This document shows, in pieces, positions 1 to 64,000 of a DNA stretch of 64,000 nt. The stretch's first letter is position 1, and the number at the start of each line of letters is the position of its first letter. The notes below the pieces were generated by a model. It saw only the letters and a program-made list of their open reading frames with translations. It was not told where the DNA came from and did not search any database. The translations under genes and the position numbers were made by a program. The DNA is from Haplodiscus bocki. Its lineage: Eukaryota. The stretch lies in contig OZ296655.1 in NCBI GenBank assembly GCA_965655095.1, positions 56,420,001 through 56,484,000 of the forward strand, in the 5' to 3' direction.

Positions 1-3000
1 TTTTAAAATTTGAATTCTGCTGTGATGTTTTTCGAGCCTCTTTGAGGATATTTGTGGAATTCTTTGGGGTTTTCTAAGTTCTGTCCAAATTTTGACAAAC
101 GAAAAACTAATACAAGTTTCCAACGTTTTTGGAGGAACTCAAAAAAATTTACATGCAACAGGCTACCTCTCGATTTTGCCGCGCATTACAAAAAAATCAC
201 AGGTTGAGTTTTTTGTAACTATTCGGTGAGAAAACAACAACTTAACGGTAAAAGCTTCAAAGAAACAACAAATATTAGCAACTCTGATGTAATAGTGTTT
301 CAAACAAAAGTGACACGAGCAGCTTCACTGTTTTTACGTGTTACTTTGAATACTACAACAAGTTTTCACTGCAGCAGTGCAAACAATCAAAATACGTGTA
401 TGCTAAACGTCTGAAGTGTTCATCTTGTTTATATTTTTTCCTGCGTTCAATGATAATCAGGCGAATGACCAGCTGCGCTAAAACTAGCGCTGGTAACTGC
501 CCTTCGGTAAATACTTGGTGGTTGAGCAGAGGACATTCCCTGAATCAACCCACTCAAATCCTCTCGTTGTTTTGTCGGGAGGGAGGTGAATTTAATTCCC
601 TATCTACTTGTCGACTTCCTCTTGAGTCAAGGTTCGCATTCCGGGTTGACTAAGGAGGACGTCTTTGTGGTTACTCATGGCAGGTTTCTTTCCTGACATT
701 TTGCTCTCACTCAAAGAAGTATTTACAACTATTTCGTACTTCTTTCCGTTTGTTAATACTCCAACTGTGTCGAAAGTTACTATGCAATTTTTGCGGCTTG
801 AGTTGAGTTTAGATGAAATTAGATGAGATTTAACCAAAAACACAATGTGTCCAAGAATTTGGTTTTGTTTACAAAAGGTACACCCACAGTAATAAGTGGT
901 CTTCTCTTAGCGATAAATTTACGTTGGGTCGTGGTGGATTTGCGTGCTAACGTGATTGATGGTAAGACGAAATTCTTACCATCGGCTAGTTCTCATAGGT
1001 TTGTCAGTTGCTGCCCCAGTTAACTAATTAAAATGCGAATGTAAATGCTCCAAGACTGTTGTAGCCATAGTCATGCAACATCATGTTAATGCAAACCTGA
1101 CGCAATGTATTTGCGTAATCAGAGCATGATCTAATGGATATAAAATAGATCCTTAATATCCGTGAAGATAATGCATGGGTGGAATGATCGATAATTGGAA
1201 CGTCTTTTACTGCTTTCAGGATGTTAACTACTTTGCACTGAGTTGGTTTCAAGTAAATTTAGTTTTCTTTGGAATTTATCGGTTTGTTCGGTTATGGTTT
1301 TCCACTGTGCTGTTTTTACCATTCCATTGCTAGTTGGTGTTTTCAACTCAAAGCACATAAATTCCCACGAATAATTCCATAATGGTGCACCTCAGTTACA
1401 TCAATATAAAAAGCGTAATTCAGCAGTTGGGCATTAAAGTCATTTTTCCTAAAGTATTGGATGAAAACTTTTGAATTCTTAATTTATCATCTACGCTTTG
1501 GTTGTAGTTTTCATCTCCTTGATGAAAATGATGTTAGTGTTAGGTTGTTATAGCTGTTATTCAGTGCGGTTCTCTTCTCCCCGATGAAAACCGATGAGCT
1601 CAAAATCAATGGAGTGATCAATGCGGAAGGTTTTCATCATATGGTTCGAAACTGATGAAAATTTAAAAACCTGCTACGCACTGTGAGTAGCTTACAACCC
1701 CAGATGTAAGGCGATGATTTTTTTATTGACCATCAATCTATTTTGTCATGGTTTATACACACATAAAAGTTCTCTTTTCAATGAGAGTTAAGTTTATGTT
1801 TTATGTTGCACAGTTTATGACTAATGGGTTGAAAACATCTAGCAGATGTTTTCCAATCAAAATATATTCCGGTTAGTTTATGCTTTTGTCTGTCGAGCTG
1901 CTACAGAGGGTACTTGCAATGGCGCTGTGTTTTGGTTACCAGAGTCTTTAATTAGAATTTTAGTATCTTCGAGTCTCCATCGGAATACGGCATTTTGACG
2001 GATATCTTCCAGCACTTTGGTATTCGATGGATGAATATACATTTATAAGCTCAGCAACACTTTCTCGGTAATACATATGCTTGTGTCAATAATACATAAA
2101 CTCGCTTATACCAGGGGAAGGGAAGTAATAGTACATAGTTACATTTATACATGAATGTGTTAGCTAATATTTCCCTCATGCAGGCATGACATTAATGCAC
2201 CGTTCAAATTTTTTTAATGCAAGGTCCACTAAAGCAGACACATGATATTTTAACTATCAAATGTGATCTGGCCAGTTCTAACACTCCCTAATTTGACTCC
2301 AAAAGGACATTTCAGTCAACTTTGCGTCTGGCCGACGCATGACAGCTTCCTCCATTTGGAAATGCTTTCGAACTAAATTTGGCGATACTTCGCCAGAATC
2401 TCTCGAGGAATGTCGCTGTTTAACTTTTGTACAGTGCTCGCAGGTATTTCTCTCATTTGGCGACAGTTTTTACGAAAAATTTTTAACCTTCACTGGTTTT
2501 AGAGCAGTTAATCTAAAACAATTCTGACTCAGATCGATACAATGAACCCAATTTGTCCCGATATCAAAAACAGCGTTATGGAAAAGTTTCAGATATCCTC
2601 ATCGTGGGGAGAATGCTTGAAAATTTTTGGAAACAATTTTTTTAAAATTGAGATCAATCATCGGAAAACACTCAAAATTTCTAATACTGAACAGGTGAAA
2701 TGAGCGTCACTAGTAATCTATTGAGTTGACGTCAAAAAACCGGCTAGTTGTAAAGCTAGTTTCTTGGATCACCTGGAATACAAACTTTTCAAATTTTGAT
2801 GAAGTCTATTTGAAGGAAAATTTCAGAAAAATCATCCTATTTTGTTTAAGGTTTAATTTCCTAAAAAGTGACTTCCTTCCGTTTCAGCTGTTGTGAAATC
2901 TGAGGAAACTAGGAAAAATTTCTGAGACTTACGCTTACTACTAGACTCTATTTGCATGTACAAAAGTGGCTCCTAGCTGAATGCTTGTATTATTAGAGAG

Positions 3001-3269
3001 AAACGCTGATCGTAGTTTTTTTAAAGTAAATAAAATTTTGATCACTATTGATGTGGAAGATTTTAGAAAAAGGGCTCGATTTATTTCGATCAATATTTAT
3101 GGTGGCTTGGTGCCTCGCAGTCATTGTTAAATTAAATTTTTTTTTAAATTTGCTGTTCGGAATTATTTTTTTGTCTTTTTCTTAAAGCATGAATATTGAC
3201 TAGTCGAATTAACAGAAAAACATTGACTGGGTCGAACTTCTCCCCACAATTTGTCTACGTTGAAGGCTT

Positions 3270-4143
3270 CCCGGGTTGAAATCCCGAGGATAATCAGCGC
3301 TGACCAGTGCTGTTTCAGAGATTTGTCCTTTTTCAGCACTGATTCAGAGAACATTAAAAACATCACCGGTATTCAGCTGTTTCATAGCTGATCAGCTCTG
3401 ATTCTTTCTGACTGCTGTTTCAAAGAGAATCAGCTCTGAATCAACGCTGTTCAGCGCTGATTTTCATAGCTCTAAAATCTTGAATTTTCAGCGTTGATTC
3501 AGCGCTGAACAGCGCTGATTTATTATGAATCAGCTCTGATATTAACACAAGTAGATGAGAATAATAATTTGTCATAACGTAGTCAGAAGTGATGAAAATG
3601 CATGCAGTGGTCATCAAAATGGTATTAAAGAAAACGTTAAGGTCTCCAATTTCTGCAAAAAGACAGCAAGAACTCAAGTTTTTGTGAAATAATCTGGAAA
3701 ATTCATCCCACTAAACGAAAAAAATGCTTTTGAAAATTTAAACCATAGTAGTTTTGTTACTTGAGCAGTAACAAAAAAACTCAAACACATTAGAATTTCT
3801 CAAATTTTTGGCCCGTAAGAAAATCGACAACTTAATTTCTGTTCTTGACTTCTTTTCGCAAATTGGACTGAAAATGACAATTATTGGCCTCCAAATTGAG
3901 TTACTTCTAACAAATTCGAAAAAAAAATAAAAAATAGACTGAAAGTTGTCATTCTGAATCCTTCAAAAATGAGCGCTGTTTCAGAGGAAATCAGCGCTGC
4001 TTAGCTTTGATTTTCAGCTCTTAAATATTTCGTTTTCAGCGCTGTTCAGGGATTTTCAGGTATTGAACAGTGCTGAACCAGAGCTGAAAAATTTCTGAAT
4101 CAGAGCTTATCAGCGCGGAACGTCTCTGAGATGTCAACCCAGG
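3270..4143. mobile_element. Non-autonomous TIR DNA transposon (MITE) with subterminal AATCAGCGCTG repeats
   Basis: The left end CCCGGGTTGAAATCCCGAGGA matches the reverse complement of the right end (CCTGGGTTGACATCTCAGAGA). Many (t)cagcgctg(a) palindromic repeats occur near both ends. No ORF; TSD unclear. Confidence 0.6.
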
Positions 4144-4428
4144 TTATCGGCTGCAACAAAGCGAAAAATTGCCATTGTTCAGTAGAAAAATAGCATCGCA
4201 TGCCGGAATTTTGTAGCAAAATTTCACCGTTAATAGACGTTCCTATGCTGCTTTTATTTCAGTTCAAAAAGTTTCAAAAGTAAAATGTGTACTACTTTAA
4301 ACTCCGCAGAAAAATTTTGTGATTGGAACTTAGGAGGAGTTCATTGAGTGAACTTTTCTTTTTTTTTCTGAATATTTGGAGATAGTTTTATTTTGGATCA
4401 ACCAAACTGGCATTTGATCAGCACTATA

Positions 4429-4770
4429 ACAAGACAGCAGGCTGCCACCGGTTATTTTCCGCCCACCATTTTTGTTAAAGATGCCTTTGAAAAGTGTGAA
4501 AGATTTTTTTTCAAAAATACTCTTTCATCAAATTCCTTAGTTTTTCCTATTTTAAAAATTTTCTGATTTTTTTGCAAAAAAATGGCAATTAAGGCGGAAT
4601 AGACACTTTAAAGAAATAATATCATTTGATACACACTCTGAGGCAAATTTTCTATAATTCAAAAAAAAACTCAGAATCGTCCGGATATTGGGATTTGGAC
4701 ATTTTCAATTGACAAGAAAACGTAAAAAACTCACTCGGTAAGTGGATAATTTTCCTTCCATATTATAAGT
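4429..4770 (+). repeat. Dispersed repeat family A, copy 1 (ACAAGAC-start, possibly Helentron-derived)
   Basis: Shares acaagac...ttttccgc...tttgttaaagat, atcatttgatac and ttttccttccatatt with 8167-8640, and in reverse with 34860-35370 and 48060-48360. Confidence 0.6.
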
Positions 4771-4796
4771 ATGCACGAAAAAAAATAACTTAGCGA

Positions 4797-6402
4797 CTAG
4801 CGGTGGTTTTCTTAAGATATCGGTGACATTACCGGCATTTTTTAAAAAAAGAGGTTTGCCGATCTTGATTTTTTTTCAAAAAAATGTTACAATACCTACC
4901 GGCTTATCAGTGAATCTTAGGAATGTAAGAGGGCCATGGGCAGAAATATCGGCAATCTTGGAAAAATAACGACACTTCAAGTTAAAGTTTGACGCGAACA
5001 TTGTTTATTCTTTCTGCTAACTTATCAGCATTATACAACTCTTGCACAAGAAGATGGTGAAGGCTCTTCATGAACGGATTCCAAATAATGCAATCATAAT
5101 GTTGTCAAGATCATTGGGTCCCTTTCTTGTTGCAATCATTTTTCACACCTTCATCAACAGATTAGAAGCGAGTACTTTCCCTCTGGACAATATAAAAGCG
5201 TTTTGTCCGTGTCTTACCCCAGTTGCAGACGCAGTCAAGACGATAGAAGTGGCCGATGTGGACTCATGCATTTTCTCATCTTTTCTCACTCCTCAAATAA
5301 TTGCAGTGATCTACTGTGTTAGTGCTAAAAACAGCCAAATTCGGTTACTTCGAAAATGATTTCGTTCAATTCTGGATAAGTCTTATGCAGGTCAAGCTTA
5401 GAACTTAGTATGACTTTTTTGTCTACTTGGTTGCCCTGTATGGAGCTCAAGTTTTCAAAGACATCTTGCGTGGTAAATTTTGACAAAATTTTGATCCATA
5501 TTCCTTTGAGAACTATGGAAAAACCTTCTCAGAATTGATTATCGGACAAAGATCTGTACACAACTACATCCAAATAAGGCCACAATCATAGTTATTTCCA
5601 AGCTGTCCCAGAAATACTCATACACTATCAAGCTTGCACCTCAAAGGAAACGTGAGTTCATAATTATGGAATTTTTCAGTTTCATGTAAGGAAAACACGT
5701 TTCTACCTCCGATGAATTGGCAAAAGCTACTACAAACATGTTCCATATCAAACTTTTCCGAAGTCACCGTAGAGAGCTCGAAAAATGAAACTATTATCAA
5801 ATAAGATATATTAATTTTGATTTCTAGGAATTATTAGAATCATTTATGAGAAAATAAGCGTGCTGCGTGGAAAATTGGAATTGTGCGTAGGTTTGAAAAT
5901 TTTATGCTGCTTTCATGTTCTGTATGTTGCATATAAAATTATTGTAAAATGTCTTGCAACAGTCAACTTTTACGCAAATAAAATTAACATGCATCACGCA
6001 AAATCTTGTACAATGTTTCGCGTCAACATACAAAAACCTTGCAACTTCCACCATGCAAAGTCAAATACTGTTAAAACTGAAGCCAGTAGCTAAAACTCCT
6101 TTCTTCAGTATACCTTCGAACATTCGAATATCTCTCAGAACAGTTTGGGCAAATTTTGAGAATAAATTTGAACGATATATATAAGCTTTCAAGCTCAACA
6201 ACACTTAGTCCTCTAAAGTATATAGTATCTCCTGAATTGGCAAAAATTTTTATTTTTCCACGAATGTCGCTATTTCGCTGATGTTACCGGTATTCTTACA
6301 TGATCCAGCAATATGCGTCAAATGCGAAAATGCCAATATCAGGGTTAATTTGACTAAAAACACCGTTAGTTTGATCGATATCTTAGCAAAAACCGCAGCT
6401 AA
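4797..6402. mobile_element. Degenerate TIR element
   Basis: The left end gcggtggttttcttaagatatcggtgacattaccggcattttt resembles the reverse complement of the right end (gcggtttttgctaagatatcgatcaaactaacggtgttttt). Confidence 0.4.
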
Positions 6403-8166
6403 ATTTATGTAACTTAGTCCACACATAAATTGGAAACCCGTTTCATCGGACTAACTGGCAACAATTCCCCGAGTTTTTTAAATGCAGCAGCAACTGTTTT
6501 GTTGCACTATTTTGAACCCAATAATAAAAAAATTCTGAGAAAATTATTTTCTACAAAGTAAAAAGTCTATTTATTAGTTGAAAACAGTGATCATTGCGTT
6601 CTGGAAATGCTATCACATTTTGAGCTGAATAAAGTTTTTCATCGAAGATTGATTCTTGACTTTTTCAAAGATTATCTTTTATTCCTTTGCCAAACTCCGG
6701 AGGGAGCCACTATCATTCCATTTATTCCTGAATAACTGGAACAATCTTGTCTAATTTTTTTACGAAGTAACGTGACCAGTAAATTTTTGTTTGTTTTGGG
6801 CGAAATTTATCCAAGAGATCCTCCAAGCTGCGCTCAAAGCTTTTATTACATCTTTTATCAGCCATTTTTTCCAAGAAACGCCGTTCTCATTTTGAAGTTT
6901 CTGATTAACAAGGAACGGACAAAACCGGATGATTTTCTACGATTTTCACGACTTTATCGTGGAAAATGTTCGCTGAGTTTTCCACCCGAGGTTCATGTAC
7001 GATATAAGAAAGAGCGTCGTTTTTATATCAATAAGTCATGCTCCATTAAAAAATTTTCCGTTGATGAGTCGTTTAGAGAAACTTGAAAGTAATCAATTGT
7101 ATTGGTCTCTTTGTATTGACGAAAAAGAAAATTTTTGTTTCAGCCGCTATCTAGTCTCTGTTATCTGTATTCAGCGGATGCTTTGGAGTTCCCAAAAAAG
7201 GTCGTTACAAATCCAGAATTCAACCAATGTCCAAACTACCCCTCATCATTTGCTTCCCAAGGCCAGCGGAAACTATACAGTATTTCCAGGAATCTCTTCC
7301 AGCGAACAACAACTTGCAAAGATCTCTACAACAGTGGCAGTTAGTAGTGGCGTACAAAAAAAAAGAACTCTTTTTCAATTAAACATACATTTTTTTATTT
7401 CTGAAAATTACGTTAGATTTAGAAATTAGATTTAAAACACTGTAAGCGTTTCAGCATTTGAAGCTAAGAAAATTCCAAAACCCGAAAATTTTTTCTGTTC
7501 CTTAACGGCACAGTCTTAGGCCATGAGGGAATAATACACAACCTACATATCCTTGAAATTATTGGTTTGCCTAAAGATGAAGCTCTAACTTTCACTAATA
7601 AACTTAATAGTAGTCACATCAAAGAGTAACCGAAACAGTAATAACCTAAGTTAGAATCGAACGCCCAACACAGACTTTTCAGAAAATTATTTTCTCAGAC
7701 CACAGTGAGTTTCTCGAAAAACGTCAGCTATAAAATTTTCTTACAATTTCTTCTGATTTACAATGGTTTTTCTTCAAAATAGCAATAATCGTTTTTGCCG
7801 TGATTTTGCCGAATAGGCATTTTCTGCAGCTTCTCCCAGAATGTCTGATGACTGACTCAAAATTGTGACAACATTCAAAAAAAATATGAAGGATATCGAG
7901 GTTGTTAACTGTCTAGATAGATTGTTAAGTCTGGAAAGTTCCAGGTTGTTAACCGAGATGTCTCGTGTGTGCTTCATCTGGAAGCCATAAAGGATTTGCA
8001 ATAGCATAATTTCGTAACAAATAAAACTTAAATAATACTGCAAAATTATTATTGCCCACCTATGGGGCGTGCATGCGATTGGTCACATTGATCGTTAACT
8101 GTAAAAAAGTAAATGAAGAAGGAAATAGCTATGATGCATCGAAAATACCCCTGATAGGAAAATAAA

Positions 8167-8640
8167 ACAAGACGGCCGGCTAGCACCGCCATATTTTCCG
8201 CACTCCAACTTTGTTAAAGATACCTTTTAGAAGGATGAAACGGTTATTTTTGAAAAAAAAACTTTATCAAATTTTCTAACTTTTCGAAATTTAGAATTTT
8301 CTGATTATTTCCAAAAGAAACTCGATTTAGGTGGGAGAAAAGACATCAGAGATAAAATCATTTGATACGCATTCTTTGGCAAACTTTCCACCTTTAATTA
8401 TTTTGAACAAAAAATCAAGTTCTTTCAAGAACTTTAAAAAAAAACCAGTTCATCAAAACCCCAAATTTTGTATATATTTGAGAAATCGTACTATTTCAAT
8501 CGCATTCGGCAAAATTGCTATAATTTGGTTCTTAAAAAAATCAATTTCAGGTTCGTGCTATTTTGCCCAACATGTTCAATTGGCAAGTAAACGTAAAAGA
8601 ATGCACGCGTTGAGTGAATGATTTTCCTTCCATATTTAAA
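8167..8640 (+). repeat. Dispersed repeat family A, copy 2
   Basis: acaagacggccggctagcaccgccatattttccgc...atcatttgatacgcattctttggcaaac...ttttccttccatatt, shared with the other copies. Confidence 0.6.
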
Positions 8641-8664
8641 TGTGGGCGGAAAACAACAAAGGTA

Positions 8665-9958
8665 CCCTAGTCATTGTGTCAGACAAAACTTGCCAGATTC
8701 CTGGAAAAATTCTTGCAAGATCCTGCAAGATCATGCATAATTCTTGCAGAAAAAATGCAAGATTCTTGCAACAAAATGATATTTCTTGCAAGAATCTTGC
8801 AAACATTTTTTCGTCCATTGAAAATCTTGCAAGAAAAGTCTGGTTCTGGAACTTTTATACTTTTTTAAAACAGCAATTTTGAGAAGCTTTGAAGAAGTAT
8901 CTTTTATTATTTGACGCAATCAATCATTTCAATAAGAATGAGATATAATCTTCCGTATAATATCTTCTTTATTTTGAAGTTCACATGATCGATTCGTGCT
9001 GTTCGGTTCAAATGCTTCTTCAAGTACAAATTTCCACATCTCCACATGTAGTCACTGAAGACAACAAGTGAAAAAGAGACATTTTCTGGTTATCTCTGAC
9101 TTAAATTATCGTTTTTCCTTCAAAAATCCAAAAACTGAAGTCAGCTGCTTAATCGGCAAGCAATTTCAAAAACTTCCGGGATTGATTCCAGAAAAATATT
9201 CTCTTGTATTGAAAAAGAATAAATACCAATTAAGATTGCCAATTGTGCTTGAATGGTATTTTGAGGTTTGTTTCTGACAAGTACTGATTTGGAAAGTGAA
9301 GCGGATTTTTCCATTTAAAAAATGGTATATTTTGACCAAAAGGTAGATCCCATTACAAATCAGTGGGGATGTCTCAGTGAGAGGGGGGTGAATCAGTGGA
9401 TGGGGGTTCTTCAACTATTCATAGATGATGTTGCTGCGAGAAATTCTTCGAAATCTCAAAACTCTTTCTCGAGAATTTGTGGCCAATTTCATTTTGTAGC
9501 AATGTTCTAGAATTCATACATTATCTTGGTAGTTTCTTGGAATTATCATAAGTTTTCTTGCAAGATTCTTTCAAAAAAGCTCAAAGATTCACCTGTATTT
9601 GCAAGTATTTTCGCAAATATATTTTTTATAAAAATAGAAAAGCAATTGAAGATGTGTTTTTCAGGCATTCATGAATAAATTTGCTGCCAAAAAGGCTCCA
9701 GTGTTTCAAAATTAACTGTCAAAGAAGTTCAATAAAATAGACATGGAGACAGCCTACAAAATTTTCCAGAAATCACACATTTTCTTGGATGTTTCTTGTA
9801 TTTACCTGACGGTTTTTTGCAAGATTCTTGCAAGAAACTTGCAAGAATTTTTCGTACTTGCAAGATATATTTGTTCTTGCAAAATTCTTGCAGGGAATCT
9901 CTGATGTGAACGATTCTTGCAAGATTCTTGCAAGAAATCTCTGGGGAAATATCTAGGG
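8665..9958. mobile_element. Non-autonomous TIR element with CCCTAG...CTAGGG ends, TA flanks and TCTTGCAAGA palindrome arrays
   Basis: ta|ccctag at 8663-8670 and ctaggg|ta at 9953-9960. Clusters of the 10-bp palindrome tcttgcaaga lie at both subterminal regions; a related cluster is at ~44815-44970. Confidence 0.6.
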
Positions 9959-10189
9959 TAATGTCAATCGATCTTTGAAAACATCAAGGAAAGGTACAGT
10001 AACACTGCGATCTTTTGCGACTGCAATTGCTCCAAAACAACAAAAATGAAAGAAATACTTCGCTAAAAATCAGTTTAGTGAGTATTTTCCTATGAAAAGC
10101 TTCGCAAACTCTACCGCGCAATCTCATAGAATTTTCTGGAAAAGTCATATCTAATCTAGTCCTTTTTATCCAACAACTTGGTTGATTAA

Positions 10190-11300
10190 AGTCATAAATG
10201 CCAAGAAGTACCGCTTTGAAAACAGCAAACTCAATGCGAATGACGAATTTTTTCTACTTCTAAGCTAACAGAAACAATTATACCTCATAGAACACCCCAG
10301 AAACTGACCAAATGATGTCTGACGTTTTTTGACGAAAAAATTTGATGTACAGTTGTATAACAACAAATTTGAAACAAATTTAGAAAAAAAACGTTACCTG
10401 TCTTTTGAGGAAAATTTGGAAAATATTACCGCAATCGCAAAAAAACCAAAAAAAGACAAAACCAATGATAACTGCAATGGCAGATATCACCCGAAAGGTC
10501 AAACACAATGTATGTAATTTGTCACACATATCGAAGGACGAATGAAGACAAACATGCCAAGATGTAACTTCCTTGAAAACAGCAAACTTTGTGAAAATGT
10601 CGAGGATATTTCCAATTCTTCCAAGTCCAAAAGCACCAAAGAAACTATCCGATCACTAAGGACTCATCACAAAACTTACATGTGAATTTACACAGTTAGT
10701 TCACATAAAAATCGTTTTCAATTAAAAAAGAAGTGAGATGATGTACCGGTTTTAGGACAGCAAAAGTCAAACCAACTCAAGAAAAAAGTAGTTTCTTTTG
10801 TTTTTCTCTGATGAAATGCATGGAGAAATGCAACTACATGCCACTATCGCACTAAAACTTTGCAAAATCAAAAGTGCAGTGGTTTCATTTCCCACACAAA
10901 ACAAAGGACAATTGAAGATGTTCCGTTCAAAAACAGCAAACTCGTATTGAAGTTCGAACCATTCTCAGTCCTCTCATATCCAAAAGCATCCAAAATATAC
11001 CCGGTCAATTGGGACACCTCGCAAGACTTATTTCGATAAGAAGATAGTTTGATGAACGAAATTTGTTTTGATTCCGATGCAGGACTGGGATGATCTACAG
11101 TTCCAAAGAGAACAAATTCAGCAATAAAAAATCAGTTTCTTGCCTTTTCTTTTGTTAAAAGCATCGTAAAAAAAACTTGGACAGTAATTGCCGCAATTGT
11201 TAAAGCTGCTGTAGTTTTATATGTCACGCAAAAGTGAAAACGATTGAAGACTTGACTTTCAACAACTAACGCAACCTCAGAAAACCCCGAAAATGTCAAA
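10190..11300. repeat. Old degenerate tandem array, ~356-bp period with a half-period subrepeat
   Basis: gatgt...aaaacagcaaact motif recurs at ~10205, ~10561 and ~10917, with weaker intermediate copies at ~10740 and ~11092. Confidence 0.4.
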
Positions 11301-14300
11301 ATGTATATGCATGTAGTTTTCACACAAAACTGAGGTTGTTTGAACAATCAGATGACAAAATTTATCGTTTTAAAACGGCTAAAACTTTACAGTTTGATAT
11401 TTTTCTATTTTTCCTCCATAGAAAAGCAATTCGAAATATACTCATGTTCTATCAAACCTCAAAAAGCTCCGAATCAATTCTTTTCATCTTTTTCTGACAA
11501 AAATTGAGTTGATGGGATAACGATGGATTTGATAGACGTCATCAGGAAAATCCAGAAAACTTGATAAAGAGTTGTCAACTTTTCCAAATGTTTTTGCAAA
11601 AGGAAACCAAAATTAACAACTACAGTGAACAGAGCAATTCAAATGATCAAGAAGAATTTATACACATCTAGATGAGCGTTTTGAAGTAAAAAAAAAAGTT
11701 GCAAAAAAATTCAACTTGCTAAAACTTTTTCGGCCATCACGAAAAATGTCGGGATAATTTCGAAAAAAAATGTACCGGAAAAAACGGACAATTGCTGAGC
11801 AATATGGATCACAATTCTCTTTAGTAAGCCCAGAAGAACGCCAAACGGTTTCTACCAAGTCATCCAGGTACGCAGTTGTCATGCGCACCACTTAGAAAGC
11901 ACTGAGCCATACGGCCAATTATGTTTGAAGTCCAGATTGATAGAATAGGGGAATCACGGGAGAACGACGTAGATTACTTTTCGAGGATTTAACTCATGCT
12001 TGATTGTGTTGCAAAACAAAAACGATGCTTCTTAAAGCAAGTGAGCAATCTTAATTAATAAAGGTGAAATATTTCAACTAGTTTTCCTGTTTAATGTATT
12101 CAACGTACATACGTTAAATAAATTAAACAGGAAAACTAGCTGAAAACTCTAGCAATATTGTATGAAACACACAAATAAAGGGAGCGATATTGTGTTGTGA
12201 GCAAATATGAAAACGTTCTCCCTTGGGGAAGTATTAACAGAAAAAAAATGGTGTCACAGTTATATGCAAAAGATTTGATGGCTCTTGCTAATGCAAATTG
12301 AAGGTCGCTTCCCATTAAGACGAAACTTTTCCAGAAGCTGTGAACCATTACGTAAGCAATAAGTTTTCCTCAAAAACTGGAAGGTAAATCAACGGTCCGA
12401 ATTCAGTTTAAAGTTAAAGATTGCTAAAACAGTGAATGTGTTATCAAAAAACACAATCGGAAGAATCCTTTATTTTTATTTTACAACTGTTGGCGGATGT
12501 TGCTGATACCACTGTAATTGGGATTGCTAGTGGGCTATCCCTAAAAGATACGTAAATACAATCTGTTAGTTTTAACGACAACAAAAGACAGGCGACTTCT
12601 CCGGGTAGACTTAGTATGTGGCACGGTGTTAAAATCCAGCAGGTGTGGGAGATTCACATTGTGTTACATCTTGCGGCGCTGTGGTTACTCAATGGTTTTT
12701 GCAGAAGTAAAGTTACTAAATCCCAATACCAAACCTAAAATCACGAAACAATTGACCGACTGCTTGCAAAGTACAAAACAAGGCTTGAGGATGGTCATGT
12801 GAGGCATCCTATTTTGTATCATCCAATTCAATAAAAGGATCGTTCTGGGAACGTTCCTTGACTCGTTCCTGGTTTCTAGTAGTTGCGTTCCGGGAATTCT
12901 CGGGTTAACTCCGGGTTGAACCGAAACCTGTGAGTCCAGAAGAAACTTTTCCAGTTTTGAAAGTGGATCTAAAAATCTTTTCTCAGTCCGATTGAGTTCC
13001 TAGGGAAGCTTTTTAGTCACGTTTTTTACGACATCTTCAGAGACTCAAAAAATCTAATCAATCCTCATTCCACCTAAGGAGATTTGTATCTGCAAATGTT
13101 CCGGCTATAGAACGTTCGTCGTGACTATCTTGGTCAAACGTGCCAACTTTTTTTTGTTAATCAATGTAAGCTTTTGAAACATAAGTAGTCAGTGTGAAGA
13201 CTGAAATCAACTTTTTATCATTATTGAACCAGTGGAAAGAAAACTCATGCACACTATGGAAAGCAACTCCACTATACACTATACGCATTGGGCAATCATG
13301 TCTTTCAGTAACTATGTGTCTTCTATTTATTCTTCTATTTATATTATCTTCTTGCCAGGAACCATAACTACTTACATGGTAAGTCGAGGTAGTCAATAAA
13401 AAAAGTACTGAACTTGGCACAGATCAGAAGATAATTGCCCAATCAAGCAGGAAGTAATCACTTTTCTGCCTATTGTTTTCTTCATATGTCGCGTGCTTTC
13501 CATGTTTCAACGGAAAACTAATAGAGAGAATCAGAAATGGTCATCAAATTGAATATTCCCGCTCTATCAGTGTATATATTCATTGGAAGAACGAAGCAAA
13601 GTAATTTTTTCCCTTTTTAGCAAAAAAATGGGGTTAGTTGTATAGTATAGATTAGCGGGAATAAATATATTACCAACATTTCATGAAGCTGTAATAGTGA
13701 CTATTTTGGGAAAATATTCGAGACGAGTAGTAGTTAGGCAGGTTCCTAGAGCGTTCCTCAATTTTATTAGTCTTTCCCGGATTTTTTCCGTACTTTACAA
13801 GTAACGTTTTAGTAACAGGGGACATAAATGATCAAGTAGTACAACAAACATTGGTCCGTATTTTTCTGCGGATTTAGCTTTCTCAGCTCAGCTATCCCAA
13901 AAAAAGAAATGAACAAAGGACGTCACCAGACTTGTGTGACGGAACACGCAGTGAAAAAGAATCACCCTTTGAGTCTCGAATTTTGCAATACAGTTATATA
14001 AGCACTGATAATTGAAATAATCACTCATATAATTTTTAGCACTTTTAGCAGAAAATTATTGCAGAGGTGAATTTATGTAATATTGAATCAATGTTATTGG
14101 AAAAAGGCAAAGGTACTTGTTTGTTCCGTACCCTTTGCGTCCAAGTGTGTATCAGTATTATGGAAAGGTAATTCATCTTTATTTACCTTTCCATTCAAAC
14201 TGATAGAAAATGGAAAATTATAAATGCCATTAGTTTTCAATTTCATGTTTGTTAGTCCTTCTAATCATCATGGGGTGTTCCTTCTGAAAGAATAATTTGT

Positions 14301-15645
14301 CCTCAGGCTGCGCAGATGTGCGGCAACACTGCTAAAGTTTGTGTTTTTAAACAAAGAGTTGATGTGAGCTCATACTGAACTACAAGCACATGTTTATTGA
14401 GACAACGGCTCAGTTAAGTTCTCAGGGATTATTTTCAAGTGATGGGAGTTAGTTCAAAGTAACAATTTTTTCAACTGAACAATTGGAACAGTCTTTTGTG
14501 TCTTTTCTTGGTTTTGAGGCTGGTACGAGGATGTACCTTTCATCAAAGAAGCGACAACAAAAAGACTTCAAGAGCATAATGTAATCTGCAGTCAGCACTT
14601 CACCAAAGCAATTAAATGCCCGACGAATGCCGTAATTGTATGACAACTAAGTTACCAGTTTTTCCAAATCTATTTCAGTTTCGCTCGATCTCGGCAAGAT
14701 CCACTGCCGGTAAGACAAATTGGTTGAAAATCCCAGCATTTATCCCAACAACAGTTTCAAATCCCAGCATTTATTAGATTTTTACGTTTATTAACAATAA
14801 ATGAACTGCTTCTGGGTTATTGTGATCCAACCACCGATCCATTGGCCAAAATCTCTCCAAAAAAACCCGGACATTTTTATGACGTCCCGTACCCGTTTAT
14901 AGGAGACCCTATCTTTGAACTTTCTGGTAAGATCCTGGATTCCTGAATTTCCTGGTTGGAATCCTTTATTATTTTCCATGATCTTGCCGGATCCCCATAG
15001 CATTCTTGACAGGAGTATCCAGGAAGTCAAACACTGGGATAATATTGCTTTACCTTTTCTGCAGTGCAACGATTGTTAAGTGCGTGGATAAAATAAAGCG
15101 GAATCATTTGAAGTCAACTCTCGTATGAAACAGCTTTGCGTGATTCTGGTTTTGTTGTTGTCAGTTGTATCATTGATGATTTACATTACATTCTGTCGTA
15201 GGGGACGACCTGCATTGGGGCCGTAGTGCAGCACCCCCGTAGATATTAACACGGATACATCTTGGAACCCCACATGGAGATCAACTGGACTCATACATAC
15301 ACTCTCTTGTCAGTGTCATGTAATTTTATTATCCCGCGAAAAGCGGGATATTGCAATCATCGTCGTGTGTCTGTTTGTCTGTTTGTTTGTTTGTTTGTTT
15401 GTTTGTTAGCAGGATTTCTCAAAAACGACTGGTCGGATTTTGATGAAATTTGGTGAGTAGGGAGGTAACGATCATAGGAAGACCGAGTTCAAAGTTGGGC
15501 GTGATCCGGATTGAAATCCGGATCTGAGATCCGGAAAACTGTTTCTCATGAACTAATGGTCGGATTCTTGGATCAGGATTTCAATCAGATCCTGGATAAT
15601 AGTAATCTGATAAAAGTAATCTGATAAGAGTAATCAGAGCAGTAC

Positions 15646-15719
15646 GGCCCTATAGCTCAGTCGGTAAGAGCATTGTGCTAAAAACGCGAGTGTCGAGTGT
15701 TCGAACCTCTGTGTGGCCA
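15646..15719 (+). pseudogene. tRNA-Ile(AAT)-derived copy 1 (anticodon reads AAA)
   Basis: GGCCCTATAGCTCAGTCGGTAAGAGCATTGTGCTAAAAACGCGAGTGTCGAGTGTTCGAACCTCTGTGTGGCCA. A box, B box, D-arm and anticodon stem are present; a T-run follows. Confidence 0.7.
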
Positions 15720-15773
15720 AAATTTTTTGTTAATCTGATAATAGTAATCTGATAATAGTAATCAGATTAGTAC

Positions 15774-15847
15774 GGCCCCATAGCTCAGTCGGTAAGAGCA
15801 TTGTGCTAAAAACGAGATCGTCGAGAGTTCGAACCTCTGCGTGGACA
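15774..15847 (+). pseudogene. tRNA-Ile-derived copy 2
   Basis: Same 74-nt unit, with mismatches in the acceptor stem. Confidence 0.65.
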
Positions 15848-16060
15848 AAATTTTTTGTTTGTTTCTTTGTTAGTTTGTTTGTTAGCAAGATTTCTCAAAA
15901 TAGGAGGTAATGTATATCAACGACTGGGTTACAACCCAGGATATCCTGTTGGATCCTGATAACAGTTATCTGGAGATCCTGAATGGATCAGGATTTCAAG
16001 CAGATCCAGGATAATAGTAATCTGGTAATAGTAATCTGATAAGAGTAATCAGATAAGTAC

Positions 16061-16134
16061 GGCCCCATAGCTCAGTCGGTAAGAGCATTGTGCTAAAAAC
16101 GCGATCATCGAGAGTTCGAACCTCTGCGTGGACA
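16061..16134 (+). pseudogene. tRNA-Ile-derived copy 3
   Basis: Same 74-nt unit. Confidence 0.65.
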
Positions 16135-16347
16135 AAATTTTTTGTTTGTTTCTTTGTTAGTTTGTTTGTTAGCAAGATTTCTCAAAATAGGAGGTAATGT
16201 ATATCAACGACTGGGTTACAACCCAGGATACCATGTTGGATCCTGATAACAGTTATCTGGAGATCCTGAATGGATCAGGATTTCAAGCAGATCCAGGATA
16301 ATAGTAATCTGATAATAGTAATCTGATAAGAGTAACCAGATAAGTAC

Positions 16348-16421
16348 GGCCCTATAGCTCATTCGGTAAGTGGATTGTGCTAAAAACGCGACGGTCGAGT
16401 GTTCGAATATTTGTGTGGCCA
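16348..16421 (+). pseudogene. tRNA-Ile-derived copy 4 (more degenerate)
   Basis: Same unit; D-arm and T-arm mutated. Confidence 0.6.
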
Positions 16422-16489
16422 AGGTTTTTTGTTAATCTGATAATAGTAATCTGATAATAGTAATCTGATAATATTAATCAGATAAGTAC

Positions 16490-16563
16490 GGCCCTTTAGC
16501 TCAGTCGGTAAGAGAATTATGCTAAAAACGCGAGGGTCGAGAGTTCGAACCTCTATGCGGACA
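16490..16563 (+). pseudogene. tRNA-Ile-derived copy 5
   Basis: Same unit. Confidence 0.6.
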
Positions 16564-19500
16564 AAATTTTAATCCCGCGAAAAGCGGGATATTGCAATCA
16601 CCTTCGTGTGTCTGTCTGTTTGTTTGTTTGTTTGTTTGTTTGTTAGCAGGATTTCTCATAAACTACTGGTCGGATTTTGATGAAATTTGGTGAGTAGGAA
16701 GGTAATGATCATAGGAAGACCGAGTTCAAAGTTGGGTGTGATCCGGATTGAAATCCGGATCTGCGATCCGGATAACTGTTTCTCATGAACTACTGGTCGG
16801 ATTTTGATTGTGGGAAAGTATAGCCAGTCTTTCAATGCAGTAGTGGGTCATACATATTTACAACTTATTCCAAGGATGACTTGTGCAAGGGTGGATGAGT
16901 GGTCTATATGCGAGTCTCGGGAGATGGAGATTATGGTTTCGATCCCCGGTGACAACAGATAATTTTGCAATTTTATATTTTGTTACTGATCCGCGGGACA
17001 ATTATAAAATTTCGTAGTCACCGGGGATTCAACACAGAATCTTCATCTCCAGAGTCTCCCGTCAGTACCACTGCTGTACACTGCCACAACATGAAGAGAG
17101 AAATGGTCGTTTATAAATCGGTGTGGACGCAAAGACAAAAAGGATCAGCGATCTGAAATATCAACGACTGGGTTACGATCCAGGATATCGGAGGGTCCAA
17201 GGGCTTTCGCGGAATCTGCGCTCTCCGAGTGCCATTTTCTAGTTATTCTTGCAGTGCTTTGAGTATCAATTGGCAGCTTTTGTTTTGATTTCCTGGTGTT
17301 ATAGAAGACGTTATTTTGATTCTCAGAAATATTCTGAAATTGGGCCTAATTGGTCATTACGGGTAAACGAGATAACCTCTATGAATGTGAATTGCTCTTC
17401 AAGCCATACTCTCTAAAACATTCCTTTTCTTGAATATAATTTTTGATTAGTCATGAAGTTTGTTTTTATGTTTATTAGAATCTAAATTAACAATTACGTC
17501 ATGAATACTTTTTTGAAGTTATTCTGTCAACGCATTGTGATCACCAAGCATTGCTTGTCTTCCCTGATGTCATACTAATGATAACCTATCGTCACGCTAG
17601 AAATAGCTAGAGGTCAGGATTAGTGATGTTTTCTAGTAACTGTTCCTATTTCTAGCTGACCAATCAGAAGCGAATAGCTAAGTATAAAAGCGGTAACTCC
17701 TGTAACCTTCATTCATTCTTTCACTCGCCTCCATGCAAACCAGCTGCTAAATTCAACAAATTGTTGATTATCGACAGAAGACTCCAAAATTAATCTCTTT
17801 GTAAATCCTTCAATAAACTTGCGAGTTCTCTCAGAAATGTTACCCAATATCTTTTGGTGTAACAATAAAATCCGAACTAAAGCTTCCAGAAACTCCTTTT
17901 TTGACCATGACTTCAAAGAATTGACAAAAGACAAAAAAATTCAAAACCTGCGATGTCTCGAGAGGGAAATGGTTCTTGCATACAACCCATGAGTTTAAAA
18001 ACATTTCTTTTTTTCTGTAATGATGGTGCTTCAAAATAACACCTGCAAGTAGTAGCTCTCTGGGTATCGATGAACTGGTAATGCCCAGCCAAGACTACAC
18101 AAAAGTTGAATTTGTAAAGTCTGCATTTCTCAGTTTGATAATTTGATTCTTACAATATTTTCGTATGCTCCACATCATCATATCATTGTGCTCTGGGCCA
18201 CAAATTTCCTTTTCAGTCATTCTTGTTCGTTTTCGTTGTGACTGATTTCAACTTGGAAAATGAGGTACTCAGAGTGTAACGGACTGAGAAAAGGTTCACT
18301 GCTTTTTTCCGGTATACAAGCAATGAAATTTCGCCAGTATTTTTCAATACGGAAGCAGAAATTACCGCCACCATGTTTCCGGTAAACTGCCAATAACGCC
18401 CCTTTCTCCGTTTTATAACCGCTTCTCTGGCTACTTTTGACCACCGTTAGCGCCCTTATACCAATATTCTGGACCCAGGAACTGTTGTGGCTCGATAAAA
18501 TTTCTGTAGCGAGTACCATGGGAATTAATTGGTCTTTCACTTGGGTTGTTTATATGACGTGTCTCAGTTTGTAAGGAATATCACATTGTAAAGATTCCAA
18601 TCACATTCGGGCGCTGGGCAGTTTTGAGGGTTTTTGAACACAAGATCACTAGGTGACGACTAAGAAGGCTGAATGAAAAAAAAACTAATGATATTGATTT
18701 TTGTGAAATATCTGAGTGTTTCTTTAATCACGCTTATTCGTCACCCAAAACATGTATGTATCTCCTGAAATACATGAGGCTTTTCATTAAAATTTCTACA
18801 CTACAAAAAAGCCGTGGTTTTGTCTAAGAGAGTGTTTTCATATTACAATTTAACTCACCACTTTTTTCCTTCAAATGATTAAATCACAAAAACAGTTTGT
18901 TAAACAAATATATCGAAAAAAATGTGTCAAATATTTCTGAAGTTTGGCTTGCTTGAAAAACAATTTGTTGCCCGTCTGCAGATAACAATCTATCGGTTTT
19001 CGTCCGAACCAAACAAAACTTCACCCTGGTGACCCCACAAGACGTGTGTCTGTCTTCGAGTGATAGATAATGAAAGCGGAATAAATTCCGCCCTAATTTA
19101 TTGGTGTATGGATTTGCCTTGCCGGACGCCATTGCCTGGTATATAGCTTGTACTTTTTGAGGAGGTGGTCTCTTAGTGACGCTTGTTCGCCTATTCAGTT
19201 CTGAGTTCCCGCAATAACTCACAGAGGTGAGCTAGTAGTTGTTAAAGGGAATCAGTGACTGCTCTAATCTGCAGGGCAACTTCTTCAGACCTGCAGATAC
19301 GCTCGATGATGTCTGTACTTCGTCATCTGACATTCCCCTTGGAGTATTTTCGAACAAACTTTCAGTTTCGGTACTACTATCTATGTCATCGGTATAGATG
19401 GCTACTACTATATAGTCCTTTTCATAGATTGGAAAACGGGCTCAGACGAAGGTATTGATTGTTCATTTTAGTGAGGTTAATGTCAATTTTGACAGCAGAA

Positions 19501-22500
19501 AAGTAAGTTATTTACAAAAGTAAGATTGAACGAAATCAGAGTTTTATGTCAATGATGATGTGACGTTATCGTGACGAGACGTTCTGCCTTTCATTATCAA
19601 CATAAGGGTTGTTGTCTTGATTTCTGTTTTTTCGAGCCCAATCACTCACACTAATTGGTCTTGTGGCATTTGAATTGGTCACGGGATCGTGATTCTGGCC
19701 CTGTAGTTGGATGCTGGTTTTCAGACCTGATTATACTCAACAGGTGATAACGATAATCGGGCCTCATTTAGCACATATGGTTCATACTGATCTTACTGCA
19801 TCCTAATTGGATGTCTTTTTAATGTCATCGTTTTTTAAACAAATATAGCAAAGATGGGTAAAATCATTTCGATTATTTCCAATTGACTAGTCTAACGAAA
19901 AGTGTACCGTGTTTAAATGCAATTGTTCACGGACACTTATGAATCAGTTCACATTGTATCACTGAACACGATTTTTATACTGCGTTATGATGTTACTTTC
20001 TTCTGCTGTCCCAAACACGGTGCTTATATCACGAAAATTACACCGCGATATAAATATAACTAATTTCCACTCATTGCACTATTAGTGAAAAGTTGATGCT
20101 GGTTTTACTTGACGAGGTCGTTGTTTCGTGATTTGGAAGATTTCCACTAAAGTCGCGGTAGGCACTTCACGAACGTTATCGTAGCACAGATTTAGTTATA
20201 TAAGACGTAAATGGCGTTCATAACCTTTGGGCAGAAGTAATTTGACACAATGGTTTTCATATCGGTGTGTGAGTATGGAGCTCGATAAATTGCTTATGTA
20301 TTAAGTTATAATAAATATTTGAAGGCTTCATAACATATGACAAAGGCTAATTGCATATTCGTAATTATGTTGGGTTCATATTTCCATCATGCTGGCATGA
20401 CAATGGAAACTTGAAAAGCCGAAGTACCCCAAGACCAATCAGATTTTGTTCATGTTGACTTCATACTTGAGAGTTTTGAAAGTAACCAGCAAACAATAGT
20501 TATCTATTACTTTCAGTAATGACGAGTACAGATTAAAGGGCTTTTACGGTGTTATTAGGAGAACTATCGTTCAATTTTGAGCTTTCGGAGTATTTTATTC
20601 TAAACTAAGCTTTAGGTATCGATGCCAGCGATTAAGAAGAGGAACATAGCAGCAGAATCAAACTCTCGGGAAATAAAACCTTTTTTTGGTGAAGAAGACA
20701 TTACCATCACATTAAATTAACTCCTTAGTTTGAAGAAAGTCATGAAATTTATGCAAACGTGCCCAGAGAAGAAAAAAGAGAAAGTAAGGTGGTAAATAAA
20801 AAAGTTTGCATTTGGCCCTGCAGTGATTTTGCAAAGAAACCAGCCAACTTCAAGTTAATTTGCAGGCTTATGGTTGAGAATAGAACTCTCTTTTGGTCAG
20901 CGTTTTGAAGAATATGAAAAGTTTGACTTTACATTGCCTCCTTGCATCCTTCAGACTCATTTCAGAACGACCAAGTATAGCAAGAGTGTTTCATTGTCCA
21001 TATAGTGTCGCCGTGGCTTGGTGAGAAAAACCAAATAAGACACCAACAGTTCCCTGGTAAGGTATACTTTGACCTTCGTGACTGGCTTCTTTCGGGAATG
21101 AGCTTGTTTTGCCTTCTCTTAGAAATAACTTGCAAAAAATGAATGACGTATATTGAAGATTTATGATTTTATTTTATGGCATCAGCGTCTTCTGTGTCTC
21201 TCCAGTGACCCAATGAAACGAAGTTCGCCTGTGAGCACGAGTTTATAAGTAAACATTGCTATGCCAACTACTTTGTCTAATAGACACCCACGATGTCGTT
21301 TGCTACTATGGAAAAATTGCACACGTTTCAGCAGTGCAAATCTCTGTGGATTTTTCGTTTTTTTTTGTAGTTTGCTTCTCTAGAACTGTAGTTAATAATT
21401 TCAAATTATTTTACAAATTGGAATGCCTCCAAAACCATGATTTTCTTTTCGTGTCAAATGTTTTAACGTATTCGATAAATTGTGATGAAATTATTAGTTT
21501 TTGGAAAACACATGGAGAACTATCATTGGAATTTTTGCAACCTTAATACAATTTCAAAGTATTGAATGGTATATTGTGTTCCGTCTGCAGATCTTTTCTC
21601 TCTGATAACATTTGGAAGACAGTTTTCCAAAATACAATACTCTCCAAAGACAAGTCATTCTAGACTACACTTCTGACATGTGCAGTTGTACCTCTTATTC
21701 CTATCCGATAATGATGAATAAAAAATTTTTATACAACGGCTGGAATTTGAGGTCCCCGGTTGTCCCTCCAGGATCTGGAAGAAATCAGAGATAAGTTTTC
21801 GAGGGACAGATGAAAAAATTTAAGGATCCACCAGTTTCATAACTTTCATCATGAGTTTCAGCTTCAGCTTAAAAAAAGTAGAAACAAGTGAGTCGAGTTT
21901 GCATGTGCAATAATTTTGAGCTGAGAAATGATTGGTGTTTGTTTGTTTTGAACGTCTGGGAATTTATACTCACTTCTTATGCGATAAAGTTATCACACTC
22001 AACTTTCTCTCACTTGCTTCGGAATAGCAAAGCTTCTCCTCATTCGTCATTGAAAGAAAATAAAAAAGTTACAAACTATAATATTTTAAAGGATAAACTT
22101 ATGGCATCACCAAAATGAGAAAGAGACTGTTGTATTCTCTGAAATTACTAATATTCTACGGAACAAAAACGCGCATCCACTAATACTTTATTTAAGACTA
22201 GCCGCGCGGTAACCGTTTTCCATTGCTATAAAATGTGACAAAGATAATATAAAGAAAGCAAACGGTAGAAATTTAAATAATGATATGAACGTAATTTACT
22301 TGATCTCTCTAACGGGAAAATGAAGTTTTAAAGTTCAGAAGTCTTGGAACAAAATATTCAACAAAATTAAAACTTCTGATATCATTAACTTTACTGATAC
22401 TTTTGGAACAACGATGAACGATAAATCTTCCAAAATTTTACTCGCAACATTTCTTGAAAACGTATAACAACTCAGCAAAAACCAAAAAAACCTGATTGAC

Positions 22501-23900
22501 CCCACATATTCCCTTGTCTTGACAGAGTTAAAAGTAAGCTCTGCCGAACTGGTACTAAATAGAATGGAAGGCAAAACTTTGGAATGATGAACAAAACCAA
22601 CTGAGGAATATTGGTCCGCGAATGTCGAACTGTAGACAATCTATGAATGGTAAAGCAGGATTAGTATCATTTATACTTATACTACTAATCCACCATAACT
22701 TTACCACGTCACCATTAACTTACCTTATAGCATAATTTCAAGTTAAAATCTCTGATAATTTCTCAACATTCAGAAAATTCCTAGAATGTAGTTTGGAGAA
22801 GTGGCAATTGTCATAGCGTCCTGCAGTGTTGCCAAAAATATCAAAACATGATCCGAAAAACGGTTTACACTCGGTAGTAGTGGCGAAGCATTCACCAGCC
22901 TTTCATTTTAAAAAATGGTTCTGAATTTTCAGGGGGAACAACCTCCGTTGTAAGGCAGGCGGATTACACCATTACTGTGGTAATTACTGTTCTCAGTCAA
23001 CCGATTATTTTCAGTAGTTAATTATGGCCTTTATATTCTCCTATCTCATTTCTACTCATCTACTCGTCATCCAAACCATCTCGTAAGCTGCATCCAAATG
23101 ATGTCATAGGCTAATTTTAAGTTTATATACGTTCACCATAAACATCTGGTTTTTTCAGATCTTTCCTGCCGAGTTGATGGGTCACGCCAACTATGAGTTG
23201 TCCTTGGTGTGTTCTCATTTAATCAAAAAGTTGCGCGTTTTATGTTTTTGGAACAAAATTTTAGCTCCAACGGATGTTTTGATTTCAATCCAGTAGTGAA
23301 GCTCTTAATTAAGCTCCTAAATCAAAAAAAATAACTGCTCTAGAACAGTTACATCTCAGCTTTGGTTAGTCATTTGTACTGTTTGGTCCATTTGGATCAG
23401 AAGTATCGTTCAACCATCAAAAATTTTCTCGTTCTTCTGACTGACATTTGTTAAAGATTTTGGAGTTTTGCAGTGGAAACCTGCCTCTCCTGTCTAAAAT
23501 TTTTTGAAACTAGTATCGCGTTATGACAGCCGCTCAAACCTAATGGAAAATCGCAGTTTTATAGTTTTATAATAACGAAAAGTTGAAACTAACCTCGAGA
23601 GATCTCAGCCCAAAATGGAGAGCTCGAGATTTCTCAGATTTTAGATAAACACCAAAATTTATCAGTGCAGTTTGTATATTTGTTAATTATACAGGAAATA
23701 CGAGCTAATTAAGATTACGAAGGAAATAAAGTTGACTTACCTAGTAGCAGGAATCCCAGAGCAATTGCCGCGAATAGTGGGGGACAAATAGAAAACCCTG
23801 GTAACCCAGGAAATACGAAAGCTGATAACACCGAAAAATGAGACTGTACGACGGCAAAGTTCCAGACTATATTTACGAATAAATATTTGCCACCATTAGG

Positions 23901-26509
23901 GTGACAGAGGGGAGATTACGAGATTACTCGGGTGGAATTGCACAAATAGATGACGAAATTGAAGAAAAATTAAATTTTCGAATTTGCCCAAATTCTACTA
24001 TCAGCCTATTGGCCAGTAGGTATGACATGTCGAACATGCGCTGTTTTCCTATTGGTGGCATGAAAAAACAGCATGATGCCACTTTAGAGTCATTTGGCAC
24101 GATTGAAGGATTCATTATTATCACTCACTCGCTTACCGTCAACAACTTACTCTCTTCTTTCCTCTTTTCTCTTACTCTTAAAAACTTTGAACTTCCTCTT
24201 CTCTTGCCTTTCTCGATCTTCGAAATTATTCTAAGTCAAATTTTGACTTAGCCGCAAAACGCTCATCAGCGAAAATATCCTAAGTCGAATTCTGACTTAG
24301 CCACAAAACGCTCATCAGCGAAAATATTCTAAGTCGAATTCTGACTTAGCCGCAAAACGCTCAACAGCGAAAATATTCCAAGTCAAATTTTGACTTAGCC
24401 GCAAAACGCTCATCAGCGAAAATATTCTAAGTCGAATTTTGACTCAGCCGCAAAATCTCAATAAATCTGAAAAAACCGCCATTCCTCACCTCTTCACACC
24501 GATCAAATGATCCTACAGCAAACACTGCTATCTTCTGGCGCTCTCCCATTGGACGATCACTCGATTGCGCCATAACTGAGTATAAATACCCTGTACGCTC
24601 TCGTTTTATACATTCGCTCTCTTCAGTTAACTAACCTACTTCCCCGAGGCGAAACTCTCTTCTTCTTCACACTTACCATGACTCTAAATCAAAATCCTCA
24701 CCATTGAAATAATTACAAGACAATTTCAAAACTTGTCTTTCCCAAATTTCCTCATCTCCTCAATTAGAATTATTCTAAGACAATTTAAAAACTTTGTCTT
24801 AACCGCGAGTTCTATCTTTCAGAGCCAACTTACCTGCTCTCGATCTACTCACCGAATGATTCTATTGGCTCTCGTCCGAGATTGCAAGTACACGTGACCA
24901 TCCGGGTATAAATACCCAGCGCACATCCATAATATTAATTCGCTCGCTACAATTCACCTACTCAATCCCACGAGGCGCAACTCTTTTCGACCTTCTCCTC
25001 AATTCCTAACTTCTCTTACTTGAATCTTCCATTATCAATCCCCAACGGACAAAACCCAGATCATCACCATTCACCAACATCCACCTGAAGAAAACTAACT
25101 TCAACCCAATTCTTCTACTTCAATGATGGTATCAGTGAGTTCATCGTTTCATTTACTAGCAAAGTAATTCTCTCTAGAAATTCTTAGCAAATTTTTCCAT
25201 TTCAAACCCAATCAGTCAATAAATTACTGGTTATTCGAAAACTGCAAAAGTAAAAGATAAACCCACTCAACAATTACGCGAGTAAACTACCGCGTTTGAG
25301 ACAAGGGAATGTATGAGAAACAGCTCAGTAACCGTGAACACGAGTAACACTGAGTCTGAGATAAAATCTAAAAAGTTAAAACAATTCAAATCCCTCCAAT
25401 GAAATCCGAGGACTATGTCACGGTATAGACGAAAAGGGGAACTGAGACTTCTCGGCCAGTTACTATGTTAAACAAGTACTGAGTCGTTAAATAAAAAAAG
25501 AAAATACATGAAGGCGCCTCGTCAGTGGATTAACACTTGACTAAAGGAGGAACTTAAGGAAATTGACTCAGTTGACTGCTTTATGGCATGTTACTGGAGT
25601 CCTAGTTAAACTGATTACATATAACATAAGAGTAAAACTAAAACAAAACAAAAGGCAAAAAGTCTGAGATTGAAAAAACGAATGTAACCATTCGTCCTGG
25701 CTCCAAAAAGAAAAAAGGCCAAAAAGTTTACCTCAACTTAATTATGATAAACATTTCCAAAAATCTTTGGAAAAATTTGTAAATTCATTATTATCGATTA
25801 TTATTCTCGTTAATTCGAATGATTCAAATATCAGTTAAAAAATTTATACTTGATTTGATGTATTGTATTTATTAAACACTGCGATGCCTTAAACTTCGAA
25901 TTTTTCATAAAAGGTTCCTCCTCGAATATTTCGGATATTCTGATAAATACTTTGGATTTGGCGATACTGGCTGATATTCTTCTTGAAGGGGACAAAAATA
26001 TACAGTGGCGATAATATCTTCTGATACGGGGATAGTACGATAGTGATATATTACAGTTATAATTACAGTTTCTTTCGGGTATATTAGAGTTAAAATTGAT
26101 ATGATAATTGTTATAGATTTGTAGAAAGTTTTATAAAATTTGGAAGATGGCTGCTGAAGTTTATTAATTTGGATTTTTCAAATCTCACCCCTAATAATCT
26201 CACCCATCCGAAATTTCATCTTATCTTGTACACATTTACTTTGTACAAGTTGACTGCCACTTCCGTATATTCATTAAATAATTCATCTCTTAGTTCATAC
26301 TCTTTCTTTGCTCACCAAGTCCTTGCTAGTAGAACTTACGCAACTTTGTTCGCGTGGTTTAGCAAGGCAAATTTACAAAGCTTATAACAGTGTAAGCTTT
26401 TGAGACTTTCTTACACGATAACGCAGACATATGGCCGCACACGCCGCTCAGCAATATTAGCTAGCGAGAACAATAGTAAACAATTAATAACTTAGTACAC
26501 CCGCGACAC
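23901..26509. mobile_element. Putative ~2.6-kb solo LTR or other inserted element
   Basis: Ends GTGACA...CGACAC are flanked by TAGG on both sides (23897-23900; 26510-26513). Contains two duplicated TATAAATACC promoter-like modules, a 49-bp tandem array and a decayed minus-strand ORF. Confidence 0.35.
24225..24455. repeat. 49-bp tandem repeat, ~4.6 copies, each with two palindromes
   Basis: Unit tctaagtcaaattttgacttagccgcaaaacgctcatcagcgaaaatat at ~24230, 24279, 24328, 24377 and 24426. Confidence 0.9.
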
Positions 26510-26623
26510 TAGGAAATGAATTTCAAAAACAAGACACCTTCCATGTATTCATTTGTCAATATTCAAACTATATGCATTAATGCATTACATTAAACTGTTT
26601 CTATGAAATGAGTCTTGTTTCAG

Positions 26624-26869
26624 AAACATCTAACAATTACTACCTTGTGCATATACATGGAAGGCCCGTAACAGTGTATTGCGTAATGGGGAGTGACCCT
26701 AGGAGCTATATCGATATCAACGCTACAGTTACAGCGAGAAATATCAACTACAAGTACTGGAGAGTTCTGCTGGAGTACGATGATTGCCTAATCAGAATCC
26801 AGGTCAAGGACTTCGAGTTTTCTGATGTAAAGGGAATCACCCCTCCGGCCGGAGCGGATAAGTATTATG
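26624..26869 (+). CDS. Internal exon of a host gene, N-terminal half of a GON-like domain
   Basis: Acceptor cttgtttcag| and donor G|GTTAGA (phase 1). Peptide NNYYLVHIHGRPVTVYCVMGSDPRSYIDI...YKYWRV...DFEFS fits the GON consensus (Y.l...g....vYC.M....p.eYl.l ... f.kvR ... D..Fs). Confidence 0.6.
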
Positions 26870-29800
26870 GTTAGACGGTCCTTTTTTTGTTTGGAACTTT
26901 TTGGCGTTCAGTTTATACAATTATGGAAAATGCTGCACTGAAAAGAGTCCTAAAAATACCTAACCAGGCATGACGGCCATGTCAGCTCTATCCGAACCCG
27001 TATAGCTCAGATCATGTGAGAGAAGTATCAATAAAATTTTGAAAGTTTCCTAATCAAAAATCAGTATTTCTGGTTTTTTGCAAATTTTTGATGCAGGGAG
27101 GGGGTGTCATAAAAAATTTTCGGTCGCGAAGTTTTTGGTTAAATGCAGTGAGGGTATCGCAAAAACTTGGAAGAAACTAGTTATCATCAATCGCTTTAAA
27201 TCAATTGTCCGTCAACTGAGACCAATTTGGAATCGATTCTTCATCAATCAATATGAATGAGAGCTATAAAGATGTGGAATGCGCCTTCAATGGTCATGCA
27301 AACTTCCACTGTTTCTGCGTCTTCTTGATTTGTTTCGTTTTGACGCCAGTTTCGAAATGTGTAGATAGCATATGAAAACATTCAGTATATACCTTTGACC
27401 TTTTGACTTTTGACCGCGCGTTCCACAGCAGGGCAACAACTTCGTTCAGTGCAACCCATGTAGTATACCTGTATACTTTTTCCCCATTGTTGGCACTTCA
27501 GCGCCGAAAGTCGAAAGTGTATGCATTTTGAAAAAAATATATATTCAGCATGAATGCAAATTTTAATTTTCTGTGTTTCTAGAGCATAGGAAAACACTAA
27601 CGAACAAGCGGGAAGTTCAGATTGTTATTAACAATAACTCAGAAAAGACACTTGAAAAAAAGCATTGAATGAATGTTCAAATGCGGTTGAGAGGATTCTC
27701 TTAAAATTGGAGGAAGAATTCGTCGAGATGATAGTTCTAGAATTAGAATTTGTTCGTGCATCAATGATTATTTGATCAAGAACTAATATCAATAAAAAAC
27801 ATCAATAAATATTTGATACAGCATTCGCGCAAAAAGCCAAATAGTGTCAAAGTTTTGAATCTCCGGTAGTTGTCCAACGAAACATTTATCCAACGATCGA
27901 TATGTGCCTTTAAACAGGTTTTTAATTTTTGACTTATACTATGTAATGGCACTAATTTGTGAGAAGCAATCAAATTTTTGACGTTCCAAAAACAACTCTT
28001 GAAGTGCTTTTTCTCTGTTAAGAAGTGAACAGCTGTTTTTGATCCAAAACATTTACAGTTACGTGCAACTCTTTGTCTCCTCTGCAATTTTCAAAATAAA
28101 TTCTTTTCGGAAAATGATTTATATGGAAAAAATACAACCAGACCGTCTGAACATTAGCATAACTTTACGTTCACATACCATTGATAATGAGTCTTCACAC
28201 GAAAGAAGTCATTTACAGAAAAGATAGGAAAATTGAAGGATGTGGACTAGACAAAAGGCTACCGAACCATTGGAAAAAATTGATTCAGAAAAACAACTTG
28301 TCAGTTCAACTTGAGAAAATCAATATGAAGCGAAATCCGGACACTTCACTTCACTATAGTTTTACAAATAATCACTTTAATGCAGAATGAAAACATCAAT
28401 CAACTAATTTTCCAATTTTAATCATTTTTTGCTTCTACAACTTTTTTCACACTTGAATGTTCCAAAAATTTTTATGGGTTATTGATATTAGCGCTTTGCT
28501 TAACTTTTGATGAATTACTTTACTAAATGCTACGTCACATCTTTCAAATTGTTTCAAGAAGACAGCCACCACGAAGCACAATGGTTTTTTCTAATAGGTG
28601 ATCCAGAAAAAACGACTAATGATACCAATAGCTTCAACATACAGAAAAACTGATTTTGGTGAAACAAGCAGTCAATTTTTTTTTCATGTGTAACTTTCTA
28701 ATAAAATTTGCGGAAAAAAACACATATAAGTTGTCGCTGGTCAACTGACAAAAATGTAACTTTTATCTAAAAACAGAAATGCTGCACTTCAATGGAATTT
28801 TTTAATCGTTGTACTAGATAAGATCCATCGCCGGCACCCTACTCACAAACAGCAATTCGGTGAGATCTTTCTTTGCTAACAAGGAGCGCCGGGGCTCATT
28901 CAAAAGATTAAACTTGAGGAAATTCCAGGAAATGACGTGAACACTGCCGCAATGAAAAGCCGTATCTATAGCTTTCTCCTTTTCTTTTTTACTTCCACTA
29001 GTCTTTTACTTTTTTTCACGTATTACCCGTTCTCTGAAAACATTACGATCGGGCAAGAAGCAAACAAACAGCGCCTATAAGGCAGAAAAATCACCACCAT
29101 TTTCATAGCAAAAAAATTCTTCAACATACTGACAAAGTTCATCATAAAAGATCAAACGACCACATGAAGCAGTATGAAAAAAAAGGAAGCAGTGGTGGAT
29201 GATTGTATCTGTAGAAAGCAACTGAAATTTTCCCGTCTATTTTCTGCAAGGAAGCAAAAAACAGACAACTTCTAACGAACTGTTCTCAACGTGTTCCAGA
29301 GAGTTCGATCGACGTTTTACTTAGATCTTTGAAAACAAGATGTTAGAGGTGCTTTAGTCAAACAAAACTGTAAAAACTCGCCATCCGACCAGGAAAAAGA
29401 AAGCTTTGAGAAATTTTAGACAGAGTTGAACAAAACCTCAACATCTTTGTAGTTGTTTTGTAACAGACTGGCCAGAAGTTTAGTACAAGTCAGGACAAGG
29501 CCTCTTAGTCATGCTCATTCCCACTGCAAACTTTGTCACGATACAGTCCATTACAACCACAGTTGTATTGCTGAGCTCAATTGCATTTATTGCTTCAGTG
29601 TCCCCAGCAATCCGAGAAGCCACCGACGACACAAAATTTTGATTGCATGCCATAGAGTGAGTCTGAATATGGTTTGTCTTCGCAGCCACAGTTCTCAAAA
29701 GGATTTGCTTTTTACAACGGTATACTTAACATATAGTTCATCTGTGACTATCAGCACAAACAAACGGGTTTCACTTGCCAAAATGTTTTGCAAAAAGTTG

Positions 29801-30836
29801 AAATTGAAGACAAAAATACACCATTGTCCATCCTTCCTGTGTGCTGCCTCCATTCACAACAACAGCGGAACGTCAAAAAAACTGCGACACCATCGGTTGG
29901 TCTCTATTTTTCCATTACAGATCGACGGCAAACGACTTCATCGCTTTATGGTGGGACTACCAAGAAAACTGTTTAAATGGATCAGATGAAACCTAAACAA
30001 ACACGTTCCCGATCGAAACAAAATGCGTTCTGAAGACTTCTTGAATTGCACGAACAAAATCTGTGAAAAGCCACACAATGTTCCCTTTCCAGTGGCTTTG
30101 CAGACAACTGCGATGAAACAATGAGAATTTTGTGCTCTAATCATTCGTAGAGACCACTTTTGTAGCATGAACTAGAGATATGCGTCAAATTGTCAGCATT
30201 TTCGTTAACGCTTCCTTCCTGGTATTTCTACTAAAAATCAAAATTTCGAATGATGAATAGTCATACCCCGCATCCGCATTTGCCGAGAAACCGTTTAAGC
30301 TATTATCCGCAAAATATCAACCTTTTGTCGAGCAGACAGAGTGTTTTTACGGTTCGTTAGCACCTCCGCGGTGGCAGAGTTAATTCTTTGAAAAATTTTG
30401 GCCGAAAAAGGCCAATGTCATACACGATACGCTTCAGCGTAGGTGCCCAAAAACTTTTTAAAGAAAACGAATGTCTTTTTTTACGGAAATCATTTATTTC
30501 TTCAGATCAGGGTGTTGGGGTACAGTGACGTTACATTGTTTTTTTTCGAAACGTCTGCAAAATCCCAAATCGAGGAAGCAACAAGCCGAAAAGTCTCTGA
30601 CTTTTTTCGAAAGTTCACCTTGAATTGCTTTTTTTCAATTGGGTGGGCAGGCTTCTCTGAACCTATCAAAGAAAAATTTTCAAAGTATTTCAATCTAGTG
30701 AACTAATCCCAAGTGGGAAAGTTAACTTTTTAAAAATATTTTAGTTCATGCTACATTTGGGACGCAACAGTGAGCATTTTTCAGGTATTCTTTTATATGC
30801 CTGGCCTCAATCTGAACGCACTGATATTTTTACCCC

Positions 30837-33100
30837 TCAAGAATCTCTATAATGAGGCGTCTTGTAATGCCATAACGAGACGTTAATTGGACCGTCCACA
30901 GGAATTATGAGCCTTTTACCATTGATCGAGTCTTTCAAAACCCACATGGGAGTTGAAGAGAATTGTTTTAACCCATTCAATGTCGACGTTAGCTTTTTCT
31001 CGTCGATGTTATCATTTTCCACAAATCGATAAAGCGTCGAACTGAAACTGAACTTAACCTCGTCAAAAACTTCCTTGGCTAACCTCAGCTCCAACCATTA
31101 CAAATTTTATCGAAAACTCATTCCTGGTTTAAAAGTGGAGGTACAAAAGCATGCTCAAGTCAACTTTTTAATTCTTACAAACCAGCTAAGCTCATCCAAT
31201 GTTGCGTACTTGCTAAGATCAACCACCCCCTCTTCTACCTTGCAGATGTTCTCAACTTTCCACCGACATCTACTTCTCGGCCTCCAAACTATCAAGAAGA
31301 ATTCATCACTTATGTACAATGGGTGAAGTGGGGTCTTCCTCAAAGATGTGGTGGCTCAGACGTAAGAACAGTGTACATGAGCCAGTTCCCTGTCTACCTC
31401 GCCTATAGACAAGATACGGAGCCAGCGGTTAAACTGCATACTAACCAGGTAATTCTCCACTTACCGGGTAGTTCTTTCTTTGAAAAAAGTGTTGCAATAT
31501 GAGACTTTCAAAAGATACAATCTTTTTCAAGATCTTTATAAGGATCTTTATAAGCTGCAATTCTTTATAGCGAAAAAAAACATTCCGATTGAGTATTTAT
31601 TCCAATTTATTCTTGGGAAAACCTATATTTCGTTTCGGATTCGACTGAACATTATATCATTAAGTCTACCACACGTTCCGGACTATCTTCCCATCTACCA
31701 GTGCTAATTTTGGCAAATCTCGTCGCGATGAGCCATCCGACGTATCTATCGTAAACTTCAGGTACCCATTTTTTGACGTGCTACCCTTCTACCATTGTTC
31801 AATGCAAACTTCTTTAACTCCATTGGCGAATACTCAATCTTGTGAAACAAGAATGGCAATAGGATATTGCGTCGCAACGCGATCTGATTTCTGGTTGTTC
31901 CAACTTGTAGGTAATCCAAACTTTCATAAGAACTCGAAGCTTCCTCTATAATGCCTGATTTGAAATAGCAATTGACGCTACTATTGTGCGCCTCCTTCAA
32001 GCTTCAACACTTTCCAGCAACGGCATGGAATGTGGTTTTGCAGTTGTCTATGAAACTGGACTAAATCGTCAAAAAGTTGGTTTGATTTTTCAAGCAATTG
32101 CGCTAGAGACAAGTACCGGAATCTCGCTTTTTGTTTCTGTTTCCTGCTGTCACGTTTTGCTGTGATGTGCAGAAGTATCTTTCAAACGTGCGCCGCAAGT
32201 CCTCAAACGCCTCTTCAGAGGTCGAATGTTGTTATTCAGCGTATCAATGACAGCGTGGTAATCAACAGAGCTCTTTTTAGGTTCGTTTCAAAACCACTGA
32301 CCACCACGTGTTGTATGGATTGTTTATTGATCCATTCATCACTACTGTGTCCTCAACCGTGGCTTGGAAGCTGTCGGCGATCTCATAGTAAGCGATGGGC
32401 CGGTTCCAAGTGTTTGCTCCTCTAATGCGCAAACAATCCTTGAGCACTATTTTTAAGAATTTTCACCTCTGATTCTGCAGAAAAGGCTTGCCGTGGAAAA
32501 GGTCTGGAAAAGGTCTGCAAACAGTACTTTTTGGGTCATTGCTTCTCGGAGAATGACCAGTGTTGCATTTCCCGCTAGCCTGACGAAAACGATTCTCAAA
32601 GGGACAAGTCCTTAGATGAGCGCAGCTTTCTTGGTTTCCACCACAAAGAACGCATGGAACACATACAACTTTCCAGTTTCCCACTGCTCACTTCTAATAA
32701 AACTGCCCTTCTGCGTAGCGCCTACATCATTTCTGCAGTTCCCAAATGCCTAAAAGACCTGTGGGCACAATATCTATATCGGCCCAGGAAGTTGAAGAAC
32801 AAGCGTTCAGCAGCAGCAAATTTGAAATATTGGTGATTACAACCACACTCAGCTCGAATACAGAGGTTAACTTTATCAAACCGCACTAGACCATTCGCAG
32901 AACAGCAGCATCTTAGTTCAGATACTCCGTTCTGTTGGTCCCTTCCATGCAATATGTTACCAAAACCTACAACATGGTGCATACTATCAACTGACTCTAG
33001 TGGCTGGGCACTAATTTCTGCAGCTCCCAGCAGTTGCGATTGCAATTTGGCCCGAGTAAGTGATCTTATCCCGAGTTCCATACTTCTAAAGTCGTTGCTG
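30837..33100 (-). pseudogene. Decayed coding region of an unidentified (probably mobile) element, antisense within the host intron
   Basis: Collinear minus-strand ORF fragments (30837-31094; 31155-31343, extendable through stops to ~31480; 31758-32000; 32463-32684 with a CVLC...H...C motif; 32722-33081). Family not recognised. Confidence 0.35.
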
Positions 33101-34859
33101 CTGCTGGCATTGTTAGAAGTCAGTTTAACAATGCTACTTTATCCATTATGCTGTAATTGAAACTTCCAAATTCAAAACCTATTTGTCTATCTGTTACGCA
33201 AAAAATACCAATATCTCAAGACTCACATCGGCTAAGGCTGCGATCATGTTCAAGGCAATCTGCTCACTATCTGTGAAGTTTGTTTTGTTAGTTGTAAAAT
33301 GTTTCCCAAACAATTATCAAACTTTAATAGTTCCAATATATCGCCTCATTATTCTATACATAATTCGATCCCCGATTAAACCTTGGAATTTTCAATTCTA
33401 TAATACTCGACTGAAACAAAACCATTTGCTTTTGCCAATCACTTCATCAAAGTGTAAAAAACGTTCAATCAAATAATTAAAACGAGCTGAATAACCCATT
33501 TTCATTCAAAATTATCCACCTTCAATTCAATGTTTGAAACTTATGGAACAATTCTCATCGGCGACAAATGAAAACAAAAGACCGTGTTGACATTCTTTCG
33601 GCAAAACAGAGTCATTCTTTGACTTTGGAAGTTATATGTTTGCCGATTTTTCTGGTTCACCGTTGCAAGTAGACCAGTAACAGCCATCAATTGAACAATC
33701 ATTTGGACCCACACTGCAGTAACGCCAGAAAAATCATGCCTTGATTGGAACTGAATATACACTGCTGTTTAAGGTCTACAAATGTATTTTTAAGACGTTA
33801 CTGAATTGATTTAAAAACGTTTGCACTGGTGCCCTATCAGCGTTTGCCGAAAAAAAAGTGTTGGTAAACTCTGGTTAGCGAAGTAGGCAGGTAATTTGCA
33901 TTTCAACTTTTTTTTCTCAGACGCGTCGGGATTCTTCACTAAAAAGTAAGAAATCATATTTAAGATCGAACTTTGTTTTGTTTTGTTTTTTGCCACTGTT
34001 CGTTTTTGAAGGGGTTGTATTCGGGCCTTGTTTCAACAACATTTTCTAACAGCCATAAAACTGAAATTAGTAAAGAATGGTTTGTTAGGGAGTCTTGCTT
34101 TTGTATTAGGTGTGACGTATCCACAATCAACTGCAGTGCATTACTGGCTTGATGCAAGCAAAAGCAGTTTTTAACATAGATTTTTATAATCTTTTCTCAG
34201 GTGAGACACCGCTAACGCCGCTAATTCTTCTGCTAAAAACTGAATCTCTGGCTGACTTTGACCACCGGTACCCCCCATAAACCGAAGAAACTTCAGCTGA
34301 TAGTTCTACCAGGGAAACAACCAACGGCACAGCAACGGAGCTAAAGATACAACAACGTGGCGTCAGCTTGGCGTGCACTTTGCGTGATCATACAAAACTG
34401 AGCATTTCCGCTTTTCATCAAAAAAACATTTCAAATTTAGGTTAAGGTTTTTTGGAGAGAAATCAATTCTAATTTCAAGTGCCCAAAAGTAGTAACGAGA
34501 ACCTTATTACCCCATGTATACGTGAATTACTCTTCTTTGATTGGCTAAATGTCACTAACGCGTATCTTGAACCTTTATATTGCCTATTATTTAACGAATG
34601 TAATTTTTCTATAGACTCGAGTAAGTTAATGGGAAGAAGGGCTATAGAAAAGATCTGCACTTGATTTTTAGTCAAAAATGAGAGTTATAAAGCTATTCAA
34701 AACTTTTCTGATAATAAATTGCGTCCCCGTCTTAATATATCATTGAGAGATGGCTGTGGAATTGGATGCTAACAATCCAAATTTTAGAAATCTCGACTGA
34801 CCTGACTCTAATGGATCTCTCATTTACAACAAATACTCAGGGTCAACAGCATTCTCGGT

Positions 34860-35370
34860 GGTTTATACTTTTCTGCCCACATTCATAATACGGAATAAAA
34901 ATCAACCACTCAAAACGTTTTCTTTACACTGACTTGCCAAATGATAATGTCCGACTTCTGACACTAGTCTTCTGAACAAATTATATTGAAATTTTCTTTG
35001 ACCAAATTTTAGCATGTTTGCCGCAAAATGCAACTGAAATAATGAGATTTCTCAAAACGTACTGAATCTTGGTGTTTCCGAAAGAAAAGATGGGTTTTTT
35101 TCGACAAAAAACTTGATTTTTTTCAAAGTCGCCCAAGGTCGCAAATTTGCTGTAGAATGCGTATCAAATGATATTGTTCTCAAAAATGTCGTTCAAAAAC
35201 TTCAATCGTCAGGTTTTTGGCAAAAACTCAGAAAACTTTTGAATTTGAAAAATTAGAAAAAATGACGTAGAACGAGTTGTTTGAGAAGAAAAACTTTCAT
35301 TTTTTAAAAAAAGCATCTTTACCAGAATGGGGAGGCGGAAAATGCCGGTAGTACCGCGCCGTTATGTTGT
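34860..35370 (-). repeat. Dispersed repeat family A, reverse copy
   Basis: tttgctgtagaatgcgtatcaaatga and ggcggaaaatgccggtag match family A motifs in reverse complement. Confidence 0.55.
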
Positions 35371-35773
35371 ACCTAAACCGAAGATGACAATGCGTTATGC
35401 TCGGATCTAGCTATGTGTTTATACATCACGTGTCGTGTGTTTTCGCAATAGCCTCAGATGTAAATTTTTGTGGTTGGCTGAGAAAGTTTCCAATTTATTT
35501 GACAGCAATGATTTGTCCTAAAGTTCCTTTCTCTAAATTTATGCAGGGTCTTATTTTCAAGTCATTCAGAACAATCGAGTAAAATCGAGTAAAGAGTAAA
35601 ACGTGAGGAATACAATAAACTGAGAAAACTGACATTTAACAAATCTGTTCTGATGAAAGGATACCAGCATCAATTTCGGGTCAACTCTACTCCATTTTTT
35701 TTTAAATCCAAAAAATGAAAATTATAAAAGAATGTTTCCCTGGTCGAAATATTGGCCGAAATTTTTCCATTAT

Positions 35774-35945
35774 AAGGGCGTTAACGGCGGTCAAAACTAG
35801 CCACAGAAGCCGTTATTAACCGGAAAAATAGCGTTAACGGCGTTGAACCGAAAAGACAACAGCGTTAATGGCGGTCCTTGCCGGTATAAAGGCGTTAACG
35901 GCGTTTTGCTAGAAATTTAGCGGCGTTAGTGGCGCTTATGTCACT
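35774..35945. repeat. Short array of GGCGTTAACGGCG units
   Basis: At least 5 copies of gcgttaa(c/t)ggcg. Confidence 0.6.
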
Positions 35946-36399
35946 ATACGCGAAAAATGACGGCGTATTCTCAAAAATGTTCGACCCGGTTTGCTTTTTT
36001 GAGACACTTCAAACAAGCAACTTACCTATTGCAGCTCTCATAAACCGGTAGTTATCATGAAATTTTAAAATAGTCTTTATTTCACAAACTTGGAACGAGG
36101 CAGCTTTTCTATGATCAAGTCATGTTCTTGAAAAACATTCCGTGGCCCTACATACCACAGAGCCATTGCTAAGATTTTGAGTTTTCATGCCATGGCAGCC
36201 TTGCTGTTATCTCGGCAGCCATAAATTACCATTCCAGTCTTGACACAGGTGTACAGGATCATGGCAGACTAGTTATGGCTTGATGATGCCAAATTTATGG
36301 AAAACTTGCCAAGGCTCCGGTCAGTTGGGAAAACTAATTCATTGCTACTATTTATAATTCTTGATGGTTACGGTTTTTAATTCACTACCATTTCTACAG

Positions 36400-36674
36400 G
36401 TTTTGCACGAGGCTACGCTTGTGGAGGTAAACCTGGAGGCCATGATGTGAGTTTGGAGGGAACACCTTTTAGGTTCACACCATGGTTTTACCCAATCGGT
36501 CTAGCACCCAGTACTTATGTTACTGCAGTGACACCCAAAACTTCGTCCCTGAGAATTACAGTTCAAGGAGGCTCATCCACCTGCGCTGGTTCCCTCACCC
36601 ATAACAGAAATCCTGTAGATGGTCAATTCGGAAAAATTATCAAACATAAAATACCGCTGCATATGGATACTTAA
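36400..36674 (+). CDS. Terminal exon of the same gene, C-terminal half of the GON-like domain
   Basis: Acceptor tttctacag|GT joins in phase to the previous exon, giving YY-G-FARGYACGGKPGGHDVSLEGTPFRFTPWF...VQGGSSTCAG. The (I/V)xLxGTxF motif is GON-like. Ends in TAA. Confidence 0.6.
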
Positions 36675-36858
36675 TTCTGTGTAAAACGAACCTTTGCTCG
36701 ATGACGGCACTTCAGTTGATACGATTTATGTTTAAAGATATTGGACCCTGGTAGTTCAAGAGTGTAGAAAGAAAAGATTGAATTTACGCAAAAATGTTGA
36801 AATTTTGATGTACAATTTTGGTGGTGGTGGTGATACAGGGGAGAAAAAATAGAGCGAT

Positions 36859-36864
<6 letters not shown>

Positions 36865-36927
<63 letters not shown>
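36865..36927. repeat. (AG)n microsatellite, ~31 units
   Basis: Direct reading. Confidence 0.98.
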
Positions 36928-36930
<3 letters not shown>

Positions 36931-37459
36931 TCATATAATAGGTCCCTGAGGTTCACAAATTTTTCCCTGCGCTCAGCCTTGAGGCAGTAGTAAGTTTTAT
37001 GGCTCGTATACGTATACATTACATAACACTCTAATGTTCTGATAACTTATGCATTTCACCAACAATTCAGCGTAATTAACCCAGGGAGTAGAAATTTAAA
37101 CGACATAATGTCTCTATTGGAAATATTGCTTAGAACATGTTTGAAAGTTTCAAAAACTCATTGTTTTGGATTATTTGAAATTCCAATTAGTTGAATTTGT
37201 CTGATGAAAGACTCAAAATATCACGATCATTGCCAAAAACTACATTATCTCGTTCTTTTAGATAAAATTAGTATTGCTCCTCTCTGAACCGACGCAAAAG
37301 ATCTTGGTGCGATAGCTGCTATGTATTAGTAGTAGAATTTTGTACTCGGAGGCTAAAAATTTCAAAACAAAACAATTGGTTGTATGCGAGCGGGTGCAGG
37401 GAATTTTTACTGAAGCGTATTTCTGGGTACAAGATATTCCTACGACATTGCATGTATGT

Positions 37460-40400
37460 CAGTAGGGCATTCGTAACAAGATCTTGTTTCGGGTTTCATC
37501 TGTGACAGGGCCGAGACACAAACATTCACCGTAATCACTTATCCCTGTGGTGGTAAACCAGGGTAGATAAACAAAATGGTTAGAATTTGAAGACTTTTGA
37601 AATTTGGAAATTTTGTTATTGCTTACTTTTTTGCTTTGTTGGGCCGTAAACAACAGCCTATTCCTATTATCGGTTTTTGGAAGTATTATACTTTCATTGG
37701 CATCTTGTTTCCATAATTCGCCTTCATCGGTTGAGGGAACAAAAAGTGACGGGCTCATGATGGTGCTGCTGTTAGCCAAATAAACGTTGTTTTGCAATGG
37801 TGTCTCTGTACCGTGTCACCATTTCCACCTTCCTCTTCGTATCTGTTGGTGAACTTTCCGTCATCACCACTATTTTGCTTTCTGCACGGTGACAACTCGA
37901 GCTTGTAGTAGTAGTGTGGCTGCAATTCAAACGGTAACAGTTTAGATATTTAGTTTTTATATCCTGGGTGGTTATTGCTGAACAACGCCGTCTGATCCAT
38001 CTCCGACATCGCGATTTTAATTTCATCGTAAATTTACTCAGAGAAGGCTTTCCAGTGTATTTTGTCTCAGAAAGGTAAGATGGGATTTTTTCTGCCTGAC
38101 TTGCCCCCTTTTGTTTGAGTATTTCCCTCAATCTCGGATGGCACCCGGCTCTTACTTCCTCCTAGCCAAGAATAAAAAGTCACTGATGTTCCCATTACTA
38201 TCCGGCATCAACTAGACGGGGACTTTTGTTGCATTTTCTGAAACATAGACGCTTTTTAAATTTGATAGTATACATTGAGGCCCTGCATATTGTAATCGTA
38301 AAAAACGTGCGTGGTTTTCTACCATAAGGCAGTTTGATCAGTGTTAGTTTTCATCAGTTCTGTGCAGTTAGTCTAATCACGCATTGCGTATGGTTAACAC
38401 TTTCGTGTATAATTAAGCTGTCTTCTTGAAAAAACAATCGTTTCAAAATTTGGATTGATGTTTCGACCAATCCGATCATGGAATGTATATAAAATCATCA
38501 CTGTAATTAGCATAACCCAAACGCTTGCTGGACGACTTGAATTTTTTTTGCTCTTAAACACGGTATGGTTGTCATTCCATATTGTTTTTGGGACACCGTA
38601 TATGCTAAAAGGATTTTGCTGACATTTTGTGATCACTTGTGTCTCAGTAATAATGCACATTAATGCGGACGGCCGTTTGTTGAAAAAATTGATGGCCAAA
38701 AAGACTTCTGGGTTCCCTTTCCCACTTTTCACTGTTACTGTGATTGTAGTTTTTTGCCTGTTTCTCTAGCATATTTCCAGTTTTTGGTAATGTGCTTTTA
38801 AGTTCTTACCGGTTATTAAACAGTCGGAATATTCTTCCAAATTTGCCTCTACGTCATAGCCGAATCCTTGCTGCAATTAATATATTGTTATTTTTCAAAA
38901 AAGTTGCCCATCCGGAGTGTCCGACGTTAATCGAGTTCAATGCTCTTTACCGCATTCTTTCTAATACAACTCAATTGTTCAGGAACAGAATGCCAAATCT
39001 TGTCAAGATGCAGCTGTAGAACCTTAAGTAGTCGCGGCAATTAAGTCGCTGTCTTGGTGGTTTCTATCACTATGAGTGTCTGCAGTTAGTTTTTGTATCT
39101 TGTTGTCTCTTTAATCATTTTATTGTGGTCTTTCAGGTCTTCGTATTCAGTTCAGCGTCCACTTTCTGCTGCCTCCGAAGTCAAGTCACTCTCCGTGATG
39201 GTTCCACGAATCTGATAAATAGCTTAAATTGGGCTATCTTGGAGTTCTCCAGACGGTAATCTTCGAATTTCACTGCTGATAATGTCTGCCAGTGTCTGTC
39301 CAATGACCTTTGTACCGTTTCTTATTGCTCAATCTCGTCACTGTTGAGTCAATCTTCATGGTTTCGGCTGAGAATTTTGCGATGGTCTTTACAGTCTCCT
39401 TCCGCACTTCTGGCCTTGTTCTTTTGATGCACCTCTAATTTGACTACACGTCTGCATGCAATCCCTTGCGTCTGGTCTGCCATGTTACCAACAGTGGCTG
39501 CCCTGGTTGTCTTTTTTCAATCATTGTTTCCCGGGTTGCACAACCTGAAATCTTTCATTTACAAGTTGATATGAGATTGGGGAACATCTTTCCTTCGGAT
39601 AGTTCTCACTATCTGTCCCGTGTTGTCTCAAACATATTTACTATTGTTTCCCAGTTTCTTCAAAAGTGTTTGGGGACGGCAATTTTTTCAATTCTGTTTG
39701 AAAAAGGCTCATTATTGTGAAGTGACGGTTCCATTTGTCTATTCTATCAAATTTGCGTATTTTGATCATTTGCGCCGTACCATGTTAGTTGATTGCCGTT
39801 CATGATAACATCCGCCGATTCAATCTGTATGTGAGTTTTCCTCAAAACGATTCACTCACTACACTCACAGAAAAGTTTTAGTGCGTTAGGTCAGCATTTC
39901 TTTCAAACTGTGTATGGTTTTCTGCATTCCGGGTTCCGGATCGAACAGTTGGCTACTATACCTTCATCTCCAGAAAGTTTCAAAAAACCACATCAAAGTT
40001 TCATATTCTATCCAGCCACCGAGTTGTTCAGAGTCCAGAATTTTCACTGGGTTTCCGTAAAAAAATATCTGAAATGTTCCAGATCCCAGACGAGTACTTA
40101 AAACTCCAATTCTTCAAATGCATGCCTTTCCTCGGTTTCCTTTGAAAATCGGCTTGCAAAAGCAATTGGTTGAACATTGCCGTCTTTTTGGTTTTTGCCT
40201 GAGTGTGGCACCCATACCACCATACCAATGATTCTCGTGTCGCTTGGTATTACGTCTTCCCCGTCAACCGATTAGTGAGATAGACACGGGAAGTCTACCG
40301 TTTTCGATTTTAAGTTTTCGAGTAGTTTTCGTTGGTCTATATTGCAAATCTATTCCATATCTTTTCAGTGAATTTCGTAACCCGTCCGTTTGTTTTGATA

Positions 40401-42820
40401 GGACTTTGGTGACTTTTGCTAAATTTGTACAGCCCTCAAAAATGATTTTACTTCTTTCTGTGTTTCCGGTGGTAAAAATTTTATGGCTGCTTCGGTGTTT
40501 TTCGTCTTCGGTCGTATTCCGTCTTTTCATATATGAGGCTTTATCCAGATCCTTTCCTTTTGATTTCCTTTTCCAGCGGTTCGCTTCGTATCCGTCATCT
40601 TCAACTTCCTGGAACACTGTTTATGGTTCAGTTAAGCTATTTTGCTTTGTTCCTTTTGGGACGAGTAATATGTGGTAAAACAATGTGGGTGTCATCCGGT
40701 TTTTTGGTTGTTCATTTTCGCTTGGAAATTTGTTTATGTCTGGGGTTATCCATAAAATCACTTGCGGAGTCTAAAGTATTAAAATATCTTTCTTTCGTTT
40801 GAAGCACCACAAACGCAAGCTTCAAAAGTTTGTTCATCTTGTTTCATTAGTCCTTGTGCGTGTTCTAAGTCGATTTTGGAAATCCGAAACTCTTTTCCCT
40901 TGTTTTTTGCAAATTTTGTGGAAATCTAATGCAGTAGATCTTTGATATTTAGCATTTGCAGTCACTCTTTTTTGCAGCAGTCATTTACTTTATCTGAGTG
41001 TTGGGCATTTTCTACTGTTCGATACTCCTTACATTTTTTCCAGCGGGTTGTATCATTTTGTTTTCTCAGCCTTTTTTGAAATTTTGCATAGAAATTTTTT
41101 GTTGTAATATTTTGGAATCAACAAAGTAATTTTTGAATGTGGACCGGTGTTGGTCCGCATTTTTGCTTTTGGGTTTTTTTCCGATGTCAGCGAATTTTTT
41201 ATTTGCCTCCTTTTATATTTTTAATTGTTTTGAAAAAGTAGTAACTGTGTAACCGTTGATTTACTTCGTCTCCTTATTCGTTGTTTTTTACAGTTGCTTG
41301 AATTTGATGGGTCCAGTATTCAAACTTTAATGCGTTGAACTTATTTCATCCTAGCAACGGTCTCAAACCTTTGCGGCTGGAAATCATTACCGATAATTGT
41401 TTTCTACTTTAGCTGCTTCTGTTGTAATAGTTTGTTTTCTTCAAGTTTGCTTCAATTCTGTCAACGTCTTAATAATTTTTTGTTAATTTTTGCTTACGGT
41501 AATAGATTTTTTGTTTCGACCGAGGTTTTTGGTACCTTGTAATCGATAACTTCGTATCTATTAATAGTTCAGTTTTTTCTCCCTTTATTTCTAACGTCAC
41601 TTTTATTTTATTGTTGGTTTATCGTAACTGGTGTATTGGTTTTTATCATCTCAATCGGGTCATATTCATTGTCCTCTTTTTTGTCTGGTTCGTCTTTCTG
41701 GTTGATCTGCTGTAACTGCTTTGTCTTGCAAATTTTCGCGTAATGGTCCTCCATTCCATATTTATTACTGGTTCCTTATCTTGCGGGACACTTGTATTCT
41801 GTTGTCCAATTTTGAGTTCCGCGTGAGTGGCAAAGTGACATGACTTTGTTTTATGAGTTGTTTTTCCTTTTGATTTTCCAACTTTTAGGATTGTCTTTTC
41901 TTTGTTCAATTTGAACCACCGTACGAAGTCTTTTCCGTCTGCTTTACGTTTTTAATTTTTTCTAATGGGTCCAATACTAGTTGCACTGTTATGTCTCTTT
42001 GGTCTAGGTGTTCTTGCCGTGGTTTTGTGTCAGTGATAGATGTAACTATTTATGATAATATTTATGATTGTTATGTTTTTGAATTCGTGCTTTTTCAATT
42101 AACAGAATTTCTTCAGTGTTGCTCCGGTGATTGAATTTGTTGTTGTTTGGTCCAAAAAACTCTCCTCGGTTGTAGTATACATTCCGAGACAGTGTAAAGT
42201 GGGCTGCCAATCTGTGATAAGTTCTTTGAGAGATTCTTTCTGGAATTTTTTGCTGAAGTTTGTAGTTGTCCTTTCGTGTATTTCGGTTGTTCCCAGTGCT
42301 CATAAGAAATGTTTCCATTTTTTCTGGTAATTTTCTGAATGTTTTGTTCTATTATGTCCGTTCATGTTATCATCGATTGTATCTCTATTTCGTACAGCTG
42401 TTCGGTGTATTGTGGAAACCGTTTTAATCACGTTTTCGGTTTGAATGTTTCCGTTCCATCCAGTCGGATTGACTCAAAGTACGGTATCTGGACACTATCG
42501 TTTTCGGCCTTATTTGTTTAACGGTTTAAAAACCTACTGATTGCTCCATTTTGTGTTCCTGATTGTTCTAAAAAGTTTACTTCCGGGAAGACGGTTTACT
42601 CCTATAAATAATTTTTGGCTCCGTATTTGATTGATGGTCTACTGTGTTTAGTTGAAATCAGAATCAAGAACTATAAAGATTATATAGCGTAACCAAACAG
42701 TATTTTATTTCAAGCAATGCACCGCTATTGTATTGAACGATTCAAATGAGAGTCTTTTTAAAATAGTTTATGCGGGTAGGTTGTTGGTAAACATGAAATT
42801 CAGTTCACTGTCTATCACAA
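37460..42820 (-). mobile_element. Heavily decayed Ty3/Gypsy LTR retrotransposon
   Basis: Integrase-core remnant FLAINFFNKRPSA...YGVPKTIWNDN (38394-38732), preceded by a GHSG zinc-finger-like motif (~38910). Fragmented upstream pol/gag-like frames. Possible LTR remnant at ~42640-42820. Confidence 0.55.
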
Positions 42821-43313
42821 TATCCAAATAAAATGAGCTAAGAATTTGGTTGCTTCTGGAAAATTATTAATTCTCACACCAAGTCTCCACCTGAAACAAC
42901 CAGCATGTGCGCCATTTTCATGCTAAATGCCGCAAAGTTGCTGTTCACAAAAAAGATCACACCAAATCTGCAGTGAAAACCCTTGAAGATTTGTGCACAC
43001 CCGTCATTACTTGTAGCAACAATTTAGGCTTGCCGAGTCAAAATATGTATGTAGTACAGCCATTGTTCAAAAACGATTCTGTGCCGATTCAGTTGAAACA
43101 TGGCTTTAATAAAAAGGCAAAAATAAATCTTTTACCGTTTTCTACGAAGATTTTGAAGTATGCTGTGGCTCCGCCTTTCAAAGTTCGGGAATCGAAATTT
43201 TCATCCCAAAAAAAAGTCAAAACTAAAACTTTCGACCAATTTTTTGAAACGCGGAATCAAGTCATTTTTGATCAAGGTCACAAACATTTACGATTACGTA
43301 ATGAACCTAAACC

Positions 43314-44171
43314 GGTGATGCGACAATTCGGACCAAATACCAAATTCGGACCAGAGACAGATTCGCACCAAACACAAATTCGGCCCAAAATTTTAATTAC
43401 CTCTAATTAGTGATAATTAGCAGCGTTTATAAAATCTTTCACAATCGTAGCTCATAATAGTAATTATCGCCAATTAGAAGTATGAATGAATACGAATGAA
43501 AATATTACACAGGAAATTTGATCTTGTAAGTTTCAGAACTTTGGCATTTCGCAATCCCTTGAAATCTACCAGAAATTTCCGTTTTCCAATTTTGTGTCAA
43601 AATGCGTTAAAGACAAATTAGAACAAGATGCCTGGCTACCGCTACCGCACGGGTCTTCGTTTTCTTCTAACTTTGTTAAAAGTGCGTTTTAGAGGGAAAA
43701 AGAGATTCTATTTGGAAACTAAAAATTTCTAATTGGAAAGATTTTGAAAAAAGCAAAATTGCCTCCAGAAAAGCGTTTCGAAGCAAATGCACATTAATTT
43801 TTCAAAATTTATGTGAGACAAAAAATCCTCCCTCAAGTTTTTTTGAGACTTACGGGCAGGACCGATTCTGGCCGTTCTCAGTTTGTTGCTTCAAAAGTTA
43901 CTCTGGAGGTCTAGCTTTTGGGATATTTACTGCAATATCTACCGTCCCCAAAGAACAAAGTTAATGCTGCCCGGTTAATTTATATCAGAACTGTTTGCAA
44001 AATTAGTATACTTTCAAAAAATAAAATGAGTTAGGCTTATATAATAATTAAGTAATTAAGTTAATTACCGAAATAATTTGGGCCGAATTTCAAAATTGGG
44101 TCCGAATTTGTCTTTGGTCCGAATCAGGTTTTTGGTCCGAATTCGTCTTTGGTCCGAATTGTCGTAGAGCC
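43314..44171. mobile_element. Non-autonomous Mutator/MULE-like element with a perfect 9-bp TSD
   Basis: TSD ACCTAAACC at 43305-43313 and 44172-44180. TIRs GG..(g/a)cgacaattcggaccaaa with reiterated aattcggacc subrepeats. A family A fragment is nested at ~43622. Confidence 0.85.
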
Positions 44172-46542
44172 ACCTAAACCTTCTTAATTTCCCCTGCTGA
44201 CCTTGCAGGGAAAACTTGTATGGTGCATCCATGCATGCTGACAAACTTTTTTTGAAAAACATGGAAAGTTCAGGCACCTTGCATATAACTTTCAGACAGC
44301 AGATTCATGCAGCATAGAGAATGTTGCAAGAATTGGCCTTCAACATATAACATCTTTATAGAACTTGCCTGCAACGTGCAAGATTCAAACAAAAACTTCA
44401 TACTGAATGAAGTTCAGGGAAAGAAAATTTGGTCTCGCATAAGGTTTTGAGCACTACTTCAACTAAGCAAAAAATTTAAAGTTATTTGTTGATTTAACAA
44501 ATGTTCAAACATAAGAAACAAACTTTCAGCGCTATAAGTTGACGAGAGTTTGTAATTAAGGAAAATACTTAAGTTTTCAGTTGAAGACTCTTATTTTTTA
44601 CCCACCAATATTTCATTTGTGTAATTTTTAGTGATAATTTTGTTTTTCCGTGAAAGAATGTCGAACTTTCCTATTTTCATCTAATTACCGACATGTGTTG
44701 GATATCAATCCTTTCATTGGTCACAGTGAAAAAATCCGTAAAATGAATAGACCATCATCGTAGTGGAAATTTTATTGCACCCCTTGTTGACCAAAAAATT
44801 ACATTTTTTGCGAGAATCTTGCAACATTCGTCTAGAAACATAATTCTTGCCAGATCTTGCAAGATAATTCAATCCTTGTAAAATTCTTGTGATTCAATAC
44901 ATTTCTTGCGAGATTCATTTGGGGAATACATTTCTTGTAAGATACTGGCAAGAATCTTGCAAGATATCTATTGTCTGCAACAACCTTGAATGATTTCAAT
45001 CTTTGTTGCAAAGGAACGTATTTTGGGAACCGTGCACGAAGAATTTTTCATGATTTTTACAAAATCTTTTTATTTCAAATTGCAGCGGCTCCAGTCGATT
45101 TTCGTTAGTTTCAAACAAAGGACAAAGTTTCCGTAGTGCATCAAAAAATCTTGTGAACTTTGCCTCTGTGAGACAAAATGTAAGCATGTAAGTTTTTGTC
45201 TAAATCATAGAAAGGTATCTTGGAGACCTGCAAGTTTATAGAAGTTTCTTCTGCAACATTAATTAGGGTTCTGATAATTTCATCGCGCAACATATGTTAT
45301 ATGTTTTTTATGAAATCAATTTTTTGTGATTGCTTCTTCCTGTTTTTCATACATTTTTTTTCAATTTGAGAATTTGAAAAATTTGCTCAATGACAATTTT
45401 GGAAAACTGGCTTGGTTGGAACTTTCTTAGCTTATCAACTCAGACTCAAAATCTTGAGGTCGATAAACGAGTCAGTGTCCAAGTATTTCCAATTGCTGAG
45501 AACCCGGATTTACTTGCCTCAAAAATCAAACCAAGCGCCAGAATTTGCCAAACAAAAAGCGGATTGTGATATCATTTTTATTTTTCAAGCTTTTCTCCAC
45601 AGATGACTAAAAATTCAACCGGATTTATGCACTGGCAGAATATTACTTGCATCTTATTGTTTCACACAAAATTCTCCCATGAAAATACGTTGAACTTTTT
45701 TACCTTTATGATTTAAAATTTTCTGAAAGATTTCAGAATTTGAGTTAAATTAACATAATTGTGATAATCTTCTTCTTTACTTGAAGAGATACCATACCAC
45801 AAAAAGTGCTGATGGTGATTGTGCAGCTTCGAGCAAGAATTTGAAGTCCAAATGAAAAAAAAATTCTTCACCAAAAGAGTTCCCAACAACAATATCACCT
45901 AAAAATACCTTAAAAGGTAAATTGAAACTTGAGAGATTCTTTTACTGTAAACTTCTGAGGAGTCAGAATCAAAAAAGTAATTTAATGGTCACTTGAATGA
46001 CTCAAAGTATGTGCAACTGGAAAGCGTAACAGGCAAAGTTGAAGTTAATTTTTTTCGGAAGTTAAATCACAGTTACTTCTATTCAATTGGCATCGCAAAA
46101 CAAAACGTAACTCTGAAAAATGTGTACAAAACGGATTAAAGGACATCCTTCTGACGAGAATGATAAATGCGTTGCCAAAAGAATGATTACCAGCATCTAA
46201 GACTGGAAGATTTGCCGCACTGACACACGGAAAAATTTTATTGTCTGGAGCGCAGACATGCACTCAAGCATCGTACTGAGTAGGACGGTTTCTTATTCAA
46301 CAGTAGTAACAGTTTTCATGTAACCATTATTGCGTAATCATAAAAATAGTCCGATCATCGCGGAATACAAGGCGCAATAACAGATGAAGAAGTGAAATTT
46401 TTTTGAATATTGCATTCATCATCCACGTGTTTCTGGCAAATCATGCAACAATTTGAGTCCCACCAGCTCAGACTGGACCAAGTTCATGAAACGGTGAGAA
46501 ACGCATGTAGTATGAATGAATAACATATCAACATTCATATTT

Positions 46543-46742
46543 NNNNNNNNNNNNNNNNNNNNNNNNNNNNNNNNNNNNNNNNNNNNNNNNNNNNNNNNNN
46601 NNNNNNNNNNNNNNNNNNNNNNNNNNNNNNNNNNNNNNNNNNNNNNNNNNNNNNNNNNNNNNNNNNNNNNNNNNNNNNNNNNNNNNNNNNNNNNNNNNNN
46701 NNNNNNNNNNNNNNNNNNNNNNNNNNNNNNNNNNNNNNNNNN
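46543..46742. other. Assembly gap (200 N)
   Basis: Run of N. Confidence 1.
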
Positions 46743-47639
46743 CTGCGCCACTTCCTTTCACTTTGGGGTAATTTCAAATTTTTCTGACAGGTTTACTTTA
46801 CGTATATGGCTAATGAACATCAGCAGAGATTGATTCACTACCCAACGTTTTTTCTGCATCTTCCGAAGCAATGTTTACAGAGATAATCCTGAACACTGTT
46901 CCGGGCTGTAGACGTATTGTCAAGGGTTGAGTTCATAAAGCGTGGTCTGGGGGGCATCGCAAGTAAAGACTGGATGATATCCTCTATATCGCTCGGGGAA
47001 ACCTTCAACACTGGTGCCCTCTCGGTGCAAAGGTTTGTAGAAGTTGTAGCCATTATTGTGGGTGCGTGGCCACTGATCGCATCCTACCGCATAAAGACTG
47101 GGAAGAAAGACGATGGTGATAGTTTTGTTGTATAGTACAGTACTCTGGTTTTCACTTCGTTTCCGTTGACACACGTTCATCCACCTTCTTTTGTTTTAGT
47201 AGAAGAGTACTGACGAGTACCTGTAGCTGGAACAGATGGCCAGACGAAAAGCGGGTTCCTCAATACGATTCTGATTTTATTGTTGAGGTTTTGGGTCATT
47301 TTTGCTTCGGTAAAAGTCGTAAATAGTCCTTTACTCCTCGGATTTGCTGGAAGAAGTCTACAGTGTTTCTAACTTCGTTTTTAGTTGGTTCCTCTTTTAG
47401 CTGGCTTGGTTCGGGGCAATATGGGAGATGTCCATTATTGTGCCAGGTTTGTTCCTTAATCGCACCTCCGTCTGATTCATTAAATTTCGCTATCTGTACA
47501 AAATGGGAAAAAAACATATGGTTCGCGCCTACGTTTGTTTACCGGATATTCGCGACTTGCCTTCACTTTTCAGACCGATATTTGCCAATTGGGTTCAGCC
47601 TTAAGAAATATTTTTGTGAACCCTAAAAAAACTGTATCG

Positions 47640-48055
47640 CCAAAAAGAACGCCGTTTTGACTATCTTGCCGAAATTTTTCCGCTCAAGGTCCGGAAAAAT
47701 GAAGCAGATTTTTCACAATGAAATTCCTCAGAATACTTCCCTGGACAAGAAGAATGCAGTTTTGACAACCCTGCAGAAGTTTTGTCGCCAAAAGCCCGAA
47801 GTTTTTTCGACCAAGTCGAAAAATAATAAAAAACTGTAAATTTTTGGATGGAGATTTCTTTCTCAAAAATTTCCTATGGATCGTAGAATGCAGCTTTGGC
47901 AAACACGCTGATTAATTTTTGCTAAAATTTGGTAAATTTTCAAATCAAACTCAGAAAAAAGGTACAAATGTATATTAATCTCTACAAAACTATTTTTTCT
48001 CAAAATGTTCCCCTGGACAGCTAGAATGCAGTTATAACCACCCTGCTCAAATCTC
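47640..48055. repeat. Degenerate tandem repeat (agaatgcagttttgacaaccctgc units)
   Basis: The motif recurs at ~47645, 47750, 47885 and 48022. Confidence 0.55.
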
Positions 48056-48059
48056 AATT

Positions 48060-48360
48060 GGTTTCTTGTCGGAAAAATTGGGTTTTTAAAATAAAATCCT
48101 GATTTTTTGATAAAAACCGATGTTGTAAAATTTGCTGTAGAATGCGTATCAATCAATTTAACTTCTCGAAAATGTTTTCTCGACCTGATCTGTGAATTTT
48201 TGCGAAAAGTCAGAAACATTCTGATTTTGGAGAAGTTAGGAATTTTGACTACACAAGGATTATTTTCATCAAACAAAATTCTTAAAACTTTTCAGAAGGA
48301 GTTTTTACCAAAATTGGTGGGCGGAAAGTATGCGACGGTGCTGGATGGCCTTTTTTTGTT
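48060..48360 (-). repeat. Dispersed repeat family A, reverse copy
   Basis: aaatttgctgtagaatgcgtatcaa ... tttaccaaaattggtgggcggaaa. Confidence 0.55.
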
Positions 48361-50151
48361 TTCTGTTAGTCAGCCACAACTTTGTTGTTTTCAAATCTGC
48401 AATTTCTGAACAAAAGACACCGCCCTTGAGAAATCGTTTTAGTTTTCTTATTGCCCATTGCAGAAACCTAGGGTCAGCAGCTCTCTCTTCAGATGATAAA
48501 AAAATGGTGAGCATACAAATTCTCAATCATTTTTAGACCCCCATTGGACCATTGGACAGGCACCTACTCTTTCGTGAACTCGACTTCTAGTGGTTCTGAA
48601 GAAAATGAGCAGTTACAAACTGAAGAACTAGCTTCGCACAGACTTTTGTCAGGACTTGGAAGAGCTTGTCCGCAATCTTCTCTTAACTGACGCATTCCAA
48701 TTTTAAATTTGCCAAGGATTCAGTTTTTCCTGTCCGGATCATCTTCACTGTTGGGGACAATTTTTCAGCCTTTCGCTTGTTGTTGTAGCTCCCTGATGAT
48801 TTATTTTAGATGGTTGGATCGAAGAATAGAAGCCTGTAATGCGGAGTTTCATTCTCTTGGGAGGGAATAGAGGCAACTGAAAAGTTGCTCCACGATGAAG
48901 AGTCCCGATGTGGGTCTTATCATAACCTTCTGTGGATTCCGACCTAGTCTCCGTACTGAGCACAACTAGTTTTGCTTTTTTACAGTTTCCAGGTGTAAAT
49001 GGAGTCGATTCAGCTTGTGTTCTTTTATCACTATTGTGTTCCATGTCTTTCAACTGACTGCCATAGTTTTATGTGCGATCATCAATCAGTTCAGTTACTT
49101 TCCTGTTGCTTTGGACATTAGACTCTCCAAATCAGTTGCATCAAATGCCAGAATATTCAAAACCTTTTCTTGTTGATTGTTCTATTCTTTTGATTTATTT
49201 CCTTTGAGATGGTTGAATATGATTATTCGAACTAAATCTAGTTGTTACGTTGAAGCAAACACTGTTTTTCACAAAGAAAAAGTCAACGAAAATGAGGGCT
49301 CATCAGCCAGTTAGGCGAGACTTTGAAGGCATCTGTTATTGGCAATGACACTAAGGAGAAAGGAGTAAAAACTAAACTAATGAAACAGAACATTTTTTCC
49401 ACAAATGATTAAAAAACAAGTTAAACCCTTTGCAAAGAGCTCAAATTGTCAACATTTGCAAAAAAAAGAAAAATATAGTTGCTGCAATCAAAAACACTGC
49501 TCACGAAGCAATTTTGACGACGAAATGACTGTGTTTAGTTTTAAAATCTCGGTTATGTCGATTAAAACGTCCTCAGGATATGAACTTGACTGTCTGAATT
49601 ATAATCCTGACCGAATCGATTTTTCGCGGAACACAGAAGAAACTCTGCTCAAGACGGCATCTAGCTGAACTGATTCAAAAGTTAATCGTAACAGAAATGA
49701 AGAGATACGAAAGAATGAAACCATCGAGGACGACCATGTTTCAGAAAAGACATCAATCGTTCACCGGCAAGGGCATATTCGTCAGATTGGAGGATTGCGT
49801 TTTCCCTATCGTATTTTTGTGTGAGGCATAAAGCTTCCTCTACTTCAAAACATCCAGTTTTTCTCTACCTTTTTCACTACAGATGACGCCCTAATGCTTC
49901 CACAGGGTCACGGCCACAGTTTCCATCACTCGAATTGGACATCTTAATGACGAGTACTGGTGTCTGCTCCGGAATTTTCGTTAACTCCAAATATTGTTAT
50001 ATGAGAAAATAGCCTTGAAATTAGAAAGCGTGACTAACCACAAGCTGGTGTTTCAAGAAAGACAAAACTCGCAAAGCAACCTTAACTACGGAAATCATAC
50101 TGCTTAGTGCTTCATTTGTTGACTGTTTCCAAAATAACAAGAAGGAATGTA

Positions 50152-51300
50152 AGTAGTGTATAAACAGGCATTTGACGCCAAAAGCCGCGGACGCAGCATC
50201 ACCCCAAAATACGGCAAAATACGGCAAAAATACGGCAAATATGGTAAAATGTAAAAAAAAATATTTATACTTGTCAATGGGGGAGCACAGGAAAGAATTT
50301 TTAGTTTTTTAAAAATATTTTTTCATTTACATATCAATGGGGGTACACAGGAAAGAATTTTTAGTTTTGTAAAAATATTTGTTGTTTATGTATCAATGGG
50401 GGGAACACAGGAAAGAATTTTTAATTTTGTAAAAAATATTTTTCGTTTATATAAACGTGAAAAAATAATTCATCGTTTACATGAACGTAAAATTGAACAA
50501 CAATGGTAAAATGAACTAGCACGTGTATTTTTATATTAGTATTTCCTTTTCTATTTCGTCTCCATATAGCCTAGTGGTATTTGTTACATAGACTAAAGTT
50601 AAGGCTGTGCTTAATTGTATAGTCGTCGTGTTTGTGGTTCACGACTTCAACGTCCCACTGTCTTTGTCACATCACGCGCAAAAGCTATATGGGGGAACTG
50701 TCTACGTCTTGATGCTTGAAAAAGAGGAAAAGACCGATGGGGATATCTACCAGGAATGCTCACTCGGATATGCTAGAAATAGTAGATTAGAAAGTTGGCC
50801 AGTGGATATTTTTGATTTAAACGTAAAACACGATTTCTGAGAAATACAAAAACTCTGTCGACATAGCTTAAACATGTAGAGATTATAAACTTTTAAGCTA
50901 CAACAAAGTGTGATATGTCGTTGGATAGCTCGTTAAAAGTTATGTATACCCTGAAAATTTCAACTTTGTATCTATTATAATCTTTGAGAAAATTGACAAA
51001 AACAGTATATGTCGACATCCTTAAACATGTAGAGATTATAAAATTCTAAGCTACATTTACAAATGATATACCATTCGATAGGTCGTTAAAAGTTAAGTAA
51101 ACCCTGAAAATTTCAACTTTGTATCTATTATATTCTTCGAGAAAATTGACAAAAACGGCACATGACGTCATCCTTAAACATGTAGAGATTATAAAATTTT
51201 AACCTACATCAAAGTGTGATATATCATTCGATAGCTCGTTGAAATATTAGTGTACGTTGAAATTTTCAGCTTTGTATCTGTTTCCATTTCCGAGAAATTA
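50152..51300. repeat. Putative left terminal inverted repeat region with nested tandem repeats
   Basis: Starts AGTAGTG. (AAAATACGGC)x3 at ~50205-50240; three ~61-bp units (caatgggg..cacaggaaagaattttt) at 50273-50450; three 153-bp units (ttaaacatgtagagattataaa at 50868, 51021, 51174). The partner TIR is not in the window. Confidence 0.6.
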
Positions 51301-51441
51301 AAATTATACTTATCTATACAAGTATAAGTATCATTATATTATTACAAAAGTAGTATTCATACAAATATAAGAATAATTATACTAGTATTTGTATATTTAT
51401 TCATGTAAGTATATGCAAAATGTAAAGTATTTTTATGATCA

Positions 51442-51816
51442 TTACATATTTCTGAAACCTATAATTTCACCAGTATCACTATCTTCTGATAACTCATAAT
51501 AAACATCATATTCAATGGATTCGTTCTCTGTATCATCATCATTTTCATATTGTGATACACCATTATACAATTTTTTGATTTCTTGTAAAACATTAGGTTT
51601 TTTCAAATTAATCATATTTGTTATTTTAACAGTTAGATCAATCAGATCAAGAATAGCATCTTCACAATAATTCAAATCATATTTCTCGATTCTATCATAC
51701 ATTTTAAATCTTAACACTTCTGATACATAATATAATTTATTATTGTGTTCGAAATCAAACATGTTATTTTCATCAAAACTATCTAAATACAGCAAAACAT
51801 CTTTAATATCCTTCAT
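51442..51816 (-). CDS. Hypothetical acidic protein (124 aa) of the Maverick
   Basis: Intact ORF with a TAAATG start context, like neighbouring genes. Confidence 0.65.
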   Translation of the reverse strand: MKDIKDVLLYLDSFDENNMFDFEHNNKLYYVSEVLRFKMYDRIEKYDLNYCEDAILDLIDLTVKITNMINLKKPNVLQEIKKLYNGVSQYENDDDTENESIEYDVYYELSEDSDTGEIIGFRNM

Positions 51817-51860
51817 TTAAACTGTTCTAATTTATTTCAAATATTCAAAAATCATAGTTA

Positions 51861-54800
51861 TTAACAGTCCCATGGTATACTTTTAATATTATTTATATAA
51901 CATCGTTTATCATCAAACAATGATAGTGTAGATTTTTTTACCTCTTGAAGAACCATTTCATGATTAATTGATCTTATAATATAATTATTACATTCTCTTT
52001 GATATTCTTTACAAAATAAACAATTGTAATATTCTTCAAATTTATTATGTTTTGATTGAGATTTTGAAACTCCTTTTATTTTATTTTTATCCTCTTTATT
52101 ATCTTTACATTTAAACGAATATGCCTTTGATCTTAAACAAACAAATTCATCAATCCAAATATTTTTAGGAGTTTCTATTTTGAATTTACCAATTACTTTT
52201 TTGTTTTTATTACTGAATAATTCATGATTTTCATCTAAGTTACTGAAATCAAAATTATTTTCTGAATTTTTAAAATCTTTGATAATGTCTTTTGTTTTCA
52301 TACTTAAAACAAATGAATCAGTATTATGAACTATCAATGGAAAACCACAATTAAAATCATGTGTTTCTGTTTCAATATCATAAACATAGTCATTATGTTT
52401 TCCAATGTTTATAATTTTATGAACTTTTTTATCACTTATTTTATTTACAGTATTTAAATGGAAAACATTAAATTTATCATTTCTAATACCAATATAAGTT
52501 TTTAATCCTAATGATTGACAAAGATATTTCAAACCAGATATTGTAATCTTATTTTTTTGTGTTATAGAAATATTTTTACATTTATTTATGACCATCAGCT
52601 GCATAAAATCCAATGAAGAACCATTTTCTATTCTCAAGTGATTCGTTTAATATTTCATTTGGGATTCTTTTTTCTTTATCTTTAGTATAAAATTTATCAA
52701 ATTCTAAGGCTAAGTTTTTTCTGCCAGATATTATTCTATATACCTGACTACTTTCCCTAACATCATTTGTTTTAAAATTTATATCATTCCAAATGTCTTT
52801 ACAAAATCTTTGTAGTTTCTGAATTACGTTAAAATCCTGATTATTCAAATGCCAACAATACTTTATTGTATTATATTTGTAAATTCCAGAACTACCATCT
52901 CCTAAAAAGAAGCCTTTGACAAACATTTCTTTTTCTCTCAAAGTTTCCCGTTCGATGTTATAAATTTTATTAATAATTTCATCAAAAGTAATTTGTGGTT
53001 CGTTGAAGTTCATGAAATTATGTAATAATTCTTCACCTATTTCTAAATCAGATGGTTTAATAATTTCTCTATCTACGCCTATCAAACTATGATCTTCTGT
53101 CACATCAACAACAGCATGTTTTGTTCTTATTCGATAAATATTTTTTTCAGTTTTATGTCTAACTAATTTTTTGATATTTTGCCATCCATTACTTGTCCAT
53201 ATTTGAAAGTTATTACAATCGGCAAATTCTTTATACCCCCAAGAAGTAAGTATATTTTCATTTACATACCAATCTTCTTCATCAACAATTTCATCAATTC
53301 TCAAAATTTTAATATTTTCATTTTCTTTTAACAGAATTGGGGTGTCTTTTGTTACACTATCCATATAATGACATTGTAGAATTTCTTGACCAAAATATGG
53401 TTGTAATGTATCATAATATGTTTCATACATGTGTAATTTACTCAATTCTAATATAGCAAAACCAACATATATAGCTTTATCCATAACTACTTCGTTTTTA
53501 TTGAATGTATAACTATCATAGTTTTCATAAGATTTTTGAATACCATTGAATGTTAATTTTGATTGTTGTTTAACAATTTTTTTAATGTCACCTTTTTTAA
53601 TTAATTCTAATCCTAAACGTTTGCGAACATTTTCTAAAAATTTACCAAAAGCAGCGTTATTAAGCAATTTAAAGAAGTCTTTTTCGAATTCATTTTTAGC
53701 TTTGTTTCGTTTTTGTGTATTAAAACTAATATAACCTTCCAACCATTTACTCTGTTTAAATGATATTATTTCATGAATTTTTACAACTATCATACCATGT
53801 CTAACATAAAATTTTAACATTCTATAATGAACCAGATACTTTTTCTTATCAGACCAATCACATATCAACTTTTTCGATTTTGTATAATTTTCTGGTTTTA
53901 TACTTTTCATATATTCATTATATTTATTTGGATCTATTTTTTTATTCTCTGGACAAAACGGAAAATATTTGGTTTTTTGTTTTATATTATCAGGATATTT
54001 TAGATCGATTTCAAGAAAATAACCAATTTCACTATCATCTGGTGTATTTAAAATTATATCTAACCATTTCCAATATTTATCAGGATGACCATGCCACATC
54101 TCGATTTCATCATAAGGTAAAAATTGACTCATTGAATGGCCATATAAATTAGTAGCATCTATATATAAAATCTTTTTATTTCCATCTGATTTAACATAAC
54201 GATCTCCCATAACACCTGATATACCTCCACGAATACCATCTTCTATTAATAAAATCAAATCCTTATCTTGTAGTGTTTGTAATTTAATATTAGTATATTT
54301 CAAAGCACATTGATAAGTATAACCAGGTAAACTTACACAATATAAAGGATTAATACCATATTCTTTAGTAGATACTTTTACAAATTTTTCAAAAACATCA
54401 GCTAATAAAATAACATCACTTTTACAATATAATTTAGTTAATTGTTCTCCATTTTTGATATTAAATAGTTTTATAATTTCTCTTGTTCGCTCTATTTCGT
54501 CATCATCAGGATAATCATTTTTTAATTTATTGAAGAAGTCTTCTTTATTTAAATTATTAACAGGTTTTTTATAATCATCAATACTATTGAAATATTGATA
54601 TGGGTATGCTAATTTTTTATTGAGATATTGCCATTTGTCAGGAAATTCTTTTTTCAATATTTTAAAATCATCTTCATCTAAATTTTTTACTAGTTTATCC
54701 AAACTCTCTGATAAGAAACGATAACTATCAATAAATCTAATACAACCATATTTAACTGAAATATATTCTTCGTTTGTTTTAGGTATAATTTTAAATTTTA

Positions 54801-56568
54801 CTTTATCTTTTTTTAAATCAACTAATTTTTTAAAGAACATATGACAATCGTAATTACTAAAATTATGAAAAGCAAATGGTATAAAATTACTATCTTTCTG
54901 TTTAACGTTTATATTACAAGTGTTATGAGCAGCTCCTCTGTATTTACCAGTCAAATGGCAATGATCACGAACTTTATCAGATAATATTTCTTTTTCACAA
55001 AATCGGCATATGTTATTGTTTTTAAAATATTCTTCATCTTCTTGTGTCATAATGATATCTTTCTTAGTTTCTTTAAAATAGAAAGCCATTTTATTTTCTA
55101 ATTTTATTACTTCTTTAACAAACCAATCAACATTATCATATCCTAGAGGAGATTTGTAATATCCACTTTTCAAAACATCTTCTAATTCAGATATTATATA
55201 ATAACCATTAAGTACAGGTTTTTGTTTGTAAATATTAGTTGTTTTGTTTCCTATCTTAGTATTATCTTTTTCATTATCAGCTTCGAAATCGGCAATTATT
55301 CTAAAATAAAGTTTGTTTTTATGAAAATGTTTTTTCCAATAAAGATGTGATTCATTCGATGTTCTGATAGTACATATGTTATCTTCTCCATATTTATCTT
55401 TATGATTTATCAAAGCATTTTCACAAGTATAAGAATTTAAACAACGTCTACATACAAAACTTTTGTGATGATCTCCTAAAAATACATGTAGTTTTTTAAT
55501 GAGAGCATAATGATTTTTATAAATTAATAAGTCAATAACTTTATCTGAACCATTTTCACTGATTTCTATAGGTATTAACTTATAATTCCATTTTTTTCCA
55601 TCTTGATAAAAGTTTAATTCATATATATTTACAGATAAATTATTTAGTTCATTAAATCTGTGAACATCACTACATTTAAAACCATTTGTAAATTCAAAAC
55701 TTTGAAAGTTTAATTCATTAAAATAATGTAAATAATTGTTTACTCTTGATGGATGGGTATTTTCACAAGGATAAAGACTAGCTAAAATTGACCAAATAAA
55801 ACAATATTTATCATTATTTTGAATATTTATGATAGCATTTGTTCTCAACGGAATTTTAACATAAGAAGTACCATTTAATTCTTCAGTTTTATAAAATGAT
55901 TTTTTCATTGAATTAATTTTATCAAGTATCCAACCTGATTCTTTTGTTTCTTGAACTTGAATTTGGTGTTCTAATTGAGATCTAACATCAATGTTATCAA
56001 TATCAGATTCTGTTAAATTATGATTAATTTTTAAGTTTATATATAATTCAATTTCATTATCTCTAAAATCATATTCGTTAATTTTATAAAAGCTAGCTGA
56101 AAATAATGTGTGATATTTAAATTTATATTGATTTATTAATCTAGCATAAATAACAGATAACTCTTTTACGATTTTATTAATATATCTAAAATCAATACCA
56201 ATGTCTGGATATTTACATGTAATAGTCAAAATAGAATTTGCATGACTAATATTATGACTTTCTAAATTAATATTGAATCCATTTTGTAAATTATTATCAA
56301 TAAAATAATATGGATTAATCATTATTTTAGCTAATTCTTTAACATCCAATTTAATTTTTTCTCTTGCTAATTGTTTTAATGTTTTAGGGTTATATAGTTT
56401 TTGTATTTTTTTCTTAATAGGTGTTCGCTCTTCCTTAAAAAACCATTCTGGTATAATCATTTCATTTCGGTTTATATTTTCTAAATGTTTTTTGCTTCTC
56501 AAATGTTTTGGCATAGATGCTCTGTGAACATTAACATTACAAATTTCACATGTGTGGCTGTTTTCCAT
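51861..56568 (-). pseudogene. polB: Protein-primed family B DNA polymerase precursor with intein, interrupted by one frameshift at ~52584 (ORFs 52582-56568 and 51861-52637)
   Basis: N-terminal C2H2 finger, ExoI IIADFE, EndoVII-like CRFC...RDHCHLTGKYRGAAHNTCN, ExoII HNFSNYD, ExoIII YCKSD, motif A YIDATNLYG, motif B KLLNNAAFGK. Motif C is split as YMD|intein|TDS; then GKFKIE, LRSKAY, KGV and DDKR. The repaired, spliced product would be ~1223 aa. Confidence 0.95.
52323..53358 (-). mobile_element. Intein (~345 aa) with LAGLIDADG homing endonuclease at the pol-c site
   Basis: Block A SVTKDTPILL, block B VTEDHSL, endonuclease motifs VKGFFLGDGS and FIGFYAADG, block F YVYDIET, block G IVHN followed by Thr+1. 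Length 1036 nt (3n+1) owing to the frameshift. Confidence 0.95.
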
Positions 56569-56665
56569 TTTGCGTCCTATTTATATAGTATTATTTTATT
56601 GGAATAAAAACACTTCAATTAAAAATATAATAAATTAAAATCACTCGTATGTTTACAAATTATAA

Positions 56666-57517
56666 ATGACTCAGAAAAATATTAAAATATTTATTAACGA
56701 AATATATTCCAAAGCACCGAAAAAGAATTATATTACAAACAAAACAGACGTGTACTGTAATGACGACATATGGTCTTTAGATATTCTCGATCTCAAAGAT
56801 TATGGTCCTGAAAACAATAGAGGATATAGATATGTCCTTGTCACCATAGACAATTTTTCAAAATTTGGTTGGACAACTCCTTTAAAAAATAAAAATGCTT
56901 TAATAATAAAAGACTCTTTCGAAAATATTTTATTAAGTTCAAAAAGAAAACCAAATTTAATTGAGGCAGACAGAGGTAAAGAATTTTATAATAATATTTT
57001 TCAAGACTTTTTAAATAAAAACGATATCAAACTCTATTCTAGAAATAGTTCATATGGTGCTGTTTTTGCTGAAAGATTTAATAGAACAATCAGAGACCTT
57101 CTTAAAAAGATCGTTTTCGAACATGGTGTTGCAAATTGGATTGATGTATTAACTACAATAACAAAACAATATAATAATCGAATACATTCATCAACAAAAT
57201 TATCTCCAAAAGATGCTTCTTTAAAAAAGAACGAAGGATTTGTTTACAAAAATTTATTAGATAAACGTAAAAAAGTAATACCAAAGTTTCAAATAAACGA
57301 TCTTGTTCGAGTTGCTGATTTAAAGAAAACGTTTTCGAAATCGGATACGACTAATTGGTCCTACAAATTATATAAAATTACAGAAATAATCAATGATACA
57401 ATACCAGCCTATAAAATCGATAATTTATCAGAAAGATATAACGAATCATTATTAAAAAAGACTGATTTAACATTAAAAGAATACAATAGTGTGATGAAAA
57501 AATTAAATATTACTTAG
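56666..57517 (+). CDS. int: Retroviral-like (rve) DDE integrase, 283 aa
   Basis: WSLDILD, LVTIDNFSKFGW, IEADRGKEFYN and AERFNRTIR motifs; C-terminal FQINDLVR..NWS..LYKI SH3-like region; no chromodomain. The stop overlaps the MCP stop. Confidence 0.95.
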   Translation: MTQKNIKIFINEIYSKAPKKNYITNKTDVYCNDDIWSLDILDLKDYGPENNRGYRYVLVTIDNFSKFGWTTPLKNKNALIIKDSFENILLSSKRKPNLIEADRGKEFYNNIFQDFLNKNDIKLYSRNSSYGAVFAERFNRTIRDLLKKIVFEHGVANWIDVLTTITKQYNNRIHSSTKLSPKDASLKKNEGFVYKNLLDKRKKVIPKFQINDLVRVADLKKTFSKSDTTNWSYKLYKITEIINDTIPAYKIDNLSERYNESLLKKTDLTLKEYNSVMKKLNIT

Positions 57518-58764
57518 ATCAAATGAAACATCCGCTGACCATCACTGGTTATGCTAACCAATCTATTTGTCAAAACTAAAGCATATCCATATATCCCAGC
57601 AACAATATTTTCTGAAAATTTAAATTCTACTTTGACAGGTTGCGCGTTTTCAAAATTTTTCTGATATCGTATATCGAAAGCATATATATTATAACCAATA
57701 TTATTATCTTCATTAGAAGATCTAAAATCATTTTCAGATATATATGGTTGTAATATGTCATCTTTTGTTAAAGCTCTGAGAGCTTCTTTTATTTGACTAT
57801 ATCCTTGACTATAATTATCATCATCATAATTTAATAAAATACTAGAATCAGGATACCTTTCTGTTCCGATAACAACTTGAGCAGATGTCACTGGAAGTCT
57901 GACAAAAGTATCATTGTTTAAATTTTGATCATGTTGTCTTTCATTTTGTTGAAAATCTACAAATATCCATGTTGGAATGTTAATACCTTCTTGTGTCCCC
58001 AATTCAAAAGTCCAAAAATTTTGAGTATTTACTTCTTTCATAAAAACAGATCTTTCAGAATATTGAATTTGTGTAGATGTTTTGTTTAAAATTTGTTTAG
58101 ATAATATACTTTGTTGTTGTATTGAAGGAGTATAATGGGGTACATACCATTCTATAGCATTAATTTTTATTTTACCAATATTAATTGCATTACATTTATT
58201 CAAAACGGTGTTGTCAGTATTTCTTGTCAATGTTAATTTGTAGCCAAGACCATATGTAGCTTTTTCTTGATATTCAGCGAAGCCAAAAACATCTTTTATA
58301 TAAATCCTAACATGATATTTTCCTTTTATATTTTTGTTATTAGTTAATTCATTTCTTCTTCTTGTCCGATCTCTATCAAAACCAATAGACAAATCATCAG
58401 ATCCTTTACTTGATGTTAAAAGTTTATACATTAATGATACTATATGACTGTGATCAATATTTTCTAGGTGTTTTCCAGAACTAGTTGTTAGCTTATAATT
58501 ACTAAATAAAGCAATAGGACCCAAATTAACTAATCTAATATCATTATCGTTTGCATATCTGTTATTAGTACGAGCATGTAATACATCAAAATTTAATTCA
58601 AGATAACTATTTAACAATGAAATAACACTATCTTCTCTAGGTATGTTAATATATACTTGTGAATTAGTAGTATTTATTGCGCTTATTTCAGATGGGCTGT
58701 ATCGTATATAATCACATTTTAAAATGTCTCTGTTAATTTCATATTTCTCACTTAGTTTGAACAT
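57514..58764 (-). CDS. Double jelly-roll major capsid protein (hexon-like), 416 aa
   Basis: Size, beta-rich composition and Polinton MCP-like segments (INIPREDS..SYLELNFDV, LFSNYKL..SGKHLE, IEWYVPHYTPS, ERYP, IYAFDIRYQ). Position within the Maverick. Confidence 0.8.
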   Translation of the reverse strand: MFKLSEKYEINRDILKCDYIRYSPSEISAINTTNSQVYINIPREDSVISLLNSYLELNFDVLHARTNNRYANDNDIRLVNLGPIALFSNYKLTTSSGKHLENIDHSHIVSLMYKLLTSSKGSDDLSIGFDRDRTRRRNELTNNKNIKGKYHVRIYIKDVFGFAEYQEKATYGLGYKLTLTRNTDNTVLNKCNAINIGKIKINAIEWYVPHYTPSIQQQSILSKQILNKTSTQIQYSERSVFMKEVNTQNFWTFELGTQEGINIPTWIFVDFQQNERQHDQNLNNDTFVRLPVTSAQVVIGTERYPDSSILLNYDDDNYSQGYSQIKEALRALTKDDILQPYISENDFRSSNEDNNIGYNIYAFDIRYQKNFENAQPVKVEFKFSENIVAGIYGYALVLTNRLVSITSDGQRMFHLI

Positions 58765-58794
58765 TTAAAAGGTAAAAAAATATAATAACACATA

Positions 58795-59040
58795 CACTTA
58801 TATGAGAATTTATACTAAACTTTAACAGATTTTAAAAAACAGTTATACTCATATACAAGTATGTATACTAAATATAATTACTCTCATCATACTCATATAA
58901 AAACATCATACTCATATATAAGTATGTATACTAAATATAATTACGCTTATAAGACCACAATAAAAATATCATACTCATATATAAGTATGTATACTAAATA
59001 TAATTACACATATTAGAGTATAATTGTTATAAGAGTATAA
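58795..59040. promoter_or_regulatory. Tandem ~63-bp repeats upstream of the MCP gene
   Basis: atactcatata(c/t)aagtatgtatactaaatataatta x3. The core is also found upstream of the penton-like gene. Confidence 0.5.
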
Positions 59041-59043
59041 TAT

Positions 59044-59901
59044 TTATTTCTGTAATAGATCACATTTAAGTGAAATTTGTTTATGTTCTTTTTTAGATAT
59101 GCATCTGTATTCTAATAATTTATCAACTATAGCAACAATTTCTTCGTTAATTATATCAGAATTATTTCCAGCATTTTTCTCTTGTAATAATAATTTTAAT
59201 CTATCACATAATTCGTTTGGATCAGATGATAAAAATATTGTTTTTGAAATACCTGAAGCAGAAACAATTAAACCTGGTGATTTTAATAATTTTATAAGAG
59301 TTTTATCTCGAGTAGGTTTTTTGCCTACGGCATTCATATCAAAATGCATTTCTTTTGCAAAATCATACATCAATTTTTTATTCGCTAAACTAGCATGATC
59401 AACGTTATAGTCCTTATTAGTTATCATTTCCAAAAGATCTCCTGTTAATTCAAAGTGTTTATTTGTATCACGAAAAGTTAACATATTACCATATAAAGTG
59501 ATTGGTATTTTATTTTTCATTAACAAATCGTTTACTCTATTCGAGTTATGATCTTTTACTAATTTAAATTGACTTTTGTTTTCTGGATTGGTTATTTTAG
59601 ATAAAGGAGACATTAAATACGTTGCTAATATACCTCTATCGTTCATTATTTCTAAAAGATTATTATTTATATTCTCTAATGCTAGGTTGTTTTTAATACA
59701 AGTTTCTGTTATAGCTTTTGTTATATTTTCAGAAGTATTTTCAAGTTATTTGGTAACTGGTTCAAATACTTTTTTTATATCTTCATGAAAATTCTGTTCA
59801 CCTAATTTGTCTTGTAATTTAACAACTTTTACTTGATTTTGTAATGAAACCAAGTCTTCTAATTTTTCTAAATCTTCTCTATCTTTTATTGAATATAACA
59901 T
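59044..59901 (-). pseudogene. Conserved Polinton protein (~285 aa) with an in-frame nonsense at 59746-59748
   Basis: ATG at 59901 is in frame with ORF 59044-59646: MLYSIKDREDLEKLEDL...KKVFEPVTK*LENTSEN. The C-terminal SDPNELCDRLKLLLQEKNAGN motif is typical of Polinton ORFs. Confidence 0.75.
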
Positions 59902-59955
59902 TTAAAATATTGTAAATATGAATGTTTACAGAAAATGTGAATGTGATATATGTTT

Positions 59956-60714
59956 TTAAAAAGGTTTTGTTTGAGGTGTTGCTTCTAAGTATGTGTTTTT
60001 ACTTTCATTACAAATGCAATATCTTCCTTGTTCTCTCCTTTTAGACCTATCAATACAAAGATAATTATAATCATCTTCCCATGATTTTCTACATAATTCT
60101 GTAAATTCATTATAATCCATATCATAACCTGCGACATCTCTATATATATGTTCAATATCTTTTAACGTTTGATTAAACAAAATTATTCTATTACTATTAT
60201 TTCGTATCGTTCTCTTTGGTAAATCAAAATAGGATTGTGATAAATAATATATATCTAGATTATTGTGTCGTCCTCTAATAAAAAATTGGTCTATAAATCT
60301 ACTATTTGTTGAACCTAAAATATCATCAAAAACTATGATACCATTTTCATATTCGTTTAGAGGTTTAATTTCATCGCTTATTTCTTTAATTTTTATTTTA
60401 GAATTGGTATACTGTTCTGGGGGTGATTTAGTGATTATATAAATATCTCTGTCTGATATACGTGAAAGAATTTTTAACATCAAATAAGTTTTACCTGAAA
60501 AACTGGGTCCAACCAATAATGTTCGATTGTTATTGTTATTTTTATTTATTGATTGTTTTGGTGTATTAACGTTTGGTTGATTATGAGGTAAAGTGGTAAT
60601 ATTGTTTTTTCTTTTCTTTTTATTATAACAATCTCTACAAATCGTTCTATCTTTCTTGTAATTATTTATATCTAATTTTATGTTACATGCAGAACAATTT
60701 TTATTCTTATCCAT
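59956..60714 (-). CDS. A32/FtsK-HerA family genome packaging ATPase, 252 aa
   Basis: Walker A GPSFSGKT, Walker B IIVFDD, RGRH, YLSQSYF and IRNN; N-terminal CxxC...CxxC. Confidence 0.92.
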   Translation of the reverse strand: MDKNKNCSACNIKLDINNYKKDRTICRDCYNKKKRKNNITTLPHNQPNVNTPKQSINKNNNNNRTLLVGPSFSGKTYLMLKILSRISDRDIYIITKSPPEQYTNSKIKIKEISDEIKPLNEYENGIIVFDDILGSTNSRFIDQFFIRGRHNNLDIYYLSQSYFDLPKRTIRNNSNRIILFNQTLKDIEHIYRDVAGYDMDYNEFTELCRKSWEDDYNYLCIDRSKRREQGRYCICNESKNTYLEATPQTKPF

Positions 60715-60845
60715 TTAAAATACAAAACAGTTCGTTTTCACATTTACATTGAACAGAACAGATCAACATAAACGTTTTTAAGTTCTAGATTGAAATTTTA
60801 ATTTATTATGACTAAAAAAGTTCAATTTTATTTTTATATTCATAT

Positions 60846-61379
60846 TTATAAAAAAGATTCATTTTTATTTTCGTCGACATATTTAGTAAAAATATTACAT
60901 AGACTTTCATATTCAGTTTTATCAATTACATTATCTTGTAAAGATTTTCTGTATAATTTATCAAAAGATTTAATAGTGTTTTGATCTCTTTCATATTGTT
61001 TTTTATGTTTATTGTATTTGTTTATAATTACTTTATGTAAAATTTTGTTACCTAATGATAAAGCACAAGCAATACCAGCTGATATTGGTAAAATAATCAA
61101 TCCTATACCTGTAATTGATAGAGTTATCGAAGTTGACGTTGCTCCGATGTTTACGATACTATCTACTGATTCTAATACTGTGTTTAAAGTTTGGTAATTT
61201 TTATATTTCTTTTTTGATTTATTGTTTTTGTCTTTGAAATAAGTTATCATTTCTTTAATGTTGTTGATGTGGTTATTAAAACTGTTAATATCATTTATTT
61301 TTTTCTCTAACCGCTTTTCTAAATCAATATTTTCTAATAATGGTGCTGTTGGGTATAATTTATCAATTTTTGCTTCCAT
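60846..61379 (-). CDS. Coiled-coil plus hydrophobic hairpin membrane protein, 177 aa
   Basis: Gly/Ser/Ala-rich hydrophobic stretch SIVNIGATSTSITLSITGIGLIILPISAGIACALSLG, flanked by basic helices. Confidence 0.7.
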   Translation of the reverse strand: MEAKIDKLYPTAPLLENIDLEKRLEKKINDINSFNNHINNIKEMITYFKDKNNKSKKKYKNYQTLNTVLESVDSIVNIGATSTSITLSITGIGLIILPISAGIACALSLGNKILHKVIINKYNKHKKQYERDQNTIKSFDKLYRKSLQDNVIDKTEYESLCNIFTKYVDENKNESFL

Positions 61380-61417
61380 TTATATAACATAAAATATAAA
61401 AATACTCTTATATTGGT

Positions 61418-61834
61418 TTACGTAAATCTAGGTAAGTATAAGCCTTTCCCGGTATGATAAAAATTAATCACTTCTGGTAATGATGTCAAAGCTGCTTTCG
61501 GGTTTCGAGAAGCAAATGCAGTACCAACGTTTGCACCAATTTCGAGAGCTCTTCCGGGGTTTTTTGAAACGTTTTTTGCCATCTTTTTTGATACATTTAA
61601 TCCTTTTTTACCTAAGTTTTTACAGAAATCACCAAGACCTTCTGCTTGAATCACATTATCAGAAACAATCATAGATTTTTTTCTATTACAAACCATGCAT
61701 TGTCCAACTAATAATTTAACATCTTTACCGGTTTTTTTATTATTTCGTATTTCTCCAACTATATTTTTTGTGCCTGATTTGTGTCTGCTTCCAACACAAT
61801 AACTATCACTTTGAAATTTTTGAGAACTACTCAT
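61418..61834 (-). CDS. Small basic virion protein: Zn-ribbon-like N-terminus plus amphipathic helix, 138 aa
   Basis: YCVG...GQCMVCNRKKS, then QAEG-LGDFCKNLGKKGLNVSKKMAKN; C-terminal TGKG-LYL. Confidence 0.7.
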   Translation of the reverse strand: MSSSQKFQSDSYCVGSRHKSGTKNIVGEIRNNKKTGKDVKLLVGQCMVCNRKKSMIVSDNVIQAEGLGDFCKNLGKKGLNVSKKMAKNVSKNPGRALEIGANVGTAFASRNPKAALTSLPEVINFYHTGKGLYLPRFT

Positions 61835-61885
61835 TTAAAAGATAAATAAATATAAATAAATATATTTGTATGTAAACATGTTTGT

Positions 61886-62965
61886 TCAAATTTTGATCAT
61901 TTGTAATGTAAAAGTCAACGTTTCTCCATTAAAATTAACTTCTTCTTTATTATCATCTTCTAGATAAAAAGTTATAGTATTCAAAATAGATTTATTCATT
62001 TTTTTATAATGTATTGTTTCTGGTTGACAAAATACTTTGTATCCACTTGGTTTATCTAAAACAAAACTAAACAGAATTGGTTGTCTTACTCCATCTTGAA
62101 TACTACCATCGATAATATCACATTTCAAATGAATTTTATTTATTGTGTTTAAATTTAAAATAATTTTATTACTAGTATAAACACCAGGTTTGTAATCCCA
62201 ATATGGTGTAAAACCCAATAAAGTATGAAAAAAAGATTTCTCATCAAATCTTAAAGTTTCAAAAGTACTACCAAAACGAGTTAAATCAAGTTTAACTTTC
62301 TTGTTTAAATCGTCAAATTCAATTTGTAAGGTTCCTTCATGATCACCAAGAAAATAAACGGCTTTTTGAATATCTTCAATAGTATAGTTACCAGGATCTA
62401 ATTCATAGGTTACAAATTATTCATTGTATTGTTTTAAAATCAATCGAATATTATCTTCTTCTAAACCAACAAAAATCCTAAGATAACTTTCAAAATCTCT
62501 AAATGATGAATTAGTATAACCCGTTAATAATATAATAAAACCATCATGACTTGTTTTATCTGATCTTAATTTCCTATAGGTTTTAGCTATACGAGGAGCT
62601 AATGTTTCATCTTCTAAATGATCGTCTGTGATTTCTGGAATGTTAAGGATTTCTTCAAGTTCATCTTTTAATTCTCGAAATGAAAATTCATCAAAAGTGT
62701 CTGTATAAAGTTCAAATTTGTTATTTTCTTTTGTTATATTAAAAATAGAATTGTATACTTCTAAATCTATCAAACCCAACATCCAGTCTCCTTTAGTTTG
62801 AATTGGTGGATTAAAATGAAATGTTTCTTTTGATTTGAGCATTTTGAATTCGAGTGTTTCTTCTGGTTTTCTATGCGTCTGTTCAATAAGCGTTTCACAA
62901 TTTTTAGTTATTGATAATAATAATTTTTCGGTTTCATTTTTAGGTTGGATCGTATTTAAATTCAT
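61886..62965 (-). pseudogene. Minor capsid (penton-like) protein A, ~359 aa, nonsense at 62417-62419
   Basis: ORFs 62417-62965 and 61886-62218 are in frame, and the sequence between them is open apart from one TAA. Motifs SIFNITKENNKF, GNYTIEDI, LGF, IHLKCDIIDGS...QPILFSF, ITFYLEDD..VNFNGE. Confidence 0.8.
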
Positions 62966-62968
62966 TTA

Positions 62969-63122
62969 TGTACTCAAATATTCTGTATACATACAATTAT
63001 AATATCATACTCTTATAAAATACTCATATACTAAATATCATACTCTTATACAAAAATGTATATGAGTACAGTTCTTATATGAATATAAATCTTATATGAG
63101 TACATTTCTTATATGATTATAA
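62969..63122. promoter_or_regulatory. Direct and inverted ATACTC(A/T)TATA repeats upstream of penton A
   Basis: tactcttata/tactcatata and inverted tatgagtaca copies. Confidence 0.45.
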
Positions 63123-63125
63123 TTT

Positions 63126-64000
63126 TTATATTTTAATTAGTTGACAAGTAAACGATATCGTTTCTCCATTAAAATCAACAGCTTTGTAATCGTCATCTTC
63201 AAAATAAAATGTGATATGAGATAAAACAGATTTATTTATTTTTTTAAAAAAGTTTAACTTTTTGTTCTTTGTAAATTTTATGACCAGGCGGTTGATCAAG
63301 AGCAAACGAATACAAAATTGGTTCTCGGACACCATTTACGATGCTGCCATCAACAACATTACATTTAAGATGATCTTTATCAATTCCTGTAATATTAATA
63401 GGTTTATCACTTATATATGATCCCGCAATCAATTGATAAAAACCTTCTATATCATCTAAAGGATAAGAATGAGATTGAGTAAAACCCAATATACTATAAA
63501 AGAAGCTTTTATTTGTGAATATTAACGTTTGATTAATTTTTAAATCGGTTTTATATTTTCTTTCATCTATAGTAATATCTATTTTTACGTTATTTGGTAG
63601 AATATTTTTTAAGGTTTTGTTTAAATCAACGACATTATATATGTTGGGTTCTATCGTATAACCCATTCTTTCTGTGGAAATATATTTCAAGTCTAATATA
63701 TCCATAACTTCATCATATGTTAATCGGAATCTATATACCAAATCTTCAAGATCATTGTATTTAGCATTTTTTAAATCTTCAAGTATTTCATCCTTAAACA
63801 TGTCAAGACTGGATAAAGAATAGTCATTTATTAAAATTAACCCTTTTTTTCTAACTTGTTCAACATTTAATTCAATACCGTTTTGAGACCTAAGCTCCAA
63901 TAATCTATTTAGTTCATCAATAGTTTCTTCATCAGATTTGTTTTGGTAATGACCTGGTATAATGATTGAAAACGAATTATTTTCATTAGTTATATTAAAA
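63126..64000 (-). pseudogene. Minor capsid (penton-like) protein B, 5' end beyond the window, +1 frameshift at ~63246-63251
   Basis: The frame is open to the window edge (FNITNENNSF...). HLKCNVVDGSIVNGVREPILYSFALDQPPGHKI...; an extra T in CTTTTTTAAAAAAA shifts to KKINKSVLSHITFYFEDD..VDFNGE. Paralogous to penton A. Confidence 0.8.

Follow-up and report, generated by a model that had tools for sequence, protein, structure and literature searches.

The window (the whole 64,000-nt stretch of Haplodiscus bocki DNA that was analysed) contains a complete Polinton of ~18.4 kb, which extends from position 50,152 to 4,551 nt past the window end (in L025). Polintons (Mavericks) are characterized by terminal inverted repeats and a 6-bp target-site duplication, both of which are present here, together with genes for a protein-primed PolB (pPolB), an integrase, a double jelly-roll capsid protein and a packaging ATPase (Table 1). 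For the maturation protease and minor capsid protein, candidate open reading frames gave no Pfam match or are located past the window end. The left terminal inverted repeat holds tandem repeats of 60 nt and 153 nt (50,268–50,443; 50,867–51,325), and intergenic repeats of 63 nt (58,833–59,021) and 17 nt (63,033–63,126) within the Polinton have a short motif in common. On the host side, repeats at 15,326–17,189, 24,216–24,460 and 3,289–4,122 comprise duplications of 287 nt and 198 nt, a palindromic family of 27–34 nt and a 49-nt tandem array; part of 15,328–16,790 also borders another locus (L020). Wnt genes on large contigs of this 1.5-Gb genome mark the host as an animal.

Table 1. Features of the Polinton and its intein, in window coordinates
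Feature	Position	Strand	Remarks
6-bp target-site duplication	50146..50151	+	second copy after right end, 4,551 nt beyond window (L025)
Left terminal inverted repeat, starts AGTAGT	50152..51298	.	1.15 kb, 88% identical to right repeat
124-aa ORF, variable slot downstream of PolB	51442..51816	-	no family above cut-off
C-extein of protein-primed PolB, starts TDSF	51861..52322	-	
C-side flank, +1 to +18	52305..52322	-	differs from intein-free relatives; Ser codon TCA like mini-genes
Intein C-part: endonuclease end and C-terminal splicing blocks (short form, His-Asn end)	52323..52583	-	
Frameshift, A-rich run	52584..52590	-	
Second LAGLIDADG-type motif, GFYAADG	52591..52611	-	
First LAGLIDADG-type motif, GFFLGDG	52894..52914	-	
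Intein N-part: Ser1, block B (TEDH), linker, most of endonuclease	52585..53358	-	
N-side flank, -1 to -15 (CHYMD)	53359..53373	-	differs from intein-free relatives
N-extein of protein-primed PolB, subfamily A2	53359..56568	-	PF03175, 56.5 bits, above cut-off
Retrovirus-like integrase	56666..57517	+	PF00665
Double jelly-roll major capsid protein	57514..58764	-	PF21738
A32-like packaging ATPase	59956..60714	-	PF04665

The polymerase gene is interrupted within PolB motif C, between YMD and TDSF, by an insert on the minus strand (53,358-52,323) that begins with Ser and ends with His-Asn, giving the junctions YMD↓S…HN↓TDS in the window sequence. Every motif on which the preliminary description based an intein at this position is present there, and the intein is real; the polymerase was also correctly called protein-primed, its N-extein exceeding the PF03175 cut-off (a match to endonuclease VII is weak and below cut-off). 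That description did not record that the insert, at 1,036 nt, is no multiple of three: the reading frame is lost near 52,585, within an A-rich run, so that the PolB gene of the window copy is broken. The splice residues are nevertheless all in place (Ser1, block B Thr-x-x-His, the His-Asn end and Thr at +1). With its two halves taken apart, the window intein matched PF14890 and PF14528 below cut-off; the unbroken genomic copy L004 matched above cut-off (PF14890, 39.1 bits; PF14528, 42.7; PF05204, 25.8), and PF14528 and PF05204 were above cut-off on copy L007 as well. Both catalytic LAGLIDADG motifs are present in the intein. The intein is in frame in other copies (e.g. L004), and intein-free alleles also exist. 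The stretch is a full-size homing-endonuclease intein, for which splicing and cleavage are predicted.

Giant-virus relatives of the intein

The N-terminal half of the intein matches 66 long proteins, the top ones being other Polinton polymerases (65–89% identical, one at 42%) and the best non-Polinton ones RNA/DNA-primed PolBs (rPolBs; 47% and 45%); at E 0.001, a wider search matched 2,035 proteins, 150 of them listed. Neither extein had a BLAST match (E 1e-3) to the six rPolB proteins whose inteins match the window intein at 45–47%, and alignment showed the intein to be collinear with giant-virus PolB inteins, endonuclease included, as the preliminary description had proposed for the Mimivirus intein. 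These comparisons support its proposal of a jump between polymerase subfamilies, in which the intein crossed between RNA/DNA-primed and protein-primed PolBs. Other Polinton lineages with the intein include the P0003 cluster (136 members), P0007 and P0004, whose intein is 65% identical to that of the window whereas its extein is 54% identical, hinting at movement between lineages. Two other protein-primed PolBs (P0063 and P0066, PF03175) have a distant motif C intein (24–34%), apparently a separate acquisition.

Outside Polintons, both the top matches to the intein and its neighbours in the trees are PolB inteins of Nucleocytoviricota. One of the top matches, P0006, is 100% identical to a gene of the giant-virus MAG GVMAG-M-3300001352-24, and its extein groups (support 100) with a genome that supplement rows of PMC8575486 list under Imitervirales IM_08. 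The same type of intein is present in additional MAGs, which are listed under IM_01 g329. A C-terminal block shorter by one residue is found in 30 of the 152 inteins examined (118 have the long form and 4 neither), and this short-block set consists of all 9 animal-type Polinton rows and 21 viral-type PolB rows (one duplicate), which include six IM_01 g329 MAGs. Like the window intein, the Mimivirus PolB intein (351 aa, Ser…Asn↓Thr, at shared PolB site III; Ogata 2005, PMC549080) and its allelic giant-virus counterparts have the motif C site, Ser…Asn↓Thr junctions, a LAGLIDADG endonuclease and a length of about 350 aa (PMC549080). Unlike the Mimivirus intein, that of the window resides in a protein-primed Polinton polymerase within an animal genome, and its nearest kin by shared indel and score are the inteins of the IM_01/IM_08 MAGs, Mimivirus having been compared by description.

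In the careful tree, which was built without 11 of 62 rows (long branches or near-duplicates), the Polinton inteins form one clade with a long stem (100/99) inside a 27-row group (81/93), with a bootstrap that had not settled and the sister left open. FastTree and one quick tree placed asfarvirus-like rows as sister, and another quick tree the short-block group. The asfarvirus-like label of P0268 derives solely from its best solved-structure match, 8ywg, which we take to be from an asfarvirus. A constraint uniting the Polinton inteins with the short-block group gave p-AU 0.513, with lnL 0.28 higher than the free tree; one with an Asgard-archaeal intein as sister was not rejected (p-AU 0.157), and one with a Mimivirus-like set was weakly rejected (p-AU 0.032), this set having an inferred label, having been named after a tree was viewed, and including no Mimivirus sequence. 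For the intein rows, the boundary rule left 78 longer matches unextracted, five were added by hand, and 7 extracted rows were dropped. The trees are unrooted, so that the virus-to-Polinton direction rests on nesting, and the neighbouring rows are overwhelmingly RNA/DNA-primed PolBs of giant-virus type.

By sequence, the kin of the Polinton intein are thus, with good confidence, giant-virus rather than archaeal. The short-block Imitervirales group is the favoured nearest relative, the donor family being a preference and not a result, and a cross-class transfer from giant viruses to Polintons is likely, its direction taken from nesting. Of the Mimivirus-type affinity claimed in the preliminary description, the giant-virus part stands, since giant-virus PolB inteins are the best matches outside Polintons, but IM_01/IM_08 is the better label. 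Searched separately, the exteins match none of the six rPolBs tested, and the intein has giant-virus PolB inteins as its neighbours outside Polintons, but the top matches are other Polinton inteins and the sister varies among trees. Phage inteins reach 28.5% identity to the window intein at most.

It is quite unlikely that an archaeal PolB, or any other PolB not of giant-virus type, was the source of the Polinton intein, or that the intein went from Polintons to Imitervirales. A related intein does occur in an Asgard-archaeal PolB (36% identical to the window half), the host kin of which were confirmed as Heimdallarchaeota, and the constraint that makes it sister was not rejected; moreover, the viral inteins with the short block form a separate clade that stands next to the Polinton inteins and does not enclose them. 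However, the Asgard intein scores lower (154 vs 193 bits) and has the long C-terminal block, and the giant-virus-type PolBs that dominate the surroundings in the trees also speak for the viral source preferred above. The Asgard-archaeal PolB has a Heimdallarchaeota relative at 89% without this intein (P0178 and L308). Members of the same intein family in topoisomerase II-like proteins (P0034, for which PF00204/PF00521 are listed, P0308, P0311, P0335, P0341, P0342, P0346 and P0230) form their own clade, and two close giant-virus polymerases have different inteins at the same site, a 156-aa mini-intein and a 364-aa full intein (L023:10001-14854; L021:9914-11005). Viral-contig scans with the intein and with its tree neighbours P0235, P0268 and P0246 found no relatives by which to name these neighbours, the intein was not found in an Atlas search, and a PDB search with it gave one weak match, to an archaeal-type intein.

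The preliminary description also saw in the jump a hint of a virophage-like association of the element with a giant virus. That the intein came from a Mimivirus-type giant virus living in such an association with this element is highly improbable. The best non-Polinton matches are indeed giant-virus PolB inteins at the same site, and transfer required one shared cell at some time, but the Polinton inteins are one long-stemmed clade that spans very divergent exteins, the Mimivirus-like grouping was weakly rejected, and the element itself, a Polinton of an animal host, has an integrase and a polymerase of its own. The host assembly was searched for giant-virus PolB as an NCLDV marker, and the fragment used had one weak match only, which reads as an exon of what is presumably host Pol delta; a PF04451 capsid search of the host, in which no control matched, counts neither way. 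The jump into Polintons looks old, because the one long-stemmed clade extends over exteins down to 36% identity, and would predate the element by far. Because of this apparent age and the failure to find a giant-virus PolB in the host assembly, the virophage-like tie is not supported. The immediate donor of the window intein appears to have been another Polinton.

Polymerase types and free-standing intein genes

One Polinton backbone is combined in this genome with three polymerase types: A1 (site YMD↓TDSF), A2 (site Y(I/V/L)D↓TDG) and B, which is unrelated in sequence (best E 0.14 against type A) and has PF03175. Exact-pattern counts, which are lower bounds with controls of 0–2 across patterns, gave 1,207 empty YMD↓TDSF sites (A1-type, a pattern that also catches distant Polintons), 926 empty Y(I/V/L/F)D↓TDG sites (A2-type) and 974 type-B polymerase ends. 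The ~926 A2-type motif C sites (L217–L245) are a possible escape from the intein endonuclease. The Cys codon TGT at -5 is present in 37 of 44 old filled copies vs 0 of 38 empties, and filled and empty A1 exteins are interleaved in the tree. This codon, in following the intein, bears the signs of flank co-conversion (described in PMC3943268) and of homing within type A.

Of 317 candidate places for the intein in the genome, 150 were scored, and 15 of the 20 best intein loci are free-standing, outside any polymerase. Each such mini-gene is a separate frame of about 362–368 codons with its own start and stop, consisting of a start, ~ten codons ending in YMD, the whole intein, and TDS with a few codons to the stop. 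The leader, MN(K/E)(S/T)QL, comes from a resident Polinton gene family, the start of which is fused here to the last ~five polymerase codons. Mini-genes are located directly downstream of an intein-free type-B polymerase, which is without the target site, and all five of the mini-gene regions mapped share the backbone of the window element (integrase mostly 85–90% and capsid 72–89% identical). The exact patterns matched 51 mini-genes and 47 filled type-A sites (controls 0). The whole intein is thus a free-standing gene in at least 51 sister Polintons, whose own polymerase is unrelated and intein-free. There has been no sweep, since the intein is present at only ~5% of type-B and ~4% of A1 sites. 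The full-length copies read number 97 (44 mini-genes and 53 in polymerases), and the splice residues are largely intact in the mini-genes: Ser1 in 25/26, TEDH in 26/26 and HN↓T in 40/44.

The slot downstream of the type-B polymerase (L086–L115) contains variable small genes or none, the intein mini-gene being one such cargo; among the first 30 type-B loci, one has a mini-gene, which is truncated. Three mini-gene copies (L148, L157 and L205) have an internal deletion with one common junction, so the broken form has itself been amplified. In the search of other Polinton lineages, the leader was found among shorter matches only in P0125, P0128, P0134 and P0138, which may be from this same organism. 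Contigs of two runs from one study cover 30/30 bins of a mini-gene locus; no single piece spans it, and they do not constitute independent support.

Among the 26 unbroken mini-genes, variants in at least two copies include 38 amino-acid-changing and 49 silent ones, a ratio of 0.17 (0.16 in the endonuclease part) by a crude site-wise count; the corresponding ratios are 0.44 for mini-gene singletons, 0.09 for the adjacent polymerase (10 copies) and 0.16 for polymerase-borne inteins (17 copies). The second catalytic motif is kept in 26/26 and the first in 22/26. The shared-variant ratios point to constraint while the elements spread, and the mini-gene is very probably kept by selection. The excess of unbroken frames (30/44 mini-genes vs 9/53 polymerase copies) was rejected as evidence of selection, being confounded by age (nearest-neighbour distance 0.018 vs 0.070) and by the choice of some loci for their long open frames.

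The benefit to the carrier may be interference with rival elements, a suggestion that is tentative. The mini-gene could also be a passenger without benefit, whether a selfish endonuclease gene or the cargo-slot remnant of a polymerase swap, with its constraint imported from polymerase-borne inteins. This would accord with the varied cargo of the slot, the single truncated mini-gene in the first type-B loci and the threefold copying of a deleted form; it is rather unlikely, given that silent variants outnumber amino-acid-changing ones among those shared within the mini-gene clade, in both domains, that only five polymerase-borne inteins are near enough to donate, and that the mini-gene is placed behind the start of a resident gene.

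Acquisition of the window intein and its possible role

The subfamily to which the window polymerase belongs normally has no intein and differs in its site (926 copies). Together with four other copies, the window falls into a separate extein group, A2 (five A2-filled). Among the 30 loci nearest to the window N-extein, 27 have an A2 site without an intein, 2 are filled and 1 is without the site. The window differs from the A2 empties only from about -15 to +18, A2 letters resuming at +19, and this is the polymerase span retained by most mini-genes. The Ser codon at +3 is TCA in the window, in 39/42 mini-genes and in 1/44 old filled copies, as compared with 0/27 A2 empties and 0/11 A1 empties; these flank counts were made without 2/44 mini-genes and 9/53 polymerase copies (the five A2-filled, and four misregistered or partial). 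No empty site with the window's flank was found genome-wide.

The window intein groups with a mini-gene (90/97), and another A2-filled copy falls within a mini-gene clade of 37 rows (100/98). Monophyly of the mini-genes is rejected (p-AU 0.015), the A2-filled inteins nesting among mini-genes at two places. A2-filled inteins are 92–95% identical to mini-genes and about 72–84% to old filled copies. Several mini-genes resemble A1 beyond +18; therefore, the likely order is from A1-filled polymerase to mini-gene to A2. The window intein quite probably came from, or was converted by, a mini-gene.

Alternatively, the window intein and the mini-gene might both descend from an unsampled polymerase-borne lineage, with later recombination of 90%-identical intein copies and no homing from a free gene. 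Consistent with this, the TCA flank occurs in one old filled copy (L189) and hence existed in a polymerase lineage; a partial polymerase-borne copy (L186) groups with a mini-gene; the five A2-filled inteins have a common start (codon 4 Asp), absent from most mini-genes, which points to mosaics; and only part of the 317 candidate places was read. Such a history seems unlikely, in that the converted tract of the window ends, on both sides, where the polymerase remnant of the mini-genes ends, and that the A2-filled inteins are closer to mini-genes than to old filled copies and nest among them twice. Derivation from a mini-gene is preferred. The A2 and A1 sites differ at coding positions, with only 15–18 nt of flank for repair, and the enzyme may fail to cut the A2 site.

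Taken together, a giant-virus polymerase is the probable source from which the intein family entered Polintons long ago, and the window copy would be recent, from the free-standing gene of sister Polintons. After entry from a giant-virus PolB, an illegitimate join in a filled A1 polymerase would have given rise to the mini-gene. Expressed from its borrowed start, the mini-gene would trim itself and release the endonuclease, which, in cells where elements replicate together, would cut the motif C DNA of type-A polymerases that have no intein, the carrier's own type-B polymerase, without the target site, being spared. Most cuts would harm the rival element, and rare repair over the 15–18 nt flank would copy the intein with short flanks into the rival polymerase, as in the window; the rarity of such repair fits that of the intein in A2 (5 vs 926). 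It is possible, and not more, that this marine giant-virus intein has two interconverting states, one in a polymerase and the other as a free self-trimming endonuclease used against rivals, A2 being an escape variant and the free gene homing back with its own flanks.

The yeast HO endonuclease is an intein-derived LAGLIDADG gene free of its host protein, and a single domesticated cellular gene. The mini-gene is similarly free-standing and intein-derived, but it is multicopy cargo of a mobile element and has 92% DNA identity to inteins still in polymerases. Homing endonucleases in viral competition are represented by the free-standing genes of T4 (PMC3943268) and by gp210 of phage PhiPA3, an intron endonuclease that acts in phage interference (PMC11620839), and a similar competition role was proposed for Bodo saltans virus (10.1101/214536). 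As in these cases, the endonuclease is aimed at an essential gene whose target is absent from the carrier's version, flanks are co-converted, and homing in trans is possible. Unlike them, the mini-gene belongs to an integrating virus of a eukaryote and is a whole intein that retains its splicing residues and short stubs of the exteins; its cutting is predicted, and it appears to have re-entered a polymerase.

The intein, the Polinton and the free-standing homing endonuclease are each known, but the combination is unexpected. Literature listings drawn mainly from openly available papers yielded no report of a LAGLIDADG intein in a Polinton polymerase, nor of a whole intein that stands free in a mobile element. 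The available text of PMC12220804, PMC11161782, PMC10748475, PMC5718144 and PMC3671162 contains only HNH, GIY-YIG and VSR domains or general lists, and Krupovic 2024 (PMC11161782) in that text only suggests intein invasions.

Polintons thus carry roughly a hundred or more copies of the intein in the chromosomes of one animal, and there are signs of homing. Because homing requires the enzyme and two elements to be in one cell, it is indirect evidence of joint replication of Polintons and of competition between them. A link between giant viruses and animal Polintons would be provided by a datable gene transfer across polymerase classes, and the intein would have a route, absent from standard models of invasion and decay, by which to leave its host gene, stay intact and return. 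If the proposed course is true, endogenous viruses in an animal germ line are engaged in a homing-endonuclease arms race, and an intein has a means of surviving apart from its host gene. With filled, empty and variant sites numbering in the thousands in a single genome, these questions are accessible to census and to a simple cleavage assay.

The exchange of polymerases has a precedent in the Polinton/Maverick pPolB1/pPolB2 swap, in which one backbone has two very distant pPolBs (Jeong 2023, PMC10748475). Here too, one backbone occurs with either polymerase and nuclease domains lie inside pPolB, but the inserts in the pPolBs of that study are HNH and VSR domains, not inteins, and the word intein is absent from its available text (PMC10748475). 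Like the nematode swap, two unalignable pPolBs occupy the same backbone position in H. bocki (L026–L037 and L041–L043 vs window 56,666–64,000).

What the first reader, a model, noticed from the sequence alone, without database searches (positions are those of the whole stretch)
52323..53358. Full-length homing-endonuclease intein in the catalytic motif of a Maverick/Polinton protein-primed polymerase integrated in a probable animal genome
Seen: pPolB motif C is split as HYMD|SVTKDTPILL...VTEDHSL...GFFLGDG...GFYAADG...YVYDIET...IVHN|TDSF. All class 1 intein splicing residues are present (Ser1, block B His, terminal His-Asn, Thr+1), plus two LAGLIDADG motifs. Established: this is the pol-c site used by inteins of archaeal and giant-virus RNA-primed PolBs, and inteins are generally regarded as absent from metazoan nuclear genes. 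Inference: this is a selfish element inside a selfish element. It would bring protein splicing and gene-conversion homing among Maverick copies into an animal genome. I do not know of a described case, but could not check the literature.
Basis: partly seen in the sequence, partly recalled or inferred. Interest (0 to 1): 0.93.

Follow-up and report, generated by a model that had tools for sequence, protein, structure and literature searches.

The report
Homing intein inside Maverick polymerase gene
A real self-splicing intein with its own homing endonuclease sits in the catalytic motif of the DNA polymerase of a virus-like Maverick/Polinton transposon integrated in an unidentified eukaryote; this copy is frame-broken, but intact copies and empty target sites exist in related elements.

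Summary
At 52323-53358 (-) a 1036-nt insertion splits motif C of a protein-primed polymerase (HYMD|S...HN|TDSF). It has Ser1, block B T..H, two LAGLIDADG motifs with their Asp, His-Asn and Thr+1. The N-terminal splicing model passes its curated cut-off. The closest intact natural relative passes all intein and endonuclease Pfam cut-offs and models as a PI-SceI/PI-TkoII/TliVMA-type intein. The carrier is a Maverick/Polinton (pPolB, rve integrase, double-jelly-roll capsid, A32 ATPase), joined without a gap to 3.4 kb of host-type DNA.

Corrections to the finding:
- This copy has one frameshift inside the intein, so as assembled it cannot give a spliceable precursor.
- The only N run is at 46543-46742, not 50152.
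- The host is not identified, so 'animal' is unproven.

New evidence:
- Public data hold intact intein-bearing pPolBs on many contigs, plus a far larger number of empty-site alleles, some with the same flanks.
- In one young family, differences between occupied and empty alleles cluster beside the site, as homing would leave.
- The intein's wider family sits at the same site in giant-virus-type PolBs.

I found no paper describing such an intein. It is a new variant of a known kind, of moderate to high interest.

The parts
52323..53358 (-). Intein: Hint splicing domain with a nested double-LAGLIDADG homing endonuclease, inserted in polymerase motif C. The reading frame is broken once.
   Evidence: Bounds; motifs; TIGR01445 above cut-off; Pfam Intein_splicing and LAGLIDADG_3 in both pieces; key residues present; 85-89% identical to intact P0001.
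51861..56568 (-). [quoted passage not shown] It is one broken gene with a single frameshift that lies within the intein; no other stops. Both exteins are complete.
   Evidence: ORFs; DNA_pol_B_2 E 4.8e-15; both exteins align end-to-end without gaps to full-length intein-less relatives of 1216-1223 aa.
53359..56568 (-). N-extein (1070 aa). It includes a C2H2-like N-terminus, an HNH-type module (54904-55047) and the polymerase domain up to the first half of motif C (Pfam match 53419-54876).
51864..52322 (-). C-extein (153 aa), starting TDSF, the second half of motif C.
   Evidence: 84% identical to P0001 and 68% to P0003/P0077.
56666..57517 (+). Retroviral-type (rve) integrase of the element.
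   Evidence: PF00665, 39.1 bits against a cut-off of 32.6.
57514..58764 (-). Double-jelly-roll major capsid protein.
   Evidence: PF21738, 40.5 bits against 27.
59956..60714 (-). A32-type genome-packaging ATPase.
   Evidence: PF04665, 35.6 bits against 22.8.
60846..63900 (-). Further element ORFs without a family match: 60846-61379, 61418-61834, 61886-62218, 62417-62965 and 63244-63900. The third and fifth share a 60-aa module.
50150..51330 (.). Left terminal region of the element; the edge is only bracketed. It holds tandem repeats of 60 bp x3 (50268-50443) and 153 bp x3 (50856-51325). The other end lies beyond the window.
46743..50150 (.). Host-type flank, contiguous with the element.
   Evidence: Tetranucleotide distance to the left-hand DNA is 0.014, against 0.018 +/- 0.003 for left-hand chunks and 0.049 for the element. 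It shares a dispersed repeat of about 270 bp with three left-hand sites.
46543..46742 (.). 200-N assembly gap. An independent public contig of the same species ends about 300 bp before it.

Best explanation
The insertion is a canonical class-1 intein (Hint domain with Ser1, T..H, His-Asn and Thr+1) carrying a double-LAGLIDADG homing endonuclease. It lies between the D and T of the YxDTDS catalytic motif of the protein-primed polymerase of a Maverick/Polinton integrated in a eukaryotic nuclear genome. In intact copies, the polymerase would be translated as a precursor of about 1540-1570 aa and would become active only after the intein splices itself out (inferred from residues and fold). The endonuclease would cut empty motif-C sites in other Maverick copies, and repair would copy the intein in (inferred from allele patterns). 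Hundreds of polymerase copies per genome offer many ectopic targets. The intein also rides along whenever the element replicates or integrates. The lineage belongs to the intein family that occupies the same site in RNA-primed PolBs of giant viruses, and it probably crossed from such a polymerase into a pPolB through the shared motif (inferred from the tree and the census). It has since co-diverged with the Maverick polymerases. The copy in this window has one frameshift inside the intein. As assembled, it therefore yields a truncated polymerase lacking half of motif C and the C-terminal domain, making it a dead copy of a lineage that is alive elsewhere.
For: Identity: motifs and bounds; TIGR01445 29.6 > 24.5; Intein_splicing and LAGLIDADG_3 in both pieces; intact relatives P0001/2/3 pass Pfam cut-offs for Intein_splicing at 42.4/39.4/37.7, for LAGLIDADG_3 and, in P0001 and P0003, for Hom_end; the intein part of the P0001 model has pLDDT 82-98; best PDB matches are TliVMA intein at E 5.6e-16, PI-TkoII, PI-PfuI and PI-SceI; I-DmoI at TM 0.69-0.74; all key residues invariant in 9/9 natural copies and present in the window. 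Carrier: pPolB, rve, DJR capsid, A32 ATPase; host-type flank. Live lineage and targets: a cluster of 136 members; among the 15 listed, seven intact proteins of 1537-1539 aa with the intein and six alleles lacking exactly the intein; 99 of 120 nearest pPolBs have an empty site, 18 with identical flanks. Homing footprint: (occupied and empty alleles differ by about 1% overall, but by 4-5/41 just before the site and 8-14/43 just after it). Origin: RNA-primed carriers all read YGD|SVT.D...N|TDS; 92 of the 150 nearest representatives are RNA-primed PolBs; six of six further sampled carriers likewise; best named matches are polymerases of phycodna-, pandora-, mega-, marseille- and pithoviruses; the pPolB-borne inteins form one nested clade. 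Co-divergence.
Against: No activity has been shown: splicing and cleavage are inferred from conserved residues and a predicted fold of a relative, not of this copy. The window's own pieces fall below Pfam gathering scores for Intein_splicing and LAGLIDADG_3. The flank-divergence signal is strong only in the P0003 family. Around the window's own allele it is weak and one-sided, and that stretch may simply evolve fast. The tree is neighbour-joining without support values. The direction of transfer is inferred from numbers of carriers, which reflect sampling. Among young intein-plus copies the intein differs about three times more than the N-extein (2.1% against 0.6%), which could mean relaxed constraint. 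I could not examine DNA of the other copies, so there is no dN/dS and no view of target sites at nucleotide level.
Confidence: 0.8

Rival explanations
1. Same intein and same element, but the host is a protist (for example a metamonad or oomycete) rather than an animal. The claim of the first intein in a metazoan nuclear genome then falls away.
For: The host is not identified: among 43 host-side ORFs, no hit reached a family's curated cut-off, and only 3 genes are called in 20 kb. The matching contig comes from an unnamed ENA metagenome-type assembly. HNH-bearing pPolB2 polymerases are reported from oomycetes and nematodes, and the highest pPolB2 copy numbers are in trichomonads (PMC10748475). 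The family is huge, with 90% clusters of up to 504 members. A metamonad is the most intein-rich eukaryote known (PMC10710043).
Against: A stretch of more than 46 kb with almost no genes, dispersed repeats and a tRNA-derived array fits a large genome better than the gene-dense trichomonad or oomycete genomes. GC of 37% is low for oomycetes. The 200-N gap, a second assembly of the same species and 57x coverage suggest a sequenced target organism (inference). pPolB2 also occurs in five invertebrate phyla.
Confidence: 0.35
2. The single frameshift is an assembly indel error in very AT-rich sequence, and this copy is in fact intact.
For: It is the only break in a 4.7-kb gene. Both exteins are complete, all catalytic residues are kept, and both pieces are 85-89% identical to an intact relative.
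Against: Decayed copies are common: many representative fragments of 91-190 aa are 53-78% identical, and many relatives are truncated. The window's exact first-frame product is not on record in the protein collection, so there is no independent confirmation either way.
Confidence: 0.25
3. The intein no longer homes. It persists only by hitch-hiking on Maverick replication and integration, with the endonuclease decaying.
For: The intein and exteins co-diverge over the whole range, at 89/87, 75/70, 65/62 and 41/35% identity, as expected for vertical co-inheritance. The intein is a minority allele. Among young copies it changes about three times faster than the N-extein.
Against: Both LAGLIDADG Asp residues and all splicing residues are invariant in 9/9 copies. 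The endonuclease domain is as conserved as the polymerase at depth. Alleles 95-99% identical in the N-extein differ by presence of the intein, with divergence clustered at the site. Pure hitch-hiking does not predict that.
Confidence: 0.3
4. The element is not integrated here. The junction is a mis-assembly, or the contig belongs to a symbiont or contaminant.
For: Composition changes sharply, from GC 0.37 to 0.24. A scaffold gap lies 3.4 kb away, and the independent contig stops there, so linkage to the left 46 kb rests on scaffolding.
Against: No N lies between the element and 3.4 kb of DNA that matches the left side in tetranucleotide profile and shares a dispersed repeat with it. Relatives lie on contigs of 50 kb to 1.2 Mb, as integrated copies would.
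Confidence: 0.07
5. It is not an intein but a non-splicing endonuclease domain insertion, like the HNH and VSR insertions already known in pPolBs.
For: Such insertions exist in this polymerase class (PMC10748475), and this gene has one as well.
Against: All Hint blocks and junction residues are present, the N-terminal splicing model is above its cut-off, the relative's Hint and endonuclease fold is confident, and the insertion is precisely absent from sister alleles, leaving an uninterrupted motif C.
Confidence: 0.02

Closest known systems
Motif-C ('pol-c') inteins of RNA-primed family-B DNA polymerases of Nucleocytoviricota (giant viruses) and archaea
   Same: Same insertion point between D and T of YxDTDS. 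Same Ser1 and Thr+1, a similar start (SVT.D) and end (IV[HK]N), and a nested LAGLIDADG endonuclease. Identity is 31-47%. Best named structural matches are polymerases of a phycodnavirus, Pandoravirus, Megavirus, Marseillevirus and Pithovirus.
   Different: The extein here is a protein-primed polymerase (PF03175), a different branch of family B. The carrier is an integrated, multi-copy virus-like transposon in a nuclear genome rather than a free giant virus or an archaeon.
PI-SceI (yeast VMA1), PI-TkoII, PI-PfuI and TliVMA/PhoVMA: solved homing-endonuclease inteins
   Same: Two-lobe Hint domain with an inserted double-LAGLIDADG endonuclease. Foldseek E values range from 5.6e-16 to 1e-10, and the endonuclease core matches I-DmoI at TM 0.69-0.74.
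   Different: Sequence identity is only 10-20%. The model is of the relative P0001, not of the window's copy, and the exteins differ.
HNH and VSR nuclease insertions in Polinton pPolB2 (Jeong et al. 2023, PMC10748475; read as signs of 'intein invasions' in PMC11161782)
   Same: Nuclease modules lodged inside Polinton polymerases. The window's polymerase also has the HNH-type module.
   Different: Those insertions have no Hint splicing domain and sit elsewhere in the protein. Here there is a complete Hint-plus-LAGLIDADG intein in the catalytic motif, with natural empty-site alleles.
Nuclear inteins of Anaeramoeba (Gallot-Lavallee et al. 2023, PMC10710043)
   Same: Eukaryotic nuclear inteins with viral relatives, with intragenomic spread among multiple sites proposed.
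   Different: That paper does not mention Mavericks, Polintons or protein-primed polymerases. The carriers there are host genes.
Other pPolB-borne inteins in public data (P0063, P0066, P0055)
   Same: Same site (Y.D|SV...HN|TDS) in PF03175 polymerases.
   Different: Only 24-38% identical, and far apart in the intein tree, so probably separate acquisitions. Their elements are unknown.

Membership tests
Class 1 intein (Hint splicing domain) | Nucleophile (Ser/Cys) at position 1, directly after the N-extein | tested here: met
   HYMD|S at 53358; Ser in 9/9 natural copies.
Class 1 intein (Hint splicing domain) | Block B T..H | tested here: met
   VTEDHSL; T and H invariant in 9/9.
Class 1 intein (Hint splicing domain) | C-terminal His-Asn followed by Thr/Ser/Cys at +1 | tested here: met
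   IVHN|TDSF.
Class 1 intein (Hint splicing domain) | Profile match above a curated cut-off | tested here: met
   TIGR01445 at 29.6 against 24.5 for the window's first-frame piece. Pfam Intein_splicing is below the cut-off for the window's separate pieces (27.0 and 15.1 against 35.8) but above it in intact P0001/2/3.
Class 1 intein (Hint splicing domain) | In-frame insertion giving one continuous precursor ORF | tested here: not met
   In this copy: one frameshift within the intein, and the length is not a multiple of three. Met in relatives: continuous proteins of 1537-1539 aa.
Class 1 intein (Hint splicing domain) | Hint fold | tested here: met
   For the relative P0001 (85-89% identical): pLDDT 82-98; top PDB hits are inteins. 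The window's own copy was not modelled.
Class 1 intein (Hint splicing domain) | Protein splicing activity | not testable with these tools
   No activity data.
LAGLIDADG homing endonuclease (double-motif, intein-borne) | Two LAGLIDADG motifs, each with the acidic residue | tested here: met
   GFFLGDG and GFYAADG; Asp invariant in 9/9.
LAGLIDADG homing endonuclease (double-motif, intein-borne) | Profile match above a curated cut-off | tested here: inconclusive
   Window pieces score 17.3 and 18.0 against 22.5. Intact relatives pass LAGLIDADG_3 (24.8-34.2), and P0001 and P0003 also pass Hom_end (28.4, 31.1).
LAGLIDADG homing endonuclease (double-motif, intein-borne) | Existence of empty cognate target sites | tested here: met
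   99 of 120 nearest pPolBs are uninterrupted, 18 with identical flanks HYMD|TDSF[VI]. Exact-deletion alleles exist within one 90% cluster.
LAGLIDADG homing endonuclease (double-motif, intein-borne) | Site-specific cleavage and homing | not testable with these tools
   Only an indirect footprint: differences cluster at the site.
PolB motif-C (pol-c) intein allele family | Insertion between D and T of YxDTDS | tested here: met
PolB motif-C (pol-c) intein allele family | Nearest relatives occupy the homologous site | tested here: met
PolB motif-C (pol-c) intein allele family | Extein is an RNA-primed family-B polymerase (PF00136/PF03104) | tested here: not met
   The extein is PF03175, protein-primed.
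Maverick/Polinton | pPolB, rve integrase, DJR capsid and A32-type ATPase in one block | tested here: met
Maverick/Polinton | Adenain-like cysteine protease | tested here: inconclusive
   None recognised in the 13.8 kb held by the window. The window's end cuts the element.
Maverick/Polinton | Long terminal inverted repeats and a 6-bp target duplication | not testable with these tools
Only one end is in the window.
Metazoan nuclear genome (host claim) | Host genes or markers that place the flank in animals | tested here: inconclusive
   No hit above a family's curated cut-off in 43 ORFs; CpG o/e 0.89 and no telomere motif; the public contig is unnamed.

The most novel reading that the evidence does not exclude
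The host is an animal. This intein lineage is then a living homing element in metazoan nuclear DNA, kept intact in some Maverick copies, splicing out of their polymerase and spreading by gene conversion among hundreds of copies. It would have been acquired from a giant-virus polymerase through the motif shared by two polymerase branches. [quoted passage not shown]
Probability: 0.3. Interest if true: 0.8.

Novelty: new variant of a known kind. Interest (0 to 1): 0.6.

Why it matters
Inteins are held to be rare in eukaryotic nuclear genomes and absent from animals (PMC5784728). Nuclease insertions in Polinton polymerases have only been surmised to stem from intein invasions (PMC11161782). Here a complete homing intein is documented in that polymerase, with intact copies, empty sites and an apparent conversion footprint.

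- It shows that one intein family can cross between the RNA-primed and protein-primed branches of family-B polymerases, using the shared catalytic motif as its landing site.
- It links the mobilomes of giant viruses and Maverick-type elements.
- It offers a natural system in which a homing element has hundreds of ectopic targets within one nuclear genome.
- It matters practically for annotation: such polymerases look 'too long' or split, and could be mis-scored as broken.
- If the host is an animal, the premise that inteins are absent from metazoa would need qualifying.

Tried and rejected
- Host identification failed. Among 43 host-side ORFs, no hit reached a family's curated cut-off, and the translations look non-coding. 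Rfam gave only tRNA-like hits. CpG and telomere motifs were uninformative.
- Look-up of one host ORF found an unnamed ENA contig; two other ORFs are not on record. Walking along that contig is impossible, because only window-encoded proteins may be looked up.
- The listing of cluster members returned no names or accessions.
- The second-frame intein piece has no PDB sequence match. NCBIfam has no C-terminal hit for it.
- My first regex for junctions mis-assigned N-junctions and was replaced by an alignment-based method. My first choice of LAGLIDADG columns was wrong and was corrected.
- Kapitonov & Jurka 2006 and two Polinton reviews are not held. I have an unverified memory that an early Polinton or Maverick paper mentioned an intein in a fungal element's polymerase. 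If so, novelty drops to 'new member'.
- The bacterial-type promoter scan of the element's edge is not meaningful for a eukaryotic element.
- The third homology search was left unused, for want of a worthwhile host query.
- No right-hand TIR is in the window.
Full report
**What is there**

The window falls into two parts. Positions 1-50150 have GC of about 0.37 and almost no long ORFs. From about 51300 to the end, GC is about 0.24 and the sequence is packed with minus-strand ORFs. The AT-rich block encodes:
- a protein-primed family-B polymerase (DNA_pol_B_2, E 4.8e-15);
- an rve integrase;
- a double-jelly-roll capsid protein;
- an A32-type packaging ATPase.

This is the Maverick/Polinton gene set. 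No cysteine protease was recognised, and only one end of the element is in the window, so terminal inverted repeats and the target duplication could not be checked. The left end is bracketed to 50150-51330 and carries two tandem-repeat blocks.

**The observation**

The bounds are exact: Ser1 starts at 53358 and the terminal Asn ends at 52323.
- The first-frame piece passes NCBIfam's curated cut-off for the intein N-terminal splicing region (29.6 against 24.5).
- Both pieces hit Pfam Intein_splicing and LAGLIDADG_3, below their gathering scores.
- The best solved-structure sequence match is an archaeal TFIIB intein.
- Ser1, block B T..H, both LAGLIDADG Asp residues, His-Asn and Thr+1 are all present.

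**Breaks**

The polymerase gene has one break: a single frameshift that lies within the intein. There are no other stops. Both exteins align end-to-end without gaps to full-length intein-less relatives. As assembled, this copy cannot give a spliceable precursor. I cannot tell a real mutation from an assembly indel.

**Relatives**

A word-indexed search with the first-frame intein piece found 66 proteins. The closest are P0001 (89% identical), P0002 (75%) and P0003 (65%).

P0003 is a continuous 1537-aa protein with DNA_pol_B_2, Intein_splicing, Hom_end and LAGLIDADG_3, all above Pfam cut-offs. It has the same junctions as the window, HYMD|S...HN|TDSF. Its 90% cluster has 136 members on separate contigs of 57 kb to 1 Mb. 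Among the 15 listed there are:
- seven intein-bearing proteins of 1537-1539 aa;
- six alleles that lack exactly the intein and have an uninterrupted motif C.

A second search with the polymerase part found 3546 relatives at E<=1e-10, some in 90% clusters of up to 504 members. Of the 120 listed:
- 99 have an empty site;
- 18 of those have exactly the flanks of the window's intein, and 32 have Cys instead of Thr at +1;
- only one shows an intein start.

The intein is therefore a minority allele in a very large polymerase family. Many short fragments 53-78% identical to the intein show that decayed copies are common.

**Structure**

An AlphaFold2 model of P0001, built on an alignment of natural homologues, is confident over the intein (pLDDT 82-98) and poor over the exteins. 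Foldseek against the PDB returns homing-endonuclease inteins:
- TliVMA (E 5.6e-16), PI-TkoII of an archaeal DNA polymerase, PhoVMA, PI-PfuI and PI-SceI;
- the double-LAGLIDADG enzyme I-DmoI for the endonuclease core (TM 0.69-0.74, about 3 Å).

**How it probably works (inference)**

In intact copies the polymerase would be made as a precursor whose catalytic motif is completed only by splicing. The endonuclease would cut empty sites in other copies, and repair would copy the intein in.

Support comes from the P0003 family. Occupied and empty alleles differ by about 1% along the protein, but by 4-5 of the last 41 residues before the site and 8-14 of the first 43 after it. This is the pattern expected from co-conversion of flanks. 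Around the window's own allele the signal is weak and one-sided.

At greater depth the intein and exteins diverge in step: 89/87, 75/70 and 65/62% identity, and 41/35% for the distant pPolB P0007. So the association is old, and much of the inheritance is vertical with the element.

**Origin**

- All RNA-primed carriers among the hits read YGD|SVT.D...N|TDS, which is the homologous site.
- Of the 150 closest representatives in an exhaustive search (1882 at E<=0.001), 92 are RNA-primed PolBs, 9 are topoisomerase-II-like, and only 3 fragments are Maverick-type. Six of six sampled 'unclassified' carriers are also RNA-primed PolBs.
- The best named structural matches among viral proteins are polymerases of a phycodnavirus, Pandoravirus, Megavirus, Marseillevirus, Pithovirus, Heterosigma akashiwo virus and Klosneuvirus.
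- In a neighbour-joining tree without support values, the pPolB-borne inteins P0001-3 and P0007 form one clade nested among the PolB-borne ones. A second pPolB lineage (P0063, P0066) lies far away.

**Integration and host**

The only N run is 46543-46742, not at 50152. A host ORF is on record on ENA analysis ERZ26859043, contig ctg85326_57.11x_l, of 171 kb. The window is 99.5% identical to that contig, with indels, so it is another assembly or haplotype of the same species. The contig ends about 300 bp before the N run, so the gap is real and linkage to the left 46 kb rests on scaffolding.

The 3.4 kb between the gap and the element matches the left side in tetranucleotide profile and shares a dispersed repeat with it. 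The element therefore abuts host-type DNA without a gap.

I could not name the host. Its gene-poor, repeat-bearing character suggests a large genome. However, this polymerase class is also known from metamonads and oomycetes as well as five invertebrate phyla (PMC10748475). I put the chance of an animal host at about 0.6-0.65.

**Literature**

- PMC10748475 describes HNH and VSR insertions in pPolB2 but no inteins.
- PMC11161782 reads those insertions as suggesting intein invasions.
- PMC10710043 (Anaeramoeba) does not mention Mavericks.
- PMC10583447 reports homing-endonuclease domains in pPolB plasmids but no intein.
- Ten searches found no description of a Hint-plus-LAGLIDADG intein in a Maverick polymerase.
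- The founding Polinton paper and two reviews are not held. My memory that an early paper noted such an intein in a fungal element is unverified.

As a result there is no nucleotide-level view of target sites, no dN/dS and no TIR comparison. I built no joined, frame-corrected, consensus or intein-deleted sequence.

The approximate place of the frame break can be inferred from them. I noticed this, have not repeated those figures here, and have deleted nothing.

**Verdict**

This is a genuine homing intein in a Maverick polymerase. This copy is frame-broken, but the lineage is alive elsewhere, and its family is otherwise at home in giant-virus polymerases. The animal host is unproven. I rate it a new variant of a known kind, with interest 0.6.

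Noticed in passing
window 54904-55047 (-): The same polymerase also carries an HNH-type module. Pfam Endonuclease_7 scores 22.1 bits, just under the cut-off, and 30.7 bits in the relative P0004. It matches the HNH insertion described for pPolB2 of terrestrial nematodes and oomycetes, so this gene holds two nuclease modules.
   Followed up: partly
window 56490-56568 (-): The polymerase ORF opens with a C2H2-like Cys..Cys...His....His pattern.
   Followed up: no
window 15603-16485: Tandem array of tRNA-derived units (periods 128 and 287; Rfam tRNA hits at 15646 and 16061). Its copy number differs between the window and the public contig of the same species.
   Followed up: partly
window 61886-62218 and 63244-63900 (-): Two element ORFs share a 60-aa module (48% identity, E 8e-19). 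They are paralogous genes of unknown role, possibly capsid-associated.
   Followed up: partly
window 58833-59021, 63033-63131: Related AT-rich repeat units (63 bp x3; 17/34 bp x4) lie in two intergenic regions of the element. They could be a shared regulatory motif.
   Followed up: no
window 48100-48363; 8158-8417; 4453-4651; 35143-35259: Dispersed host repeat of about 270 bp (67-72% identity), found on both sides of the assembly gap.
   Followed up: partly
window 46226-46742: An independent public contig of the same species ends within about 300 bp of the 200-N gap, so both assemblies fail at the same place.
   Followed up: partly
proteins P0031, P0034, P0037 (not in the window): Relatives of this intein also sit in topoisomerase-II-like proteins (D|SV...HN|TDG); 9 of the 150 nearest representatives are of this kind.
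   Followed up: partly
proteins P0094-P0212 (not in the window): 32 of 99 empty-site polymerases have Cys instead of Thr at the +1 position of the site (HYMD|CDSF). This could be a cleavage-resistant allele or mere drift.
   Followed up: no
window 50500-50850: A GC-richer island (0.34-0.45) lies between the two tandem-repeat blocks at the element's edge, so the true terminus is uncertain.
   Followed up: no
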